A DNA stretch of 64,000 nucleotides from an uncultured Acidobacteriaceae bacterium (lineage in GTDB: Bacteria; Acidobacteriota; Terriglobia; Bryobacterales; Bryobacteraceae). The stretch lies in contig CAWCIF010000001.1 of the NCBI GenBank assembly GCA_963795545.1, positions 601,365 through 665,364 on the forward strand, read 5' to 3'. The notes under the pieces were generated by a model, which saw nothing but the letters and a program-made list of their open reading frames with translations, was not told where the DNA came from and made no database searches. Of this stretch, positions 1-64,000 are shown piece by piece; positions within the stretch are counted from its first letter, which is position 1; every line of letters begins with the position of its first letter. Both the position numbers and the translations under genes were made by a program.

Positions 1-164
1 GCGAACGCTTCAAGCTGGAACTGCGGGCAGACGCTTTCAACGTGTTTAATCACGTGAATCTTGGGAACCCTAGCTCGACCATCGATCAGCTTGGTGCGGG
101 ACAGATCACATATATTCAAGTTGCCATGCGGCAGATGCAGTTTGGTCTGCATTTCTCGTTTTGA
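1..164 (+). CDS. C-terminal fragment of a TonB-dependent-receptor-like outer-membrane beta-barrel protein (5' end outside window)
   Basis: The frame from nt 3 to TGA 162-164 gives ERFKLELRADAFNVFNHVNLGNPSSTIDQLGAGQITYIQVAMRQMQFGLHFSF*. It has an FNxFNHxN motif, amphipathic strands and a terminal Phe, typical of the last strands of acidobacterial TonB-type receptors. It is absent from the ORF track because it runs off the window edge. Confidence 0.55.
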   Translation, partial: ERFKLELRADAFNVFNHVNLGNPSSTIDQLGAGQITYIQVAMRQMQFGLHFSF

Positions 165-230
165 CGAACTATGATTGCGGGGCGGTCCCCCTGGACCGCG
201 CCCGACCCCCTGGTCGGGCTTTTCAAACTC

Positions 231-1976
231 ATGCCAATGCCTAAACTTCGCAGCCAGGAATGGTTCGGCGGATCGGATTACTACGGCTTTGCGCGGCGGG
301 CGTGGCTGCGCTCGGAAGGCTTCAATCGCGATATCTTCGACGGGCGCCCTGTAATCGGCATTTGCAACTCGTGGAGCGAGCTGAATAACTGTAACGCTCA
401 TCTGCGCACCGTTGCCGAAGCTGTGAAGCGCGGCGTGTGGGCGGCGGGAGGGCTGCCGCTAGAATTCCCAACCATCTCGCTGGGCGAAATGTACATGCGA
501 CCGACCACCATGCTGTATCGCAACCTGATGGCGATGGACGTGGAAGAATCAATTCGCGCCAATCCGATCGACGGCGTGGTTCTACTGTGCGGCTGCGATA
601 AGACTACGCCAGCCCAACTGATGGGATGCGCCAGCGCGGATCTCCCCGCGATTATGGTGCCCGGTGGGCCGATGCTGAGCGGCCAATGGCGCAACCAGAG
701 GCTTGGCTCGGGCACTGACGGCCGCAAGCTTTTCGATCTGTTTCGCACGGGAAAACTAAGCGAGGAATCGTGGGAAGAGCTCGAAGGCTGCATTTCGCGA
801 AGTGCCGGACATTGCACCGTAATGGGCACCGCGTCCACCATGACCAGCCTGGCCGAAGCGCTGGGGATGACGCTCACCGGATGCGCGAATATCCCTGCTC
901 CCGATTCCCGCCGGCTCGCCATCGCGGAGACCAGCGGACGGCGCATTGTCGAAATCGTACGAGAAGATCTGCGCCCCTCGCGGATCATGACAAGAGAGGC
1001 TTTGGAAAACGCGATTGTCGTCGATATGGCGATCGGCGGATCGACCAACGCAGTGGTCCATCTGCTGGCCATCGCGGGCCGGCTGGGCATTGACCTGCAT
1101 CTGGATGACTTTGACGCCATCTCGCGGCGCACGCCCTACATCGCGAACATCAAGCCCTCGGGCGCCTATCTGATGGAGGATTTGTTTTACGCTGGAGGTC
1201 TGCCGGCAGTGATGCGCGAACTTTTGCCGAAGCTGAACGGCGACTGCATGACCGTGACCGGAAAAACCATCCGTGAAAACGTCGAGAGCGCCGAATGCCA
1301 CAACCGCGAGGTGATTCACGATCTCGCCGCTCCGCTGCATCCTGAGGGTGGAACCATTGTGCTGCGCGGTAACTTGGCGCCCGACGGCGCCGTGCTCAAG
1401 CAGACGGCTGCATCACCAAGGCTGTTAAAGCACCGCGGTCCCGCTTATGTTTTCGAAACCTATGAAGAGATGCAAGCGCAGATTGAGCGCGAAGACCTGC
1501 CGATAACAAAGGATTCCGTTCTGGCGATGAAGAACTGCGGCCCGCAAGGTGGGCCCGGCTTCCCGGAGTGGGGCCACATCCCGCTGCCGCGTGTCCTGCT
1601 GAATCAGGGAGTTGACGATGTTGTTCGCATCAGCGACGCGCGCATGAGCGGCACCAGTTTCGGCACCGTGATCCTGCACGTTGCTCCGGAATCGGCTATA
1701 GGCGGTCCGCTCGCACTCGTGCGAACCGGCGATGTTATCGAACTTAATGCCGAATCGCGCAAGTTAACCCTCTGCGTTGACGATGATGAATTGCAGCGTC
1801 GGCGAGCCGCCTTTGTTGAACCCGCGCCGAAATACGATCGCGGATATGGATGGATGTTTCTGCAGCACGTCACCCAAGCGAACCTGGGCTGTGATTTCGA
1901 TTTTCTCGCCGCTGTGAACCGGCTATCCCGAGATATCCCGCCGCTTCGTCTTCCCCAGCAGATGTCGCGCCTTTGA
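231..1976 (+). CDS. IlvD/Edd-family dehydratase (dihydroxy-acid / sugar-acid dehydratase type)
   Basis: 601-aa ORF 171-1976 with family motifs NSWSELNNCNAHL, LLCGCDKTTPAQLMG, HCTVMGTASTM and ARMSGTSFG. The start is more likely ATG 231 or 237 (MPMPKLRSQEWF) than 171. The substrate cannot be called. Confidence 0.85.
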   Translation: MPMPKLRSQEWFGGSDYYGFARRAWLRSEGFNRDIFDGRPVIGICNSWSELNNCNAHLRTVAEAVKRGVWAAGGLPLEFPTISLGEMYMRPTTMLYRNLMAMDVEESIRANPIDGVVLLCGCDKTTPAQLMGCASADLPAIMVPGGPMLSGQWRNQRLGSGTDGRKLFDLFRTGKLSEESWEELEGCISRSAGHCTVMGTASTMTSLAEALGMTLTGCANIPAPDSRRLAIAETSGRRIVEIVREDLRPSRIMTREALENAIVVDMAIGGSTNAVVHLLAIAGRLGIDLHLDDFDAISRRTPYIANIKPSGAYLMEDLFYAGGLPAVMRELLPKLNGDCMTVTGKTIRENVESAECHNREVIHDLAAPLHPEGGTIVLRGNLAPDGAVLKQTAASPRLLKHRGPAYVFETYEEMQAQIEREDLPITKDSVLAMKNCGPQGGPGFPEWGHIPLPRVLLNQGVDDVVRISDARMSGTSFGTVILHVAPESAIGGPLALVRTGDVIELNAESRKLTLCVDDDELQRRRAAFVEPAPKYDRGYGWMFLQHVTQANLGCDFDFLAAVNRLSRDIPPLRLPQQMSRL

Positions 1977-2162
1977 AATCGCTTGTGACTCCGCTTGCTC
2001 CGCGGTAGTGGCTGCGAACCGCGCCAGACACGCGCCCGGCGAAACATTGTCAGCCTGGCATACGTACTTATCGCCTGCCTTGTAACTGGTGAGCCTTACC
2101 GGCCAGCCGCCAATTTCAAGCTGGCGTTCATGAAACTGCTCGACTTTGTTTGTCGCTTCCAT
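1923..2162 (-). CDS. small hypothetical protein (79 aa) coupled to the rhodanese gene
   Basis: The ATG at 2162 lies 4 nt after the stop of the upstream minus-strand rhodanese gene (2167). No recognisable family. It overlaps the 3' end of the convergent dehydratase gene by 54 nt. Confidence 0.4.
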   Translation of the reverse strand: MEATNKVEQFHERQLEIGGWPVRLTSYKAGDKYVCQADNVSPGACLARFAATTAEQAESQAISKARHLLGKTKRRDISG

Positions 2163-2166
2163 ATTT

Positions 2167-3030
2167 CTACGCCCCTGCCGATTTCGCCGTCCCGCGCTCT
2201 ACCGGAGCACCTACCAGGTTGCCCCACTCCGTCCATGACCCGTCATAGTTCGTTACGTTCGGCAATCCGAGTAGATACTTCAGAACGAACCAGGTATGGC
2301 TGGAGCGCTCGCCGATCCGGCAATAGGCAATGGTAGGCTTCGACGCGCTGACGCCCTCGGCCGAATAAAGCGCCTTCAGTTCGTCAAACGTCTTGAATGT
2401 GCCATCCTCATTGCACGCCTTGCTCCAAGGCACGTTGCGTGCGGCCGGAATGTGCCCACCCCGCTGGCATGTCTCGGGCAAACCCGGGGGCGCCAGAATC
2501 TCGCCCGTAAATTCCTGCGGACCGCGGACGTCAACCAGCGATGCGGCATGGTTCTTTACCGCTTCCTGCACCTGGGGAAGGAACGCCCGCAGCGAAAGAT
2601 CCGGCTCTTGCGCCTTGTATTGCGTGTGCTCGTAGGAAGGAGTCTTGTCACTCACCTCCCTGCTTTCGGCCAGCCACTTCTTACGGCCCCCGTTCAGAAT
2701 TCTGACGTCTTTATGCCCGTAGATCTTGAGCTGCCAGAATGCCCACGCCGCAAACCAGTTATTGCTGTCACCGTACAAAACGATGGTTGTTTCCGGCTTA
2801 ATGCCCGATTTTGATAGCAGCGCTTCCAACTCGCCCTTCGGCAAGATATCGCGCCGAACCGTGTCGCAGAGCTGCGTGTTCCAGGCCCAGGCGATCGCTC
2901 CCGGAATGTGCCCCAGATCATATGCGCTGGTATCAACATCCACTTCCACGATGCGCAGGGAAGGGTCCGTCAGCTTTCCGGCAAGCCACTCAGTGTCAAC
3001 CAGGACTTCAGGATGTGCATACTGTGCCAT
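2167..3030 (-). CDS. two-domain rhodanese (thiosulfate / 3-mercaptopyruvate sulfurtransferase)
   Basis: Tandem rhodanese architecture with active-site loop YCRIGERSSHTW and the GHIPGA motif. The probable start is MAQYAHPEVLVDTEWL at 3030; the ORF track extends to 3129. Confidence 0.85.
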   Translation of the reverse strand: MAQYAHPEVLVDTEWLAGKLTDPSLRIVEVDVDTSAYDLGHIPGAIAWAWNTQLCDTVRRDILPKGELEALLSKSGIKPETTIVLYGDSNNWFAAWAFWQLKIYGHKDVRILNGGRKKWLAESREVSDKTPSYEHTQYKAQEPDLSLRAFLPQVQEAVKNHAASLVDVRGPQEFTGEILAPPGLPETCQRGGHIPAARNVPWSKACNEDGTFKTFDELKALYSAEGVSASKPTIAYCRIGERSSHTWFVLKYLLGLPNVTNYDGSWTEWGNLVGAPVERGTAKSAGA

Positions 3031-3154
3031 AATTCCTACCTTAACACGGCATTCTCTATCGAGAAAGGGGGTCATGGTACTGCTGCAACCGCCCTCGGTG
3101 ATTCTGCGCGCTTCAACTTGCGCCAACACACCGCTAAGATAGCTTCTAGCGCCA

Positions 3155-4345
3155 ATGCTCCGCGTCCATGAAGCCTATCCCGAAGTTCGCGCCTCTGCGT
3201 CGCGGTTATCCGCCCTGAGAGTGCCCGCACTGGATGGAATTCGGGGCATTGCCGTCCTGATGGTCTTGCTGCATCATCTGTCGGGATATCTTCCGCAGCA
3301 TTCACGGCCATTTTCCGAAGCCGCCGCCGTGCTCCGCAACGGTTGGGTGGGTGTTGATCTGTTCTTCGTTCTCTCGGGCTTTCTCATAACGGGAATCCTG
3401 CTCGACACGAAATACGCCCCTAATTACTTCCGTTCCTTCTATGCACGCCGGGTGCTTCGAATTTTTCCGCTGTACTACATAGTTCTGAGTGCAATCGGCT
3501 TCGCGGCAGCCCTCCCTTACGTGGGTCAATGGCTGCGTCCCATACTTCCCATATCCCATGACCGGCTGTTCTATTTCGTGTACCTGAATAACTGGTGGCC
3601 GTTGCTAAAGGATACCTGGCACGCCAACATCATTGGCCATTTCTGGAGCCTTGCCGTCGAGGAGCAGTTTTATCTGCTCTGGCCGCTTTGCGTATGGCTG
3701 CTGCCGCGAAGGAAATTGCCGTGGGTTGCCGCAGGCGGAATTGCCCTGGCAATTCTCATTCGCTGCGGTATCTATCATTACTTCGGTCCCACTCGCAGCA
3801 TAGTGGAAAACACTTTCGCGCGCATGGATACGTTGCTGATGGGTGCTCTCATCGCAATGCTCGTGCGCAGCCCTCGCGCTCTAAAGATTTTGCACCCGTA
3901 CCTATACTCAGCCGCTATTGCGTCAATAGCCATTCTGCTGTGCTTCAATGCCCTTGGCGGTGTTCCGCAATACAACGAATTCTACGGCGTGTCGGTTCAA
4001 TTCACGTTAATCGCCGTTGTTTTCAGCGCGATCGTGCTGCGGGCCTTTACAAGGCGCGATGATAGCACCGCCGTACAAACATTCCTGCGCCGGCCCTTAC
4101 TTGGCAGAGTGGGTAAATACAGCTATGGCATGTATGTCTACCATGTCCCAATTATGCTCGCGAGTGCCGCGCTTCTGCGTCACTTTGTCAGCCGCAACTT
4201 TAGCGCGCCCGTTGCGGTGGCGTTCATGATGGGCATTATTCTGCTTACCTACGGCGTGGCTAAGCTGAGCTTTGATTTTTTAGAAAGTCGATTTCTCAAG
4301 CAGAAGAAGCGGTTTGCGCCACGGGAGCCGGCCCATGCGGATTAG
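3155..4345 (+). CDS. acyltransferase family 3 (OafA/YrhL-like) integral membrane protein
   Basis: LDGIRGIAVLMVLLHH N-terminal motif, about 10 predicted TM segments, and WSLAVEEQFYLLWP. Confidence 0.8.
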   Translation: MLRVHEAYPEVRASASRLSALRVPALDGIRGIAVLMVLLHHLSGYLPQHSRPFSEAAAVLRNGWVGVDLFFVLSGFLITGILLDTKYAPNYFRSFYARRVLRIFPLYYIVLSAIGFAAALPYVGQWLRPILPISHDRLFYFVYLNNWWPLLKDTWHANIIGHFWSLAVEEQFYLLWPLCVWLLPRRKLPWVAAGGIALAILIRCGIYHYFGPTRSIVENTFARMDTLLMGALIAMLVRSPRALKILHPYLYSAAIASIAILLCFNALGGVPQYNEFYGVSVQFTLIAVVFSAIVLRAFTRRDDSTAVQTFLRRPLLGRVGKYSYGMYVYHVPIMLASAALLRHFVSRNFSAPVAVAFMMGIILLTYGVAKLSFDFLESRFLKQKKRFAPREPAHAD

Positions 4346-4839
4346 AGTTTACCGAGTCGCAACTCCGCGTAATCCAGCCGCAACTCCCCGCAGAGCGCTT
4401 CCACTACCAGTTCATGATCCTCCCGCTGCGGCAGTCCCGAAACGGTAACAGAACCAATCACGCCCGTGCCGACAACGGTGAGAGGAAATGATCCTCCGTG
4501 CGCTGCGAAATCCATCAGGGGCAGCCCGTACTTTTCTTCGAGCGTGGCATTCTTCCCCTGTAACTCCAGGCCCAGGCCGTACGAACTGCGATGAAACCGC
4601 GCGACGACATTCCCCTTGCGCCGCGCCCATTCGGCGTTGTCAGGAGCACTCCCGGAAAGGGCGCTGAAAAACAACAGTTGTCCCATCCGGCGGATGTCGA
4701 TCACCAGGGGGAATCCGCGCGACAGCGACATCTCGCGAAGCCGCACTCCCAGATTCCAGGCATCTTCCTCCTGGAAACGCTCAAAGCGGACCTTCTGTTC
4801 CTGAGCCGTGATGATCGCCAGGTCCTCGTCGATCGCCAT
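4342..4839 (-). CDS. UPF0303 / heme-degrading (GlcG-like, DUF336) domain protein
   Basis: 165 aa. Contains the ...FPLVIDIRR..., ..NAEWARRKGNVVARF.. and ..HGGSFPL..GVIGSVTVSGLPQREDHELVV.. pattern of the UPF0303 family. Confidence 0.7.
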   Translation of the reverse strand: MAIDEDLAIITAQEQKVRFERFQEEDAWNLGVRLREMSLSRGFPLVIDIRRMGQLLFFSALSGSAPDNAEWARRKGNVVARFHRSSYGLGLELQGKNATLEEKYGLPLMDFAAHGGSFPLTVVGTGVIGSVTVSGLPQREDHELVVEALCGELRLDYAELRLGKL

Positions 4840-4855
4840 GCACTGGAATCGCGGG

Positions 4856-5383
4856 CTACTGATGCGTGCTGCTGGTATCGTGCTTGTCGTTCATTACCGC
4901 GTTCTTTACGCCCTTAGCAGCGCTCTTCGCGGCGTGCCCGGTGCCTTCGCCTATCTTTGCAGCGCCGTGACCCACTCCTTTACCAAGATCCTTGCCGGCA
5001 TCGACGACGTTTCCGTGCTTTACCTCGGAGCCAAACTCTTTTCCACCATGGCCCATGTCCTTGCCGCCCGTGGAATAAGAATTTTTGAGCTGTGTGCCGG
5101 CCTTGCTAAAGCTTGTAGAAGGTGCGGCCTGTTGTACTCCTAAGCTGCTGAGCGTCTCTGGACCCAACCGTCCATCCGCCGTAAGGTTTTGCTTCTCTTG
5201 ATAGCTCCGAACCGCCCTGCGCGTTATCGGACCGTAGATTCCATCGACGGAACCCGAATAGAAGCCTTTATCCTTCAGTACCTGCTGTGCATCCCGGACT
5301 GTGTCACCGCGTTGCGCCACTGCAGGCAGAGCGCAAAGACCGATAGCGAATGCTGAACTGGCCAAAATCTTCCACATATACAT
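4856..5383 (-). CDS. secreted peptidoglycan-binding-domain protein
   Basis: Signal peptide (..LCALPAVAQ) followed by a PG_binding_1-like segment: VRDAQQVLKDKGFYSGSVDGIYGPITRRAVRSYQEKQNLTADGRLGPETL. The C-terminus is Gly/Lys/His-rich. Confidence 0.7.
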   Translation of the reverse strand: MYMWKILASSAFAIGLCALPAVAQRGDTVRDAQQVLKDKGFYSGSVDGIYGPITRRAVRSYQEKQNLTADGRLGPETLSSLGVQQAAPSTSFSKAGTQLKNSYSTGGKDMGHGGKEFGSEVKHGNVVDAGKDLGKGVGHGAAKIGEGTGHAAKSAAKGVKNAVMNDKHDTSSTHQ

Positions 5384-5472
5384 CTCCTAATAATCAATAG
5401 GACATCCCGGCGGGTCGGTCAGTTTCATGCCACCCGCACTCTACGCGCCTGTATGAAGGAAGAGTAATGTTT

Positions 5473-6213
5473 CTAGGGAGTCGCGCCAGAGATTTCCAGG
5501 AGCTCTATATGAAAAATAAGAGTAGCGCCACCCGGAATGGAGGCTTGGCCGTTGTCCCCATATGCCAGGTCAGAAGGACAGACCAGAATCGCCTCCCCGC
5601 CGACCTTCATTTTCTGCACGCCTTCCGTCCAGCATCGGATGACTCCGTTCAGCGCGAACTGCGCCGGCTGGTTTCGGCTATACGAGCTGTCAAACTCAGT
5701 TCCATTCACCAGCGTGCCGCGATAGTTCACTTTTACCGTGTCGGTCGCCTTGGGTGACGGCCCAGTCCCAGGCCTTACATCGCGATAGATCAAGCCGGAG
5801 TCTGTCTTAACGGCGCCCGGTTCCGCCGCAGCCTTCTCGAGATATGCCTTTGACTCTGCCTTTTCGCGCTCCGTCACACGGATGCGGCGCGCTTGAGCCA
5901 GCGGTTCGATCTTGGGTCCCCACGTTTGCAGATCCGCAGCCGGTTTACCGGCTGCCCCGTCGCTGATCGCCCGCTTAACAATCGCAAGTTCCGAAGGAGA
6001 CAAATCGAACTGCGCCAGCGATCGATAAATGGACAGGCCAAGCGAATAGATAGTCTTTTCGTCATCCGTCGCCAGTACCGGCGCGGAGTTGGTAGGCTTT
6101 GTGGTTGACACGGTATGCCTCGGATGCGCTGGCTTCGCCGTTCCCGGTTGAGATCTAGGGGGCTGAGTTTGCGCCATTAAAATGACTGGCGCAAAAAACA
6201 ACAATGCACGCAT
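5473..6213 (-). CDS. FKBP-type peptidyl-prolyl cis-trans isomerase (FkpA-like, secreted)
   Basis: Signal peptide plus a C-terminal FKBP domain: VKVNYRGTLVNGTEFDSSYSRNQPAQFALNGVIRCWTEGVQKMKVGGEAILVCPSDLAYGD...LIFHIELLEI. Confidence 0.9.
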   Translation of the reverse strand: MRALLFFAPVILMAQTQPPRSQPGTAKPAHPRHTVSTTKPTNSAPVLATDDEKTIYSLGLSIYRSLAQFDLSPSELAIVKRAISDGAAGKPAADLQTWGPKIEPLAQARRIRVTEREKAESKAYLEKAAAEPGAVKTDSGLIYRDVRPGTGPSPKATDTVKVNYRGTLVNGTEFDSSYSRNQPAQFALNGVIRCWTEGVQKMKVGGEAILVCPSDLAYGDNGQASIPGGATLIFHIELLEISGATP

Positions 6214-6367
6214 CTGTTCAGGCTAACATCGGCTCGTTCTGCAGCAGAGATGGTGTCTTGTTCTGATTGACAGCGATAATATCCACGGAGAAGAAATTGA
6301 ACAGCCTGATGTTTAGGATTGGATTTCCGAACGTGCCGCCGTACAATTCAGTCACGCCGATTCCTGT

Positions 6368-7219
6368 TTGCGAGTCCTATTCAGCAAATACAGACGCAGT
6401 TTTGTCATGGAGAGCTATCCGCAAATGAACAGGTTCATCTTTTACCTGGTTTCTTCTTTTGTGCTGCTGAATACGCCGCGCTGGTGCGCTGCGCAAGAGC
6501 AGCCTGCCGCAAGTACTCCAGCATCCTCGGGCCAAGGCGCCTGTTCGCGCAACACTCTTGAAGAGGACCGCGCAATGTCTATGCGGCAGGTCGTTCCCGA
6601 CATTCTGTGCGACCAAAAGCAAATCTGGACGTTCCCGCTGCATTTGAAAAACGACAAGGTTTGGATTCCAACTCTTGCGGTGGCGGCGACTACAACGGGT
6701 CTAATACTGCTCGATCCATCCGATACACCGTATTTTCGGCGGACCTCGACTTTCCATGCAATGGACGTGGACCTCAGCGGAACCCACACAGCGGTTGCTG
6801 AGGTGCTTCTCCCGGTTTCGTTTTATGCGGTGAGCTTGCTGCGGCACGATTCCTACGGGCAACGGACGGCGATCCTCGTGGGAGAAAGCCTTGCAGATTC
6901 AGAAATCCTGGGGCTGGTCGTGAAGAATATCAGCCGTCGCCTTCCACCGACGGGTATCGCGCCAAACGGCAATTACTCCGATACCTGGTTTAAGCGTTGG
7001 AACGGCAGCTTTCCGTCCGGGCACACCGTTGCGGCATTCTCGATCGCGGCGGTTTTTTCCCAACGTTACAAGAGTCGCAGGTGGGTTCCCTACCTAGCCT
7101 ACGGCGCGGCAGCGGCGCTGGGATTTTCTCGAATGACTACATCCGCCCATTTTCCATCGGACGTTTTTCTCGGAGCGGCGCTGGGCTACTCTATCACCCG
7201 CTTTGTGGTCCTGCACTAA
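6368..7219 (+). CDS. PAP2-family phosphatase, membrane/secreted
   Basis: PAP2 motifs SFPSGHTVAAF and SAHFPSDVFLGAALG. The true start may be ATG 6407 or 6425. Confidence 0.75.
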   Translation: MRVLFSKYRRSFVMESYPQMNRFIFYLVSSFVLLNTPRWCAAQEQPAASTPASSGQGACSRNTLEEDRAMSMRQVVPDILCDQKQIWTFPLHLKNDKVWIPTLAVAATTTGLILLDPSDTPYFRRTSTFHAMDVDLSGTHTAVAEVLLPVSFYAVSLLRHDSYGQRTAILVGESLADSEILGLVVKNISRRLPPTGIAPNGNYSDTWFKRWNGSFPSGHTVAAFSIAAVFSQRYKSRRWVPYLAYGAAAALGFSRMTTSAHFPSDVFLGAALGYSITRFVVLH

Positions 7220-7390
7220 CATCCGAAGTCCCTTCGAATACCGTACCGGTACTAGGCCCCACCGCATTGTGTAATTTTTCTGAAAAGATTTTTACAAGTG
7301 TGGTTCTGAAGTAAGCGAACTCTTACGAGTTGCTCTCCGGGCCCGACTGACAAATGGTAGAGTAGGAAACCAGTTTGGGGGTAATGCACA

Positions 7391-10300
7391 GTGACTCTCA
7401 TTTTCCGAGGCGCGAAACCCGCCGTTCGGACGCTTTTGCCCTTGGCATTCCTTGCGTTTGCGTCGTTAGGGGGGTTACGGTCCGCCGAGAATAGCCCGAA
7501 GCCCGGGTTGCGGGATCAAGTACTGCAGCACGAATCGACCGGTGATCTCGCCGGGGCGCGCTCAATTCTCGAGCAGGAGGCTCCGTCAAGCAGTTCGGCG
7601 TCTGAACAATTAGCCGAATTCCTGGAGCGCCATAACGATTCAGGTTCACGCGACGCCTACCGGAAGTGGGCTGCCGAAGAGCGCGATCCAGCTCAGCGCA
7701 AATTAGCGCTCCGGCAGCTCGTCTTGCTGGATTTCATGCAGGCCAAGGATGCGGATTTGGCACGAGATTTGAAGGATTATCATGCTGCCGGCGGTGATGA
7801 CCTGGTGCCCCCCGCTCAGCGGACAAAGCCAGTTCAGTATTCGATGGTCACCATTCCCGGCCCACTTTCCTCTTTCGCGCGCATGGCCGCTCTCTCAACC
7901 GATTTGGCTCCTGAAGATCTTCTTCCGGCGCTTGCCAGGAACGTCGTGACTAACGGCTACGAAGCGTCCGGCAACGAACTTCTGCAACAGACGGAATATC
8001 TGCGCTTGCTGGTGCGATACATCAGCCAAGCGCGCGAGCTGCAGGCGATGGCCAATAAGGATCACAAGATCGTGATCCCCACTTGCGACAGCGAAGAGAC
8101 CGGCAATTTGCTCAAGGTTCTGGGCTATCGCATGCGCGGTTCGTGCGGCGGCGATATCGTCCTCGAAACCGTGAATGCAACGCGTGCGTTTCTGACAGTT
8201 GATTCGGGCTTTCCGTTAACGCAGCTTGAGCAGGACCTTCGCGCCAACCATCGCTTCGAACTTCCCTACGCACCCACCCGCGCGCCAGTACTGTACAACG
8301 CAGAGTACTGGATGGCGGCACTGGGCCGCGGCGGGCAAACCGATTTCATTGACGCCTTTCTTTCCGATCCTTCGCTTTGCCGGCTCTATCTGGGGCTTTC
8401 CCACCTGGACCGCGCCACCGCTGACGCACTCCGTAAGGAGGCTCCTCCCGGAAAATTAAAAATTTACGCTCACGTGCTCGATTTCTACGGAGGTATGTTC
8501 CAAATACGCAATGGCGCGGCAGTGGTGCCCGGATCGACCAGAAGCTGGGGCAGTCTGGCAGGCACTTCGCCGGGCAACCCGGGGGCGTTCTTTTACAAGT
8601 TGATTTCGACAGATGATGGATGGATGGCGAGCTACTTCGATGCGCTGTCCCGGATCAGCGGGCCAACCGCAGCCTATCTGACCCGCGCTGACCATCTGAA
8701 GCGCTTCTATGAAGCACTGCGCGGCAAGATCACGAGTCCCGGTCCCGCCCGCCCGGTTTTCCGGTCCAGCACCGAGTTAATGCTGCTGACCACGTCTCTT
8801 CGCATTGACCCGAATGGCCAGCCGCATATTCCTGGAGACCTCAGCGTCTGGCGCACTCTGTTTATCAAGCACCCCAACGGCAAATACGATGGCAAGCTCA
8901 CTCGTTCGGCTGCATCGTGGCGCACCGCTGACGATTTTGTAGAGGCCCTGTTCGGGCTGAGCCGCAAGTCGGTTGAGAATGAGCCTCTGAAGATGTTCCT
9001 GGCGCTGAACGATATCGATCGGGACCGGGTGAAGCCAATGTCCGCTGCGCTTGCCACGAGGCTAGTGAACGGATATAAGCTGTACGGCGCACAGTATGCT
9101 GTTTTCGCCGACGCTCCTGGCCTGAGCGAAGATTCCATCGAACACTACATGGATACCATCGCGGCAACCGGAAGCATCCGCGATTCGCTGCTGAAAGCCG
9201 ATGCCGTCGGTACCCTGCAATCGCTGGTGGAGGTGTGGCGCATTCTGTGCAGGCAGGGCTCCATACCCGCCGCATCGGAGGATCTTTCCTTCGCCAAATT
9301 GATTGCTCCGTTCGCACACATCAAGCAGGAGGCGGAGTTGTTCGACGCGGGACGGGCAGGCATCGATCTGCTGCTGGCCAGCTCCGGACGGACAACCAGC
9401 GGTTCGCCGCAGGAAGCGCTTACGCAAGTGCTGGTTGGGAAAATACAGGGCCCGGACAGTTCTTTGCCCGGCTCTCCCGCGGAAAGCTTTGCTCGCGTTT
9501 TTGATGCGCAACGGCTCATCTCGCTTGACGCGCTGTTTACCGCGGCCGATCGCTTCGGGAAAGGACCGGTGGACGCAAAAACCATTCGGAACCTCACTGA
9601 GCAGCTCAGCCGGCTGGAAGAGGCGGAATCGATACGTGGATCTCTTTCCGCTCAGGAAAGAAACTCCTACACGCCTGGCTATTGGGGCGAGCGGCACATC
9701 ACTCAGGAGAGAAAGGTCAATCTCGAAAACCTGGCGAAAGGCGTCGATAAGCGAGATCCACGCGGAGTGCTGGCCCCGTTCCTGCGCGATTCACTGGTAG
9801 GTATTCTCTACGCTTACTATGCTCCGGATGGCGCCCAGCTTCTGCTCACCAATCCCCTGTTCGTGCGGAGTCACGATTTTATTGGCGCCGAGAGCACGCC
9901 GGCGGAGTGGCGTGCAACCCAGGTGGCGGGCAGCGGTTGGCCGGAAAGCGGCGGCGGCCGGCTGGTTGGCTCGCTTGTCTCCCTCCCTTATGCTCTGGCC
10001 GAGGCGGAACAGAATTTTCTCACGCCTAAGCGCGAGCAAGCGCTGATCTGGGGAGATCTGGTGCCGCAGATGATTGTGGATGTCACGGTTAACCGCTGGC
10101 GGAATGTTTCACCCGAACAGCTTCGCTGGGTGGCCGTCAACATTGAGCGCGGCCGGACACTGGTTGCCGCCGCGGGGCTGAACGGCACAGTTGAGGGCAA
10201 AGTTTTGGATGCACTCCGGCACTACGAAACGCCGGGATACACCGAGAAGGTAGACGATCATCTGCGGGCGGGCGATTTTGCCGATGCCGTTGCCGAGGTG

Positions 10301-10768
10301 CCGCCTTCCGTGCTGTATGCGCTGGCCCGCGACCCGGCGCTGCAGGACATTTCTCCCGATGTCCCCTCGACAGAAATTGCCGCGCTCGAAACGCGAAAAG
10401 ATCCGGAACTTGCGCCGGATGAAATCGCGCAGACTTTCGGCACTCCCAAGCCCACGCTTACGCATTCGTACCGGCCCGGATTGCTGTACCTGCGCACGTT
10501 CCCCGCGCTGATGGGCTATTCCAGCCGTATTCTGGCCGAGACCTGGGAATCGAACAATCTTTACTATGCAGCGCTGGCCGAGGAGGCGGGCATACCCGTT
10601 TCGCAACTGGACGCTTACGTGCCGGAGTGGAACAAGGCGGTGGTGGAGAATATTTTCGCCACCCACCTGGAAGACTGGCCGGCACTGCTGCGTTCGCTTC
10701 ACGCGGTCGCCGGAAGCGTGATGCAGCGTGAGAATCGATCTCTAGCGGCGAGTAACTCATTGAATTAG
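7391..10768 (+). CDS. large (1125 aa) secreted hypothetical protein, no recognisable domain
   Basis: GTG start with an upstream G-rich Shine-Dalgarno (SD) sequence. Signal-peptide-like N-terminus (LLPLAFLAFASLGGLRSAEN). The frame is uninterrupted for 3.4 kb, and all antisense ORFs are short. It ends 13 nt before the VWFA gene. Confidence 0.7.
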   Translation: MTLIFRGAKPAVRTLLPLAFLAFASLGGLRSAENSPKPGLRDQVLQHESTGDLAGARSILEQEAPSSSSASEQLAEFLERHNDSGSRDAYRKWAAEERDPAQRKLALRQLVLLDFMQAKDADLARDLKDYHAAGGDDLVPPAQRTKPVQYSMVTIPGPLSSFARMAALSTDLAPEDLLPALARNVVTNGYEASGNELLQQTEYLRLLVRYISQARELQAMANKDHKIVIPTCDSEETGNLLKVLGYRMRGSCGGDIVLETVNATRAFLTVDSGFPLTQLEQDLRANHRFELPYAPTRAPVLYNAEYWMAALGRGGQTDFIDAFLSDPSLCRLYLGLSHLDRATADALRKEAPPGKLKIYAHVLDFYGGMFQIRNGAAVVPGSTRSWGSLAGTSPGNPGAFFYKLISTDDGWMASYFDALSRISGPTAAYLTRADHLKRFYEALRGKITSPGPARPVFRSSTELMLLTTSLRIDPNGQPHIPGDLSVWRTLFIKHPNGKYDGKLTRSAASWRTADDFVEALFGLSRKSVENEPLKMFLALNDIDRDRVKPMSAALATRLVNGYKLYGAQYAVFADAPGLSEDSIEHYMDTIAATGSIRDSLLKADAVGTLQSLVEVWRILCRQGSIPAASEDLSFAKLIAPFAHIKQEAELFDAGRAGIDLLLASSGRTTSGSPQEALTQVLVGKIQGPDSSLPGSPAESFARVFDAQRLISLDALFTAADRFGKGPVDAKTIRNLTEQLSRLEEAESIRGSLSAQERNSYTPGYWGERHITQERKVNLENLAKGVDKRDPRGVLAPFLRDSLVGILYAYYAPDGAQLLLTNPLFVRSHDFIGAESTPAEWRATQVAGSGWPESGGGRLVGSLVSLPYALAEAEQNFLTPKREQALIWGDLVPQMIVDVTVNRWRNVSPEQLRWVAVNIERGRTLVAAAGLNGTVEGKVLDALRHYETPGYTEKVDDHLRAGDFADAVAEVPPSVLYALARDPALQDISPDVPSTEIAALETRKDPELAPDEIAQTFGTPKPTLTHSYRPGLLYLRTFPALMGYSSRILAETWESNNLYYAALAEEAGIPVSQLDAYVPEWNKAVVENIFATHLEDWPALLRSLHAVAGSVMQRENRSLAASNSLN

Positions 10769-10781
10769 GAAGGAGGATCTC

Positions 10782-11807
10782 GTGCGTAACTCTCTAATAA
10801 CTGCGGCAGCCCTGATGACGACGGCTCTGATAGGGTGCTTTTGGCTGCGCGCTGCAGATCAGGATCAGACCACCTTCCACGTCAAGGTGGACATGGTGGT
10901 GCTCAGCTTCACCGTCACTGATAACCACGGAAAGTATGTGAATGGTTTGAGGCCGAAGGACTTCAAAGTCTACGAAGACGACATCCTGCAGAAGCCGGCT
11001 ACCTTTGCCGAAGGAAACCACGCCCCTCTGCAGGTTCTCGACGGCGGCGAAACCAGACCGCTGCATGCCTCCAATGCGATGGACACAGGCCGCGCCGGCG
11101 CTCCGCCAAATCCAAATTTGGTGGACCTGCGCCAGGATGCTACGGGTACGAATGTGTTTGTGCTATTCGACACTAGCAACTACATGTATCGCGGCTTCGT
11201 CTATGCCTCCGATGCAATCGCCGATTTCATTCGCGGTCTGGATCGCGCGGATTCTGTTGCGGTTTACACCTACAGCCGCAATCTGAATCGCGCCGTGCCG
11301 CTGAATCGGGACCGCATTACCGCCATTGCCGGTCTGCGCAAGTCCGTCGCGGGTGACGATTCCGCTTTGTACAATTGTCTGCTGCTGACGCTTCGGGACG
11401 CTGCCAGGGTTCCCGGCCGCAAGGTTGTAATTGTGTTCTCTAACGGGCCCGATAACGCCAGCATGGTTGCTCCCGATGACGTCAGGGCAGTGGCGGAAGA
11501 CGAAGGCATACCAATCTACGTGATCTCAACCAGCGAGGTCAATAACGACCCGATATCGAGCTCCATTTTTCGTCGCATTTCGACCAACACTGGCGGAAAA
11601 AGCTATTTCGCAAAGACTTGGCAGAAACAGGTGGAGGCGTTTGAATCCATCCGCGAAGATCTGGGGAACAGTTACACGGTCACGTACTATCCGCAGCCAA
11701 ATCCAAACGAAGGATTCCGCAGAATCAGGATCGAACTGACTTCCGATTCAATGCGGAAGTATAAAGTCCGCGCGCGCCCCGGCTACCGTCCGCAGCGCGG
11801 GTTCTGA
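10782..11807 (+). CDS. VWA-domain protein of the acidobacterial VWFA-related type (TIGR03436-like)
   Basis: GTG start 7 nt after a GGAGG SD sequence. Signal peptide, then the characteristic TFHVKVDMVVLSFTVTDNHGKYVNGLRPKDFKVYEDDILQK N-domain, followed by a VWA-like fold (VFVLFDTS...). Confidence 0.75.
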   Translation: MRNSLITAAALMTTALIGCFWLRAADQDQTTFHVKVDMVVLSFTVTDNHGKYVNGLRPKDFKVYEDDILQKPATFAEGNHAPLQVLDGGETRPLHASNAMDTGRAGAPPNPNLVDLRQDATGTNVFVLFDTSNYMYRGFVYASDAIADFIRGLDRADSVAVYTYSRNLNRAVPLNRDRITAIAGLRKSVAGDDSALYNCLLLTLRDAARVPGRKVVIVFSNGPDNASMVAPDDVRAVAEDEGIPIYVISTSEVNNDPISSSIFRRISTNTGGKSYFAKTWQKQVEAFESIREDLGNSYTVTYYPQPNPNEGFRRIRIELTSDSMRKYKVRARPGYRPQRGF

Positions 11808-11808
11808 T

Positions 11809-11824
11809 CGCGGTCATCGCCCAC
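11809..11824. repeat. left target-site duplication of IS copy A (CGCGGTCATCGCCCAC)
   Basis: Identical 16-mer recurs at 13315-13330, immediately outside the other IS end. Confidence 0.85.
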
Positions 11825-13314
11825 TGTCGGTAATAAGTCAAGATGTCCGGTTTTATTAATACGTGATCTGTCCGGTTTTAGGTTTAGGCGGCGCGAGCCG
11901 CCCTTGTTTTCCGTTTACCGCCAGCAACAGCAGCCGGCGCGGTGGGAAAGTGGGAATCTCGCGTCATTTGCGAGATTTCCAAGGGAGTGTGGGAGACGGA
12001 GGAAACCTGCTTTGGGTTTTCGCCGGCTTCCAGGCTCCCGCCTTTTCCACCGCGCTTGGTATTTGCCGTTTTTCGCGTGCTGCCATCGCGATTGAAGCGG
12101 CCCACCACGTGTGGTCCGTAGCGCACTGACACGGAACCATCCAGGTGCTCGTGAATGGTTACGGTGCTGCCAGCCAACGTGTGCCGGAATCGGGTCTTGT
12201 CCAGCTGCCAGGACCGCGCGGCGATGGCGACGGTGTTATCTTTCGCCACTACGCGTTCGGTCTGGGTCGTGAATACCCACTCCAAATCAGTCCGGCTGCA
12301 ACGGCAAAAGGCCGTTCCTTTCTCCTGCGCCACAACCGTAAACTTCGCATTGAACTCGGCGATATAACGGTCCCGCAAGAATCGGTTCGCATCCTCTACC
12401 GCGCTGATCTTTGCCAGCCGGAGTTCCTGCGGCAAACGCCCTTGCCAGGTTCCGAAATTTCGTTCCGAGCGTCCCCGCGCTTGCGGCGAGTAGGCCGCGA
12501 TCATTTCCACTCCCAACTCTTTCATCGCCCGGCCTACTTGCGTCAAGCGCTGTTTGTCCACCTTTTCACCGGCTTTCGGCGTCACGAAAAAATGACTGCC
12601 ACGGTCGCTGTACAGAGCACAGAACAATCCTTGTTTCTCGATTACCTGGCGCAAAGCGGTCATCACCGTCCGCGTGGATTCCTCTTCCACCAATTGCGCA
12701 TAATAAATTTCGCTGTTGGCATCGTCCAAAATTACAATCAGGTCATACCAGCGGCCGTCATTCAGCCAGCGATGTTTGCTCCCGTCAATGTGCAGCAACA
12801 TGCCAGGCAATGGCCGCCGTGGCCGTCTGCGCCGGTGCGTGCCGCGTTTGTGCCGCTTCTTCACCAGCCCCGCCCCTTGCAACGCTTTTTGTACCCACGC
12901 ATAGCTGAGCTCGATGCCATGCTCCTCGCGTAGTTTCTCGTGGAAGTGCTGCATGTTCAGGTCGTAGTACACCTCCTGATACAGCCCTAGCACCCGCTCG
13001 GCGGTCGCCAGCGGCACCCGTCTCGGACTCGGCTTTCCTTTGCGTCCGTCTGACAATCCGGAGTACCCCTGCTCTTCGATTCGCTCCCGCCATCGCCGCA
13101 TTGTTCGGTCTGTCACCCCAATGATCTCGGCCGCCTGCCACCAAGTGATCTTCTTGGCCATCGCCCTCAGCAGCACTTCTTGTATCTTCATCATCCGCTC
13201 CATCTCCGCGGCTGAGTACTGCTGGGTTTCGTCCACCACCCAGCTTTACTTGCCGCGCGTCGTTGCGGACATTTCACGTATTATTTGAACCGGACAAATC
13301 ACATACTAGCGACA
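11825..13314 (-). mobile_element. insertion sequence, copy A (1490 bp), IS1202/ISNCY-like
   Basis: Same sequence as 50759-52249 in reverse complement, apart from one 1-nt indel as far as I can see. Imperfect ~50-bp terminal inverted repeats start with TGTCG (TGTCGGTAATAAGTCAAGATGTCCGG... versus TGTCGCTAGTATGTGATTTGTCCGG...). Internal TGTCCGG and AATACGTGA motifs occur at both ends. Confidence 0.9.
11884..13239 (-). CDS. DDE (rve/integrase-core) transposase, 451 aa
   Basis: N-terminal HTH (ITWWQAAEIIGVTDRTMRRWRERIEEQG), then LHIDGSKHRW...LIVILDDANSEIYYAQL...ALYSDRGSHF...SPQARGRSERNFGTWQGRLPQELR, the layout of IS1202-group (ISNCY) transposases. The start may be ATG 13203 rather than GTG 13239. 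Confidence 0.85.
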   Translation of the reverse strand: MVDETQQYSAAEMERMMKIQEVLLRAMAKKITWWQAAEIIGVTDRTMRRWRERIEEQGYSGLSDGRKGKPSPRRVPLATAERVLGLYQEVYYDLNMQHFHEKLREEHGIELSYAWVQKALQGAGLVKKRHKRGTHRRRRPRRPLPGMLLHIDGSKHRWLNDGRWYDLIVILDDANSEIYYAQLVEEESTRTVMTALRQVIEKQGLFCALYSDRGSHFFVTPKAGEKVDKQRLTQVGRAMKELGVEMIAAYSPQARGRSERNFGTWQGRLPQELRLAKISAVEDANRFLRDRYIAEFNAKFTVVAQEKGTAFCRCSRTDLEWVFTTQTERVVAKDNTVAIAARSWQLDKTRFRHTLAGSTVTIHEHLDGSVSVRYGPHVVGRFNRDGSTRKTANTKRGGKGGSLEAGENPKQVSSVSHTPLEISQMTRDSHFPTAPAAVAGGKRKTRAARAA

Positions 13315-13330
13315 CGCGGTCATCGCCCAC
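13315..13330. repeat. right target-site duplication of IS copy A
   Basis: Perfect copy of 11809-11824. Confidence 0.85.
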
Positions 13331-13359
13331 TTGACACGCAAGTGAAGCTAGGTCATACT
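13331..13359 (+). promoter_or_regulatory. candidate sigma70-type promoter of the PadR-permease operon
   Basis: TTGACA (13331-13336), 17 nt spacer, CATACT (13354-13359), 22 nt upstream of the PadR ATG. Pattern match only. Confidence 0.35.
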
Positions 13360-13381
13360 TGGCCTGGAGGGATGCACTTGA

Positions 13382-13729
13382 ATGCCAAGTGAAGGCGGGG
13401 GTCGGATCGCCGTTTTGCAGGGAACGCTGGACCTGATCGTTTTGCGGACGCTTCAAAGCATGGGGGCCCAGCACGCCTATGCCATCGCCACGCGGCTGCA
13501 GCAAATTTCCGGCGATCTGTTGCACTTGAATCAGGGCACGTTATATCCGGCGTTGGTGCGGCTGGAACAGCAGGGCAGGGTTAAAGGCACCTGGAGAACG
13601 ACGGAAAGCAATCGCGAAGCGAAGTTCTATTCCATCACCAGGGCCGGGGAAAAGGCGCTGGCGGAGGAGACGAAGCGCTGGCGGCAAATGTCCGGGCTGG
13701 TTGAGAAGCTGCTTTCCGAAGGAGCCTGA
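13382..13729 (+). CDS. PadR-family transcriptional regulator (acidobacterial type)
   Basis: GTLDLIVLRTL...HAYAIATRL...LNQGTLYPALVRLEQQGRVKGTW...REAKFYSITRAGEKAL winged-helix signature. It ends 3 nt before the permease gene. Confidence 0.9.
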   Translation: MPSEGGGRIAVLQGTLDLIVLRTLQSMGAQHAYAIATRLQQISGDLLHLNQGTLYPALVRLEQQGRVKGTWRTTESNREAKFYSITRAGEKALAEETKRWRQMSGLVEKLLSEGA

Positions 13730-13732
13730 TTC

Positions 13733-16392
13733 ATGCGTCGTTTCTTCGCCCGATTTGCAAATTTGTTCCGCAGCCGCAGAGCGGAACGCGAGCTTGCCCG
13801 GGAGATAAGGTCTCACCTCGCGCTCCTGCAAGAGGACTTCGAGCAGCGTGGATTGCCTCCGGAGGCGGCGCAATTGGCTGCGCGCCGCTCTTACGGCGGG
13901 GTTGAGCAGGCCAAGGAACTGCATCGCGAAGCGCGCTCGTTCCTGTGGATAGAGCACCTGATCAAGGATGTCCGCTATGGCGGACGGAACCTGCTGCGGA
14001 GACCGGGTTTCACAGCCGTCGCCGTGATTGCGCTGGCGCTGGGGATCGGTGCAAATACGGCGATCTTCAGCGTAGTGAATGCAGTGTTGCTGCGCCCGCT
14101 GGCGTACAAGGATGCGGACCGGCTGGTTACCATTCTGAATAACGGAACCGATCCAGTGTCGACCGCCAACTACATTGACTGGCGCGATCAGAGCCATTCT
14201 TTCGAAGCAATGGGCGCCGCAGATTACTGGAGCGCGAACCTTATCGACGGCGATGTACCGGAGCACCTGCTGGGCCTTAAGGTGCCACAAAACATGCTGC
14301 CGATGCTTGGCATCAGGCCGCTGCTGGGCAGGCTGTTCATCGCCGGGGAAGACCGGAACGGCTCTGACCATGAAGCGATACTGAGCTATTCGTTGTGGCA
14401 GCGGCGCTTTAATCGCGAACCCGGCGTATTAGGAAAACCGATCATTCTTAATGGCGAGGCGTACACCGTGGTTGGCGTGATGCCGCCAGGGTTTAAGTTT
14501 GCGCCGTTCTGGGCGACGCACGCGGAGTTGTGGGTGCCGGATGCATTTGGCGGCGGCATTCACGATCGGGACAGTAACCACCTGCGCGTTTTCGCGCGGC
14601 TGAAGCGAGGTGTCACGCTCGCGCAGGCACGTGCGGAGATGGCGGCGATTACGGGGCGTTTGGAGAAGCAGTATCCGGCGACGAACCGCAGCGTTCTGGT
14701 TACTCCTCTAAAGGAGAATGTCGTCGGGAAAATTGAAACGCCACTGCTAATGCTACTGGGCGCAGTGGGATTCGTACTCCTGATTGCTTGCGCCAATGTT
14801 GCCCACATGCTGCTGGCGCGCACATCCGACCGGCAGAAGGAAATGGCGGTGCGAGTTGCGCTGGGCGCTAATCGAAGCCGCGTAATAGCCCAGATACTTA
14901 CCGAAACCTTCTGCTGGCAATCACAGGTGCCTCGGCCGGGCTGCTGCTTGCGCTGGGAGGAACGAAGGCTCTGATTGCGCTCAGCCCGGCATACATCCCG
15001 CGCGTCGAGAAGGTGGCGATCGACGGCCATGTTGTGCTCTTTCTGCTCGGTATTACGGTATTGACAGCAGTTGTGTTTGGGCTGATGCCGGCCATGCGCG
15101 CTGCTGCCGGAAATCCCAGCGAGGCACTCAAAGAGGGCGGTCGTGGAGATAGCGACGGCATTCGCCGCAACCGATTGCGAAATTTTCTGGTTGCCTCCGA
15201 ATTCGCGCTGGCCTTCATGCTGTTGATCGGAGCCGGATTGATGATCCGCAGCTTCTTCGCGCTGCAATTGGTCGACCCGGGATTCAATCCGCGCAATGTG
15301 CTCTCGATGGTTGTATCGGTCGCCGGAACGAAAGCGGCCGAGCCGCACCGTCGTGCGATTTTCTACCGCGAACTGCTCCAAAAGATCCGGGCCTTGCCGG
15401 GGGTGAACTCCGCAGGCGCAATCAATCATCTGCCGCTGGCAGGCGATACATGGGGATTGTCATTCAGCATCGAGGGGCGTCCCAAGCCGCGGCCGGGTGA
15501 AGAGCCGATAGCCGTTTACCGCATCGTCATGCCAGGGTATTTCGAGATCATGCGCCTGCCTTTGCGCCGCGGTCGCACCATCACCGGCCAAGATGATGGC
15601 CGCGCGCCCGATGTGGTGATAATCAATCAGCGCGCGGCTGAACAGTATTGGCCAGGCCAAGATCCAATCGGCAAGCGCATTACGTTTGACGAGGATAAAG
15701 GCAAGGCGTCAGACTGGGTAACCATTGTTGGCGTAGTCAAGAATGCAAAGCAGGAAGACTGGGCGGCCGAGCCCGATCCCGAGGTTTACCTTCCGGCGCT
15801 CCAGAGCCGTAATTTTCTGGGAGAGGACAAAGGACCCATCGCGGCGCACATGATGTACATCACGCTGGTAGTGCGCCGCGGTGGGAATCTGACTGATCTT
15901 GCCTCCGCCGTAAAGCACACCGTGCGGTCATTTGACCGCAATCTGCCGACCTCGGATGTCCTCACGATGGAGCGGGTGGTGGCCGACGCGAATGCGCAGC
16001 CTCGCTTTGAGATGCTCTTGCTGACGGTGTTTGGCGCGGTTGCGCTCCTACTCGCGGCAGTAGGGATTTACGGAGTAATGAGCTATTCGGTATCGCGGCG
16101 CACGCGCGAGATCGGAATCCGCATTTCGCTGGGCGCAAGCCGGGCCGAGGTGTTGCGGATGGTTGTGAAGCAAGGCATGCTGCAGGCGCTGGCGGGCACG
16201 GCAGCCGGCTTTATTGGTGCGTTGCTGCTGGCGCAGCTTGTGGCCAAGATGTTGTACGGCGTGCGGCCGACCGATGCCTTGACCTTTGGCGCGGTAGCGA
16301 TCGTGCTCAGCCTGGCGGGGCTGCTTGCTACTTGTGTTCCGGCGCGCAAGGCCACCAGGATTGAGCCCGTGCTGGCATTGCGCAGTGAGTAG
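13733..16392 (+). pseudogene. ADOP-type duplicated MacB/FtsX permease, interrupted by a frameshift (or sequencing error)
   Basis: ORFs 13733-14974 and 15013-16392 are the two halves of one ~885-aa MacB_PCD+FtsX x2 protein. The family sequence continues in the -1 frame from about 14908 ([41 protein letters not shown]...), so one nt is missing near GAAACCTT at 14903-14910. Confidence 0.8.
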
Positions 16393-16410
16393 TTGATACC
16401 CGAACCCGGC

Positions 16411-19400
16411 TCAAGCGCGCGCGCGTTTCGCCTGCGTTCGTTTGCCTCCGAATGGTAAAACTCTGCGGGGCTGCGTATCGGCTATAGGCCGTACCCGCAG
16501 CGGCCGTTCCTGTAATATCAGTTCGCTCGCCTGGACCAGGCGATCGGAATGGAACCAGCGCTGGAAAGACCAGTCCTGCAGGACGTTGCAGATTGCCGCC
16601 AGCGTCATTCCCTGATGGTGCGCCATCCAGCAGCGCACCACTTCGCACTTGCGCGAGGAGAAGCCGCGCGGGCGCGACGCGGTGAAATCGGCGGACTCAT
16701 AAAAACCAAAATCTCCCAGCCAATGCCTGCGGACCATGCCGCGCAGATTGGCTACCGCGTTGGCCGGATCAACCATCAGCGCGAGGCAACTGGAATACGG
16801 AGAGATGACCAGCGAGCCTTCTCTCGCCACGCTGAGCGCCAAGCCGGGCACGCCGAAGGCGGCATACTGATAATTTCCTTCGGCATCTCTCCTGCTATAC
16901 GCGGCTTCAGAGATTCCCCACGGTACACCGCGATTGGTTCCGTAAAGCTGTTGCGCGCGCACAGCGGACCGAACTGCCCGGTCCAGCAGCGTGTTCGGGT
17001 GAGACTTCATCCAGATTGCCGGCATCAGGTATTCGAACATGGTGCCGGTCCAAGAGATCAGCACATTCTGGCCCTCGCAGACGGTATGCTGGCGCCCTAA
17101 CCGGAACCAGGCGTCCTGAATCAGTTCCCCCTTTGCCACTGCGATAAAGCCTACGGTACGGCTCTCTGACGCAAGCAGGTCATAGCAGGACTCTACTAAC
17201 TCGCCCTTGCTCACGTCAAAACCAATCGAGAGCAGGTTGCGATGAAGGTTGACAAACATCCCAAAACCCATTTCGCCGGCCAGCAGCCGGGAAGCAGCCG
17301 CCACTTGTTTGAGCCGCGAAGCGAGTTCCTGAAGGCGCGCCCGGCAGCCCGGGATCTCCGCCTCCAGCCGTGAGGCCAAGGCGAAAACTTCACCGGAAGC
17401 AGCGGCCCCGGATTTCAACAAATGCAGTTGCCTCTCCAACTCGTCATAAAACGAGTCCGCATTGTAGGGAGCCAATGGATTCTTCTGAACTCCGAACGCG
17501 GGCGCAGCAGCGCGCAGAGCCTGAAATTCAGGTGCGCACCACGGCATGAAGCTTTGCGCTTCCTGGCGAAGCGCTTCAATTCGGGTCTGAACACCGGCAC
17601 TCCACCACGAATTCTGCTTGGGCGGATCGGAAGCCTCCGCCCGCTGAGCAGCCGGCATCTGCAGGAGCTTAGGCAACCAAACATTCGGATCGCGAGAGCT
17701 GAACCCCGTTGCGCTCATTTCGCCCGCAAGCCGCTGGTAATCGCGCAGCCCGTCCAGCGCGTTGGGCCTTATCAAAGCCTCATGCAGCAGATCTATGCAC
17801 CCTTGCTCCAGAGTCCACAAGGAGGCAACCAGGTTTCCGCTATCCACACTTGAAAGAAATAAGGGTTCAAGCGGCTTCATGCTAACCGTCTCGTACCAAT
17901 TCGAAAAATGTCCGAAGTACCGCGGCAGCTTGTTTGCGGAGCGCAGTGTCAGATCCGTCAAAGAAACAAATTCCGAGACGGTCAAATAGCCGAATTCCAC
18001 CGCGGCCTGGCGTGAGTTCAGCAGCAGACCGAGGTTGGTCGGCGAGATGCGCTCGGCAATCCGGTACGGCTCCTCCTGCACGTTGTCCGGAATTAGCCAG
18101 TGGTTGCCAGCATTACTGAATTCGGCGAAGTATCGCCAGGTCCGCAAGGCGGTTTCGCGCAGGAATAATCGATCTTTGCTCGCCAGATTCAGATCGTCGG
18201 CATGGGGTGAGCGGTTAAGCCAGCTCGCCAGCGGCTTCGAGCAGCACCAGGCGATCACAAATGGCAGCGCATAGCCGGCCGCGTCGGGCTTTAGCAGCAA
18301 GGCGAGGCCAATTACAACTGCAAGCGCCGGAACCCAGTTAAGATAAATGTCCACCGGAGTGCGCTTTCTGATGCCAAGCTCGGCTTCCGTAGCAGTTTCC
18401 CATTCCAACAGGCGGCTATGCGTGATGGTGCTGCGGACCACCGTTCTGATGATCGCGTCTAATGCCACCAGAGCCTGATGCGCCAGGAAGGCGATGTTCA
18501 GCAGGATGCTGACATGCGAGGTGGCAAAATCGAAAAGCGCTTCCCGAAAGGTCAGGCGGTTTTGCCGCGCGATGGCCCGGATCGTGGCAAAGACCAACCG
18601 GAAATAGATAGGTAGAAACAGCAGAGCCAGTGTAACCAGGGTCCAAAACCGTGGACCTCCGGGCAGCCAGAACCAGCCCGCGACCAGTAGCGCGAACGTG
18701 GCGGGTTCAACCAGGCTGCGCCGCAAATTGTCCACAATCTTCCAGCGCGATACCAGCGATATCGGATTTTCAGCCAGCCGCCGCGATTCGTCCGGAACGC
18801 GATTGAAGATCCAGCGGACGATTTGCCAATCGCCCCGCAGCCAGCGGTGCTTGCGCCGGTTATAAGCGCTGTAATGAGATGGGTAATCGTCTATGACTTC
18901 GATATCAGAGGCCAGCCCGGCGCGCGCATAGGCGCCTTCAATCAGGTCATGACTTAGCAGCGCATTCCTCGGAAAACGATGTTCCAGAACCTGCCTGAGG
19001 GCGTCGACATCGTAAATGCCTTTACCAGTAAATATGCCCTCGCCATAAAGATCCTGATAAATGTCCGAAATCGCCCGCGAGTAAATGTCGAAGCCTGTTT
19101 GTCCGGAGTAGATGCTTGCCAGCCGTGAGCGGGTCGCCGAGTGTACGCTGATGCCCACGCGCGGCTGCAGAATTCCATAGCCGCGGGTTACGATATTCAG
19201 ATCCGGATCAATCAGCGGCCGGTTCAAGGGATGGCCCATGGCGCCAATCATCTGCTGCGCCGACCCTCTGGGCAATTGCGTATCGGAATCGAGCGTCAGA
19301 ACGTAGCGGATTTTCGGCAAACGTGTCAGGTCGCCTGCTTTGACAGGAAACGGATCGTAAACTTTGCGAAGAAGCTGGTTGAGATCGAGCAGTTTCCCGC

Positions 19401-20916
19401 GTTTGCGCTCCCATCCCATCCAGGCGCCCTCGCGCGGGTTATAGACCCGATGCCGATGGAACAGATAAAACCCGCCATAGGGCTCAGCCGCGTATCTGCG
19501 ATTCAGTTCCTCGATTAATTGGCTGGCCAGGTCCACGCGCCGGTCCTGCTCGCCGGCAGGTTCGGCCGTGTCGGGAAGATCTGTCAGCAGCGCATAAAAG
19601 ATGTTCCGATCACGATTCACCAGATAGCGAACTTCCAGATCCTCCACAAGCTGCCGAATCTGCTTGTCATTGATGAGCAGTGTTGGGATGGCAACCATGG
19701 TTGCGCACGCTGGATCTACTGCCTTCGAGAAATCGAGCTTCGGCAAGGCATGCGGAGTCAGAACGGACGTTACCAGGTAATTCATCAACTCCACTGCCGC
19801 CTGGGTCGCGGGCAGGATCAGAAGCAGCGCTCCGATAAAAATTCCCCAACCACCATGCGTTTTGACAAGGCTCAGGGTGAGAAACACCACCGTGATGAGT
19901 GTGACGAACTCGATGCCGATGATGTAAATCTCATCCGGGAATTTCCGGAAGAGCCGCTCTATTGAAGACCCCAAGGAAGGCCGATAGCCAATGCGGTGTA
20001 GCAGTTCTTCGGAGCCATCGCGATCCAACAGGTAATAGCCGACGTGCCGCAGCCGATCCCGCAGGGCTTCGGGGGCCTGGCGATCGATAACGGCCTCTTC
20101 CGCCATGCTCACCGCGATTCTGGCAGCTTCCCTCTCGCTTACGTCGGAATGAGCGGCAATTTTGGCGATCCTCTGCCGGTACCGTTCCCGGCTCTCGAAG
20201 TCCATGCGCGGATAAATGCCCGCTGGATCCAGATTCAACACGCGATGCACCACCGAAAGCCGCTCCAGCGTGCGTCGCCAGTCAATCTCGCCAATCAGGC
20301 GCAGGCTTGTAATCAGGCTTCCAACATCGAATGAAGGAGCATTTGGCCCGTTCAATAGAAACGCGTCGAAAGCCTTGCGGCCGCGCTCGGCGATGAACTC
20401 CAGCAAGCTGAGTTTGAGCGCAGTCAGCATGCCCCAGAGTTCGGAAAGGCGCAGCGGTTCGGTTTCCTGTACTGCGTCGATATAGAGACTGAATGCTTCT
20501 TCCGTAAGCTGGAACTTAGTCGCGGTCAGCAAGCTGCGCGCCAGCACAATGCATCTGGGGATCGATTCATCGCTGGATGTGCGGACAACCGGCAACCGGC
20601 CCAACAGCCGCATGGAATCGCGAAGTGCCTGGGCATCTGTCCGAATCAGCCGGAAATTGTCGTACAGCCATCTGAGATCGCCGCTGGGAGCATCGAAGGT
20701 CAGCTCGTATAGTTCGCGTTCCAGGATTCGCAACCTGTTGGTTGCTGTTCTGTACAGCTCGCGAGGGCGGCGGGAATGGCGCTTGCCCGATAACCAGGCG
20801 CAAGATCGCGCCGCTTGTGTTGCCTGGGCGCGCAGTTCCGGCCGCTCTTCGGCGGTCGTGCCGTTGGGCGGCTCTGCCGGTGGCTGGGCTTCCATTTGCC
20901 TGGTTGGTTCAGTCAT
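16411..20916 (-). CDS. cyclic beta-1,2-glucan synthase-like protein (GT84 domain + downstream alpha/alpha-type domain), 1501 aa, no GH94 half
   Basis: GT84-type block: YVLTLDSDTQLPRGSAQ...GYGILQPRVGISV...GKGIYDVDA...SHDLIEGAYARAGLASDIEVIDDYPSHYSAYNRRKHRWLRGDWQI. TM clusters lie before and after it. The C-terminal region (SWTGTMFEYLMPAIWM...PWGISEAAY...YQYAAFGVPGLAL) resembles the segment following GT84 in ChvB/NdvB/Cgs. Confidence 0.75.
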   Translation of the reverse strand: MTEPTRQMEAQPPAEPPNGTTAEERPELRAQATQAARSCAWLSGKRHSRRPRELYRTATNRLRILERELYELTFDAPSGDLRWLYDNFRLIRTDAQALRDSMRLLGRLPVVRTSSDESIPRCIVLARSLLTATKFQLTEEAFSLYIDAVQETEPLRLSELWGMLTALKLSLLEFIAERGRKAFDAFLLNGPNAPSFDVGSLITSLRLIGEIDWRRTLERLSVVHRVLNLDPAGIYPRMDFESRERYRQRIAKIAAHSDVSEREAARIAVSMAEEAVIDRQAPEALRDRLRHVGYYLLDRDGSEELLHRIGYRPSLGSSIERLFRKFPDEIYIIGIEFVTLITVVFLTLSLVKTHGGWGIFIGALLLILPATQAAVELMNYLVTSVLTPHALPKLDFSKAVDPACATMVAIPTLLINDKQIRQLVEDLEVRYLVNRDRNIFYALLTDLPDTAEPAGEQDRRVDLASQLIEELNRRYAAEPYGGFYLFHRHRVYNPREGAWMGWERKRGKLLDLNQLLRKVYDPFPVKAGDLTRLPKIRYVLTLDSDTQLPRGSAQQMIGAMGHPLNRPLIDPDLNIVTRGYGILQPRVGISVHSATRSRLASIYSGQTGFDIYSRAISDIYQDLYGEGIFTGKGIYDVDALRQVLEHRFPRNALLSHDLIEGAYARAGLASDIEVIDDYPSHYSAYNRRKHRWLRGDWQIVRWIFNRVPDESRRLAENPISLVSRWKIVDNLRRSLVEPATFALLVAGWFWLPGGPRFWTLVTLALLFLPIYFRLVFATIRAIARQNRLTFREALFDFATSHVSILLNIAFLAHQALVALDAIIRTVVRSTITHSRLLEWETATEAELGIRKRTPVDIYLNWVPALAVVIGLALLLKPDAAGYALPFVIAWCCSKPLASWLNRSPHADDLNLASKDRLFLRETALRTWRYFAEFSNAGNHWLIPDNVQEEPYRIAERISPTNLGLLLNSRQAAVEFGYLTVSEFVSLTDLTLRSANKLPRYFGHFSNWYETVSMKPLEPLFLSSVDSGNLVASLWTLEQGCIDLLHEALIRPNALDGLRDYQRLAGEMSATGFSSRDPNVWLPKLLQMPAAQRAEASDPPKQNSWWSAGVQTRIEALRQEAQSFMPWCAPEFQALRAAAPAFGVQKNPLAPYNADSFYDELERQLHLLKSGAAASGEVFALASRLEAEIPGCRARLQELASRLKQVAAASRLLAGEMGFGMFVNLHRNLLSIGFDVSKGELVESCYDLLASESRTVGFIAVAKGELIQDAWFRLGRQHTVCEGQNVLISWTGTMFEYLMPAIWMKSHPNTLLDRAVRSAVRAQQLYGTNRGVPWGISEAAYSRRDAEGNYQYAAFGVPGLALSVAREGSLVISPYSSCLALMVDPANAVANLRGMVRRHWLGDFGFYESADFTASRPRGFSSRKCEVVRCWMAHHQGMTLAAICNVLQDWSFQRWFHSDRLVQASELILQERPLRVRPIADTQPRRVLPFGGKRTQAKRARA

Positions 20917-20928
20917 TCACAACGCTCA

Positions 20929-22755
20929 CTACCGATAGCTGGACGCCTGCAGCTCAAACATTTCAGCGTATCTGCCGCCGCGCGCCACAAGACGCTCGTG
21001 GCTCCCCTCCTCAGCGATACAACCGTCCTCGAGAACAATAATTCGTTCCGCCATTCGCACAGTTGAAAAGCGATGAGAAATGAAAAGGGCCATTTTGCTC
21101 ACCGTCAGTTCATTAAAGCGCTCGAACACTTCATATTCGGCTCGAGCGTCCAGCGCCGCAGTCGGCTCGTCCAATATGAGAACCTGCGCCTCGCGGAGGT
21201 AAGCACGGGCCAGAGCTATTTTCTGCCACTCGCCGCCCGACAGATCTACGCCGCCTTCAAAGCGCCGCCCCAGCATCTGTTTGTAACCTAGCGCCAAGCG
21301 TTCAATTACTCCGTCGGCCAAGCTCTTCTCAGCCGCGCCCCGAATCCGGTCCATATCGTTGAGGTATTCGATTCGGCCCACCGCAATGTTTTCCTGAGCG
21401 GTCATCTCGTAGCGCATGAAATCCTGGAAAATGACGCCAATCTCGCGGCAGAGGTCTTCGATATCGTAATCCCGCAGGTCCACTCCATCCAGTAAGACGC
21501 GCCCGGCTGTTGGATCGTAAAGCCGGGTGATCAGCTTCACAATGGTTGTTTTGCCCTGGCCGTTCTGGCCAATGAGAGCGATGCGTTCACCCGGTTCCAG
21601 GCGGAAATTCAGATGATGCAGGATGAGGCGCTTGGTTCCAGGATAGGAGAATGAGACATCCTGAAACTCGAAGCCTTCAGTAATAGGCCGGGGCGCCGGC
21701 AGGGGGTTGGGCTTCGAGGTAACACTAGGCCGCATGTCAAAGAAGGCCAGGAGGTCGGTCAAGAATAGAGCCTGGTCGGCAATGCTCGACAGCGTCGAAA
21801 ACATTTGTGAGATGTTGTTCGACGCATTCATGATAGACGCAGTAAGGAAGACCAGCGTGCCGACATTGAACACTCCATGTACGGTCTCCCAGATGGCCCA
21901 GGCATAAGCGCCGTAGTAGCCGGCGGTACTCAGCATGGAAAGCAGTGAAACCGCGGTCAAGCGCCTGCGAAACAGAGCAATGTTTTCGTCGAAAATTCCA
22001 TTTGAAAGGCTTGTGAACCGGTCGGTAAGGAAGCGGCTGAGCCCAAAAAGCTTCAGTTCCTTGGCCGCTTCCTTGCTCCCGCCCACTTGCCGCAAATAGT
22101 CGAGTTCACGTTTTACGGGAGTTTGCCGGAAGTTCTTTGCGTAATTCAAGAAAGCGAAATGGCTTTCACCCAGGAACGCAGGGATGAGGCAGACGATAAG
22201 CACCAGCAGGAGCCACGGCGAGAAATAAACCAGGGCCACGGACAACGAAATAACAGTGATTGTCTGCTGAAACAGGCGGCCTATTGACTGGATCATCCCC
22301 AGGCGGTCCGTCGCCTGCACGCGTGCCCGTTCCAGGCGGTCGTAAAAGACCGGATCTTCGTAACTTTGCAGGTCTAGTTTCGACGCATGGTCCATGACCC
22401 GGATGCTGATATGGCGCATGTAACGGTCGGCCAGCACCGCATCGTAATAGTCGATGAGCCGGCCCAGGATGCTGCCGATGATGGCCAGCGAAAATTCCAG
22501 GGCAGTGAGCCACCACAGGTGCGGCGAAATAGTTTCTTTATGGTCAACGATGGCCTTAACGTTGTTGATAATCAATCCCGTCACCCAGGCCGTGCTTACC
22601 GGAACGAGGGAAACGACGACGCGGAACAAGAGGCCGAGGGTGACGACATAGCGCCCTGATTCCCATACGATCTTCAAGACCGGCGGGACGTTCTTCAAGG
22701 CCTGCAGGCGCTCGCGCCATGCCGAAGAGAGTTGCTGGTCTTTAGCTTTTTTCAC
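20929..22755 (-). CDS. ABC exporter, fused permease/ATPase (MsbA/ChvA-NdvA-like)
   Basis: Six-TM N-terminal half, then Walker A GQNGQGKTT, signature LSGGEWQKIALARA and Walker B LILDEPTAALD. It ends 12 nt upstream of the glucan synthase-like gene on the same strand. Confidence 0.85.
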   Translation of the reverse strand: MKKAKDQQLSSAWRERLQALKNVPPVLKIVWESGRYVVTLGLLFRVVVSLVPVSTAWVTGLIINNVKAIVDHKETISPHLWWLTALEFSLAIIGSILGRLIDYYDAVLADRYMRHISIRVMDHASKLDLQSYEDPVFYDRLERARVQATDRLGMIQSIGRLFQQTITVISLSVALVYFSPWLLLVLIVCLIPAFLGESHFAFLNYAKNFRQTPVKRELDYLRQVGGSKEAAKELKLFGLSRFLTDRFTSLSNGIFDENIALFRRRLTAVSLLSMLSTAGYYGAYAWAIWETVHGVFNVGTLVFLTASIMNASNNISQMFSTLSSIADQALFLTDLLAFFDMRPSVTSKPNPLPAPRPITEGFEFQDVSFSYPGTKRLILHHLNFRLEPGERIALIGQNGQGKTTIVKLITRLYDPTAGRVLLDGVDLRDYDIEDLCREIGVIFQDFMRYEMTAQENIAVGRIEYLNDMDRIRGAAEKSLADGVIERLALGYKQMLGRRFEGGVDLSGGEWQKIALARAYLREAQVLILDEPTAALDARAEYEVFERFNELTVSKMALFISHRFSTVRMAERIIVLEDGCIAEEGSHERLVARGGRYAEMFELQASSYR

Positions 22756-22856
22756 GCCGAGATGGTATCTGTAAACGGCTTTTCGAGTGAGCCTGTCAGG
22801 TTCAACTGCTGCTCTTAGCCTACAATTCCCTTTTAAGAGAAGGAATACGATTCAGC

Positions 22857-23462
22857 ATGAAACCCATGTTCCTGAAGGATGTAGAGCAGCATCGCGGCGA
22901 GGATAATTACACACGGGCGATCGAAATGATGCGCCGTTCCGGGCCGGAATACCCGCAGATTCTGCACATGTTCTCTTACAAGATGAACGCCACGGTGCAC
23001 CTGGAGCGATTTACGCAGGAGATCATGCGCGAGCCAGCGCCGCTTTCGCCCGGAATTCGCGAATTGATCGCAGCCTATACGTCGCACCTGAATCAGTGCC
23101 CATTTTGAACGAAGTCGCACGCCGCGGTCGCGGCGGAACTCTTAGAAGATGAGCAGCTCGTTACGAGTGTCCTCGCTGATGTAGAGACGTCAAAACTGTC
23201 TGATTCGGAAAAGGCGCTGTTCCGGTTTGTTCGCAAAGTGAATGGGGACTCCGTATCCATTGGTCCGTCCGATGTCGGCTCCCTCCACCATGCCGGATAC
23301 AGCGATGGAGCGATTTACTACGCGATCAGTGTGTGCTCACTGTTCAATTTCTATAATCGGTGGATTGACGCCAGCGGAGTGCACCCCATGAGCGACGAAG
23401 CGCATAGGTTGGGCGCGAAGCGATCTGCGATACATGGTTATTCGCGGAGTTCTCAAAAATGA
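22857..23462 (+). CDS. AhpD-like / carboxymuconolactone decarboxylase-family peroxidase-related protein, candidate selenoprotein (UGA 23106-23108 read as Sec)
   Basis: ORFs 22857-23108 and 23238-23462 share one frame, and nt 23109-23237 have no stop. The read-through product is ...IRELIAAYTSHLNQCPF[U]TKSHAAVAAELLEDEQLV...ALFRFVRKV...GYSDGAIYYAISVCSLFNFYNRWIDASG..., which follows the CMD-family CxxCxxxH core and its C-terminal half. A SECIS-like hairpin follows the UGA. Confidence 0.6.
23112..23143 (+). promoter_or_regulatory. candidate bacterial SECIS stem-loop
   Basis: CGCCGC (23120-23125) pairs with GCGGCG (23130-23135) around loop GGUC (23126-23129). A possible extension is C23118:G23136 with A23119 bulged, plus AAG 23112-14 : CUU 23141-43. 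The loop starts 20 nt after the U of UGA. Confidence 0.5.
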
Positions 23463-25537
23463 ACTACTTCACGAACCGGCTCCTGCCCGCGTGCTTGCTG
23501 GTCTTTTCGAGCGGCGCGTTTGCGGCGGATTTCAGGCCGCCTGCTGTGCCGCTAATCACACACGACCCGTACTTCAGCATCTGGTCGATGGCCGATCATC
23601 TCACGGACGCCCCTACCAAGCACTGGACCGGAACCATTCAATCTCTATCGAGCGTGGTGCGCGTGGATGGCAAAATTTACCGGGTCATGGGCACCGATCC
23701 GCGCGGCGCCCCGGCGTTGCCGCAAACCCACCTCGAAGTGTTTCCCACGCACACCATTTATGATTTCGAAGGCTCCGGTATCCGGCTCACCCTTACGTTC
23801 TTCACGCCAGCCCTGGCGCGTGATCTCGACGTCCTCTCGCGTCCGGCTAGCTACCTGACCTGGCGCGTACAGTCTGCCGACGGCAGCAGCCATAACGTGC
23901 AAGTGTATTTCGACGCCGGTTCCGACCTCGTCGTGAACATTCCACAGGAGCGTGTGTCCTGGGCTCGATACCGCGACGGAGATCTGCAGATTCTGCGCAT
24001 GGGCACACAGCAGCAGCAGCCCGTGCTCCAAAAATCAGGCGATAACCTGCGCATCGACTGGGGTTATCTGTATGTCGTGATGCCTCCCGGTGGCGCTGGT
24101 TCTGAAATCGCTAATACACGCCGCGAGGCAATGGGATCTTTTATCAAAAAGGGCAGCCTTCCGGATTCCGATAATCTCCGCGGCATGGAACCGTACGAAG
24201 AATCCATGCCCGTACTTGCATCCTCATTCGATTTGGGCAGAGTGGGCACAGCAGCGGTTTCCCGGCATCTCGTCATTGCTTACGATGAGGTTTTCGCCAT
24301 CGAGTACTTCGAGCGGAAGCTGCGCCCCTATTGGAACCGGGACCGGCTAGGGCCGGCTGGAATGCTTCGCGCCGCGCTGCGCGACTACCAGGAGCTTGAT
24401 CAGCTTGCCCAGAATTTCGATCAAGGTCTCATGCGCGATTTGCAGCGCGCAGGTGGTGAAGATTATGCGCGGCTCTGCGCGCTGGCGTATCCGCAGACTC
24501 TTGCCGCGCACAAACTGACCGCCGACCTGCAGGGAACCCCACTCTTCTTTTCCAAAGAAAACTTCAGCAACGGCTCAGTGGATACGGTTGACGTCACCTA
24601 TCCTAGCTCGCCATTTTTCCTGCTGTTCAATCCCCATTTACTGGAAGCTCAGCTCAAACCGATTTTCGACTACGCAAATCTTCCCCGCTGGCATTTCCCG
24701 TTTGCCCCGCACGATCTGGGGAGATACCCGCTGGCGGACGGCCAGCAGTACGGAGGGCGCGAGACTTCGGAAGAGAACCAGATGCCAGTAGAAGAGAGCG
24801 GCAATATGCTGCTGATGACGGCGGGCATAGCGCAGGTGGAGGGCAATGCAGATTTCGCGCAGCATTACTGGCCGATGCTTACGAAGTGGGCGGAATATCT
24901 GAAAGCCAAAGGATTCGATCCGGAGAACCAGCTCAGTACTGACGATTTCGCCGGCCATCTGGCTCACAACGCGAATCTGTCTATCAAGGCCATCCTCGCC
25001 TTGGGCGCTTACGGCAAATTGGCCGGAATGCTAGGGCACGCCGATATAGCATCTCAATACACTGCGCTGGCGCGAGAGGATGCCCGGCTATGGGTTCAAA
25101 AGGACAACGATGGCGATCATTTCCGCCTTGCATTCGACCGCGCCGGCACCTGGAGCCAGAAGTACAACCTGGTTTGGGACAGGCTGCTGGGCTTGAAGCT
25201 TTTTCCCCCGGAAGTGGCCGAAAAGGCGCTTGCTTTCTACCAAAAGCATGTCAATCAATATGGGCTGCCGCTGGACAACCGGGCCGATTACACCAAGCTG
25301 GATTGGCTGACTTGGACCGCAACTCTGGCCAATTCGCAGAAGCAGTTTTTACTATTTTTCGAGCCCGCCTACCGGTTTGCAAATGAATCCCCCAGCCGGG
25401 TCCCGCTGACTGATTGGTACGACACCAAGACGGGGAAACAGGTTGGATTTCAGGCTCGCTCGGTGGTAGGCGGGATTTTTATCAAAATGCTTACCGATCC
25501 GGCGATCTGGAAAAAGTACGCCAACGCGGCGCAGTAG
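23459..25537 (+). CDS. secreted glutaminase-A-like protein (DUF5127/DUF4965/DUF1793 architecture), probable glycoside-hydrolase-like fold
   Basis: Signal peptide, then FRPPAVPLITHDPYFSIWSMADHLTD..TKHWTG....VRVDGKIYRVMG, typical of this family, with a C-terminal alpha/alpha-toroid-like region. Its ATG overlaps the upstream stop (ATGA, 23459-23462). Confidence 0.65.
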   Translation: MNYFTNRLLPACLLVFSSGAFAADFRPPAVPLITHDPYFSIWSMADHLTDAPTKHWTGTIQSLSSVVRVDGKIYRVMGTDPRGAPALPQTHLEVFPTHTIYDFEGSGIRLTLTFFTPALARDLDVLSRPASYLTWRVQSADGSSHNVQVYFDAGSDLVVNIPQERVSWARYRDGDLQILRMGTQQQQPVLQKSGDNLRIDWGYLYVVMPPGGAGSEIANTRREAMGSFIKKGSLPDSDNLRGMEPYEESMPVLASSFDLGRVGTAAVSRHLVIAYDEVFAIEYFERKLRPYWNRDRLGPAGMLRAALRDYQELDQLAQNFDQGLMRDLQRAGGEDYARLCALAYPQTLAAHKLTADLQGTPLFFSKENFSNGSVDTVDVTYPSSPFFLLFNPHLLEAQLKPIFDYANLPRWHFPFAPHDLGRYPLADGQQYGGRETSEENQMPVEESGNMLLMTAGIAQVEGNADFAQHYWPMLTKWAEYLKAKGFDPENQLSTDDFAGHLAHNANLSIKAILALGAYGKLAGMLGHADIASQYTALAREDARLWVQKDNDGDHFRLAFDRAGTWSQKYNLVWDRLLGLKLFPPEVAEKALAFYQKHVNQYGLPLDNRADYTKLDWLTWTATLANSQKQFLLFFEPAYRFANESPSRVPLTDWYDTKTGKQVGFQARSVVGGIFIKMLTDPAIWKKYANAAQ

Positions 25538-25584
25538 CAACCAGCGCGGTGCTCCCGGCGGCCGCAAACAGGTACTCCGCCGGA

Positions 25585-25619
25585 CAAAAAAGGGACAGTC
25601 GCTTACGCGCCATCCCTTT
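25585..25619 (-). terminator. candidate rho-independent terminator of the PEP-CTERM gene
   Basis: On the minus strand: AAAGGGA-(17 nt, partly self-pairing)-TCCCTTT followed by TTTT, 16 nt after the stop. The loop is large, so confidence is moderate. Confidence 0.4.
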
Positions 25620-25635
25620 ACGTTGAACTGCTGGA

Positions 25636-26241
25636 TTACGAGCGGCTGAGCGCTGCACGCCTCCGGAATCTGGACAAGCCCAGCAAAAGCAGGCCGCTCA
25701 TCCCCATCAATCCGTAGGTCGCTGGTTCCGGCGTGCCCGAAGTGGGAGGACCTACCACAATGTTTGCTGTGGGCAGACCCTCTAAACTAAAAAAGGTGCT
25801 CGCTCCCGGCGCCAGTCCGCCGACGAAATTGACGACGCCGGTATTGACGTCGGTGATCGAGAAGGTGACGAAGTCACCCGTATAGTCGTAGGGGTCGGTC
25901 GTGCTGATTCCCATGGAACAGTTTCCTGCCGCCCCAAAAGAGCACATACCGTCGCCTTCCAGGCCGAAAATATCTGATCCGGAAAGCGGCAGTGCCCCGA
26001 TTGCGTGCGCTGAGTTGTTCAAAACGCCGACAAGCGAGTCTTCTACGTTATCGTAAGGCGGTTGCGTACTGTCCAGGGCCACCGTTGCGCTTCCATTGGC
26101 GTTAACCGTGATAAGGACATCGCAAGATGTAGCGCTCCCGACGGTTGGACACTCGGTGAACGGCGGGGAAGTTGCGGCAGCCATCGCCGTGCCAATTGCG
26201 CCAGTGGCAAAAAGCGCCAGCAGTATTCCTAATTTTTTCAT
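25636..26241 (-). CDS. PEP-CTERM sorting-domain secreted protein
   Basis: Signal peptide. The C-terminus is GTPEPATYGLMGMSGLLLLGLSRFRRR (PEP motif + TM + Arg cluster). Confidence 0.85.
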   Translation of the reverse strand: MKKLGILLALFATGAIGTAMAAATSPPFTECPTVGSATSCDVLITVNANGSATVALDSTQPPYDNVEDSLVGVLNNSAHAIGALPLSGSDIFGLEGDGMCSFGAAGNCSMGISTTDPYDYTGDFVTFSITDVNTGVVNFVGGLAPGASTFFSLEGLPTANIVVGPPTSGTPEPATYGLMGMSGLLLLGLSRFRRRAALSRS

Positions 26242-26545
26242 CTATTTACCTCCGCAGGTTTAAAATGGCCTGGCCTATATATGGCCTAAGCTGAATCTAA
26301 GTCTAGGGTTAGTTCGATTGGGTTAACAAGCCCAGTGGATGTAGTTAGGTACCGGCCAACTAAGCCGTTTGTACACATACCGCCCCGGACGGGAATAAGA
26401 GGGCTGGGAGTAGGAGAGTCTACATAGGGCAGGGTAGTATCTCCCGCTCTCCTGAGCAACGGCTGTGCTACTCTAAAAAAGGTTTCCAGCCAACTTGGGA
26501 GGCAACGGCGTGTCTGCGCCTGAGCCGCTTGGACCAATCAAACTC

Positions 26546-27253
26546 ATGAGTCAAAAGCCCGGTAAGAAATACGAAGCCGCGGCCAAGCAGGTAGCTCCAA
26601 AGCCTTATCAGCTTGCCGACGCGGTCAATTTAGTTCAAAGGATCAAGTTCACACGATTCGACGAAACCGTTGAGGTGCATATGCGCCTAGGGGTCGATCC
26701 GAAGCATGCCGACCAGATGGTTCGCGGCACTGTTGTTCTGCCCAACGGACTGGGTAGATCGAAGCGTGTTCTGGTGATCGCCTCAGGCGATAAGATCCGT
26801 GAGGCGCAGGAGGCTGGGGCCGATTTCATCGGCGGCGAGGACATGGTCACCAAAATACAGACTGAGAACTGGACAGACTATGACGCCGTGATTGCCACTC
26901 CGGATATGATGCGCTCGGTGGGGCGGCTTGGCAAAGTGCTTGGCCCGCGCGGGCTGATGCCGAACCCCAAGACCGGCACCGTCACGACCGACGTCCGCAA
27001 CGCGATCCTGGAGATCAAAGCCGGCAAGGTGGAGTTCCGTGTAGATAAAACCGGCGTGATCCATGCTCCGGTGGGCAAAGTCAGTTTCGCCAGCGACAAA
27101 CTGCTGGAGAACACCAGCAGCCTGATTCAGGCTGTTATCAAGGCGAAGCCATCAGCCGCCAAGGGCAAATACGTCAAGAGCGCGACCCTGTGTTCGACGA
27201 TGGGTCCCGGTGTGCCGCTTGACGTGACGTCATTTAACGCCAAGGTTGTATAG
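26546..27253 (+). CDS. rplA: 50S ribosomal protein L1
   Basis: [16 protein letters not shown]...[33 protein letters not shown]...[31 protein letters not shown]. An alternative in-frame GTG start at 26510 sits 7 nt after GGGAGG. Confidence 0.95.
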
Positions 27254-27283
27254 GACCGAAAGTTTTAGAGAAGGCAGAGCCGC

Positions 27284-27811
27284 ATGAAGGATAAGAACGA
27301 AAAGAAGAAGGATCTCGAGGATCTGCAAAAGATGCTCTCCGAGAACAAGAACCTGTTTGTCACCAGCTACGAAAAGCTGACGGTCAGTCAGGATTTCCAG
27401 CTTCGGAAAGCGGTTCGCGACGCTGGCGGCAGCTACCGGGTGGTAAAGAACAACCTGGCCGCGAAGGCATCTGCGGGCACCCCGGCGAACGACTTGTTGG
27501 GCGATTTGAAGGGCATGACGTCGCTCGCCTATACAGCCAAGGATCCCGTCGCGCTTGCCAAGGCGCTGGCGAGGTATTCCAAGGAAAACGCGGCGTTTAC
27601 CTTTAAGGCCGGCATGGTGGAAGGCCGTGTGATCGACATCAAGGCGATCGGCGAGCTGGCCGCGATGCCGCCGAAGGAAGAGCTTTACGCGAAGCTCCTG
27701 TTTGTGATCAACGCGACGGCAACTCGGCTGGTGAGCTCCATCAACGGAGTGGGCCGCAACTTGGCCGTGGTTCTGGATCAGGCGGCGAAAGAGAATAAAT
27801 TTCAGCAGTAA
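27284..27811 (+). CDS. rplJ: 50S ribosomal protein L10
   Basis: Position between rplA and rplL, plus L10-like sequence (..LFVTSYEKLTVSQDFQLRKAVRDAGGSYRVVKNNLA..). Confidence 0.9.
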   Translation: MKDKNEKKKDLEDLQKMLSENKNLFVTSYEKLTVSQDFQLRKAVRDAGGSYRVVKNNLAAKASAGTPANDLLGDLKGMTSLAYTAKDPVALAKALARYSKENAAFTFKAGMVEGRVIDIKAIGELAAMPPKEELYAKLLFVINATATRLVSSINGVGRNLAVVLDQAAKENKFQQ

Positions 27812-27882
27812 GTTGGTTGGCGGTGCATCCGCCGTAAACCGGGAGTTATTTAGCACATCGTAAGGGAGTTTAAGAGGAAGAA

Positions 27883-28263
27883 ATGGCGGATATCAACGCA
27901 ATTGCAGAACAGATACAGGGCCTGACCCTGCTGGAAGCTTCTCAGCTTGTAAAGGTGCTGGAAGAGAAGCTGGGCGTTTCAGCCGCGGCAGCTTCGGTCG
28001 CGGTGGCGGCTCCAGCAGCGGGCGGCGCGGCGGCGGCTCCGGCGGAAGAGAAAACTGAGTTTTCAGTTATTCTGACCGCTACCGGCGCGAATAAAATCAA
28101 CGTTATCAAAGCAGTACGCGAGGTCACCAGTCTGGGTCTTAAGGAAGCCAAGGATCTGGTGGACGGCGCGCCCAAACCGATCAAAGAAGGTGTCAACAAG
28201 GACGAAGCCGAGGCGATCCGGAAGAAGTTTACCGACGTAGGCGCCACCGTCGAAGTCAAGTAA
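27883..28263 (+). CDS. rplL: 50S ribosomal protein L7/L12
   Basis: Ala-rich hinge and C-terminal domain [56 protein letters not shown]. Confidence 0.95.
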
Positions 28264-28303
28264 GTTGCGCACCCTGCTCCACCTTACGGGCGAATGGAAA
28301 TCC

Positions 28304-28335
28304 GAGCCAGCCGGGTCTGTTGACGCGGTTGGCTC
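28304..28335 (+). terminator. strong hairpin after rplL (attenuator or processing-site candidate)
   Basis: GAGCCAGCCG...CGGTTGGCTC: 10-bp stem (one G:U) with a 12-nt loop, 41 nt after the rplL stop. It is followed by ATAATGTGTTATTC, a poor U-tract, so any termination would be partial. Confidence 0.4.
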
Positions 28336-28732
28336 ATAATGTGTTATTCTGAAACAGACGTCAAGCCGGGACGGTCCAGCATCAAATTTGTGGTTTCAGT
28401 TCCCTAAAGTTCTCCCGCGGACCTTGCATAGGTCGGTGGGGCTTTTGCATGCCTGAATTTATTTCTTCTGCCGACAGCTCATCTTTCGTACGTTATCAAC
28501 TCGCAAAACCGCATCCCGAGCCTATAAACGTAATATCGTCAATTTCGATCTTTTTCAATACTTTTTCTTCCGCGCGGCCCATTTTGCAGGTGCCGCGCAA
28601 ACATTCAGCGGTGGATCGCCTGATTCCCGCTGATGGTCGTAGCCCGCTTTAGTGCTGCGCTTCGGCTTCGTTTTATCGCGAATTGCTGAATGTCGTCATC
28701 GTGTCATTGGTTTTCCTAAAGGACAAGCGTAG

Positions 28733-31700
28733 ATGCCCAACGTGTCAAAAGGATCTCTCCGCGAGAGAGTCGATTTTTCGAAGATTAAAACTTCGATCCC
28801 CATCCCTAACCTCATTGAGGTACAGAAGCGATCATACGAGCGCTTTCTGCAAATGGACCTGCTTCCGAAGGAGCGTGAAGATGCGGGTCTGCAGAGTGTC
28901 TTCAGCTCTGTCTTCCCCATCTCCGACTTTCGCGGCCTGAGCCAGCTCGAGTTCGTCGATTACTCAATTGGAAACTGGGAGTGCAAGTGCGGCAATCTGA
29001 AGGGTCTGCACCACCTCCGCACCATTTGCCGCAATCCGAACTGCGGCGCGGAAATTCGCACCGATCCATTTCATGCCGGTGACGTACTGTGCCAAAAGTG
29101 CGGCACTTTCAATAAAAACATCGTGACCTTCTGCAACCGTTGCGGCGATCCCGTGGCGCTACAGCTCAAGTACGACGTGCCGGAATGCGAAGAGCGCGGC
29201 ATGACGTACGCGGCTCCCTTAAAGGTCACCATCCGCCTGACGGTTTACGACAAGGACCCGGAGACCGGGAACAAGACTGTTCGAGACATCAAGGAACAGG
29301 AAGTGTTCTTTGGCGAAATCCCGCTGATGACCGAAAACGGCACCTTCATCATCAACGGCACCGAGCGCGTGATCGTTTCTCAATTGCACCGATCGCCCGG
29401 CGTCTTTTTCGAACGCGTCCAGACGCAAGGCTACTTTCTCGGCAAGATCATTCCATATCGCGGCAGTTGGGTGGAATTCGAATACGACAACAAAAACCTG
29501 TTGCATGTCCGGATCGATCGCAAGCGCAAATTCTACGGCACGGTTTTTCTGCGGGCGCTTGGCCTGAAAACCGACGCCGACATCATCCGGGCGTTCTATA
29601 AGCTCTCTACCATCTCGCTGAAGAACAACAAGCTGCTGTGGGGCGTTAACGACAGCCTTGTGGGCATGAAACTCTCGCATGCCATTAGCAACAAGGGCGG
29701 CGAGCAGGTTGTTCCGCAGGGCCGCAAAATCACCAACTCCGTCTTCCGCGAGATCCAGAAGGCCAAGATTGAGCAGGTGGAAGTTGCATCCAACGACCTG
29801 GAAGGCGCCTACGTTGCCGCGGACGTCATCGACATGTCCACGGGCGAAGTGCTGATTGAAGCCAATCACGAACTGACGTCAACCGGAATCGGCAAGCTGG
29901 CCGAGGCTGGAATCGAGAGTTTCGAGATCTTCTTCCCGGATCGCGATGATGCCGGCAACGTGATCTCCGCAACCTTGCGCAAAGACGCCGTGAAAAGCCA
30001 GAGTGACGCGCTGCTTGAAATTTACCGGAAGCTGCGTCCGGGCGATCCTCCCACTTTGGATACCGCTACCCAGCTTTTCCAGGGTATGTTCTTCGACTCG
30101 CGCAAGTACGATTTCTCGCGCGTGGGCCGCATGAAGTTCAACATCAAGCTCTACGACAAGGCTGATTCAACGCCGCTGGACAAGCGCACGCTCGATCAGA
30201 AGGACTTTACCGATACCATCCTGTATCTGCTGAAGCTTCGTAAAGGTATCGGGTCGGTGGACGATATCGACCATCTTGGTAACCGCCGCGTGCGTGCGGT
30301 AGGCGAGCTTCTCGAAAACCAGTTCCGTATCGGGCTGGTCCGCATGGAGCGCGCCATCAAGGAAAAGATGTCGGTCTACCAGGAAATGTCGACAGCCATG
30401 CCGCACGACCTGGTAAACGCCAAGCCAGTTATGGCCGCCATTCGCGAGTTCTTTGGTTCCAGCCAACTGTCACAGTTCATGGATCAGACCAACCCGCTTT
30501 CGGAGATCACGCACAAGCGGCGCCTCTCCGCGCTCGGTCCAGGTGGTCTGTCGCGCGAGCGCGCCGGATTCGAAGTCCGCGACGTGCACCCGACCCACTA
30601 CGGCCGTATTTGTCCTATCGAAACGCCGGAAGGTCCGAATATCGGGCTGATCTCGTCCCTCTCCTGCTTTGCCCGCATCAACGAGTACGGCTTCATTGAG
30701 AGCCCCTACCGCCGGATTCGTGATGGCGCGCTGGTGGATGAGGTTAGACTCCTCAACCCCGGCGACACGGATTTCAAAGTTGGCCAGGTGGTCTCCCGCG
30801 AGGCGATCGACAAAGCCAACACGGCTCTTAGCGCCAAGAAACAACATGCGGAGTTCGAAGCGCACTCTGATTACCTTTCCGCCTGGGAAGAAGACAAGTA
30901 CATCATTGCCCAGGCAAACGTGGCAATCGACGACCATGGAAGGATTGTTGACGATCTGGTGAATGCTCGTCAGGCCGGCAACTTCGTGCTGAAGCACCGC
31001 GACGAGATCGAGTATATGGACGTGAGTCCGAAACAGCTTGTCTCGGTTGCGGCGAGCCTGATTCCATTCCTCGAGAACGACGATGCGAACCGTGCGCTGA
31101 TGGGCTCGAACATGCAGCGCCAGGCAGTGCCGCTACTGCGCGCCGAGGCTCCCTACGTGGGAACCGGAATGGAGCGCGTGACTGCGCGCGACTCCGGCGC
31201 GGTGGTCATCTGTAAGCGACCCGGCGTGGTGGATTCGGTCGACAGCGAACGGATTATCGTGCGTGTCGAGGGCGGTGCGCACGAAGGGCAGATGTCGCGC
31301 GAGGTTGGCGCTGATATCTATCAGCTCACTAAGTTCAAACGTTCGAACCAGAACACCTGTATCAGCCAAAAGCCGATCGTCTTCCAGGGACAGAAGGTCA
31401 GGAAGGGCGATGTTCTCGCCGACGGCCCTTGCACCGAAGCCGGCGAACTCGCCTTGGGCCGCAACGTCCTGGTAGCGTTCATGCCGTGGCGCGGCTACAA
31501 TTTCGAGGACGCGATTGTGGTCAGCGAGAAGCTGGTCAAGGACGATTACTACACTTCGATTCACATTGAAGAATTCGAAATCGAAGCGCGCGATACCAAG
31601 CTTGGACCGGAGGAGATTACTCGCGATATTCCAAATATCGCTGAGTCGTTCCTCCGCAATCTGGACGAGAGCGGCATTATCCGCGTTGGCGCAACGGTGA

Positions 31701-33037
31701 AGCCCGGCGACATTCTGGTCGGCAAGGTGACCCCTAAAGGCGAGACTCAGCTCACTCCGGAAGAGAAGCTGCTGCGCGCCATCTTCGGCGAAAAGGCCGG
31801 CGACGTGAAGGATGCTTCGCTGTACTGCCCGCCGGGCATTGAGGGCACCATTGTCGATTGCAAGGTGTTCTCGCGTAAAGGCGCTGAGCTGGACGAACGC
31901 TCCAAGCAGATTCTGCAATTGCAGGAAGAGCGCATGCACCGCAATCTGGATGACGAAAAGCGCATCCTGAGCGATGAGCGCGCGAAACGCCTGGAAGAAC
32001 TCCTCAAAGGCAAGGAGCTGCTGGCCGACCTGCACGACGAAAAGACCAACAAGAAGCTGCTCTCGAAAGAGATCCCGCTTACCAGGGATGTGCTCGAGAA
32101 GATTCGGGCTCGCGATCTGAAGCGCATGAGGCTCAATACCAGGGATATACGCCTCAATGAACAGATCGACGAGATCGAAGAGATGACTTCGCGCCAGATC
32201 GCGGTTCTCGAAAAAATTACCGAAGAGAAAATTGCGAAGCTGCGCAAAGGCGATGAACTGCCTCCAGGCGTAATCAAGCTGGTGAAGGTCTATATCGCCA
32301 TGAAGCGCAAGCTTTCAGTCGGCGACAAAATGGCTGGACGGCACGGCAATAAAGGCGTCATTGCCCGCATCGTGCCCGAAGAGGACATGCCCTATCTGCC
32401 GGATGGTTCTCCGGTTGAGATCGTTCTGAATCCGCTGGGCGTTCCATCCCGTATGAACGTCGGCCAGGTTCTTGAGACGCATCTTGGCTGGGCGGCCGCG
32501 AAACTGGGGCTGCACTTCGCTACGCCGGTATTCGACGGCGCCACAGAGAAGGACATAAAGGCGCGCTTGACGGAAGCTGAACTGCCCACCTCGGGCAAGA
32601 TCACGCTTTTTGACGGCTTGACGGGCGCGCAATTCGAGCAGCCTGTTACGGTCGGCTACATTTATATGCTCAAATTGAGCCACCTGGTGGATGACAAGAT
32701 TCACGCGCGCTCCATCGGGCCATACTCGTTGATCACGCAGCAGCCGCTGGGCGGTAAGGCGCAGTTCGGCGGGCAGCGGTTCGGCGAAATGGAAGTCTGG
32801 GCGCTGGAAGCATACGGCGCTGCATATATCCTGCAGGAATTGCTAACGGCGAAATCCGACGATGTTTACGGCCGGGCCAAAATCTACGAAGCCATCGTGA
32901 AAGGCGAGGCCGCGGCGGAGCCCGGTGTGCCTGAATCGTTTAATGTTTTAATCCGTGAGCTGCAGAGCCTCTGCCTCGACGTGGAACTGATGAAGAAGCC
33001 GCGCGAGATGCAGGACCTGGCGCATGCCGCGGACTGA
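28733..33037 (+). CDS. rpoB: DNA-directed RNA polymerase beta subunit (1434 aa) with a Cys-rich N-terminal insertion
   Basis: Conserved rpoB blocks throughout ([87 protein letters not shown]). Confidence 0.98.
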
Positions 33038-33165
33038 GTAGATACCGCGGAGGGGCGTCAAACTGATGCCCCACGCTTCCTCCGCTATTTGGAAACGGGC
33101 ATAAGCGAGCAAGGCGTTCCGCTGGTTGTTCGCGAGAAGAGTGAAAGGGTTTTCAAGGACAATTC

Positions 33166-37398
<4,233 letters not shown>

Positions 37399-37426
37399 AC
37401 TCAGAATTCAACACCGAAACAATTCA

Positions 37427-37458
37427 GGGCGGCTCGTATGCAGCCGCCTCTTTTCTTT
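37427..37458 (+). terminator. rho-independent terminator after rpoC
   Basis: GGCGGCT (37428-34) pairs with AGCCGCC (37442-48) around a 7-nt loop, followed by TCTTTTCTTTGT. Confidence 0.65.
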
Positions 37459-37604
37459 GTGGGTCGCACTCTCTAGCGCTAGCGTAATTGGAGTATTATC
37501 GGAAGCGGGAAGCGGCCATGTGGCCCAGGTCGTACTCGCCAATACGCGAGGCCGCAACCCGGGGCGTGGCACGTCTTCCGAAGAAGCGGTAGCGGAGGTT
37601 TGCC

Positions 37605-38672
37605 ATGCCAGTAGATCGTTTAGAGGTCCGGGTTTCCATCACCAAACTCTTGCTCGCGTTGGTCATCGTGATCGTCCCGTTGAGCATCGCCGGTCTGATC
37701 ATGACGGAGCGTAGCAGCAGGTCGCTTGATAACTCCGTCGGTAATGACTTTAAATCAATGGCGACGATGTACAGTAATGATGTTTCGCAGTTCATCCTTG
37801 AGCGCGTAAACGATATCAGCGCCTTGGCGCAGGATCCCCTTATTGTGAATGCAGTCGGCGGCCAGGGAACGGCCAAGGCCGAGGGCAACGGCAAGGGGCT
37901 GCTTACGTCGAGCGCTTCGCAGTTGCTACGCCAGCGGAAGATTATGGATCCGCGTCTGCTGTCTATCGTGGCCACCGACGACAGCGGGAACCTGGTCGCC
38001 GCGTCACAACAGCCGCCCAGGCTCTCTTATGCACAGGACCCCATCTGGCAGGCAGCCTTTAACAACGGCCAGCCGATACCTAAGATCAGCGACATTCTTG
38101 ATGATGAGTTCACCAAATCGTCGTACATCAACGTTAGCGTCCCGATCAAGGATGCCGCATCTGGAGCTTCCACCGGCATTTTGAGCGCCGCCGTGAGCCT
38201 CTCAGAGTTGCTGGCTCGCTTTCGGCAGGGGATAGTGGGAAACGGCGCTCGCGCCGAGCTTGTCAACGATGACGGAACTATTGTAAGTGCACCCAATGCC
38301 GACGTTTTTGCGCGGGTGAAGTCTCAGCAGTTTGACGCGATTCGCGACTCGTTAGGGTCGCTGCAGGGCAGCCAGTCAGGTTGGGCCATGGCGGATCTGC
38401 GGAATGGTCCCTGGATTGTAGGATTCGCTAACAGTGGCCTGAAAAAGAAATTTTCGAACCTGGGCTGGGTCGTATTAGTGAGTCAGGAAGAGCATCAGGC
38501 TGCCGCTCCAGCGCGCGGTCTGCAGCACTTCGCAATTGCCATGGTAATACTGGCTCTGTTCATGTTGACCCTGCTGTTCGTGTATTATTTCCTCCACCGT
38601 AGCCAGCGGTTTTCCCATATCGAAGAGGAAGAACTCCCTTCCGAGAGGGCCCGCTCGGCGACTGCCTCCTGA
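37605..38672 (+). CDS. membrane protein with periplasmic Cache-like sensor domain, no output domain
   Basis: TM1 (LLLALVIVIVPLSIAGLIM), a ~280-aa extracytoplasmic region with a Cache-like pattern (..VATDDSGNLVAAS...DPIWQAAF...YINVSVPIKD..GILSAAVSLSEL..), TM2, then only a ~27-aa tail. Confidence 0.5.
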   Translation: MPVDRLEVRVSITKLLLALVIVIVPLSIAGLIMTERSSRSLDNSVGNDFKSMATMYSNDVSQFILERVNDISALAQDPLIVNAVGGQGTAKAEGNGKGLLTSSASQLLRQRKIMDPRLLSIVATDDSGNLVAASQQPPRLSYAQDPIWQAAFNNGQPIPKISDILDDEFTKSSYINVSVPIKDAASGASTGILSAAVSLSELLARFRQGIVGNGARAELVNDDGTIVSAPNADVFARVKSQQFDAIRDSLGSLQGSQSGWAMADLRNGPWIVGFANSGLKKKFSNLGWVVLVSQEEHQAAAPARGLQHFAIAMVILALFMLTLLFVYYFLHRSQRFSHIEEEELPSERARSATAS

Positions 38673-38798
38673 TCATTGCACGAAGATCGCTTTAGCGGAC
38701 CGGCCCCGAAGGTTCCACGCTTCCTACAGGAAACCTTTCTCGTAAATAGGCAGTCGTTCCTTTCGGCGGTGGAGATGCCGGCAGAGCGGTCACGTTCA

Positions 38799-39161
38799 AT
38801 GAACACGGAAAATTTCAAAGAAATCCTGCTCAAGAAAAAACAAGAGCTTCAAACTGAGATCGTCAGGGGCGAGGAAGAAGCCCGCCAGTCCACCGCGGAT
38901 GTCGGGGATCCTATCGATGCAGTCACGTCCGCTACCGCCAAGGCAGCGGCTCTGGAGGAGAGCACTCTGGCTGCCGCGACCCTCCGTGAAGTGCAGGACG
39001 CGCTTGATCGCATAACCTCGGGCGCCTACGGAAGATGCGTGGATTGTGGGCGCGAGATCGAACCGGTCCGGCTCGAAGCGGTTCCCTGGACCCGCTACTG
39101 CCGGCGCGACCAGGAGAAGCACGATGTCGAAAACCCCCCAGCCAGTGGCTCTACACTTTAG
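38799..39161 (+). CDS. DksA/TraR-family zinc-finger protein (C-x2-C-x17-C-x2-D variant)
   Basis: Coiled-coil N-terminal region with DPID, then GRCVDCGREIEPVRLEAVPWTRYCRRDQ. The start is taken at ATG 38799 (MNTENFK); the ORF track begins at 38676. Confidence 0.75.
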   Translation: MNTENFKEILLKKKQELQTEIVRGEEEARQSTADVGDPIDAVTSATAKAAALEESTLAAATLREVQDALDRITSGAYGRCVDCGREIEPVRLEAVPWTRYCRRDQEKHDVENPPASGSTL

Positions 39162-39164
39162 ACT

Positions 39165-41105
39165 GTGACTTCCGAAATTGTCCCGGGGCATGCGGATCCG
39201 GTGCGGCCCCTTTCCGCATGGCGGAAATGGATCCGGGGTGCTGGCGCTCTCGATTCATCGCACGGTACTTCAGAGCGCAATCATCCCTGGTACCTGGTCA
39301 TTTGGCTCACGGGTGTCGATTATTTCTCCACCCTCGGTTATCAACCTGGTATTGCGCTGATTGCCGCGGGCGTCCTGTCGCCCATTGCAACAGCAGTGTT
39401 GGTCGCTGTCACGCTCGCGGGCGCCTTGCCGGTCTATGCGCTGGTAGCCGGCCGATCCTACGTCGGGCAGGGGTCCATCGCCATGCTCGAGAATCTTCTG
39501 GCAGGCTGGTGGGGACGCCTGCTCGTGCTGGTTCTGCTCGGTTTCGCCGCTACTGATTTTGTCATTACAATGACCTTGTCCGCGGCTGACGCGGCCAGGC
39601 ACGCGACCGAGAATCCATTCCTCCATCCCTATCTGGGCAATGCCAATGTAGGTCTGACATTACTGCTGCTGGCCCTGCTCGCGGCTGTTTTTCTCAAGGG
39701 TTTCAAGGAAGCCATCCGGCTTGCAACAGCCGTTTGTATTCCTTACCTGCTGCTTAATCTCGTCGTGCTGGGGCGGGCAGTGATCGTGATTCTCAATCAT
39801 CCTCTGGCCTTCCCGCACTGGAAGCAGGCTTTATTCCACCAGGGAAACTGGTCGCATATCGTAATTGCTTCCATCCTTGTTTTCCCTCAGCTTGCGCTCG
39901 GATTGAGCGGCTTCGAAACCGGTGTTTCGGTCATGCCTCTCATCGCCGGCACGCCGAACGACACCGACGACGAGCGGCCGCGCGGCAGGATTCGCAACGC
40001 CCGCCATCTGCTGGTTACCGCCGCCGTAATCATGAGCATCATGCTGATGCTCTCAAGCTTTGTTACCGCCCTGCTTATCCGACCTGAAGATTATCGCGAA
40101 GGAGGTGCGGCCAGCGGCCGCGCCATCGCCTTCATTGCTCATCAATATCTCGGCAACGTGTTCGGGTCAGTCTACGACATCTCCACCATTCTGATTCTTT
40201 GGTTCGCCGGCGCTTCCGCCATGGCAGGACTGCTGCATCTGGTCCCCAGATATTTGCCGAGGGTAGGTCTAGCGCCGCAGTGGGTTGCTTATGCACGCCC
40301 GCTTGTTCTGGTTCTGTTCGCCTTCGATGTGATCGTCACACTTGCATTCCACGCCAGCGTTGAAGCGCAAGGGGGCGCGTACGCAACCGGAGTGTTGGTC
40401 TTAATTACCTCCGCCGCGTTCGCATCGGCTATCACGCTGTGGAAAGAACGGTCGCATTGGCTCAGCCTTTGCTGCTGGGTTATCGTGCTCGTTTTTATTT
40501 ACACGACTATAGCCAACATGTTCGAGCGCACGGACGGTATTATCATCGCAAGCTTCTTCATTCTTTTCATCCTGATTGTCAGCGGCATCAGCCGGTACGC
40601 AAGATCGACGGAGCTTCGCGTCGAGGGCCATCGCTTTTCCGACGTAGAATCAGAAAGCCTTTGGCAGGAGATGGTTCGTACGAAGCCGAATCTCGTTCCC
40701 CTGAGGAGCCTGGATGCCGCGCTGCGCTCCAGGTACACAAGGCAGATCAGGCGGTATTACAACTTGCATGGACCCCTCGCTTTTGTGCGCGTAAAACTCC
40801 TGGACAACCGGAGCGAATTCCTGTCGCCTATTGAGATCAACGTGCGGCAGGATAACGGAGACTATCTGATTGAAGCAACCCAAGCCGTTGCTCGAGCCAA
40901 TGCAATTGCCTATCTCAGCGAACTGATCCATCCGGCCGCCATTTTCATCCGCCTTACTCTGCAGAACCCGATGCGCCAGTCGTTCCGATACTTGCTTTTA
41001 GGCGAAGGCGAAACCGGCCTCATGGTCTATTCGATACTCCAGCATTACTGGCAGGCAAAACCGGTCCCAGCCGAACGGCCGCACTTATTTTTGATGAGCG
41101 GCTAA
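39165..41105 (+). CDS. polytopic membrane transporter, APC-superfamily-like, with ~180-aa cytoplasmic C-terminal domain
   Basis: About 12 hydrophobic segments with a GFETGVSVMP-type motif. The GTG start lies 3 nt after the DksA-like stop. The family assignment is tentative. Confidence 0.45.
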   Translation: MTSEIVPGHADPVRPLSAWRKWIRGAGALDSSHGTSERNHPWYLVIWLTGVDYFSTLGYQPGIALIAAGVLSPIATAVLVAVTLAGALPVYALVAGRSYVGQGSIAMLENLLAGWWGRLLVLVLLGFAATDFVITMTLSAADAARHATENPFLHPYLGNANVGLTLLLLALLAAVFLKGFKEAIRLATAVCIPYLLLNLVVLGRAVIVILNHPLAFPHWKQALFHQGNWSHIVIASILVFPQLALGLSGFETGVSVMPLIAGTPNDTDDERPRGRIRNARHLLVTAAVIMSIMLMLSSFVTALLIRPEDYREGGAASGRAIAFIAHQYLGNVFGSVYDISTILILWFAGASAMAGLLHLVPRYLPRVGLAPQWVAYARPLVLVLFAFDVIVTLAFHASVEAQGGAYATGVLVLITSAAFASAITLWKERSHWLSLCCWVIVLVFIYTTIANMFERTDGIIIASFFILFILIVSGISRYARSTELRVEGHRFSDVESESLWQEMVRTKPNLVPLRSLDAALRSRYTRQIRRYYNLHGPLAFVRVKLLDNRSEFLSPIEINVRQDNGDYLIEATQAVARANAIAYLSELIHPAAIFIRLTLQNPMRQSFRYLLLGEGETGLMVYSILQHYWQAKPVPAERPHLFLMSG

Positions 41106-41529
41106 GCGCGTCTCAGTAAGCCTTCGCTATCACGACCCGTTGCTTTACGGGCTCTCCTACAATACACCGCCCCACGCCGCCGTGCTCATCGACCAGGGGA
41201 AAGGCATCGCGCGCTCGCCTTGAACTCCTTCAAGCGTGCATCACATAGTGGATCATTCTTCAGGTGCGCGTATACGAACTTGCCGCCTCCAGGTTCGGCT
41301 CTGACGTGCACCGGCGTCTGTCATCTTCACCGGCGACTTCGCCCCGGTATCCCTTCAGTTCAGCGCGATGGCGCGCCCGCGGCCGGTCGCGGCCCCGGTT
41401 CCATTACTGCTAGCATACCTCCGCGATCCAAAAAGGAATTTCCTGGGTCAACTTCTCCGCTCGGTCCAAAACTTTTTCGTAGGGATCGGGCATGCCCGAT
41501 CCCATTTTGAAACGACTGGGGATAGTTCG

Positions 41530-41874
41530 CTAGCGAAAGCTGCGGATAGCGTCTGCTTCGTCGTCGTACACCTCGAAGACCGTATACAGCTTGGTGATCT
41601 GGAGCAGGTCCTTGACGCGTTTCGATAAGCCCAGAAGCTTCAGTTGGCCCCCATTATTAGTAATGGTGGTGAAACCGGAAACCATCTCGCCAATTCCCGA
41701 GCTGTCGATATAGGAAACGTCGGCCAGGTTGAGAAGCAGTTTCTTATGGCCTTTCGCGGCGAGGTCGCGGATTGCGTCCCGGAATGCACTCGCGCCTTCG
41801 CCCAGGGTAATTCTACCGGATGCATCAATAACGGTGACATCGCCAACCTGGCGAGATGTCAATTTAACACTCAC
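41530..41874 (-). CDS. STAS-domain anti-sigma-factor antagonist (SpoIIAA/RsbV-like)
   Basis: 114 aa, with ...KLLLNLADVSYIDSSGIGEMV...LKLLGLSKRVKDLLQITKL; the conserved phosphorylatable Ser is in DSSG. Confidence 0.85.
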   Translation of the reverse strand: MSVKLTSRQVGDVTVIDASGRITLGEGASAFRDAIRDLAAKGHKKLLLNLADVSYIDSSGIGEMVSGFTTITNNGGQLKLLGLSKRVKDLLQITKLYTVFEVYDDEADAIRSFR

Positions 41875-41916
41875 TTCCGCCTCCTTCGTGGATCAGATAA
41901 CGTGTAAAGCCAAACT

Positions 41917-42333
41917 TCAAGACTGCGGCACATTCTTGACCAGGCGAACCTCGGTTCCCCCACCGGGCCTGGCGTGGAGATCGAAATCGTCCATAAACGC
42001 GCGCGCCAACAAGAGGCCCCGGCCGGACTGGCGCAACAGATTCTCCGGCGAGAGCGGGTCGGGAAGGGAATTGAAGTCGAAGCCTTCGCCTTCATCGCCA
42101 ATAGTAACGGAAAGCGCGGTAACGGATCGCTCAATGTCCAGGTGAACCTTCTTGTTCTTGTTGTAGCGATTGCCATGCACCACGGCGTTCACCGTGCATT
42201 CCCGGACAGCCATGCCGATCTGATGCTGCTCGTCTTCATCAAAGCCGAGCTTAGTTGCTTCCCGCAGCGCCAGTTCCTCCGCCTTGTCGACGCTCTGCAG
42301 ATTCGAATCGAGAGTGGTCTGAATTTTCTCCAT
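41917..42333 (-). CDS. anti-sigma regulatory Ser kinase (SpoIIAB/RsbW-like HATPase_c)
   Basis: N-box ECTVNAVVHGN and G-boxes DEGEGF and SGRGLLLARAFMD. The start is taken at MEKIQ (42333); the ORF track extends to 42426. Confidence 0.8.
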   Translation of the reverse strand: MEKIQTTLDSNLQSVDKAEELALREATKLGFDEDEQHQIGMAVRECTVNAVVHGNRYNKNKKVHLDIERSVTALSVTIGDEGEGFDFNSLPDPLSPENLLRQSGRGLLLARAFMDDFDLHARPGGGTEVRLVKNVPQS

Positions 42334-42712
42334 CTTGCTGGGTGGGCGCCAAGCCATAGCTAAGCCTGGCAGCCAAGCCGAGTGTATCGGGCTTGGCCCG
42401 AAGGGCACCCCGGCCGCCCTGCGCAATATAGAAATGCCTGGTCAACACTTATCAAAGTAATCTCCGCGATCCTTGCCAAGCCACCGCGCCGCGCGTCGGC
42501 GGAGCGATTACCTGCGAGATTGGCTGTTCCTAGCTTATATACAAGCGGTTCCACATAGGAAGCACTTTGAGCCAAATCGCCCACAATAATGCAGGAGGTC
42601 GTCAGAAGTCAACACCCGCCGGTACTTAACGCGATCAGTACGGCGTCTCAATCTCTGAAAGAAAGGGGAGGTTACTGCCGGCAAGTCGTTCCGCGAAGCA
42701 TTCAGGCCAAAA

Positions 42713-43078
42713 TCAGGATGTTGTAGTCAGGTTCTGCGACACATGTTCCGGTGTGCTGGTCAGTTCCCGAAGCCCAGATTGGAAAGGCGGCCTCGGTATT
42801 ACCGTTCCATTGGTTTCCGTAGCTAGTTTCTGTATCCTGTCGATCACGAATTCGGGCAAAAACATGTTTTCGTGATAGGCTTCTCCAGCGCGGAGGCTCG
42901 AACAAATCGCCTCGATTTCCGCAACTCGGTCCTCGTGAAGCCCTAGATATGAAAAGAATGTGCGGATCTCAGAAACCGATCCGAAGTCTATGCATCGAGA
43001 TGTTCCTGTGGGCCCATGCACATCGAGCAAAATGCCGCCATGCTGCGGGGCGATGAAACTGACGTTGTATTCGTTCAT
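42713..43078 (-). CDS. hypothetical protein (121 aa)
   Basis: ATG 43078 is preceded by a TAAGGA SD sequence. No recognisable family. The longer 169-aa ORF-track version lacks an SD sequence. Confidence 0.4.
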   Translation of the reverse strand: MNEYNVSFIAPQHGGILLDVHGPTGTSRCIDFGSVSEIRTFFSYLGLHEDRVAEIEAICSSLRAGEAYHENMFLPEFVIDRIQKLATETNGTVIPRPPFQSGLRELTSTPEHVSQNLTTTS

Positions 43079-43362
43079 CCTTAACTTTCGTCGATTAGAC
43101 GCGTAGTCTTCCTGACAGTGACGTGCTTTCAGACGTACAGGGACCATCCTGGGAATGATGCGTGGTACGTCGGAGACATTCATACGCGATGCGCGCCGCC
43201 AAGAGTATGTGATTGGGGACACCTACGTGAGTACGTTTCGTGAGTACGTATTACGCCGAGGTATTGTCAGGCAGATTATGGAGTCCAATGTTCGCGAGTT
43301 GCTCTTCGGCAGATTTGGCCCGTGGGCAAGATTTACGCTCGCTCGGAAAGAAGGTGCGAACG

Positions 43363-43692
43363 ATGAAGAAAATGCTTTATTCACTGATTTTCACAGCCGT
43401 GTCCCTCCCGCTGATTGCCTCGCCAGAGCCGGTCATCCAATCGGCTCCAGCATCCGGCCAATCTGGCAGCTCGGGGCAATCCGGCAGCTCGGGACAATCC
43501 GGCAGCTCGGGTCAGGCGGCTCAGCCCGGCCAAGCGGGACAGCCCGGAACCAGTGGCCAAAACGGCACATCAGGCCAGTCGGGCACCTCCAGCGGAAAAG
43601 CTAGACGGAATAGAAGACATAAAAACGGAACGGGCACCGGGAATACTGGTGCTGGTTCCAGTTCGACCTCAAGCAGCACGTCTTCTCGCTGA
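43363..43692 (+). CDS. small secreted Gly/Ser/Gln-repeat protein with basic tail
   Basis: ATG 43363 follows a GAAGGTG SD sequence. Signal peptide MKKMLYSLIFTAVSLPLIASP, then (SGQSGS)n-like repeats, KARRNRRHKNG and a Ser/Thr tail. Confidence 0.5.
   Translation: MKKMLYSLIFTAVSLPLIASPEPVIQSAPASGQSGSSGQSGSSGQSGSSGQAAQPGQAGQPGTSGQNGTSGQSGTSSGKARRNRRHKNGTGTGNTGAGSSSTSSSTSSR
43457..43510 (+). repeat. 3 x 18-bp in-frame tandem repeat (GQSGSS units)
   Basis: GGCCAATCTGGCAGCTCG / GGGCAATCCGGCAGCTCG / GGACAATCCGGCAGCTCG, with degenerate copies continuing downstream. Confidence 0.85.
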
Positions 43693-44581
43693 AGTCGCGG
43701 AAACGGCAGGCATCCCTAGCGGTTTCGATACTGTAGTTGGATTGCACGACGCTGAGCATTTGTTAGCCTCCGGGTTCGACAACTTCATTTGTGAGCTTGG
43801 CGATGGCAACGTGCGCCGCGTCGCACGCACGCCGGAAGCGCGGGAGGCGTGCTTGCGCCAGTGCGGGTTCCTGCCTCACCTGACGGCGCGCCTGCCGGTT
43901 TCCATTCCCGTTCCGTTCCATTGCGACGGAGCGGCGATGGTCTATCGCAAGCTGCACGGAAGCCCGCTGCAGCCGGAGATGCTCGAGCATCTGAACAGGG
44001 CGCAACTCGCCCGCGGCATTGCGGAGTTCATGACCGCTCTGCACTCTGTTCCGGTCGATGATGCGATTAGCTGGGGCGTGCCGGCGAAAAACAGAACCGA
44101 GCAATTGCTGGCAGCCGCCGACCGCGTGCTGCCTTTGATCCCCACGGAATTGCGGGAAACCGCTCTGGCATGGCGCGAGCGATTCGTCGAGATGCCGCAC
44201 GACGATGTCCCGATCCATGGGGATCTCTGGTACGAGAACCTCCTGGTCGATCCGCAAACCGGCCGTATTTCAGGCGTGCTGGATTTCGATCAGGCCGGCA
44301 TCGGGGATCCGGCCTGGGATCTGGCAGCACAGCTTCACTGCGGAAAGCGATTTGCGGAACTCGTGTTCGAGGCTTATCCATTCAAAGACGCCGCTCTGTG
44401 GAGACGGGCCGAAGCGCTATTCCGGCTGAGGCCCTTTGAAGGTCTCGATTGGGCCGTGCGATACAAACATGCTGCCGAGTTCCAGGACGGTCTGAGAAAA
44501 CTTCAAGAAGTTGGCGTGCTTCCTGCGGCCGGCATCATGCGCACGACGACTGCTCCATGGCTGGGCACGGTCGCCGAATAG
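43649..44581 (+). CDS. aminoglycoside-phosphotransferase-fold (APH/ChoK-like) kinase; start unresolved
   Basis: Brenner and DFG-type motifs PIHGDLWYENLLVD and GVLDFDQAGIGDPAWDLA. There is no ATG between 43415 and the kinase core. Candidate starts are GTG 43649 or TTG 43742. The 43415 ATG would overlap the better-supported repeat-protein gene. Confidence 0.65.
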   Translation: MLVPVRPQAARLLAEVAETAGIPSGFDTVVGLHDAEHLLASGFDNFICELGDGNVRRVARTPEAREACLRQCGFLPHLTARLPVSIPVPFHCDGAAMVYRKLHGSPLQPEMLEHLNRAQLARGIAEFMTALHSVPVDDAISWGVPAKNRTEQLLAAADRVLPLIPTELRETALAWRERFVEMPHDDVPIHGDLWYENLLVDPQTGRISGVLDFDQAGIGDPAWDLAAQLHCGKRFAELVFEAYPFKDAALWRRAEALFRLRPFEGLDWAVRYKHAAEFQDGLRKLQEVGVLPAAGIMRTTTAPWLGTVAE

Positions 44582-45711
44582 CTCCGTTTCATAACGCCGA
44601 GATCCTTCGCCGTCCACAGATCCCGAACGGATATGCTCAGCGCCTCGGGATAACCAATGTCGGTCCAGGACACGTTGATCTGACTCGGCGCATCGCTCCG
44701 GTTGAGCAGCGCAACGGCTCGTCCGCCGTCGCTAAGCTGCTTCGACCAGACTTCCAGTTCACCCTCACGCCGCACCCGCTTTCCCTGCACGCCGGCGGAA
44801 TCCTGATCCACGGCAATCAGCTCTTTGTTGGTAAGAATCTCTCGGGTGGCCGGGCTCATGCTGCGAATATCGTTTCCCGCCATAAGAGGCGCAGCCAGAA
44901 TGCACCACATGCTGAAATGCGCGCGAGCTTCGGTGTCGTTCAGGCCCCCATTACCGACTTCCAGCATGTCCGGATCGTTCCAGTGTCCAGGGCCGGCATA
45001 GCTTTCAAGCCCATTCACAAGATCCAGGATCTGCACCACACCCAAGCCGTCCTCTTTTCCAGGAACGCTCCATTTATCGGCAATGTCACCCGTAGCGCGC
45101 CACAAGTTGCCCACGTCCTTGGCCCAAAGCCACGGCTTGGTAGATCCCCATTCGCACAGGCTGAAGACAATCGGGCGGCCCGATTTTTTCAAAGCGTCGC
45201 GCATGATTGAATACGACGCTTCCGAGTTCTGGGTGCTGTGATTGCACCAGTCGTATTTCAGATAATCAACGCCCCACTCTGCGTACTGCCGGGCGTCCTG
45301 GAATTCATAGCCGCGGCCGCCGGGTCGGTTTTGGCAGGTACCGGTACCGGCATCGGAATAAATGCCGAACTTGAGACCTTTTGAATGAACGTAATCGGCA
45401 AGCGCCTTCATGCCGGATGGAAACCGTTGCGGATCAGGGATGATGTTGCCATCCTTGTCGCGGCCGACCTGCCAGCAATCATCAATGACGACGTACTGAT
45501 AGCCAGCGTCCTTCAACCCGCTGCTAACCATGGCGTCGGCCGCGCCCCGGATCAGATCCTCGCTCACGTTACAGCCGAACTTGTTCCAACTGTTCCATCC
45601 CATGGGAGGCGTTCTGGCCAACCCGTTATCGAGAGCGCAGAGCGGCATGGCGGCAAACGCCAGTAGACCGAGAAACGTAAGCCTGCCGCGAAAGGGAGAA
45701 GTCATTTTCAT
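44503..45711 (-). CDS. secreted alpha-galactosidase, GH27
   Basis: LDNGLARTPPMGWNSWNKFGCN...GYQYVVIDDCWQ...GLKFGIYSDAG..TC...DYLKYDWC; classic GH27 catalytic-domain motifs plus a C-terminal beta-sandwich. Confidence 0.9.
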   Translation of the reverse strand: MKMTSPFRGRLTFLGLLAFAAMPLCALDNGLARTPPMGWNSWNKFGCNVSEDLIRGAADAMVSSGLKDAGYQYVVIDDCWQVGRDKDGNIIPDPQRFPSGMKALADYVHSKGLKFGIYSDAGTGTCQNRPGGRGYEFQDARQYAEWGVDYLKYDWCNHSTQNSEASYSIMRDALKKSGRPIVFSLCEWGSTKPWLWAKDVGNLWRATGDIADKWSVPGKEDGLGVVQILDLVNGLESYAGPGHWNDPDMLEVGNGGLNDTEARAHFSMWCILAAPLMAGNDIRSMSPATREILTNKELIAVDQDSAGVQGKRVRREGELEVWSKQLSDGGRAVALLNRSDAPSQINVSWTDIGYPEALSISVRDLWTAKDLGVMKRSYSATVPSHGAVVVRMMPAAGSTPTS

Positions 45712-45774
45712 ACGTCAAGCGATCATAGCGCATGAGAGCGGCGATAGTTGCTGCGAGTGTTGTACTGCCGAAAC

Positions 45775-48222
45775 CTATTCGTGTCTCAAGGAAATCGCAG
45801 GATCGACACGCGATGCTCTGAGGGAGGGCCAACAGGAAGCCAACAGAGCAGCGAGCAGCAGCACCGCCGCGGCCGACGTGAATGAGAAAGGATCCCGTGG
45901 GGAAATCTCGAACAGGAGTCCTCGCGCGAACCTCGTCAATAACAGTGAGCCGATGAAGCCGAGCAGCGCTCCAGTCCCCGTCCATACCGCTACGAATTTG
46001 AAGACCAGCCTGGCGATGTCGCCGGGAGTGGCGCCCAGGGCCATGCGCACACCGATTGAGCGCGTTTGCTGGTTAACCAGGAACGAAGTCACTGCGTAAA
46101 GGCCAACCGCCGCAATCAACAGCCCAAGCGCAGCGAAAAGCCCGACTAGAACCGCCAAGAAGCGCGGGCGCTCGGCTAAATTCGAAACTCGATCGTTCAT
46201 GGATTCGATGGTGACGGGTAAAGCTGGATTGACGGCCGCGATTTCCTGGCGGATCCAGCGAGCTAGTACCTCAGTCCGAAGGTGTGTACGAAAAATGGCA
46301 ACGGCGGAATGTCCCAGCTGATCGGAAGTCCAAGTGCGGGCCACATAATACTCGGGCCCAGGCGGCAGTGACAACCCATCATTTTTAACGTCCGCCGCGA
46401 CGCCGACCACTGGTGACCAAATTGTTCGGTTGCCTTCATCGCTGCCCAGGGCAATCGCTTCTCCGATAGGATTTCGATTCCCGAACATCTTCTTTGCCAG
46501 GCTGGCGTTCAGAATAATTGCAGCTTGCGCAGCAGATCGATCCGCTTCGCTGAACGATCGGCCTGACAGCATGCGTGTTCCGAGGGCATCGAAGTAGGCT
46601 GGTGTGACATAGCGGAAGGCAACCATCCCGCCTTCGCGCGGCAACGGCGGACGTCCGGCAATGCGCATATTGGAGAAAGGCCGAGCGTGCATTCCTCCTG
46701 CGGGGGGCAGCGAATCACTCAGCGCGAAAGCATTCACTCCGGGAATGCTCCGCAATCGCGCCTCTATCTCGTTATAGAACGCGTCCTGCTGGGCGGCCTG
46801 CCGATATCGCTGGCCCGAGAGCACGAATGACGCTGTTATCACGTGTTCGGATCGCATTCCCAACGGCTGCTGCTCCAGTTTCGACAGGCTGCGCGCGAAT
46901 AAGGAGGCGCCAGTTAACAAAATGAGCGAAATGGCGACTTGGGAAGCCAACAACATATGACGGAACAGTCCCCGTGATGAACCGGCTGAATGCCATCCGG
47001 TCAGCGCTTCGGGCCCAGGTACTTCAAACGCCGGCAACAATCCAAAGAGCACCGCTGAAAGGACTGATACTGCCGCCGCAAACACCAATACGCGAAGATC
47101 AATCTTGACCTGAGTGAGCCGGGCGAACGCATCTGGCAAGGCCGCTACCAGAGTTCTAACGATTATCCACGCGAGACCGCATCCGGCTGCTCCGCCCAAA
47201 AGAGAGAGTGTCAAACTTTCCAGAAGCGATTGCTGGAATAACCGCAGCCTTCCTGCTCCTAAGGCCGCCCGCATCGCCACTTCGCGCCGCTTTGCTGACG
47301 CTCGGGCCAGCATAAGGTTTGTGACGTTTCCGCAAGAAATTAACAACAGCGCCAGCACTGCCCCAAGCAGCAGCCACGATGCGAGGCGCGCGTCATGACT
47401 CTGCCGGTCGCGCAGAGACCGGACCATCAGATGGATCTCGTTGCGCAACTCCGGTGGGGCGTCGCGAAGGGCCGCCTGAAACAGAGGCCACAGTTGCTCT
47501 CGTGCCCGATTGATCGAAACTCCATTCTTGAGCCGGGCAAAGCATCGCAGAAACACGCCCGGTTCGGAACGCAGTTGCACCGTCTCGTCGAGCTGCTCGG
47601 GTAGAAGTACATCCGCCTGCCCGAGTTGAGGCATCTCGAACGTTTTCGGAAGGACACCCTGTATGCGGGTCTGCTGGTCATCGATCTGGATCGTCCGACC
47701 AACCGCGCTCGGATTGCCGCCAAATCGGGAGTGCCACAAAGCGTAAGAAATCAGCGTTACGCGGGGGGCGTTCGGCAGGTCATCTTCATGTGTGAAGTCC
47801 CGGCCGATTATGGGCGAAACACCGAGAGTTGAAAGGAAGTTCGCTTCGACCGAGATGCAATGAATCCGCGCGGGATTCCGCTCGCCCAAATCGCATTGGC
47901 CGGCTGGAAACATGGACGTGAGGGACTGGAAAGGCGTCTGCCGGCGACGCCAATCGACATAGGAGCGACCGAGCATGAATTCGTTTGTACTGATGGGGCC
48001 AGTAATTCCGACCGAGACTAACTGATCGGCGTGCGGGTATGGAAGATTTCGGAACAGGAGCCGGTCCACCACACTGAACACTGCTGTGCACGCTCCGATT
48101 CCGATGGCAAGCGTCAAGATGGCAATTACCGCGAACCCGGGAGCGTGGCGAAGCCCGCGAACGGCATAGCGCGCGTCCTGATGGACACAGGCGATCCAGG
48201 AGGGCCAAAGGCCTTTGGGCAT
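45775..48222 (-). CDS. ADOP-type duplicated MacB/FtsX permease (intact, 815 aa)
   Basis: N-terminus QDARYAVRGLRHAPGFAVIAILTLAIGIGACTAVFSVV and two FtsX 4-TM modules. Paralog of 13733-16392, with no adjacent PadR. Confidence 0.85.
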   Translation of the reverse strand: MPKGLWPSWIACVHQDARYAVRGLRHAPGFAVIAILTLAIGIGACTAVFSVVDRLLFRNLPYPHADQLVSVGITGPISTNEFMLGRSYVDWRRRQTPFQSLTSMFPAGQCDLGERNPARIHCISVEANFLSTLGVSPIIGRDFTHEDDLPNAPRVTLISYALWHSRFGGNPSAVGRTIQIDDQQTRIQGVLPKTFEMPQLGQADVLLPEQLDETVQLRSEPGVFLRCFARLKNGVSINRAREQLWPLFQAALRDAPPELRNEIHLMVRSLRDRQSHDARLASWLLLGAVLALLLISCGNVTNLMLARASAKRREVAMRAALGAGRLRLFQQSLLESLTLSLLGGAAGCGLAWIIVRTLVAALPDAFARLTQVKIDLRVLVFAAAVSVLSAVLFGLLPAFEVPGPEALTGWHSAGSSRGLFRHMLLASQVAISLILLTGASLFARSLSKLEQQPLGMRSEHVITASFVLSGQRYRQAAQQDAFYNEIEARLRSIPGVNAFALSDSLPPAGGMHARPFSNMRIAGRPPLPREGGMVAFRYVTPAYFDALGTRMLSGRSFSEADRSAAQAAIILNASLAKKMFGNRNPIGEAIALGSDEGNRTIWSPVVGVAADVKNDGLSLPPGPEYYVARTWTSDQLGHSAVAIFRTHLRTEVLARWIRQEIAAVNPALPVTIESMNDRVSNLAERPRFLAVLVGLFAALGLLIAAVGLYAVTSFLVNQQTRSIGVRMALGATPGDIARLVFKFVAVWTGTGALLGFIGSLLLTRFARGLLFEISPRDPFSFTSAAAVLLLAALLASCWPSLRASRVDPAISLRHE

Positions 48223-48328
48223 TCCAAGAATCCTCCCACGATGAAATCAGGGGTTACCGCTAGACGACAAGCACGCGGTTTCTCACTCGACAAGAGTAGG
48301 ATACTACATAGCACAAGGATCTGGGAAG

Positions 48329-49948
48329 TCACGCCCACGCTCGATCAATCAGCTCGCGAAGATCTATTCCGCCGGGCAGCGTTCCGAAGTTGTGGCCCCA
48401 ATCGCTACCGATCCGCGACCAGCAAAACGCTCCGGCGACGTTTTGAGGGCTGTGGCGAATTAACAGAGACGCCTGCAGGATGAGGGCGAGCTGGCCGGCA
48501 AGCCTGCGCGCATCGCGGTCCGCCAGATCGCGAGTGAGGATCGAGTCCAATTCGTCCACCTTCGCGTCAAGCCTCCGGTCGCCTCCTTTAGCGAGCCGAA
48601 TTTCGGCGAAGAAGCTTTCCTTTGACTCGGGTTCTCTGCGGAGTATGCGGAGAACGTCGAGGCAATTCACATTTCCCGATCCTTCCCAAATGGAATTGAG
48701 CGGAGCCTCGCGATAGAGCCGGGGCATAATGCAATCTTCCACGTAGCCGTTTCCGCCGAGGCATTCGAGCGCTTCGCCTACGTGCGCCGGGCAGCGTTTC
48801 GTCACCCAATATTTGGCGACAGCGATGGCCAGGCGGGCGAAATAGCGCTCGGATTCACTGTCGGCCCGGCGGTCAACGGCCCGCGCCAGGCGCATGGCAA
48901 GAACGGTTGCCGCTGCTGATTCGAGATACAAATCGGCGAGCACATTCTGCATCGCCGGCTGGTCCACGAGCAGATGTCCAAATGCTTTCCGATGCCGCGC
49001 ATGATGAATGGCCTGTGTTACCGCCTGGCGCATCAGTCCTGCTGAGGCGAGAACGCAATCGAGCCGGGTGTGATTCACCATCTCCATAATGGTGGCGATA
49101 CCGCGGCCTTCGCCGCCGATAATCTGGGCCCAGGCGCCTTCGAACTCGACTTCGGCTGACGCATTGGACCGGTTACCCAGCTTGTTCTTCAAACGCTGGA
49201 TATGGAAGCGATTGCGTTCGCGATCTGGAGTCCACCTCGGCAGCAGAAAACACGAAAGGCCGCCCGGCGCTTGCGCCAGCACAAGAAATGCATCGCTCAT
49301 CGGGGCCGAGCAAAACCATTTATGGCCGTTCAGCAGATATTCGCCGCCGCTTAGCGGCTCGGCTGCCGTAGTGTTCGCCCGGACATCGGACCCGCCCTGC
49401 TTTTCAGTCATTCCCATGCCGATTAGCGCTCCGGACTTTTCGGCTAAGGGAACGAATCGGGGGTCATAACACAATTGGAAGATATGGGGTTCCCACTCAC
49501 GGGCAATCTCAGGCTGCTTTCGAATGGCCGGAAGGCTGGCGTAAGTCATGGAAACCGGGCAGGTATGACCGGCCTCGTTCTGGCCGGCCAGCATTAGCAG
49601 CGCGGCGCGCGCGACATGGCCGCCCGGACGCTCTTTCGCCCAGGGAAGGCAATGCAACCCGTGCTGCAGTGAGAGCCGCATCAGCTCGTGCCAAGCCGGG
49701 TGAAAGATCACCTCATCACGACGGTGGCCGAAGCGGTCGTGAGTCTGCAGTACAGGCGGATTCTCATTGGCTTCGAATCCCCAGCGAATGGCCTCTTCAC
49801 TACCGACCAGCTTTCCGAATTCCAGTAATGCCGGATTGGCCCATCCGGCGCCCTCGCCGTGTGTGGCTTCGACGAGGTCTCGATCGCGCTCGAAAAGATT
49901 GTAGTCAACCAGCGGAGGTGGTTGATTCGTTACTTCATGGGTTTTCAC
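48329..49948 (-). CDS. AidB-like acyl-CoA dehydrogenase family protein
   Basis: 539 aa, with N-terminus THEVTNQPPPLVDYNLF..D..L and motifs GMGMTEKQGGSDV and GNGYVEDCIMPRLYREAPLNSIWEGSGNV. Confidence 0.8.
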   Translation of the reverse strand: MKTHEVTNQPPPLVDYNLFERDRDLVEATHGEGAGWANPALLEFGKLVGSEEAIRWGFEANENPPVLQTHDRFGHRRDEVIFHPAWHELMRLSLQHGLHCLPWAKERPGGHVARAALLMLAGQNEAGHTCPVSMTYASLPAIRKQPEIAREWEPHIFQLCYDPRFVPLAEKSGALIGMGMTEKQGGSDVRANTTAAEPLSGGEYLLNGHKWFCSAPMSDAFLVLAQAPGGLSCFLLPRWTPDRERNRFHIQRLKNKLGNRSNASAEVEFEGAWAQIIGGEGRGIATIMEMVNHTRLDCVLASAGLMRQAVTQAIHHARHRKAFGHLLVDQPAMQNVLADLYLESAAATVLAMRLARAVDRRADSESERYFARLAIAVAKYWVTKRCPAHVGEALECLGGNGYVEDCIMPRLYREAPLNSIWEGSGNVNCLDVLRILRREPESKESFFAEIRLAKGGDRRLDAKVDELDSILTRDLADRDARRLAGQLALILQASLLIRHSPQNVAGAFCWSRIGSDWGHNFGTLPGGIDLRELIDRAWA

Positions 49949-50026
49949 TTCGACTTCCTAAGATTAACCGCGTTCTAACAAAGGTTGTAGGGCAGGCGGG
50001 CGAACGCTGCTTCCGCCTGCCCTGCG

Positions 50027-50470
50027 CTACGGCTCAGAGAACAAGTAATCGATCTCAGCCTGCTGATCGGCCTGCTCTAACGGCGCGAGCGTCCATTCCG
50101 GAAGATCCAGGTCTATGATGCTCACTATTTCGCTGGAAACGCACGCAGCATCCTTCCAGAACAACACGCGCTTACCGGGCAGCAGCACCTGATACAGGCT
50201 CCCTTCAATGAAGATCATCGCGATCTCCGAGTCGGTCGTCTCGATCACCGTGAAATGAGCCGCAATGGTGTTAGCGTGCTCTCGCAGTAAGTGGTCCTCC
50301 CATCGGCTGCGGAAGATAGGCGTGCTTAGATCGTGGACTTCCGTTTCTAAAGACATCATCGGCCAAACGATCAGCCAGTATGTACCGGGAGTCAAGATTG
50401 AGGCAAGCCGGCCACTTTTGCAAATGATTACTCTTTCGTCTTTGTTGACATGCATTCGCTTGAACAACAT
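50027..50470 (-). CDS. hypothetical protein (147 aa)
   Basis: Clean ORF. Only a weak SPFH-like N-terminal resemblance (VNKDERVIICKSGRL). No confident family. Confidence 0.4.
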   Translation of the reverse strand: MLFKRMHVNKDERVIICKSGRLASILTPGTYWLIVWPMMSLETEVHDLSTPIFRSRWEDHLLREHANTIAAHFTVIETTDSEIAMIFIEGSLYQVLLPGKRVLFWKDAACVSSEIVSIIDLDLPEWTLAPLEQADQQAEIDYLFSEP

Positions 50471-50742
50471 GAGTTAGCACCTCCTGGAGGCGTGAGTCGG
50501 CAACTTAGATCGCCTACGCGCAGTTTTGGTTTTTAGGGTTATTGGCGAGAATCGGCCCGCGGGTATTAGCCGACGAGATCTGGCCTGGTGGCAAGGATAC
50601 TGTGCAAAACCACTCGACCAGATGCAACAGTGCAGAGCGTTAGCGCCGCAGTTCCCATTCCGGAAATTAACTGTTGGTAATCGAGCATGGCCAGCTTACC
50701 TGCCTATTTTGCGATGGTAAAGGAGCGGACGGGAAATGTCAA

Positions 50743-50758
50743 TCATCAAAAATCAGAA
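50743..50758. repeat. left target-site duplication of IS copy B (TCATCAAAAATCAGAA)
   Basis: Identical 16-mer at 52250-52265. Confidence 0.85.
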
Positions 50759-52249
50759 TGTCGCTAGTATGTGATTTGTCCGGTTCAAATAATACGTGAA
50801 ATGTCCGCAACGACGCGCGGCAAGTAAAGCTGGGTGGTGGACGAAACCCAGCAGTACTCAGCCGCGGAGATGGAGCGGATGATGAAGATACAAGAAGTGC
50901 TGCTGAGGGCGATGGCCAAGAAGATCACTTGGTGGCAGGCGGCCGAGATCATTGGGGTGACAGACCGAACAATGCGGCGATGGCGGGAGCGAATCGAAGA
51001 GCAGGGGTACTCCGGATTGTCAGACGGACGCAAAGGAAAGCCGAGTCCGAGACGGGTGCCGCTGGCGACCGCCGAGCGGGTGCTAGGGCTGTATCAGGAG
51101 GTGTACTACGACCTGAACATGCAGCACTTCCACGAGAAACTACGCGAGGAGCATGGCATCGAGCTCAGCTATGCGTGGGTACAAAAAGCGTTGCAAGGGG
51201 CGGGGCTGGTGAAGAAGCGGCACAAACGCGGCACGCACCGGCGCAGACGGCCACGGCGGCCATTGCCTGGCATGTTGCTGCACATTGACGGGAGCAAACA
51301 TCGCTGGCTGAATGACGGCCGCTGGTATGACCTGATTGTAATTTTGGACGATGCCAACAGCGAAATTTATTATGCGCAATTGGTGGAAGAGGAATCCACG
51401 CGGACGGTGATGACCGCTTTGCGCCAGGTAATCGAGAAACAAGGATTGTTCTGTGCTCTGTACAGCGACCGTGGCAGTCATTTTTTCGTGACGCCGAAAG
51501 CCGGTGAAAAGGTGGACAAACAGCGCTTGACGCAAGTAGGCCGGGCGATGAAAGAGTTGGGAGTGGAAATGATCGCGGCCTACTCGCCGCAAGCGCGGGG
51601 ACGCTCGGAACGAAATTTCGGAACCTGGCAAGGGCGTTTGCCGCAGGAACTCCGGCTGGCAAAGATCAGCGCGGTAGAGGATGCGAACCGATTCTTGCGG
51701 GACCGTTATATCGCCGAGTTCAATGCGAAGTTTACGGTTGTGGCGCAGGAGAAAGGAACGGCCTTTTGCCGTTGCAGCCGGACTGATTTGGAGTGGGTAT
51801 TCACGACCCAGACCGAACGCGTAGTGGCGAAAGATAACACCGTCGCCATCGCCGCGCGGTCCTGGCAGCTGGACAAGACCCGATTCCGGCACACGTTGGC
51901 TGGCAGCACCGTAACCATTCACGAGCACCTGGATGGTTCCGTGTCAGTGCGCTACGGACCACACGTGGTGGGCCGCTTCAATCGCGATGGCAGCACGCGA
52001 AAAACGGCAAATACCAAGCGCGGTGGAAGAAGGCGGGAGCCTGGAAGCCGGCGAAAACCCAAAGCAGGTTTCCTCCGTCTCCCACACTCCCTTGGAAATC
52101 TCGCAAATGACGCGAGATTCCCACTTTCCCACCGCGCCGGCTGCTGTTGCTGGCGGTAAACGGAAAACAAGGGCGGCTCGCGCCGCCTAAACCTAAAACC
52201 GGACAGATCACGTATTAATAAAACCGGACATCTTGACTTATTACCGACA
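50759..52249 (+). mobile_element. insertion sequence, copy B (1491 bp), inverted relative to copy A
   Basis: Reverse complement of 11825-13314, with one extra G at 52029. Confidence 0.9.
50834..52159 (+). CDS. DDE (rve) transposase, 441 aa, C-terminal tail frameshifted relative to copy A
   Basis: Identical to the copy A protein up to ...KTANTKRGG, then a different frame. The copy A tail (GGSLEAGENPKQV...RAARAA) is encoded here in ORF 51933-52190. Confidence 0.85.
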   Translation: MVDETQQYSAAEMERMMKIQEVLLRAMAKKITWWQAAEIIGVTDRTMRRWRERIEEQGYSGLSDGRKGKPSPRRVPLATAERVLGLYQEVYYDLNMQHFHEKLREEHGIELSYAWVQKALQGAGLVKKRHKRGTHRRRRPRRPLPGMLLHIDGSKHRWLNDGRWYDLIVILDDANSEIYYAQLVEEESTRTVMTALRQVIEKQGLFCALYSDRGSHFFVTPKAGEKVDKQRLTQVGRAMKELGVEMIAAYSPQARGRSERNFGTWQGRLPQELRLAKISAVEDANRFLRDRYIAEFNAKFTVVAQEKGTAFCRCSRTDLEWVFTTQTERVVAKDNTVAIAARSWQLDKTRFRHTLAGSTVTIHEHLDGSVSVRYGPHVVGRFNRDGSTRKTANTKRGGRRREPGSRRKPKAGFLRLPHSLGNLANDARFPLSHRAGCCCWR

Positions 52250-52265
52250 TCATCAAAAATCAGAA
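52250..52265. repeat. right target-site duplication of IS copy B
   Basis: Perfect copy of 50743-50758. Confidence 0.85.
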
Positions 52266-52396
52266 GAACCAAGAAAAGAATCGAACTCGTCGTTAAGAAT
52301 TCACTTGGGGCTACTCAATATAATTGCGTAAGTGGCGATTGACCAAATCAGCGAGGGTCACATTGTGCCTGGCGGCGATGAAGTGATCGGCAAGCC

Positions 52397-54259
52397 TTGA
52401 TTACGCGTGGCAAGGTACTCTGCGGCGCCGTGTTCGGATTGCTGTTAGCCGTGGGGCTAGCAGGCTGGGCGAGGGCGACAGCCACCCTCGTACCCATTCC
52501 AATGGTCGCTTCGATGCCCCTGGGTATCGCTATCGCTTTGTTTGGGGCCGTACTCGTGTCATTAGGGGCGGCTCCGCAGCATGTTACGCAGGCCCTCGAT
52601 TCCGTGCTGCCGCATTCGACTTATATGGGATTTTCGATTCTCTGCGCGGGTGTTTCGATCGCCGACGGTTCCACTAGCGGGTTATGGTTAGTCTCCCCGA
52701 TCGTGATGTTGGGCTGCACAGCGCTAGTGCTCGGGTATAAACGGGGCGATTTTCCTGGGAGAATCGATTGCAACTCTCGACGTGTGCTGCCGAAGGGGGG
52801 GTCCGGACCGCCGAGAGGCCGGGAGCGTCTGGCTTGTTACAGCTTCGTGCTGCTGCCGTGGCTCATCACTTACGAGGCAATTGTCGTGCTGCGGACGCCA
52901 CCCAACGGCGTGGTCACGTTGCTGCCCTTCGAGCGTCATCTTCCGGTACTCGAATGGACGGAGGTGTTTTATGCAAGTACCTACATTGTGACGGGATTAG
53001 TACCGCTTTTCGCCAAAACTGGCAGCGACCTCCGAACCTTCTGCGTGCGCGGCCTTGGAGCAATGGCGGTCGCTTTTCCTCTTTACCTGATCGCTCCGAT
53101 GACATCGCCCTTCCGCCCGTTCACCGTGCACACAATTCTGGGCCGGCTGTTGTCGTGGGAGCGAATTCCGGACAGCCCTGCGCTGGCCTTCCCGTCGTTT
53201 CATGTGATTTGGGCCGTTTTAGCCGCCGAAGTTTTCGCGCGCCGCTGGCCCCGTGTGCGTTGGCTATGCGTCTGCTGGGCGCTGCTGGTCGCCGTGAGTT
53301 GCGTAACCACGGGGCAGCACGGAATTCTCGATGTACTGGGAGGATTGGCCACTGTCGCTCTAGTGGAGCGCGGCCTCGCATTATGGGAGGCGATCAGGAG
53401 CTGCGCCGAGCGCGCCGCCAACTCCTGGAGCGAGTGGAGAATTGGTCCGGTTCGCGTTCTAAATCACGGCGTTTACGCGGGCGCCGGCGCGAGCTTCGCA
53501 GTCTCGATTGCCGGAATGGCAGCAGGACGTGGGCATGAGCTAGTCATTCTCATCAGCGCAGCGGCGGTTGTGGCCGCGGCGGTTCTATGGACACGGCAAA
53601 CCGAAGAATCGCCGCGACGGCTGCGCGTCTTCGGCTTATACGGCGGCATACTGGGCGTTATGCTGAGTGCGCTGCTGGCGCCCGTGTTTAGCACCGACGC
53701 CTGGCTGGTACTTGCGGCGCTTTGCGTGGGCGCTCCGTGGGCACAAGCGTTGGGCAGGGTTGGCTGCCTCGTGCAGGGCTGCTGTTACGGCCGGCCGGCG
53801 CCCGCGTCAATTGGCATTCGCTACCTTCATCCGCGCTCGGGTGTTTGCCGGGTCACTACGTGGACCGGCGTGCCGCTTCACCCCACACCGGTTTACGCCA
53901 TTTTCTGGAACATCTTCGTGGCACTTGCGCTAACCCGCTTATGGGATTTACACACCGCCCTTCACCTGATTGCCGGGCTCTACTTTATTTTCACCGGCCT
54001 GGGGCAGTTTGTCGAAGAGGCCTGGCGAGGCGAACCGGACCTTCCAGTCTTCGAGCGGGTGCGGCCTCGCCAGTGGGTTGCCTTCGGAAGTGTCATCGCC
54101 GGAGCGCTTATAACGGGCCTCGGTAATGGCGGCTCGGCGCCAGCATTCCATTTCGCATGGCTTCCGCTGTTGCCCGCCGCGGCCTTCGGGCTGCTGGTTT
54201 GCGTTGCGATGGGGATTGATTTCCGGGCTTCTAATCGCCGCATTTCGGTCACACTGTGA
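52397..54259 (+). CDS. polytopic membrane fusion protein: PAP2-like phosphatase/transferase region + Lgt-like (prolipoprotein diacylglyceryl transferase family) C-terminal domain
   Basis: PAP2-type FPSFHVIW and TTGQHGILDVLGG in the middle. Lgt-family GRVGCLVQGCCYGRP and PLHPTPVYAIFWN in the C-terminal third. TTG start; an in-frame stop at 52379-81 limits the N-terminus. Confidence 0.6.
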   Translation: MITRGKVLCGAVFGLLLAVGLAGWARATATLVPIPMVASMPLGIAIALFGAVLVSLGAAPQHVTQALDSVLPHSTYMGFSILCAGVSIADGSTSGLWLVSPIVMLGCTALVLGYKRGDFPGRIDCNSRRVLPKGGSGPPRGRERLACYSFVLLPWLITYEAIVVLRTPPNGVVTLLPFERHLPVLEWTEVFYASTYIVTGLVPLFAKTGSDLRTFCVRGLGAMAVAFPLYLIAPMTSPFRPFTVHTILGRLLSWERIPDSPALAFPSFHVIWAVLAAEVFARRWPRVRWLCVCWALLVAVSCVTTGQHGILDVLGGLATVALVERGLALWEAIRSCAERAANSWSEWRIGPVRVLNHGVYAGAGASFAVSIAGMAAGRGHELVILISAAAVVAAAVLWTRQTEESPRRLRVFGLYGGILGVMLSALLAPVFSTDAWLVLAALCVGAPWAQALGRVGCLVQGCCYGRPAPASIGIRYLHPRSGVCRVTTWTGVPLHPTPVYAIFWNIFVALALTRLWDLHTALHLIAGLYFIFTGLGQFVEEAWRGEPDLPVFERVRPRQWVAFGSVIAGALITGLGNGGSAPAFHFAWLPLLPAAAFGLLVCVAMGIDFRASNRRISVTL

Positions 54260-54315
54260 AGGGCATCCGGCCTGACTCCTCCTGTGCCATACTCAAAGCA
54301 CATTGGGAGGCTTCC

Positions 54316-55581
54316 ATGCGTATTTTCTGGGCCGACCGCCGTTTCATTGTAGTCTCGGCATTTCTCACCCTGGGCTTTGGGCTTCAGCCCGCCTATCCGC
54401 AAGCTAAGGGTCCATCTGCGCCGGCTCCGGGCGCCAATGGCGGGAACGTACCTTCTCCCGGATCAGTCGGTGCGCCCTCTCGGGGAATCGGAAATATTCC
54501 GAATGGGACGACTTCGAACAACGGAACATTCGATAACGGCACGAATTATCCGCAACGCTCGATTTTTCTATCGGGAAAAGTCATGTTCGACGATGGGACC
54601 CCAGCGAATAGCGACATCCGCATCGAACGAGTGTGCGGCGCCAATCCCCGGTTCGAGGCCCATACCGATTCGAAAGGGCGGTTTTCTTTCCAGCTTGGTA
54701 ACAATGTGCTCGCGTCAGTTGACACAGATCCCGCGGATGCAGGGGGCGGCGGATTTGGGCCCCAAAACCGGCAGATCACCTCGCAAACGAATGGCTTGGG
54801 TAGGCAAAACGGCTTCAATCCGTACTGGAACTGCGAGTTGCGTGCTTCCTATCCGGGATACCGGTCCGATGTAGTGGAACTGTCAAGCCGCAGAGCGCTG
54901 GACAATCCGGATGTGGGCACCATCGTTCTTCACAGGCTGACAAACGTGAAGGGTACGACCATCAGCCTGACTTCGGCTCTTGCACCGAAGCGCGCTCAGA
55001 AGGATTACGAGAAAGGCCTTCAACTGGCCGAAAAGGGCAAATTCGAAGAGGCCGAGAAACATCTGCTGCAAGCAACGGATTTGTATCCGAAATTTGCGGT
55101 GGCATGGTTCGCGCTGGGGCAAGTGCAGGAAAAAGAAAATAAACCCGACGACGCGCGGAAATCTTTTCAGGCGGCCGCGGCGGCGGATAACAAATTCGTG
55201 AGCCCGTACGATCAGCTTGCGCTGCTTGCCGCCCGCGACCGGAAATGGGATGAAGCCGCAAACTACAGTAAGCAGGTGATTGACCTGAATCCGGTGGAGT
55301 TTCCGGCGGCATTCTGGTGCAACGCGGTAGCGAATTACAATCTCAAGAAAATAGATGATGCCCAGAAGAGCACACAGGAATTGCTGAAGCTGGACACCAG
55401 GCACCACTTTCCCGAGGCCGAGAGCATGCTGGCTCAAATCTATTTTCAGAAGGCCAATTACGAGCAAGCTGCTATTCACCTGAAGGCATACCTTGCATTG
55501 GTTCCCAACGCCAAAAATGCCGATGCGCTAAAGGCGGCATTGCTTAGAATTGAGCAGGCTAAGGCGGAAACGAAAAAGTAA
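54316..55581 (+). CDS. secreted CarboxypepD_reg-like + TPR-repeat protein
   Basis: ATG 54316 follows a GGGAGG SD sequence. Signal peptide, then SGKVMFDDGTPANSDIRIERVC..TDSKGRFSF, followed by TPR units (KDYEKGLQLAEKGKFEEAEKHLLQATDLYPKFAVAWFALG...). Confidence 0.75.
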   Translation: MRIFWADRRFIVVSAFLTLGFGLQPAYPQAKGPSAPAPGANGGNVPSPGSVGAPSRGIGNIPNGTTSNNGTFDNGTNYPQRSIFLSGKVMFDDGTPANSDIRIERVCGANPRFEAHTDSKGRFSFQLGNNVLASVDTDPADAGGGGFGPQNRQITSQTNGLGRQNGFNPYWNCELRASYPGYRSDVVELSSRRALDNPDVGTIVLHRLTNVKGTTISLTSALAPKRAQKDYEKGLQLAEKGKFEEAEKHLLQATDLYPKFAVAWFALGQVQEKENKPDDARKSFQAAAAADNKFVSPYDQLALLAARDRKWDEAANYSKQVIDLNPVEFPAAFWCNAVANYNLKKIDDAQKSTQELLKLDTRHHFPEAESMLAQIYFQKANYEQAAIHLKAYLALVPNAKNADALKAALLRIEQAKAETKK

Positions 55582-55606
55582 GTGGTGGGTCGGGCAGCCC
55601 CACCCC

Positions 55607-56929
55607 CTACTTCTTGGCTGACGTTGATGGCTTGATGGCCTTACTTGCGTCCAGCACGTCGTTTACTGCTTTTGCGTCGAGCTGATACAGCGCAGACTCA
55701 TTGTCCCGTCGAGCGATGTAGTCGGCCCCGACCTTAGCGAATTCGGCTTTCTCTGTTCGCTTGCCGTCATTTGAGCTGACACTGATGGTGAACTCTGGGG
55801 TAGTGAATCCGCTAGTGACGAACCCGGTTGCCGAAAGGTCCCGCAGCTTGTCGATAAAGGCCTGAACGCTGCCTGGGTCCATAACCTTGCCGTTCATCTT
55901 CCAATCGGTGCCGCTTCTGGCCAGGATCGTATCGCTCGAGCCTTGCTGAATCTCAATCTTAGTCAGATCGCTGAACCCGAAATCAAAAATCTTCTTGTTT
56001 CGAAAATCGTCAAGCGGCTTCTCGATTTCTTTCCCGAGATCGGAAGAGATCTTGTAGACACCCTTAACCACGCTGCTCTTCGCGTAGTAATCATCCTGGT
56101 TCTTGCGAACGTCAAGGGTCTCAGTGCCGCTTGCGTCGGTAACTTTAACCGTCCCCACCGGGTGGCCCGAGGCAAACGCAGAAGCTGACTTGCCGGCATC
56201 CGCGGCATTGCTGGAAAGATCCATCTTGGCGTCGGCCAGCTTGCGCAGCAGTTCCTCCACCTGAAAGCTGTCGGCGCGATACGGTTTTGGCTCCAAAATT
56301 TGCCAATCACCCTGGTTGTTTTTGCCGAATTCGATATTGGATTTGCTGGAAATGAGTTCCAGGCGCGTGAGCTTGTTGGTGTCAAACGTAAGCAGGCGCT
56401 TGTCACGCAGATCGTTTAGGGTCTTATCGAAAGAGCTCTTCACCGAAGAGGAGACGGCATAGATTTTAGGGCCCGAATTCACTGCGGCGTAAACAAGGGA
56501 GCCGGCGGGAACATTGTCGCCAAAGCGAATCTGTGCCGACTTGCCGTTCTTTTCATGCACCGTCACCGTCAGGCTGGGAGATTTCAGGCCGTACTTGCCA
56601 AGGTCTCGGGGCTGATCATCAACAACGCTGTCGGCCGTAACCGGACTAAGCGATGAAGCCACGCTTGTCACCGCATCCTGATCGGCCGGATAGGATTCAG
56701 GCGCGGTAATCACCCAGTTCCCGTTCTGGCGTTGGATATCGATCGCTGTGCCGTCCCTCTTTTTCAAATCAATGGATTGGATTTGAGCATCGGGAATATC
56801 GGCCAGCTTCGGGCTGGTGCTTGCGGTCGCCCCAGTGGCGCTGGGTTGAGGATGCTTTTTCGCCCACCAGACGATACCGCTGAGAGCAGCGAGAAGGATA
56901 GCTGCAATTAGTAAGTTCCGCGGCTTCAT
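55607..56929 (-). CDS. DUF4340-domain protein (accessory to GldG-type ABC system)
   Basis: N-terminal anchor MKPRNLLIAAILLAALSGIVWW and repeated beta-rich modules. It follows the GldG-like gene with a 1-nt gap. Confidence 0.6.
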   Translation of the reverse strand: MKPRNLLIAAILLAALSGIVWWAKKHPQPSATGATASTSPKLADIPDAQIQSIDLKKRDGTAIDIQRQNGNWVITAPESYPADQDAVTSVASSLSPVTADSVVDDQPRDLGKYGLKSPSLTVTVHEKNGKSAQIRFGDNVPAGSLVYAAVNSGPKIYAVSSSVKSSFDKTLNDLRDKRLLTFDTNKLTRLELISSKSNIEFGKNNQGDWQILEPKPYRADSFQVEELLRKLADAKMDLSSNAADAGKSASAFASGHPVGTVKVTDASGTETLDVRKNQDDYYAKSSVVKGVYKISSDLGKEIEKPLDDFRNKKIFDFGFSDLTKIEIQQGSSDTILARSGTDWKMNGKVMDPGSVQAFIDKLRDLSATGFVTSGFTTPEFTISVSSNDGKRTEKAEFAKVGADYIARRDNESALYQLDAKAVNDVLDASKAIKPSTSAKK

Positions 56930-56930
56930 C

Positions 56931-58328
56931 CTATCTCCGCTTTAGGAAGATCGCCACCCCGGCTATGATGATGATCAACGGAATTGCAATTAGGTCCGTG
57001 TAGGCGAAAACGTTCATCTGGCGCTGATTCACGTTCAAGCGCCTGTCCTCGGCTTCCTTTGGACGTATCGAAATAAGATCCTCGTCGGATGAGAGCCAGT
57101 TGACGGCGTTGAGAGCGAGATCCCGGTTTGCCTGGAAGCCGATCATGGCATTATCCAGAAAACCGGAACTGCCAATCACTACAAACCGGCCCTGATCATT
57201 CGGCTTTCCGGTGTTGTAAGTGCCGGCAGCTCCGAGAATAAACGGACCTTTTTTGTTAGACGGATTGTTGGGATTGACTTCGTTTGTGGTGAGATTCGTG
57301 GTTGCGATCGCGCGGTCGGAAGTGGAAAACAGCTTCTCAACCGTGGTTTTATCCCCGTTCTTGATCTGCATCGATCGCGCGACCGGGAATCCCGTGAAGC
57401 TGTTCTTCAGATCGCTGACGATTGGCTGCGTTCCATAGCTGCTGACCAGTGGAATCTCGGGCCCGAAGCCGAAGAGCTGACCCATCGGATTCTCTTCGAG
57501 AACCAGGTCGTTATCCAGCGTGATACCCCAGCTCTGAAGCAAGTCTTTGAGTCCGGTGTTTTCGGCAATATGTTCGTGACCAAAGTCGAGCGGCGGATCC
57601 AGCAGGAACATCACCCGGCCGCCGTTCTCAACGTAAGTCTTAATCGCTGTTACTTCGTTTGGTGTGTAATTGTTCTGCGGTCCCGCAACCACCAGAACGT
57701 TGCAGTCACTTGGAACGGCGGTCTTGTCGATCAGGGTGATGGCTAGCGACTGATAATTATCCCGATCGAGGAGAGTCTTGAACTGGGACAGGCCGTTGCT
57801 GCCGGTTTCATCCAGCGAGTGTTCCTGACTGCCGCTGACGACGCATACCCTGCGAACGCCTTTGAGGTCCTTGAGGAATGCGCCCGTGATACCTTCTTCG
57901 TTTAAAGATTTAGCTTCTTCGCGCCTGGGACCAATCTGGACGTAAGCCGTTCCGGGAAAGCGCAAGCCATACTCTTTGGCGACGGTGGGCTGTTTTTGGT
58001 AGTCGATATATTGAACGTGAACTTTCGATGAGAGGTTCTTATAACGATCAAGAATGCCCCGTGCCTGCTCGAAATTACTCGACTTATCGAAGTAAGTGAT
58101 CGTTGCGTCCTGCTTCAGGCCCTTAACCACTTTCTGTGTTTCCTGAGATAGCGTGAACCGTTTGTTGCTGGTAGTGTCAATGGTTTTGTTATACCGGTTT
58201 CCCAACCAGTTCACAAGCACCAGAATGGCAATGACAACAATGGTGTAAAGCGTGGCTGTCGCGCCAAAGCGCGCTTGCCTTCCACCCAGCATCTCTCTTC
58301 GCGTCTTTGCAACCGTTAGCTCTGGCAT
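56931..58328 (-). CDS. GldG-like ABC-transport auxiliary component (ABC_transp_aux)
   Basis: N- and C-terminal TM anchors. Contains NKRFTLSQETQKVVKGLKQDATITYF...RYKNLSSKVHVQYID.. characteristic of the family. Confidence 0.7.
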   Translation of the reverse strand: MPELTVAKTRREMLGGRQARFGATATLYTIVVIAILVLVNWLGNRYNKTIDTTSNKRFTLSQETQKVVKGLKQDATITYFDKSSNFEQARGILDRYKNLSSKVHVQYIDYQKQPTVAKEYGLRFPGTAYVQIGPRREEAKSLNEEGITGAFLKDLKGVRRVCVVSGSQEHSLDETGSNGLSQFKTLLDRDNYQSLAITLIDKTAVPSDCNVLVVAGPQNNYTPNEVTAIKTYVENGGRVMFLLDPPLDFGHEHIAENTGLKDLLQSWGITLDNDLVLEENPMGQLFGFGPEIPLVSSYGTQPIVSDLKNSFTGFPVARSMQIKNGDKTTVEKLFSTSDRAIATTNLTTNEVNPNNPSNKKGPFILGAAGTYNTGKPNDQGRFVVIGSSGFLDNAMIGFQANRDLALNAVNWLSSDEDLISIRPKEAEDRRLNVNQRQMNVFAYTDLIAIPLIIIIAGVAIFLKRR

Positions 58329-59096
58329 TTATGCTCTCCACCGCATGGATTCCAGGGAGCGAGCGGTCAGGAACAAGCCCAGGAAAATCATAGAAACGTA
58401 ATAGATAAGATCTTTCGTGTCGATCACCCCGCGCGAGAAGCTGTCCATGTGACTTACGATCGACAAATAGTTGAGAACCTGAACGGCAACGGAATTGCCG
58501 AACGAAGTGGTCCAGTTCAGAATCCAGAGCACTAATGCAAACGCGAAGCCGACGGCGCCGGCAACAATCTGATTGCGCGTTAGGGTCGAGATAAATGCCC
58601 CGAACGACAGCAGGCATGCGCCTTGCAGCACGATACCAAGAAATCCGGTAGCTACCGGTTTCCAGTCAGGGTTGCCGTACATGAACAGAAAGGAGTAATC
58701 GGCGGCGAGTACGGCCAGCAGCGCGCAATACATAAGCAAAGAAGCAAGCCATTTGCCGATGATGATCTCTAAATCGTGAACCGGAGACGTGATCAGGAGT
58801 TCGATGGTGCCCATCCGCTTCTCTTCCGCGAAGAGCCGCATACTGATGAGCGGGATGAGAAATAGGCCGACCACCGCAATATTTGAGAACAGAGGCGCAA
58901 TCACCTGCTCATTGATGTTCATCGGCATGGATTGCCCACTCATCTGGCCTTCAAGGGAATAGCGCACGAAACTGGCGCTGATGATATAGGTGAACACGCC
59001 GCTGAGGAACGCAAATATCGTGAGCAACACCCAGGCGATTGGGGAAACGAAATAGGAGTACAACTCGCGGCGGCAGATTGTCCAGATGTTTCTCAC
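58329..59096 (-). CDS. ABC-2 type transporter permease (GldF-like)
   Basis: 255 aa, 6 TM segments, with E..SYF.SPIAWV at the N-terminus. It abuts neighbouring genes with no gap. Confidence 0.75.
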   Translation of the reverse strand: MRNIWTICRRELYSYFVSPIAWVLLTIFAFLSGVFTYIISASFVRYSLEGQMSGQSMPMNINEQVIAPLFSNIAVVGLFLIPLISMRLFAEEKRMGTIELLITSPVHDLEIIIGKWLASLLMYCALLAVLAADYSFLFMYGNPDWKPVATGFLGIVLQGACLLSFGAFISTLTRNQIVAGAVGFAFALVLWILNWTTSFGNSVAVQVLNYLSIVSHMDSFSRGVIDTKDLIYYVSMIFLGLFLTARSLESMRWRA

Positions 59097-60118
59097 TGCA
59101 CGCCTCCGGCAACAACGTCCGGCACAATCCCTGATTCGGCCGGTGCACCGGTCGCGTGCTGGGGGTGCGAGCCAGTGAGCTCAAGAAAGATGTCTTCCAG
59201 AGTGAGGGTCGTCGATTTAAGCTCCAGCAAATTCCATCCGGCATTGACGATGGCGCGGGCGACTTCGGGCCTTGGATTCTGTCCCTGCAAGCTTTCGACC
59301 TCGTAAATGAACCGATCGCCGGCCGCGACCTTCTCAAGGACCTTGCTGACCCCCGGAACCTGTTCCAGCCGCTGCCGGACCGCGAGCTGGTCAGCACCCC
59401 CCGCAGTATCAACCTGGACCTGGATGGCAGAACTGACACTGCCGCGCGACTTCAAATTTTCGACGGAATCTGTCGCGACCAGCCGGCCCTTATCGATGAT
59501 GATGACCTTTTGGCACACTGCTTCCACCTCCGGCAGGATGTGGGTGCTAAGAATGATAGTGTGCTCGCCGGAAAGGCTCTTGATCAGTTCACGGGTTTCA
59601 TTAATCTGTTTCGGGTCGAGGCCGGAAGTAGGCTCGTCAAGTATAAGCACATCAGGATTGTGGATGATGGCCTGCGCAAGGCCGACGCGCTGGCGATAGC
59701 CCTTCGAAAGTTTTGAAATCAGCTTGTCCTTTACATCGGACACGGCGCAGCGTTCCATAACCTGCTCCGTCCTGTTCTTGATTTCCGCGCCTGGCATATT
59801 CTTCAGGCGGGCGACAAACGCGAGGTAATCCTGAACGCCCATCTCTGGATAGAGCGGCGGTGCTTCCGGCAGGTAGCCGATGTGCTTTTTCACTTCGTAG
59901 GGCTGCTCGAATACATCAAATCCCGCCACCCTGGCCTTGCCTGACGTCGGCGGCATGAAGCACGTCAGAATTCGCATCGTGGTGGTCTTGCCGGCCCCAT
60001 TAGGCCCCAGAAAACCAACGATGTCACCCTTCTCGACCGAAAACGAGATGTTGTTCACGGCCACATGACGCGCATATCTCTTCGATAAACCTTCAACCTG
60101 AATCATATGGTTTGACAA
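59093..60118 (-). CDS. ABC transporter ATP-binding protein (GldA-like)
   Basis: Walker A GPNGAGKTTT, signature LSKGYRQRVGLAQA, Walker B LILDEPTSGLD. 4-nt overlap with the permease gene. Confidence 0.9.
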   Translation of the reverse strand: MSNHMIQVEGLSKRYARHVAVNNISFSVEKGDIVGFLGPNGAGKTTTMRILTCFMPPTSGKARVAGFDVFEQPYEVKKHIGYLPEAPPLYPEMGVQDYLAFVARLKNMPGAEIKNRTEQVMERCAVSDVKDKLISKLSKGYRQRVGLAQAIIHNPDVLILDEPTSGLDPKQINETRELIKSLSGEHTIILSTHILPEVEAVCQKVIIIDKGRLVATDSVENLKSRGSVSSAIQVQVDTAGGADQLAVRQRLEQVPGVSKVLEKVAAGDRFIYEVESLQGQNPRPEVARAIVNAGWNLLELKSTTLTLEDIFLELTGSHPQHATGAPAESGIVPDVVAGGVQ

Positions 60119-60260
60119 GGAAGACTAGGATCAACAGGGTAGGTGAACCCGTCTTCGGCTGTAACGCTTGAAAACAACAGAATAGAGACTGAGAGAATCG
60201 CTGTCAATTATGACGAGCGAACACCTGGGGCTGTTAGCGAACCGTCAACTTACAAAGCTT

Positions 60261-61037
60261 CTAGTCCGCCGAACTCAGCCCAATAATTTGAAATCCAGCA
60301 TCGACAAATAATATATTTCCGGTAACTCCTCGTCCAAGATCACTGGCCAGAAACACAGCGGCGTCGGCAACTTCGGCCGGGTCGGTGTTCCGCCGCAGCG
60401 GAGCGATATTCGCGGCCCCGAGCATTTTTGAAAAATCTTTCACGGCGCGGGCCGAAGCGGTCTTGATTGGCCCCGCAGAAATGGCATTCACTCTTATATT
60501 CGCCGGTCCAAGATCGTTCGCCAAATAGCGCATACAGGCTTCTAGCGCGGCTTTGGCCACGCCCATAACATTGTAGTTCTGGACGACGCGCGTCGACCCC
60601 AGGTAAGTGAGCGTCATGATCGATCCGCCCGCAGTCATAAGCGGCGCCACGGCCCGCGAGACGGCCACCAGAGAATAGGCGCTTACTTCCTGGGCTAGCA
60701 GGTAACCATCACGGCCGGTCTCTAGAAAGGGCCGGGTCAAATCCTCACGATTGGCGAAAGCGATGCTGTGCACCACGGAATGAATCGGGGCACGCTGCTT
60801 TAACTCGGAGGCGAGGCCCTCGAGTTCCTCCTGCTTCGTAACGTCGCAATTGAGAACGCTGACCGCTTTCAGCTCGGCTCCCAGTTCCTCCACGGTTTGG
60901 CGCTGGCGCTCGCCCTGATAAGTGAGAACCAGCGACGCACCTTCCCGGACGAACGCAGAGGCTATCGCGTAGGCGATACTCCACTTATTGGCTACGCCTA
61001 GAACCAGCGCGGTCTTGCCGGCGAGCAATTCTGGCAT
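60261..61037 (-). CDS. fabI: enoyl-[acyl-carrier-protein] reductase (NADH), FabI
   Basis: LAGKTALVLGVANKWSIAYAIA, YNVMGVAKAALEACMRYLANDLG and NAISAGPIKT; SDR FabI signature with the Y-x6-K motif. Confidence 0.9.
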   Translation of the reverse strand: MPELLAGKTALVLGVANKWSIAYAIASAFVREGASLVLTYQGERQRQTVEELGAELKAVSVLNCDVTKQEELEGLASELKQRAPIHSVVHSIAFANREDLTRPFLETGRDGYLLAQEVSAYSLVAVSRAVAPLMTAGGSIMTLTYLGSTRVVQNYNVMGVAKAALEACMRYLANDLGPANIRVNAISAGPIKTASARAVKDFSKMLGAANIAPLRRNTDPAEVADAAVFLASDLGRGVTGNILFVDAGFQIIGLSSAD

Positions 61038-61076
61038 GAATTGCCATTGTAACGTGCGGGCCGCCCGGACACGGCG

Positions 61077-61940
61077 TCATGATCCCGAGTGCTCCGCTTC
61101 TGACTTGCTCAAGCGTGGGGTGTGAGTTGGAAGAAAGTGGAAGCGCCGGCCGAGTATCGCTTTAACGATTAGGTGATCGGTGCTATGGGTCACGCCGACG
61201 CCGACCCCGAAGTTGAATTCCCACTCGGGTCCGAAATTGAGATCAACGGCCGGAAAGAACTGCTGCTGCTGGGCGTAGAAGGGGTCGAAACCGGTGAGCG
61301 GGCCGGTTTCGCCGTAATATTCGAAGCCGCCGGCCAGCAGTTTTGTGAACTGATAGCTGAGCTTGACGGCTGGCGAAAAAGTGAGACCCTGCGGAACAGT
61401 CGGGCCGTGAAATGATCTTTCGAGAGCAGGATTAAAGGAGATGTACCAGGGCCCGATCTGCTTGTCGACAATCGGGCGGATCTCCCACGTCCAGGTATCG
61501 CGCGAGAAGATCGGCCGCTGGTAGCCAACCTCCATCGACAGGCTCACGCCGACGGGCCACCTCCAACTGTCCGGCACACGGACGCGCGGCCGGATGTGAT
61601 CGCCCACCCATTTGTAGCCCTGGCCGTTCGGACCCACGCTGGTGAAGATGTAGAAACCAGTCTCGAACCAGTTATTCCAGCCTTGGGTAATCTCCACCGT
61701 CTCGTGCTCCTGGTTGTTGGTCGGATAAGTCCCATCTACTGTATCTTTAGTCCCTTCTGCTGTGAAGTTGCTGTGAAGCTCCACCATTGTTCGGCCGGGT
61801 AGCACAGTATCGGAACCGTAGACTTGAATCTCATAGTTACCCTGCGCGTATGCGCTTACAGGATAGCCGGTGATTAAGAGAACGAAACTGGGAAGGCTTA
61901 GAAGGGTAATGATATACAGCTTCTGGATTACCAAAGGCAT
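61077..61940 (-). CDS. putative outer-membrane beta-barrel protein
   Basis: Signal peptide ending AYAQ and alternating aromatic/polar strands (YEIQVYG, WYISFNP, KLSYQF, FEYYGE, WEFNFGVGVG). The family is not identified. Confidence 0.45.
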   Translation of the reverse strand: MPLVIQKLYIITLLSLPSFVLLITGYPVSAYAQGNYEIQVYGSDTVLPGRTMVELHSNFTAEGTKDTVDGTYPTNNQEHETVEITQGWNNWFETGFYIFTSVGPNGQGYKWVGDHIRPRVRVPDSWRWPVGVSLSMEVGYQRPIFSRDTWTWEIRPIVDKQIGPWYISFNPALERSFHGPTVPQGLTFSPAVKLSYQFTKLLAGGFEYYGETGPLTGFDPFYAQQQQFFPAVDLNFGPEWEFNFGVGVGVTHSTDHLIVKAILGRRFHFLPTHTPRLSKSEAEHSGS

Positions 61941-61943
61941 TGC

Positions 61944-63039
61944 TTATCGTTTCGGGTGCAGAATCAGCTTCTGCACCCGCCAATTCAGCAGCTCGGCGAC
62001 ATAGATCTCGTTTTCCGATGGGCATGCCAGTTCGTGAATCCAGCCGAATTGTTTTCGCAGCCGCCCGGACCGTCCAAGCATCCCGAGTACTTTGCCATCG
62101 AGGGTTAGCTTATACACGCGCCCGGGGAATGCGTCCGCGCTGTACAAATACTGCGTAGGACCCGGCGTGATGCAGATTGCCCAGGGTGAACCGGGCTGCA
62201 TGGTCGCTGATGTTTGCGGCCCCGGGCGGCTGCCCATCCAGGGCTGGGCGTCTGCCGGCGCCGCTACGTCGATCCTGATTTCACGCAGAAATTTTCCATC
62301 GTGATCGAACACTTGGATGCGGCGATTGCCGCGGTCGGCAACATAGATGTTGCCCTGCGCGTCCGCCGCAATGCTGTGCGGCGTGTTGAACTCACCCGGC
62401 CCTGCGCCCGGTTGTCCCCACTGCTTTACCCAATCGCCATCTTTGTTGTACTTGGCCACTCGTGAGTTGATGTAGCCATCACTTATGAAAATATTGCCTT
62501 CGGAATCCCACGTGACATCGGTTGGTTGCCGGAACTCACCGTTCACCGCGGGACGCGGCGGCTTGACGTGTGTCCAGGGACCGTCATTTTCGTCAGCAGC
62601 CTCTTTTTTTGCGCCCGAACACCATCGTGACCCGCCCTTCAGGATCGAATTCAACGATCATGTCAGAGCCCTTATCGATTACCCAGATGTTGTCATGCGC
62701 GTCGACGCGAACGGCATGCGCAAAGGACCAGGCGTACAAGTTCTTGCCGATCTCGCGCAGGTACTTCCCGTCGGGTGCGAACTCCAGCAGTTGGGCCGCG
62801 GCAGCCCCGTAAGCGGGCCCCGTGGTGTTGCCCCGCGACAGCACGAAGACGTGTCCTTTGGAATTGACCGCAACGCCGGCCGCCTCGCTCAGGTACAGAT
62901 TCGGAGGCAGTTTTAAGAAGTTGGGAACGGAATCGTAGGGAATCTCAGGCGCGGACTGCTGGCCGAAAGCCGCCGTGCTGAGCGCTGCCAGTATCAAAGC
63001 TAAGCGAGGTTTCAAGGAGGACTCCTCAGGTTTAGACAA
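61944..63039 (-). pseudogene. secreted NHL-repeat / six-bladed beta-propeller protein, frameshifted in an A7 run (or sequencing error)
   Basis: ORFs 62593-63039 (signal peptide + first blades) and 61944-62654 (GNIFISDGYINSRVAKY, GNIYVADRGNRRIQVF NHL units) are one gene. The frames join at CGC AAA AAA (A) GAG, coding-strand A7 = T7 at 62604-62610. Confidence 0.75.
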
Positions 63040-63109
63040 CCGCTCTCAGTGAGCGTACACCACGCGAGAACTTAGCCATCGGCCCGCAACTAATATTCCT
63101 GTGCGTTCA

Positions 63110-64000
63110 ATGCATGGAGTCACTCATCTCGCCTTTGTCTTTATCTCGTGTCTCTGTTGCACATCTCTGAGCGCCGTCGCGCAAACAAAGCGAGTGATTA
63201 TTCCGTCTCGCATTGTGGCACGAATCAACGAGACGAACCGTCAGATTCTTCGCGGCAACACACATCCTCTTGCCCGTGCCGAGTTCGATCGCGGCTTGGC
63301 AGAGCCCGACCTGCCAATGGATCGCATGCTGCTCGTCTTGAGCCGGAGCGCGCAGCAGGACACGGAGCTGCAGGATCTGTTGCAGGAACAGCATGATCGC
63401 TCCTCACCGCGGTATCATCGCTGGCTCACTCCTGACGAATTTGGATTGCAATTCGGCCCGGCGGAAACAGATCTGCATGCCATTACTACATGGTTGGAAT
63501 CACACGGCATGAAAGTAGCGCGCGTGTCGCGAGGGCGAAGCATAATCGAGTTCTCCGGCACAGCGGCCCAAGTGGAGGCTACTTTTCACACCGAGATTCA
63601 TAGATACGTAGCGGGCGGAGAAGAACACCTCGCAAACGCAAAAGATCCGGAAATACCGGCCGCTCTTACACCCGTTATAGCGGGAATTGCCACACTCTAT
63701 AATTTCAAGGCGCGGCCGCAGTCGATTCTGTCGCAAACGAGTTTCAAGCGGGAAGCTCAAGCGAACCCTGCATTCACTTCTGCTAGCGGGGACCATGCGC
63801 TCTCACCCGCCGACTATGCGGTCATATACAACATCAATCCGCTATTCCAGGCAGGCATTACTGGAGCGGCCGCGGTCATAGGAGTGGTGGGCCGCAGCAA
63901 TATCAAAGTACAGGATGTGATCGATTTCCGCCGTAACTTCGGCCTTTCAGCGAACGCTCTACAGGTTATCGTGAACGGTCCGGATCCGGGCGATCTGGGC
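63110..64000 (+). CDS. S53 (sedolisin) peptidase precursor with pro-kumamolisin activation domain; 3' end outside window
   Basis: My own translation from ATG 63110 is open to the window end (297 codons): signal peptide, then ..MDRMLLVLSRSAQQDTELQDLLQEQHDRSSPRYHRWLTPDEFGLQFGPAETDLHAITTWLESHGMKVARVSRGRSIIEFSGTAAQVEATFHTEIHRY.., the typical Pro-kuma_activ domain. It is not in the ORF track because no stop is reached. Confidence 0.8.
   Translation, partial: MHGVTHLAFVFISCLCCTSLSAVAQTKRVIIPSRIVARINETNRQILRGNTHPLARAEFDRGLAEPDLPMDRMLLVLSRSAQQDTELQDLLQEQHDRSSPRYHRWLTPDEFGLQFGPAETDLHAITTWLESHGMKVARVSRGRSIIEFSGTAAQVEATFHTEIHRYVAGGEEHLANAKDPEIPAALTPVIAGIATLYNFKARPQSILSQTSFKREAQANPAFTSASGDHALSPADYAVIYNINPLFQAGITGAAAVIGVVGRSNIKVQDVIDFRRNFGLSANALQVIVNGPDPGDLG

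Follow-up and report, generated by a model that had tools for sequence, protein, structure and literature searches.

AhpD-like proteins (COG2128) were described as selenoproteins of the CxxU type in the 2005 analysis of the Sargasso Sea data, where 27 sequences with predicted SECIS elements were found (PMC1088965). In the GOS data, 'AhpD-like 1', likewise with a CxxU motif, is represented by 299 sequences and is among the most abundant selenoprotein families (PMC2398784). In 2006, AhpD-like selenoproteins were reported from few genomes, for example that of Alkaliphilus, and Acidobacteria were credited with 3 selenoprotein families (PMC1794560). A review table from 2026 includes the entry 'AhpD-like protein, TIGR01926, CxxU' (PMC13188914), and BSepDB holds AhpD-like protein as a family (PMC13326102). 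The premise of the initial annotation of the locus discussed here, namely that AhpD-like proteins are a known bacterial selenoprotein family, thus agrees with the literature (PMC1088965, PMC2398784, PMC13188914).

Two other well-characterized systems provide the reference points for the catalytic center and for the recoding signal, respectively. The catalytic relay of Mycobacterium tuberculosis AhpD consists of Glu118, Cys130, His132, Cys133 and His137, and that of PA0269 of Glu36, Cys48, Tyr50, Cys51 and His55 (PMC3141380). The determinants of Sec insertion in Escherichia coli fdhF reside in an upper stem-loop, nucleotides 15-31, located 11 nt from the UGA, with a bulged U17 and with G23 and U24 in the apical loop (PMC8659212). 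The fdhF element, which reads UGA, 11 nt, GGUUGCA-GGUC-UGCACC, was checked on real sequence, with a 43-mer that gave a 100% match in 5,419 of 5,426 E. coli genomes.

The gene of interest occupies positions 22857-23462 on the plus strand of the window, by which we mean the entire 64-kb stretch of acidobacterial DNA that was analyzed. It is a single frame of 202 codons that accounts for 201 residues, including residue 84 at an internal TGA codon (23106-23108), the sole stop before the terminal TGA (23460-23462); the 129-nt interval 23109-23237 is open. An ORF list made with translation table 11 cuts the gene in two, 22857-23108 (83 aa) and 23238-23462 (74 aa, starting at an internal GTG), in a common frame, and translation confirms the original claim that these ORFs, separated by one stop only, are parts of a 201-residue read-through product. 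Around the internal TGA, the peptide reads LNQ-C81-P-F-UGA84-T-K-S-H88-AAVAAELL. Full-length homologs of ~200 aa begin with a matching MKPMFL or MEPMFL, and AAGGA at 22840-22844, 12 nt 5' of the ATG, might, judging from the sequence alone, be the Shine-Dalgarno element. Almost certainly, this seemingly broken gene of the antioxidant type is a single intact one, in which the internal TGA encodes Sec at the redox center; more specifically, it very probably encodes an AhpD-like oxidoreductase of ~22 kDa with UGA84 decoded as Sec.

The assignment to the AhpD/CMD family, proposed from the outset, was tested with family profiles and homology searches on the 201-residue protein with Cys put at UGA84, and it stands. 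The protein scores 89.8 bits against the NCBIfam model TIGR01926, 'peroxidase-related enzyme' (cut-off 81.8), 28.9 bits against the AhpD core-domain model TIGR00778 (cut-off 27.8) and 31.8 bits against Pfam CMD, PF02627 (cut-off 23), with weaker matches to NCBIfam models of AhpD relatives that are named '(seleno)protein'. Among solved structures, the matches are to single-domain AhpD or 'peroxidase-related' proteins (6k40, 3c1l, 2oyo, 2pfx and 2prr; E = 1e-9 to 1e-13), and the alignments cross the TGA without a gap, such that C-x-x-C-x-x-S-H of the structures falls on C-P-F-U-T-K-S-H. That the UGA coincides with the second Cys in the C-x-x-C-x-x-x-H motif, another element of the initial annotation, is apparent from the alignment with 88 Cys-form homologs and with 6k40, 3c1l and 2oyo. 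Glu69, Phe83 and His88 are invariant or nearly so among the homologs; the FNFYNRW sequence is invariant and, like His88, is a family-defining feature encoded 3' of the TGA.

Residues E69, C81, F83, U84 and H88 are found at spacings identical to those of the relay residues of M. tuberculosis AhpD and PA0269, and by this criterion, Cys81 (codon TGC, 23097-23099), the resolving Cys at the start of the CxxU motif, which is invariant in the Sec-form clade, corresponds to Cys130, and U84 and H88 correspond to Cys133 and His137, with Sec in place of the second Cys. Four of the five relay residues of the mycobacterial enzyme are kept, whereas the position of His132 is taken by the invariant Phe83 (Tyr50 in PA0269). 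Glu69 (23061-23063), located 12 residues before Cys81 and invariant in both alignments A1 and A3, is, by analogy, the putative proton relay. The all-helical CMD/AhpD core is shared with M. tuberculosis AhpD and the structural relatives, although the similarity to the solved structures is modest. By the same analogy, the protein is predicted to be an alkylhydroperoxidase-type selenol/thiol oxidoreductase. Nothing supports a decarboxylase function: gamma-carboxymuconolactone decarboxylase (PcaC), the namesake of PF02627, shares the Pfam CMD domain with this protein, but the match is weak (the above 31.8 bits), and the window protein possesses the AhpD-type redox motif and is encoded outside any pca (protocatechuate) gene context.

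The first line of evidence on the status of the internal TGA comes from the comparison of orthologs. The 163 sequences that we compared, at 62-90% identity, include the window gene, 82 metagenome loci and 80 Bryobacterales/Acidobacteriota MAGs; the metagenome scan yielded 80 loci (62-85% identity) and the scan of species-representative genomes also yielded 80 (64-90%), all of the latter from Bryobacteraceae, Bryobacterales, Solibacteraceae, 'Acidobacteriaceae' or Terriglobia MAGs. In all 163 sequences, the column of residue 84 contains TGA, and none of them has TAA, TAG, TGG or TGY in this position, far more agreement than chance would produce; this is the outcome of the comparison with orthologs that the initial annotation suggested as a check. 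More distant homologs have Cys in this column. Among the carriers of TGA-form orthologs are the complete Bryobacteraceae chromosomes OZ244728.1, OZ255724.1 and OZ255821.1. The codon for the adjoining Cys81 varies (51 sequences use TGC and 30 use TGT), which indicates that there was ample time for change. Thus, the Sec form appears to be fixed in the clade of the window gene, within the ~160 orthologs examined.

Of the 909 relatives detected in the protein collection, the best 120 include 24 with CxxW, 88 with CxxC, 4 with TxxC and 1 with CxxE at the motif. The 20-odd closest matches (~60-80% identity) are JGI gene calls on contigs of ~1 kb that carry 'W', and Cys appears in the farther ones. 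We fetched the DNA for two of the 'W' proteins, and both have a TGA codon that had been rendered as W by means of an alternative code; the top ~23 protein matches are taken to be TGA forms. The prediction that standard gene callers would report a truncated gene or a pseudogene at such loci therefore holds for table-11 callers, which split the gene, but not for the JGI callers, which often rescued the copies on short contigs by reading TGA as Trp ('CPFW').

The second line of evidence is an RNA structure that overlaps the coding sequence. Separated from the UGA by an 11-nt spacer (23109-23119, as read from the sequence), positions 23120-23135 form a SECIS-like hairpin, CGCCGC-GGUC-GCGGCG, which is embedded in the H-A-A-V-A-A codons, the last base of the His88 codon (CAC, 23118-23120; 4 residues past Sec84) being the first base of the stem. 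The hairpin has a 6-bp stem and a GGUC loop with G-U at 23127-23128, and exactly this stem is predicted by RNAalifold on an ungapped alignment of 79 sequences. Over the stem and the loop-closing pair, 98.9% of the cells are paired, compared to 28-82% in controls in which the 3' partners were shifted by 1-3 columns. Three of the seven pairs show changes on both sides, namely the base of the stem (C-G/U-A), a middle pair (C-G/U-A, with U-G intermediates) and loop positions 1 and 4 (G-C in 46 sequences, A-U in 32), and the covariation score was not reached in any of 500 shuffles. The G-U of the loop, at nt 22-23, is kept in 162 of the 163 sequences, the loop variants across the orthologs being GGUC and AGUU; accordingly, codons +6 and +7 change jointly, between GCG-GUC (50 sequences) and GCA-GUU (32). 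A SECIS-like element, for which the initial annotation suggested a search downstream of the UGA, is thus present as a covarying hairpin at the canonical distance.

Synonymous sites tell the same story. Among the 76 unique sequences, codon +4 is CAC in 75, +5 is GCC in 70, +8 is GCG in 73 and +9 is GCG in 68, and the third-position entropy of Ala codons is 0.24-1.07 bits inside the hairpin, compared to 1.23-1.65 bits elsewhere in the gene. The Phe83 codon (23103-23105), directly 5' of the UGA, is almost invariant in its third base: it is TTT in 76 of 76 unique metagenome sequences and in 77 of 79 genome loci, whereas TTC accounts for ~80% of the Phe codons at other positions of the gene. Cys-form genes behave differently: all four controls have TTC before the Cys codon, and the four genes, which encode the same HAAVAAE, do so with four different codon strings, so that the synonymous freeze appears to be specific to the TGA forms, on a small control set (n=4) in which three genes are closely related to one another. 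One of these four controls (L166) folds an equivalent, in-register hairpin and, given that the GC-rich codons of Ala-Ala-Val-Ala-Ala are self-complementary, hairpin potential alone is not diagnostic; hence, the SECIS argument is built on the synonymous-site constraint and the covariation instead. When the 66-nt region 23100-23165 is folded as a single sequence, the hairpin appears with a stability no better than that of shuffled sequences (z = -0.04), so thermodynamics alone proves nothing, and it is the comparative data that support the hairpin. An Rfam search of the whole window at gathering thresholds gave no match, and a permissive search of 23060-23220 returned only noise (mir-3432, sR43); we know of no Rfam model for bacterial SECIS of this kind.

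In its geometry, the hairpin matches the E. coli fdhF element in the 11-nt spacer, the stem that starts from nt 15 and the GGUC loop. There are, however, three differences. The bulged U17 of fdhF is essential in E. coli, whereas the stem in the window gene is an uninterrupted 6-bp G-C helix that lacks the bulge; the G-U of fdhF is at nt 23-24, whereas here it is at nt 22-23, one nucleotide nearer the UGA; and no lower helix is predicted by RNAalifold. The covariation between loop positions 1 and 4 suggests that these bases form a closing pair, with only the G-U extruded, and in this lineage, SelB may be able to do without the bulge.

The third line of evidence pertains to the Sec-decoding machinery. 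In a Solibacteraceae MAG (L134), selB (TIGR00475, 330 bits; cut-off 242), selA (TIGR00474, 462 bits; cut-off 268), selD (TIGR00476, 381 bits; cut-off 125) and the gene for tRNA-Sec (anticodon TCA according to ARAGORN; Rfam RF01852, 79.5 bits with a gathering score of 47) adjoin one another and the TGA-form ortholog. The selD and tRNA-Sec genes are directly 5' of this ortholog, which starts ~300 nt past the tRNA, and hence, in this genome, the gene is a physical part of the sel locus. At another locus (L114), a selD homolog is located ~5.6 kb from the respective ortholog. These findings indicate that the lineage has the Sec trait; by extension from these relatives, the genome from which the window derives would have it as well.

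Could the UGA nevertheless be read as something other than Sec, either because the organism employs a code in which UGA means Trp or Gly (codes 4 and 25) or through suppression by a near-cognate tRNA (for Trp, Cys or Arg)? The JGI calls do render the codon as W, and the window itself lacks Sec machinery: ARAGORN detected no tRNA gene in the 64 kb, and tblastn with the L134 proteins detected no selA, selB or selD in this stretch, an uninformative negative given that the genome spans several Mb. Moreover, a route via Cys-tRNA(Sec) or a near-cognate tRNA could conceivably come into play under selenium limitation. Against this, 13 of the window's 38 long ORFs, the gene itself among them, terminate with TGA, and TGG, which free coding for Trp would permit, never occurs in the column, so the genetic code is standard. 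Furthermore, the position is that of the redox Cys of the family, it is followed by a constrained hairpin of the SECIS type, and selD, tRNA-Sec, selA and selB flank an ortholog. Given all this, we regard the decoding of UGA84 without Sec as very unlikely.

Still less probable, in our view to the point of being negligible, is a pseudogene, or an assembly or sequencing error, that is, a nonsense change of TGC or TGT to TGA in an AhpD-like gene with a CxxC motif. Such a change requires only one base substitution, and a table-11 caller does see two fragments. The invariance of the TGA across independent samples, notwithstanding the drift between TGC and TGT at Cys81, excludes this explanation. The codons downstream of the TGA point in the same direction: the mean entropy per codon for positions 1, 2 and 3, calculated from 76 unique ungapped sequences, is 0.43, 0.34 and 1.25 bits upstream of the TGA and 0.59, 0.43 and 1.31 bits downstream of it. 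The much greater entropy of the third position on both sides reflects purifying selection on the protein in this very frame, and there are no further stops or frameshifts.

The same observations bear on the possibility that the two ORFs, both of which are present in the ORF list, are separate small genes, one for an 83-aa N-terminal protein and the other for a 74-aa protein that starts from GTG at 23238. The interval between them is conserved as in-frame coding sequence, single-domain AhpD-like chains with solved structures span the break (residues 36-184 of 2pfx_A align with query residues 31-179), the Cys-form homologs are single proteins of ~200 aa, and the motif His88 along with FNFYNRW is located after the stop; the chance that there are two genes here is, accordingly, minimal. 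Finally, a programmed +1 frameshift at UUU-UGA, analogous to CUU-UGA of prfB, in place of in-frame recoding can be dismissed as hardly credible: the near-invariant UUU does create a UUUU run, but past the site, both conservation and homology follow the zero frame when the TGA is taken as a single codon, and the alignment with the Cys-form homologs and the PDB chains is ungapped at the site.

With Sec decoding as the preferred explanation, the course of events can be tentatively outlined as follows. As the ribosome nears the UGA, the complex of SelB, GTP and Sec-tRNA(Sec) would bind the hairpin 11 nt 3' of that codon, the G-U being offered to the complex in the hairpin loop. Sec would then be delivered at UGA84 in competition with RF2, and translation would run on to the stop at 23460-23462. 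In the protein, Sec84 and Cys81, together with His88 and Glu69, might form a selenenylsulfide/selenol-thiol redox couple that would act on a peroxide or on an oxidized partner protein. The insertion of Sec at residue 84, the binding of SelB, and the substrate and chemistry of the enzyme are all what we infer from the comparative data presented above.

With respect to the known AhpD-like CxxU family, the window gene shares the TIGR01926 assignment, the replacement of the second Cys with Sec and a stem-loop whose small apical loop contains a G; Cys-form homologs of that family are widespread. The known members come mostly from marine metagenome reads, whereas the gene analyzed here belongs to a soil/peat Bryobacterales clade, and neither this clade nor its particular SECIS is described in the AhpD-like selenoprotein literature that we examined. 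The gene leaves the knowledge of selenoproteins or recoding unchanged, and its value is chiefly in annotation: together with the ~160 orthologs from Bryobacterales/Acidobacteriota, it is called as fragments, and the spurious 'CPFW' proteins, the result of reading TGA as Trp on short metagenome contigs, pollute the protein databases. In addition, the retention of Sec decoding by widespread soil and peat Acidobacteriota, with Sec fixed in the AhpD-like protein, bears on the use of selenium in aerobic soils.

A more ambitious scenario can be considered, which combines a minimal SECIS that lacks the bulged U, pre-adaptation via the AAVAA stretch, the UUU codon as a determinant and a function of Sec that Cys cannot replace; taken jointly, these four propositions seem to us rather doubtful. 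Should they hold, the SECIS would consist of a 6-bp G-C stem with a covarying closing pair and an extruded G-U, carved from the Ala-Ala-Val-Ala-Ala codons. The AAVAA stretch, which is foldable in some Cys-form genes, would then pre-adapt the family to the transition from Cys to Sec. The UUU codon, almost invariant directly 5' of the UGA, would act as an additional, hitherto undescribed recoding determinant, and one would conclude from the fixation of Sec in aerobic soil acidobacteria that the protein has a redox function that depends on selenium, with Cys being no substitute.

A search of the window for TGA codons with open, GC3-rich frames on both sides found no second selenoprotein gene, with a crude filter that also missed the codon at 23106. 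The only candidate, at 13727, was rejected because it is a complete PadR gene that ends in TGA beside a permease gene.

The genes around 22857-23462 encode an ABC exporter, a glucoamylase-like protein and a GtaA-like protein, followed by rplA and probable rpoB and rpoC. In contrast to the linkage with ahpC that is expected of AhpD of the M. tuberculosis type, no ahpC-type gene is present among the adjoining genes, and the flanking genes give no functional clue. A conserved operon context was considered and rejected since the synteny is limited to the closest relative (L083), in which the neighbors are 88-95% identical. The stop of the gene overlaps the start of the downstream gene for the 692-aa GtaA-like protein in an ATGA (23459-23462), and the same overlap is found in this closest relative.

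In the public gene calls, a Trp residue appears in the motif as 'CPFW' in the JGI metagenome proteins P0001-P0023, P0028, P0044 and P0065, all of them matches to the AhpD-like family protein, and the underlying DNA carries TGA at this column (L001 353-355 and L002 625-627, two of the metagenomic loci). The Trp is spurious: on short contigs the gene caller evidently adopted a code in which TGA=Trp, so that Sec forms are disguised as Trp forms in protein databases. The family further includes homologs with T-x-x-C, in which the first Cys is lost (P0021, P0039, P0072 and P0073), and one homolog with C-x-x-E (P0027), which are possible one-Cys or non-redox variants.

The codon directly 5' of the UGA (window 23103-23105) is the Phe codon TTT in 153 of the 155 TGA-form sequences counted in this column across the loci L001-L162; about 80% of the remaining Phe codons of the AhpD-like TGA gene are TTC, and TTC also occupies the pre-UGA column in the four Cys-form homologs. 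Together with the UGA, the TTT codon creates a UUUU run ahead of GA. The UUU may be part of a recoding context. In the gene of a Cys-form homolog (P0092, locus L166), the sequence after the CxxC forms CGCGGC-GGUU-GCCGCG, a 6-bp hairpin that lies in register, at the very position of the SECIS in the Sec forms; the stretch coding for AAVAA may be pre-adapted for SECIS evolution.

In a Solibacteraceae MAG (L134), a compact selenium locus spans positions 544-6026. Its minus strand carries selB and selA, and these are followed on the plus strand by selD, tRNA-Sec and the TGA gene of the AhpD-like family.

In the window, the selenoprotein stop overlaps, through ATGA, the start of a gene (23459-25537, +) whose product is a six-hairpin protein of the GtaA-like 'glutaminase A' type and carries a signal peptide, and upstream, in divergent orientation, lie genes for an ABC exporter (20929-22755, -) and a 1501-aa glucoamylase-domain protein (16411-20916, -). 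The window has this arrangement in common only with the Bryobacteraceae MAG SMAG_U15758 (L083).

Elsewhere in the window, no Pfam match was obtained at the thresholds used for ORFs of 1125 aa (7391-10768, +), 201 aa (25636-26241, -) and 287 aa (61077-61940, -). A 451-aa ORF (11884-13239, -) is an IS-type transposase, having an rve integrase-core domain as well as a helix-turn-helix domain. After a PadR-family regulator (13382-13729, +) comes a MacB_PCD/FtsX-type permease, split between two ORFs whose frames differ (13733-14974 and 15013-16392, +); they may be one frameshifted large permease or two genes. Ribosomal protein L1 (26495-27253, +) was identified by a Pfam match, and the sizes and position of the 1434-aa and 1410-aa ORFs that follow its gene (28733-33037 and 33166-37398, +) suggest rpoB and rpoC.

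Follow-up and report, generated by a model that had tools for sequence, protein, structure and literature searches.

Results

An AhpD-like gene with an in-frame UGA

The 64-kb stretch of DNA analysed here (the window) carries on its plus strand, at 22857-23462, a gene for an AhpD-like 'peroxidase-related enzyme', very probably a selenoprotein, which was delimited by translation, matches to TIGR01926 and PF02627, structure alignments and tblastn. The open reading frame begins with an ATG at 22857, ends with its own TGA stop at 23460-23462 and holds a single in-frame TGA, at 23106-23108 on the plus strand, which is proposed to be a selenocysteine (Sec) codon (codon 84). The product of read-through would comprise 201 sense codons, the Sec codon counted. 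The ATG of a glutaminase-A-like neighbour overlaps the stop codon of the AhpD-like gene, a divergent gene for an MsbA-like ABC exporter lies upstream, and rplA, ADOP permeases and ISNCY transposases are encoded nearby.

With the Sec residue (U) read as cysteine, the product matched the NCBIfam model TIGR01926, 'peroxidase-related enzyme', at 89.8 bits (cutoff 81.8), and profile searches with UGA translated as Cys also matched the AhpD core domain and two '(seleno)protein' AhpD-related models; the Pfam CMD family PF02627 was matched as well. The TIGR01926 family is itself labelled 'uncharacterized peroxidase-related enzyme', and the product of the gene would be expected to have a peroxidase-type redox function. 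The protein sequence around the UGA is LNQ-C-P-F-[UGA]-T-K-S-H-A-A-V-A-A-E-L-L. The solved AhpD-like structures 6k40, 3c1l, 2oyo, 2pfx and 2prr align with it across the redox motif; LNRCVYCAVSH of 6k40 aligns with LNQCPF[U]TKSH, which places the UGA opposite the second Cys of CxxC. From this alignment and from codon counts, C-P-F-U (TGC CCA TTT TGA, 23097-23108, plus strand) is recognised as a CxxU version of the AhpD CxxC motif, aligning with CxFC in at least 90 full-length homologues and with C-V-Y-C in PDB 6k40.

The protein collection searched contains the exact 83-aa N-terminal fragment for this very sequence, and the public records of relatives consist of 83-aa 'hypothetical proteins' or of 90-104-aa fragments named 'alkylhydroperoxidase family enzyme'. 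The closest database proteins, from JGI, have tryptophan (W) at the UGA position. Since the DNA of one of them, locus L001, has TGA there, this W arose when genes on short contigs were called under code 4.

Orthologous sequences were collected from species-representative genomes and metagenomes (160 loci), to which L001 (161) and the window (162 sequences) were added. The genome matches are almost all labelled as metagenome-assembled genomes (MAGs) of Bryobacteraceae, Solibacteraceae or other Acidobacteriota, the best having 90% identity; orthologues are also carried by the complete Bryobacteraceae chromosomes OZ244728.1, OZ255821.1 and OY969780.1. The tblastn matches in the 160 loci cover residues 1-200 straight across the TGA, codon 84 is TGA in 162/162 sequences, and both halves of the protein are conserved; divergence among the 162 reaches about 0.66 substitutions per site, and, the orthologues being phylogenetically related, sequence counts exceed the number of independent events. 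The species-representative genomes gave more than 580 tblastn-confirmed matches, with TGA in all 80 that were examined. More distant full-length homologues have a Cys codon (TGC or TGT) at this position.

The fragments in public gene calls, an 83-aa piece and C-terminal pieces of 90-104 aa, are what would be expected if the TGA were a genuine stop, the locus then being a split gene, a pseudogene or two short genes for an 83-aa N-terminal and a separate C-terminal product. All 162 sequences, over the full range of divergence, would then have to share a stop in one and the same codon without any break in the frame before or after it, and that codon is precisely the one for the catalytic Cys of a fold that forms a single domain and has no interruption in Cys-type homologues. 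A pseudogene, moreover, would keep neither purifying selection downstream of the TGA nor a covarying hairpin of the kind described below, and we regard a genuine stop as exceedingly improbable. TGA ends 11 of the 28 long open frames in the window, the AhpD-like gene's own end among them; because TGA is thus an ordinary stop in the window, genetic code 4 and any other general reassignment of TGA are excluded.

A hairpin downstream of the UGA

An 11-nt spacer (23109-23119), ungapped in the alignment and free of indels among the orthologues, separates the UGA from the base of a candidate SECIS element on the same strand. The initial annotation had described a six-pair stem, CGCCGC/GCGGCG, closing a GGUC loop, and its bases and coordinates were found exactly as claimed. 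The 5′ arm of this upper stem (CGCCGC, 23120-23125) is defined by pairing and by covariation of 23123 with 23132, and the 3′ arm (GCGGCG, 23130-23135) by pairing and conservation. In the apical GGUC (23126-23129), G23127 and U23128, the presumed contact of SelB, are near-invariant, and the outer bases 23126 and 23129 covary. The codons that make up the hairpin, CAC GCC GCG GUC GCG GCG, encode His-Ala-Ala-Val-Ala-Ala.

RNA folding (RNAfold) recovered the stem in both the minimum free energy (MFE) and the centroid structure, with an MFE of −12.4 kcal/mol for the 21-nt core and −13.5 kcal/mol for a 40-nt stretch. Compared with dinucleotide shuffles, the hairpin region is not significantly stable (z-score −0.09 for 61 nt, −0.84 for 40 nt). 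Since the genuine E. coli fdhF SECIS is not significant in the same test either (z = −1.29), folding energy cannot decide whether an element is a SECIS. A search with Rfam gave no match in the 64-kb window at gathering thresholds, a result that is uninformative here because short bacterial SECIS elements within ORFs are not captured.

A lower stem between AAG 23112-23114 and CUU 23141-23143, also proposed in the initial annotation, is present in the window's own MFE structure but not conserved, with 50% of cells paired over 150 orthologues, and it was dropped as a part of the element. A pair C23118:G23136 with A23119 bulged can be formed; the His and Glu codons fix all three bases, and the pair is hence uninformative.

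Perfect hairpins with 6 bp and a 4-nt loop occur 24 times on the plus strand of the 64 kb, which corresponds to a chance of ~0.04% of finding one at the exact offset from the UGA. Under a loose bacterial SECIS (bSECIS) geometry, any 6-bp hairpin follows 19 of the 916 TGA triplets in the window (2.1%), and the exact geometry is found after only one, the UGA of codon 84. A scan of the window for further TGA-interrupted ORFs with a hairpin produced dozens of mostly out-of-frame, spurious candidates, none of them convincing.

Covariation and codon choice among UGA orthologues

Alignment of the UGA orthologues revealed compensatory changes at synonymous sites, with the element found in 162/162 sequences. 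The length from the UGA to the hairpin is constant, with zero indels in the 162, and the 5′ arm (23120-23125) is uninterrupted in every sequence. All six stem pairs are canonical in 154/162, and 99.1% of cells at these pairs are paired among the 150 distinct sequences. The Ala codons (GCN) leave no freedom at four stem pairs out of six, and the information lies solely in the wobble pairs and in the pair that closes the loop. At 23123:23132, which joins the wobble positions of the Ala1 and Ala3 codons, C:G was found 151 times, U:A seven times and U:G four times, and an unpaired state in none of the 162 sequences, U:G being the step between C:G and U:A. Pair 23120:23135 is C:G in 152, U:A in two and U:G in two sequences, and broken in six.

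The outer loop bases 23126/23129 are G..C in 104 sequences, A..U in 57 and C..U in one; neither G..U nor A..C occurs among the 162. Their mutual information, 0.95 bit, is the highest of all column pairs in the region. On a neighbour-joining (NJ) tree built from the gene outside the hairpin, the state of this pair changes at least 13 times, ~12 of the changes being switches between G:C and A:U, compared with ~48 changes expected when the tips are shuffled. Since G:C and A:U replace each other with no G..U or A..C, 23126 and 23129 are read as a strict Watson-Crick pair that closes the dinucleotide G23127-U23128. Among unique sequences, G23127 is present in 158/158 and U23128 in 156/158, with G..C or A..U flanks in 157/158. 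RNAalifold recovered only five pairs and gave little credit for covariation; it is weaker here than the explicit pair count because the 2-nt loop is not modelled and four of the pairs are invariant.

Codon choice within the hairpin is similarly narrow. The entropies of its five codons are, in order, 0.36, 0.99, 0.93, 0.26 and 0.37 bit; the second and third of these, close to 1 bit, come from the codons that hold the covarying pair 23126:23129. Elsewhere in the gene, 60 conserved sites with four- or six-fold degeneracy range from 0.86 to 2.3 bit. The hairpin codons show the lowest synonymous variation in the gene. Constraint is also evident in the flanking codons: UUU encodes the Phe just ahead of the UGA in 159/162 sequences, with TTC preferred at 5/7 other Phe positions; the His codon is CAC in 157/162 (roughly 50-70% at other His positions); and the Glu codon that follows the stem (23136-23138, plus strand), for which a role is putative, is GAA in 137/153 and GAG in 16, with GAA in about 50% elsewhere.

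Cys-type orthologues as controls

A palindromic run of codons for Ala-Ala-Val-Ala-Ala (GCN GCN GUN GCN GCN) in a G+C-rich genome might produce such a hairpin passively, with no role in decoding. The amino acid sequence alone gives four of the six stem pairs together with the central GU, the folding energy does not rise above that of shuffled sequences, and AAVAA is encountered in 13/95 Cys-type homologues also. As controls, the DNA of eight distinct Cys-type orthologues (TGC or TGT) encoding the identical H-A-A-V-A-A was examined. The equivalent of wobble pair 23123:23132 forms in 2/8 of these genes, being unpaired in 6/8, compared with 162/162 UGA genes; by our own arithmetic from the Ala codon usage of the gene, two Ala wobble bases would pair by chance in ~44% of cases. 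The outer loop bases are Watson-Crick in 2/8 Cys-type orthologues. The full hairpin is absent from 7/8, the exception being L169, whose hairpin is equally stable and which is the one Cys-type case in keeping with a passive origin. The hairpin is thus neither missing from UGA orthologues nor equally present in Cys-type orthologues (154/162 versus 1/8), outcomes that the initial annotation had named as speaking against a SECIS. Fisher tests of UGA against Cys-type genes gave p = 9e-10 for the wobble pair and p = 7e-8 for the full hairpin, both inflated by kinship.

Because Cys-type genes with the same peptide mostly lack the hairpin, the hairpin is not a by-product of the peptide. The compensatory changes from C:G to U:A and from G:C to A:U at synonymous sites, the entropy minimum in the hairpin codons, and a peptide that is frozen only in the UGA forms likewise speak against a passive origin, which appears from comparison of the sequences to be already largely refuted by the Cys-type controls, pair counts and codon entropy, and which we hold to be highly improbable.

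Among database proteins, AAVAA is found in 24/25 of the Sec type and 13/95 of the Cys type, the latter showing 28 other variants. If anything, the RNA would seem to constrain the peptide rather than the reverse. 

Comparison with known SECIS elements and selenoprotein families

The bSECIS consensus (bSECISearch; Zhang and Gladyshev, summarised in PMC13188914, Fig. 2A) describes a stem-loop with a loop of 3-9 nt, a stem of 4-16 bp, 16-37 nt between UGA and loop and an MFE of at most −7.5 kcal/mol; a G stands at loop position one or two, with G or U as the usual next base, and the flanking bases N1/N2 can pair (PMC13188914). The present hairpin lies just 3′ of the in-frame UGA, inside the ORF at 22857-23462, and all of its dimensions fall within these limits: a 4-nt loop, a stem of 6 bp (7 if 23126:23129 is counted), 17 nt from UGA to loop (23109-23125) and an MFE of −12.4 kcal/mol. 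Its loop, [G/A]-G-U-[C/U], conforms to the rule of G followed by G or U, and its flanking bases pair, in agreement with the consensus, where the bases on either side of G[G|U] are likewise paired with each other (PMC13188914). Within the consensus it occupies the compact extreme, with its 17-nt spacing and what is in effect a 2-nt GU loop under a Watson-Crick pair.

The initial annotation had further likened the hairpin to the SECIS of E. coli fdhF. The fdhF SECIS sequence used for the comparison was confirmed in 5,419 E. coli genomes. The likeness holds for the apical GGUC, with its conserved central G and U, and for a nearly identical spacing (loop at nt 21-24 here and nt 22-25 in fdhF, counted from the U of UGA); it fails for the bulge, since A23119 lies seven pairs below the GU and the bulged base of fdhF five. 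E. coli SelB requires this bulged base, U17, five pairs below the GU of the fdhF SECIS. In the SelB-bound structure, G22 and C25 of the fdhF loop pair and the GU is flipped out, a picture with which the Watson-Crick behaviour of 23126:23129 agrees. Counted from the U of UGA, nt 15 is the first nucleotide of the mini-helix in fdhF (nt 15-31) and in the present gene alike, after a spacer of 11 nt; each element is part of the coding sequence immediately 3′ of the UGA, and their predicted stabilities over 40 nt are close (−13.5 kcal/mol here, −13.1 kcal/mol for fdhF); the distance of 11 nt between UGA and the fdhF stem-loop is also given in PMC8659212. The stem described here, in contrast, consists of six unbroken G:C pairs, with no bulged U17 on the 5′ arm, and because such a bulge is absent its GU is one nucleotide closer to the UGA (nt 22-23, compared with nt 23-24 in fdhF). 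It also has no conserved lower helix including the UGA, and it lies in the gene of an unrelated protein, a thiol oxidoreductase with the AhpD fold and not a molybdopterin enzyme. Since it lacks both the U17 bulge and a conserved lower helix, the element is filed as a bSECIS and not as a member of the fdhF subtype.

An 'AhpD-like protein, TIGR01926, CxxU' is listed as a known selenoprotein family in a 2026 review of prokaryotic selenoproteomes (PMC13188914), and in the GOS data AhpD-like 1 (COG2128, CxxU) ranks with the most abundant families of selenoproteins (PMC2398784). AhpD-like selenoproteins have been described in the metagenomes of the Sargasso Sea and GOS and in several genomes (PMC2398784, PMC1794560, PMC13188914). 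The present gene shares with this family (COG2128/TIGR01926) the same model, the same CxxU motif with Sec at the second Cys, and abundant Cys homologues. It differs in that its members belong to soil Acidobacteriota (Bryobacteraceae/Solibacteraceae), a clade that is not named for the AhpD-like family in the selenoprotein literature cited here.

Selenocysteine machinery

No tRNA was found in the 64-kb window, and no sel genes are present among the annotated neighbours. In a Solibacteraceae MAG (locus L034), an orthologue with 76% identity, at 5001-5591 of that sequence, directly follows a complete set comprising selB (154-2055, minus strand, 330 bits), selA (2052-3512, minus strand, 462 bits), selD (3520-4590, plus strand, 381 bits) and a tRNA-Sec with anticodon UCA (4602-4696, plus strand), the last identified by ARAGORN and by Rfam (79.5 bits, gathering score 47). 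Acidobacteria were credited with selenoproteins already in 2006 (PMC1794560). This literature and the 76%-identical relative suggest that the source organism is probably Sec-competent.

Recoding of the UGA could in principle proceed without SelB, through a suppressor tRNA (an allo-tRNA, or a tRNA-Sec-like tRNA(Cys)) that inserts Cys, Ser or Trp, the hairpin acting solely as a roadblock that slows termination. Acidobacteria do carry 8/4 and 9/3 'allo-tRNAs', proposed to be nonsense or missense suppressors, and a tRNA(Cys) of the SelC* type is known from other phyla, although SelC* genes are not reported from Acidobacteria (PMC5389517). Public gene callers, too, give Trp at the codon on short contigs, but the DNA reads TGA and the 'W' is the code-4 artefact noted above; with TGA ending 11/28 long open frames, there is no general reassignment either. 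Set against a suppressor are also the near-invariant GU, the small apical loop and the fdhF-like spacing, which together form the pattern recognised by SelB (PMC13188914, PMC8659212), and the position of the L034 orthologue beside a canonical tRNA-Sec with selA, selB and selD. Suppression of this kind is, in our judgement, very unlikely.

Discussion

The hairpin is, with high probability, a bSECIS in the coding region of an AhpD-like (TIGR01926, CxxU) selenoprotein gene from an acidobacterium of the Bryobacteraceae/Solibacteraceae group. The SECIS reading put forward in the initial annotation has thus gained support from conservation of the full hairpin in 154/162 UGA sequences, from covariation confined to synonymous sites, from the presence of the full hairpin in 1/8 Cys-type orthologues and from dimensions inside the bSECIS limits. 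Binding of SelB and actual insertion of Sec at the UGA would be expected by analogy with characterised systems.

On the same analogy, a ribosome nearing the UGA at 23106-23108 would meet the 16-nt mini-helix 23120-23135, not yet unfolded, 11 nt downstream. SelB, loaded with GTP and Sec-tRNA(Sec), may then bind the extruded G23127-U23128 and the backbone of the stem through its C-terminal winged-helix domain, and the ternary complex tethered in this way would outcompete release factor 2 at the UGA in the A site. Selenocysteine would thereby stand where the CxxC redox motif has its second Cys, and the ribosome would go on to melt the hairpin while translating H-A-A-V-A-A. 

A more specific and tentative proposal, which we put forward as possible though on balance doubtful, is that the SECIS of this clade has been reduced to a bulge-less mini-helix of 16 nt, in which the apparent tetraloop is an extruded G-U dinucleotide beneath which a Watson-Crick pair is formed. 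All of this element is spelled out by the codons for H-A-A-V-A-A, and five residues of the protein would in this way be held fixed by the RNA. If this were true, the determinant recognised by SelB of the clade would be simpler than that of its E. coli counterpart, with no U17-type bulge, and the UUU before the UGA and the GAA after the stem would mark undescribed determinants of the competition between Sec insertion and termination.

As a bSECIS, the element would act by an ordinary mechanism, that of a SelB-type SECIS, in a selenoprotein family that has been catalogued since the mid-2000s; very probably it is a new, well-supported example of a known mechanism in a known family. It nevertheless bears on a gene that is widespread in soil Acidobacteriota and is systematically mis-annotated, appearing in public records under the name 'hypothetical protein' with 83 aa, as a C-terminal piece, or with Trp at the codon after code-4 gene calling. 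The 162 indel-free sequences, with covariation at synonymous sites only and matched Cys-type controls, form a clean natural dataset for the determinants of bacterial SECIS function, and AAVAA, which does not vary among the Sec forms but does among the Cys forms, offers a clear example of RNA structure constraining a protein. The gene family adds further evidence for the use of selenocysteine by aerobic soil Acidobacteriota, in which L034 represents a compact locus of selB-selA and selD-selC-selenoprotein genes.

Sequence context of the putative SECIS hairpin

The apical loop of the hairpin (GGUC, 23126-23129) varies among the UGA-containing orthologues of the AhpD-like selenoprotein gene. In two orthologues, L069 and L114, the loop codon is GGU (Gly) where the others have GUN (Val), so that the loop reads A-G-G-U or C-G-G-U. 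U at 23128 is found in all the rest of the 158 unique sequences. By sequence, both loops still fit the consensus of a G followed by G or U.

Codon counts show synonymous constraint on either side of the stem. The Phe codon directly 5′ of the UGA (23103-23105) is UUU in 159 of the 162 orthologues, although the gene has seven further Phe positions and favours TTC at five of them. Directly 3′ of the stem, the Glu codon at 23136-23138 is GAA in 137 of 153 sequences, compared with about 50% elsewhere. These two codons may be context determinants of the competition between selenocysteine insertion and termination, or may share in pairing that has escaped detection.

Genomic neighbourhood and selenium loci

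Immediately downstream, on the + strand, lies a glutaminase-A-like gene (23459-25537) with DUF4964, DUF5127 and GtaA six-hairpin domains. Since its ATG overlaps the TGA stop of the selenoprotein gene (ATGA, 23459-23462), the arrangement suggests translational coupling of the two genes. The flanking genes of the Cys-type relatives encode MFS transporters, unlike the glutaminase-A-like neighbour in the window.

A compact selenium locus was found in L034, a Solibacteraceae MAG (contig CAZPZE010000683.1; L034 154-5591), where selB and selA occupy the - strand and selD, tRNA-Sec and the AhpD-like selenoprotein gene run divergently on the + strand. Among the 120 loci scanned, L034 alone has a tRNA-Sec near the orthologue.

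Elsewhere in the window, two ISNCY-family transposase genes (11884-13239, - strand; 50834-52159, + strand; each ∼363 bits against NF033594) lie inverted relative to each other, about 38 kb apart, with DNA that is identical over stretches. To judge from this arrangement, the copies could mediate inversion of the segment between them, including the selenoprotein gene. An ADOP-family duplicated permease, of a type typical of Acidobacteria, is split across two + strand ORFs in different frames (13733-14974 and 15013-16392); since these carry consecutive parts of TIGR03434 (profile positions 1-326 and 362-803), the split probably reflects a frameshift, pseudogene formation or an error in the sequence.

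Public gene calls and the redox motif

The selenoprotein gene is mishandled by public gene calls. On short JGI contigs its TGA is rendered as Trp (among proteins P0001-P0023; 353-355 of the JGI locus L001), apparently through genetic-code-4 calling. Other public calls cut the gene in two, recording one piece as a 'hypothetical protein' of 83 aa and the other as an 'alkylhydroperoxidase family enzyme' fragment of 90-104 aa, and the protein collection entry for the window's own sequence is the 83-aa fragment.

Several Cys-type homologues (P0021/L162, P0039, P0072/L168 and P0073) have T-x-F-C in place of C-x-F-C. Because these proteins drop the first Cys yet retain the Cys at the selenocysteine position, the alignment suggests that the position occupied by selenocysteine is the essential nucleophile, and that the first Cys acts as a resolving residue the protein can do without.
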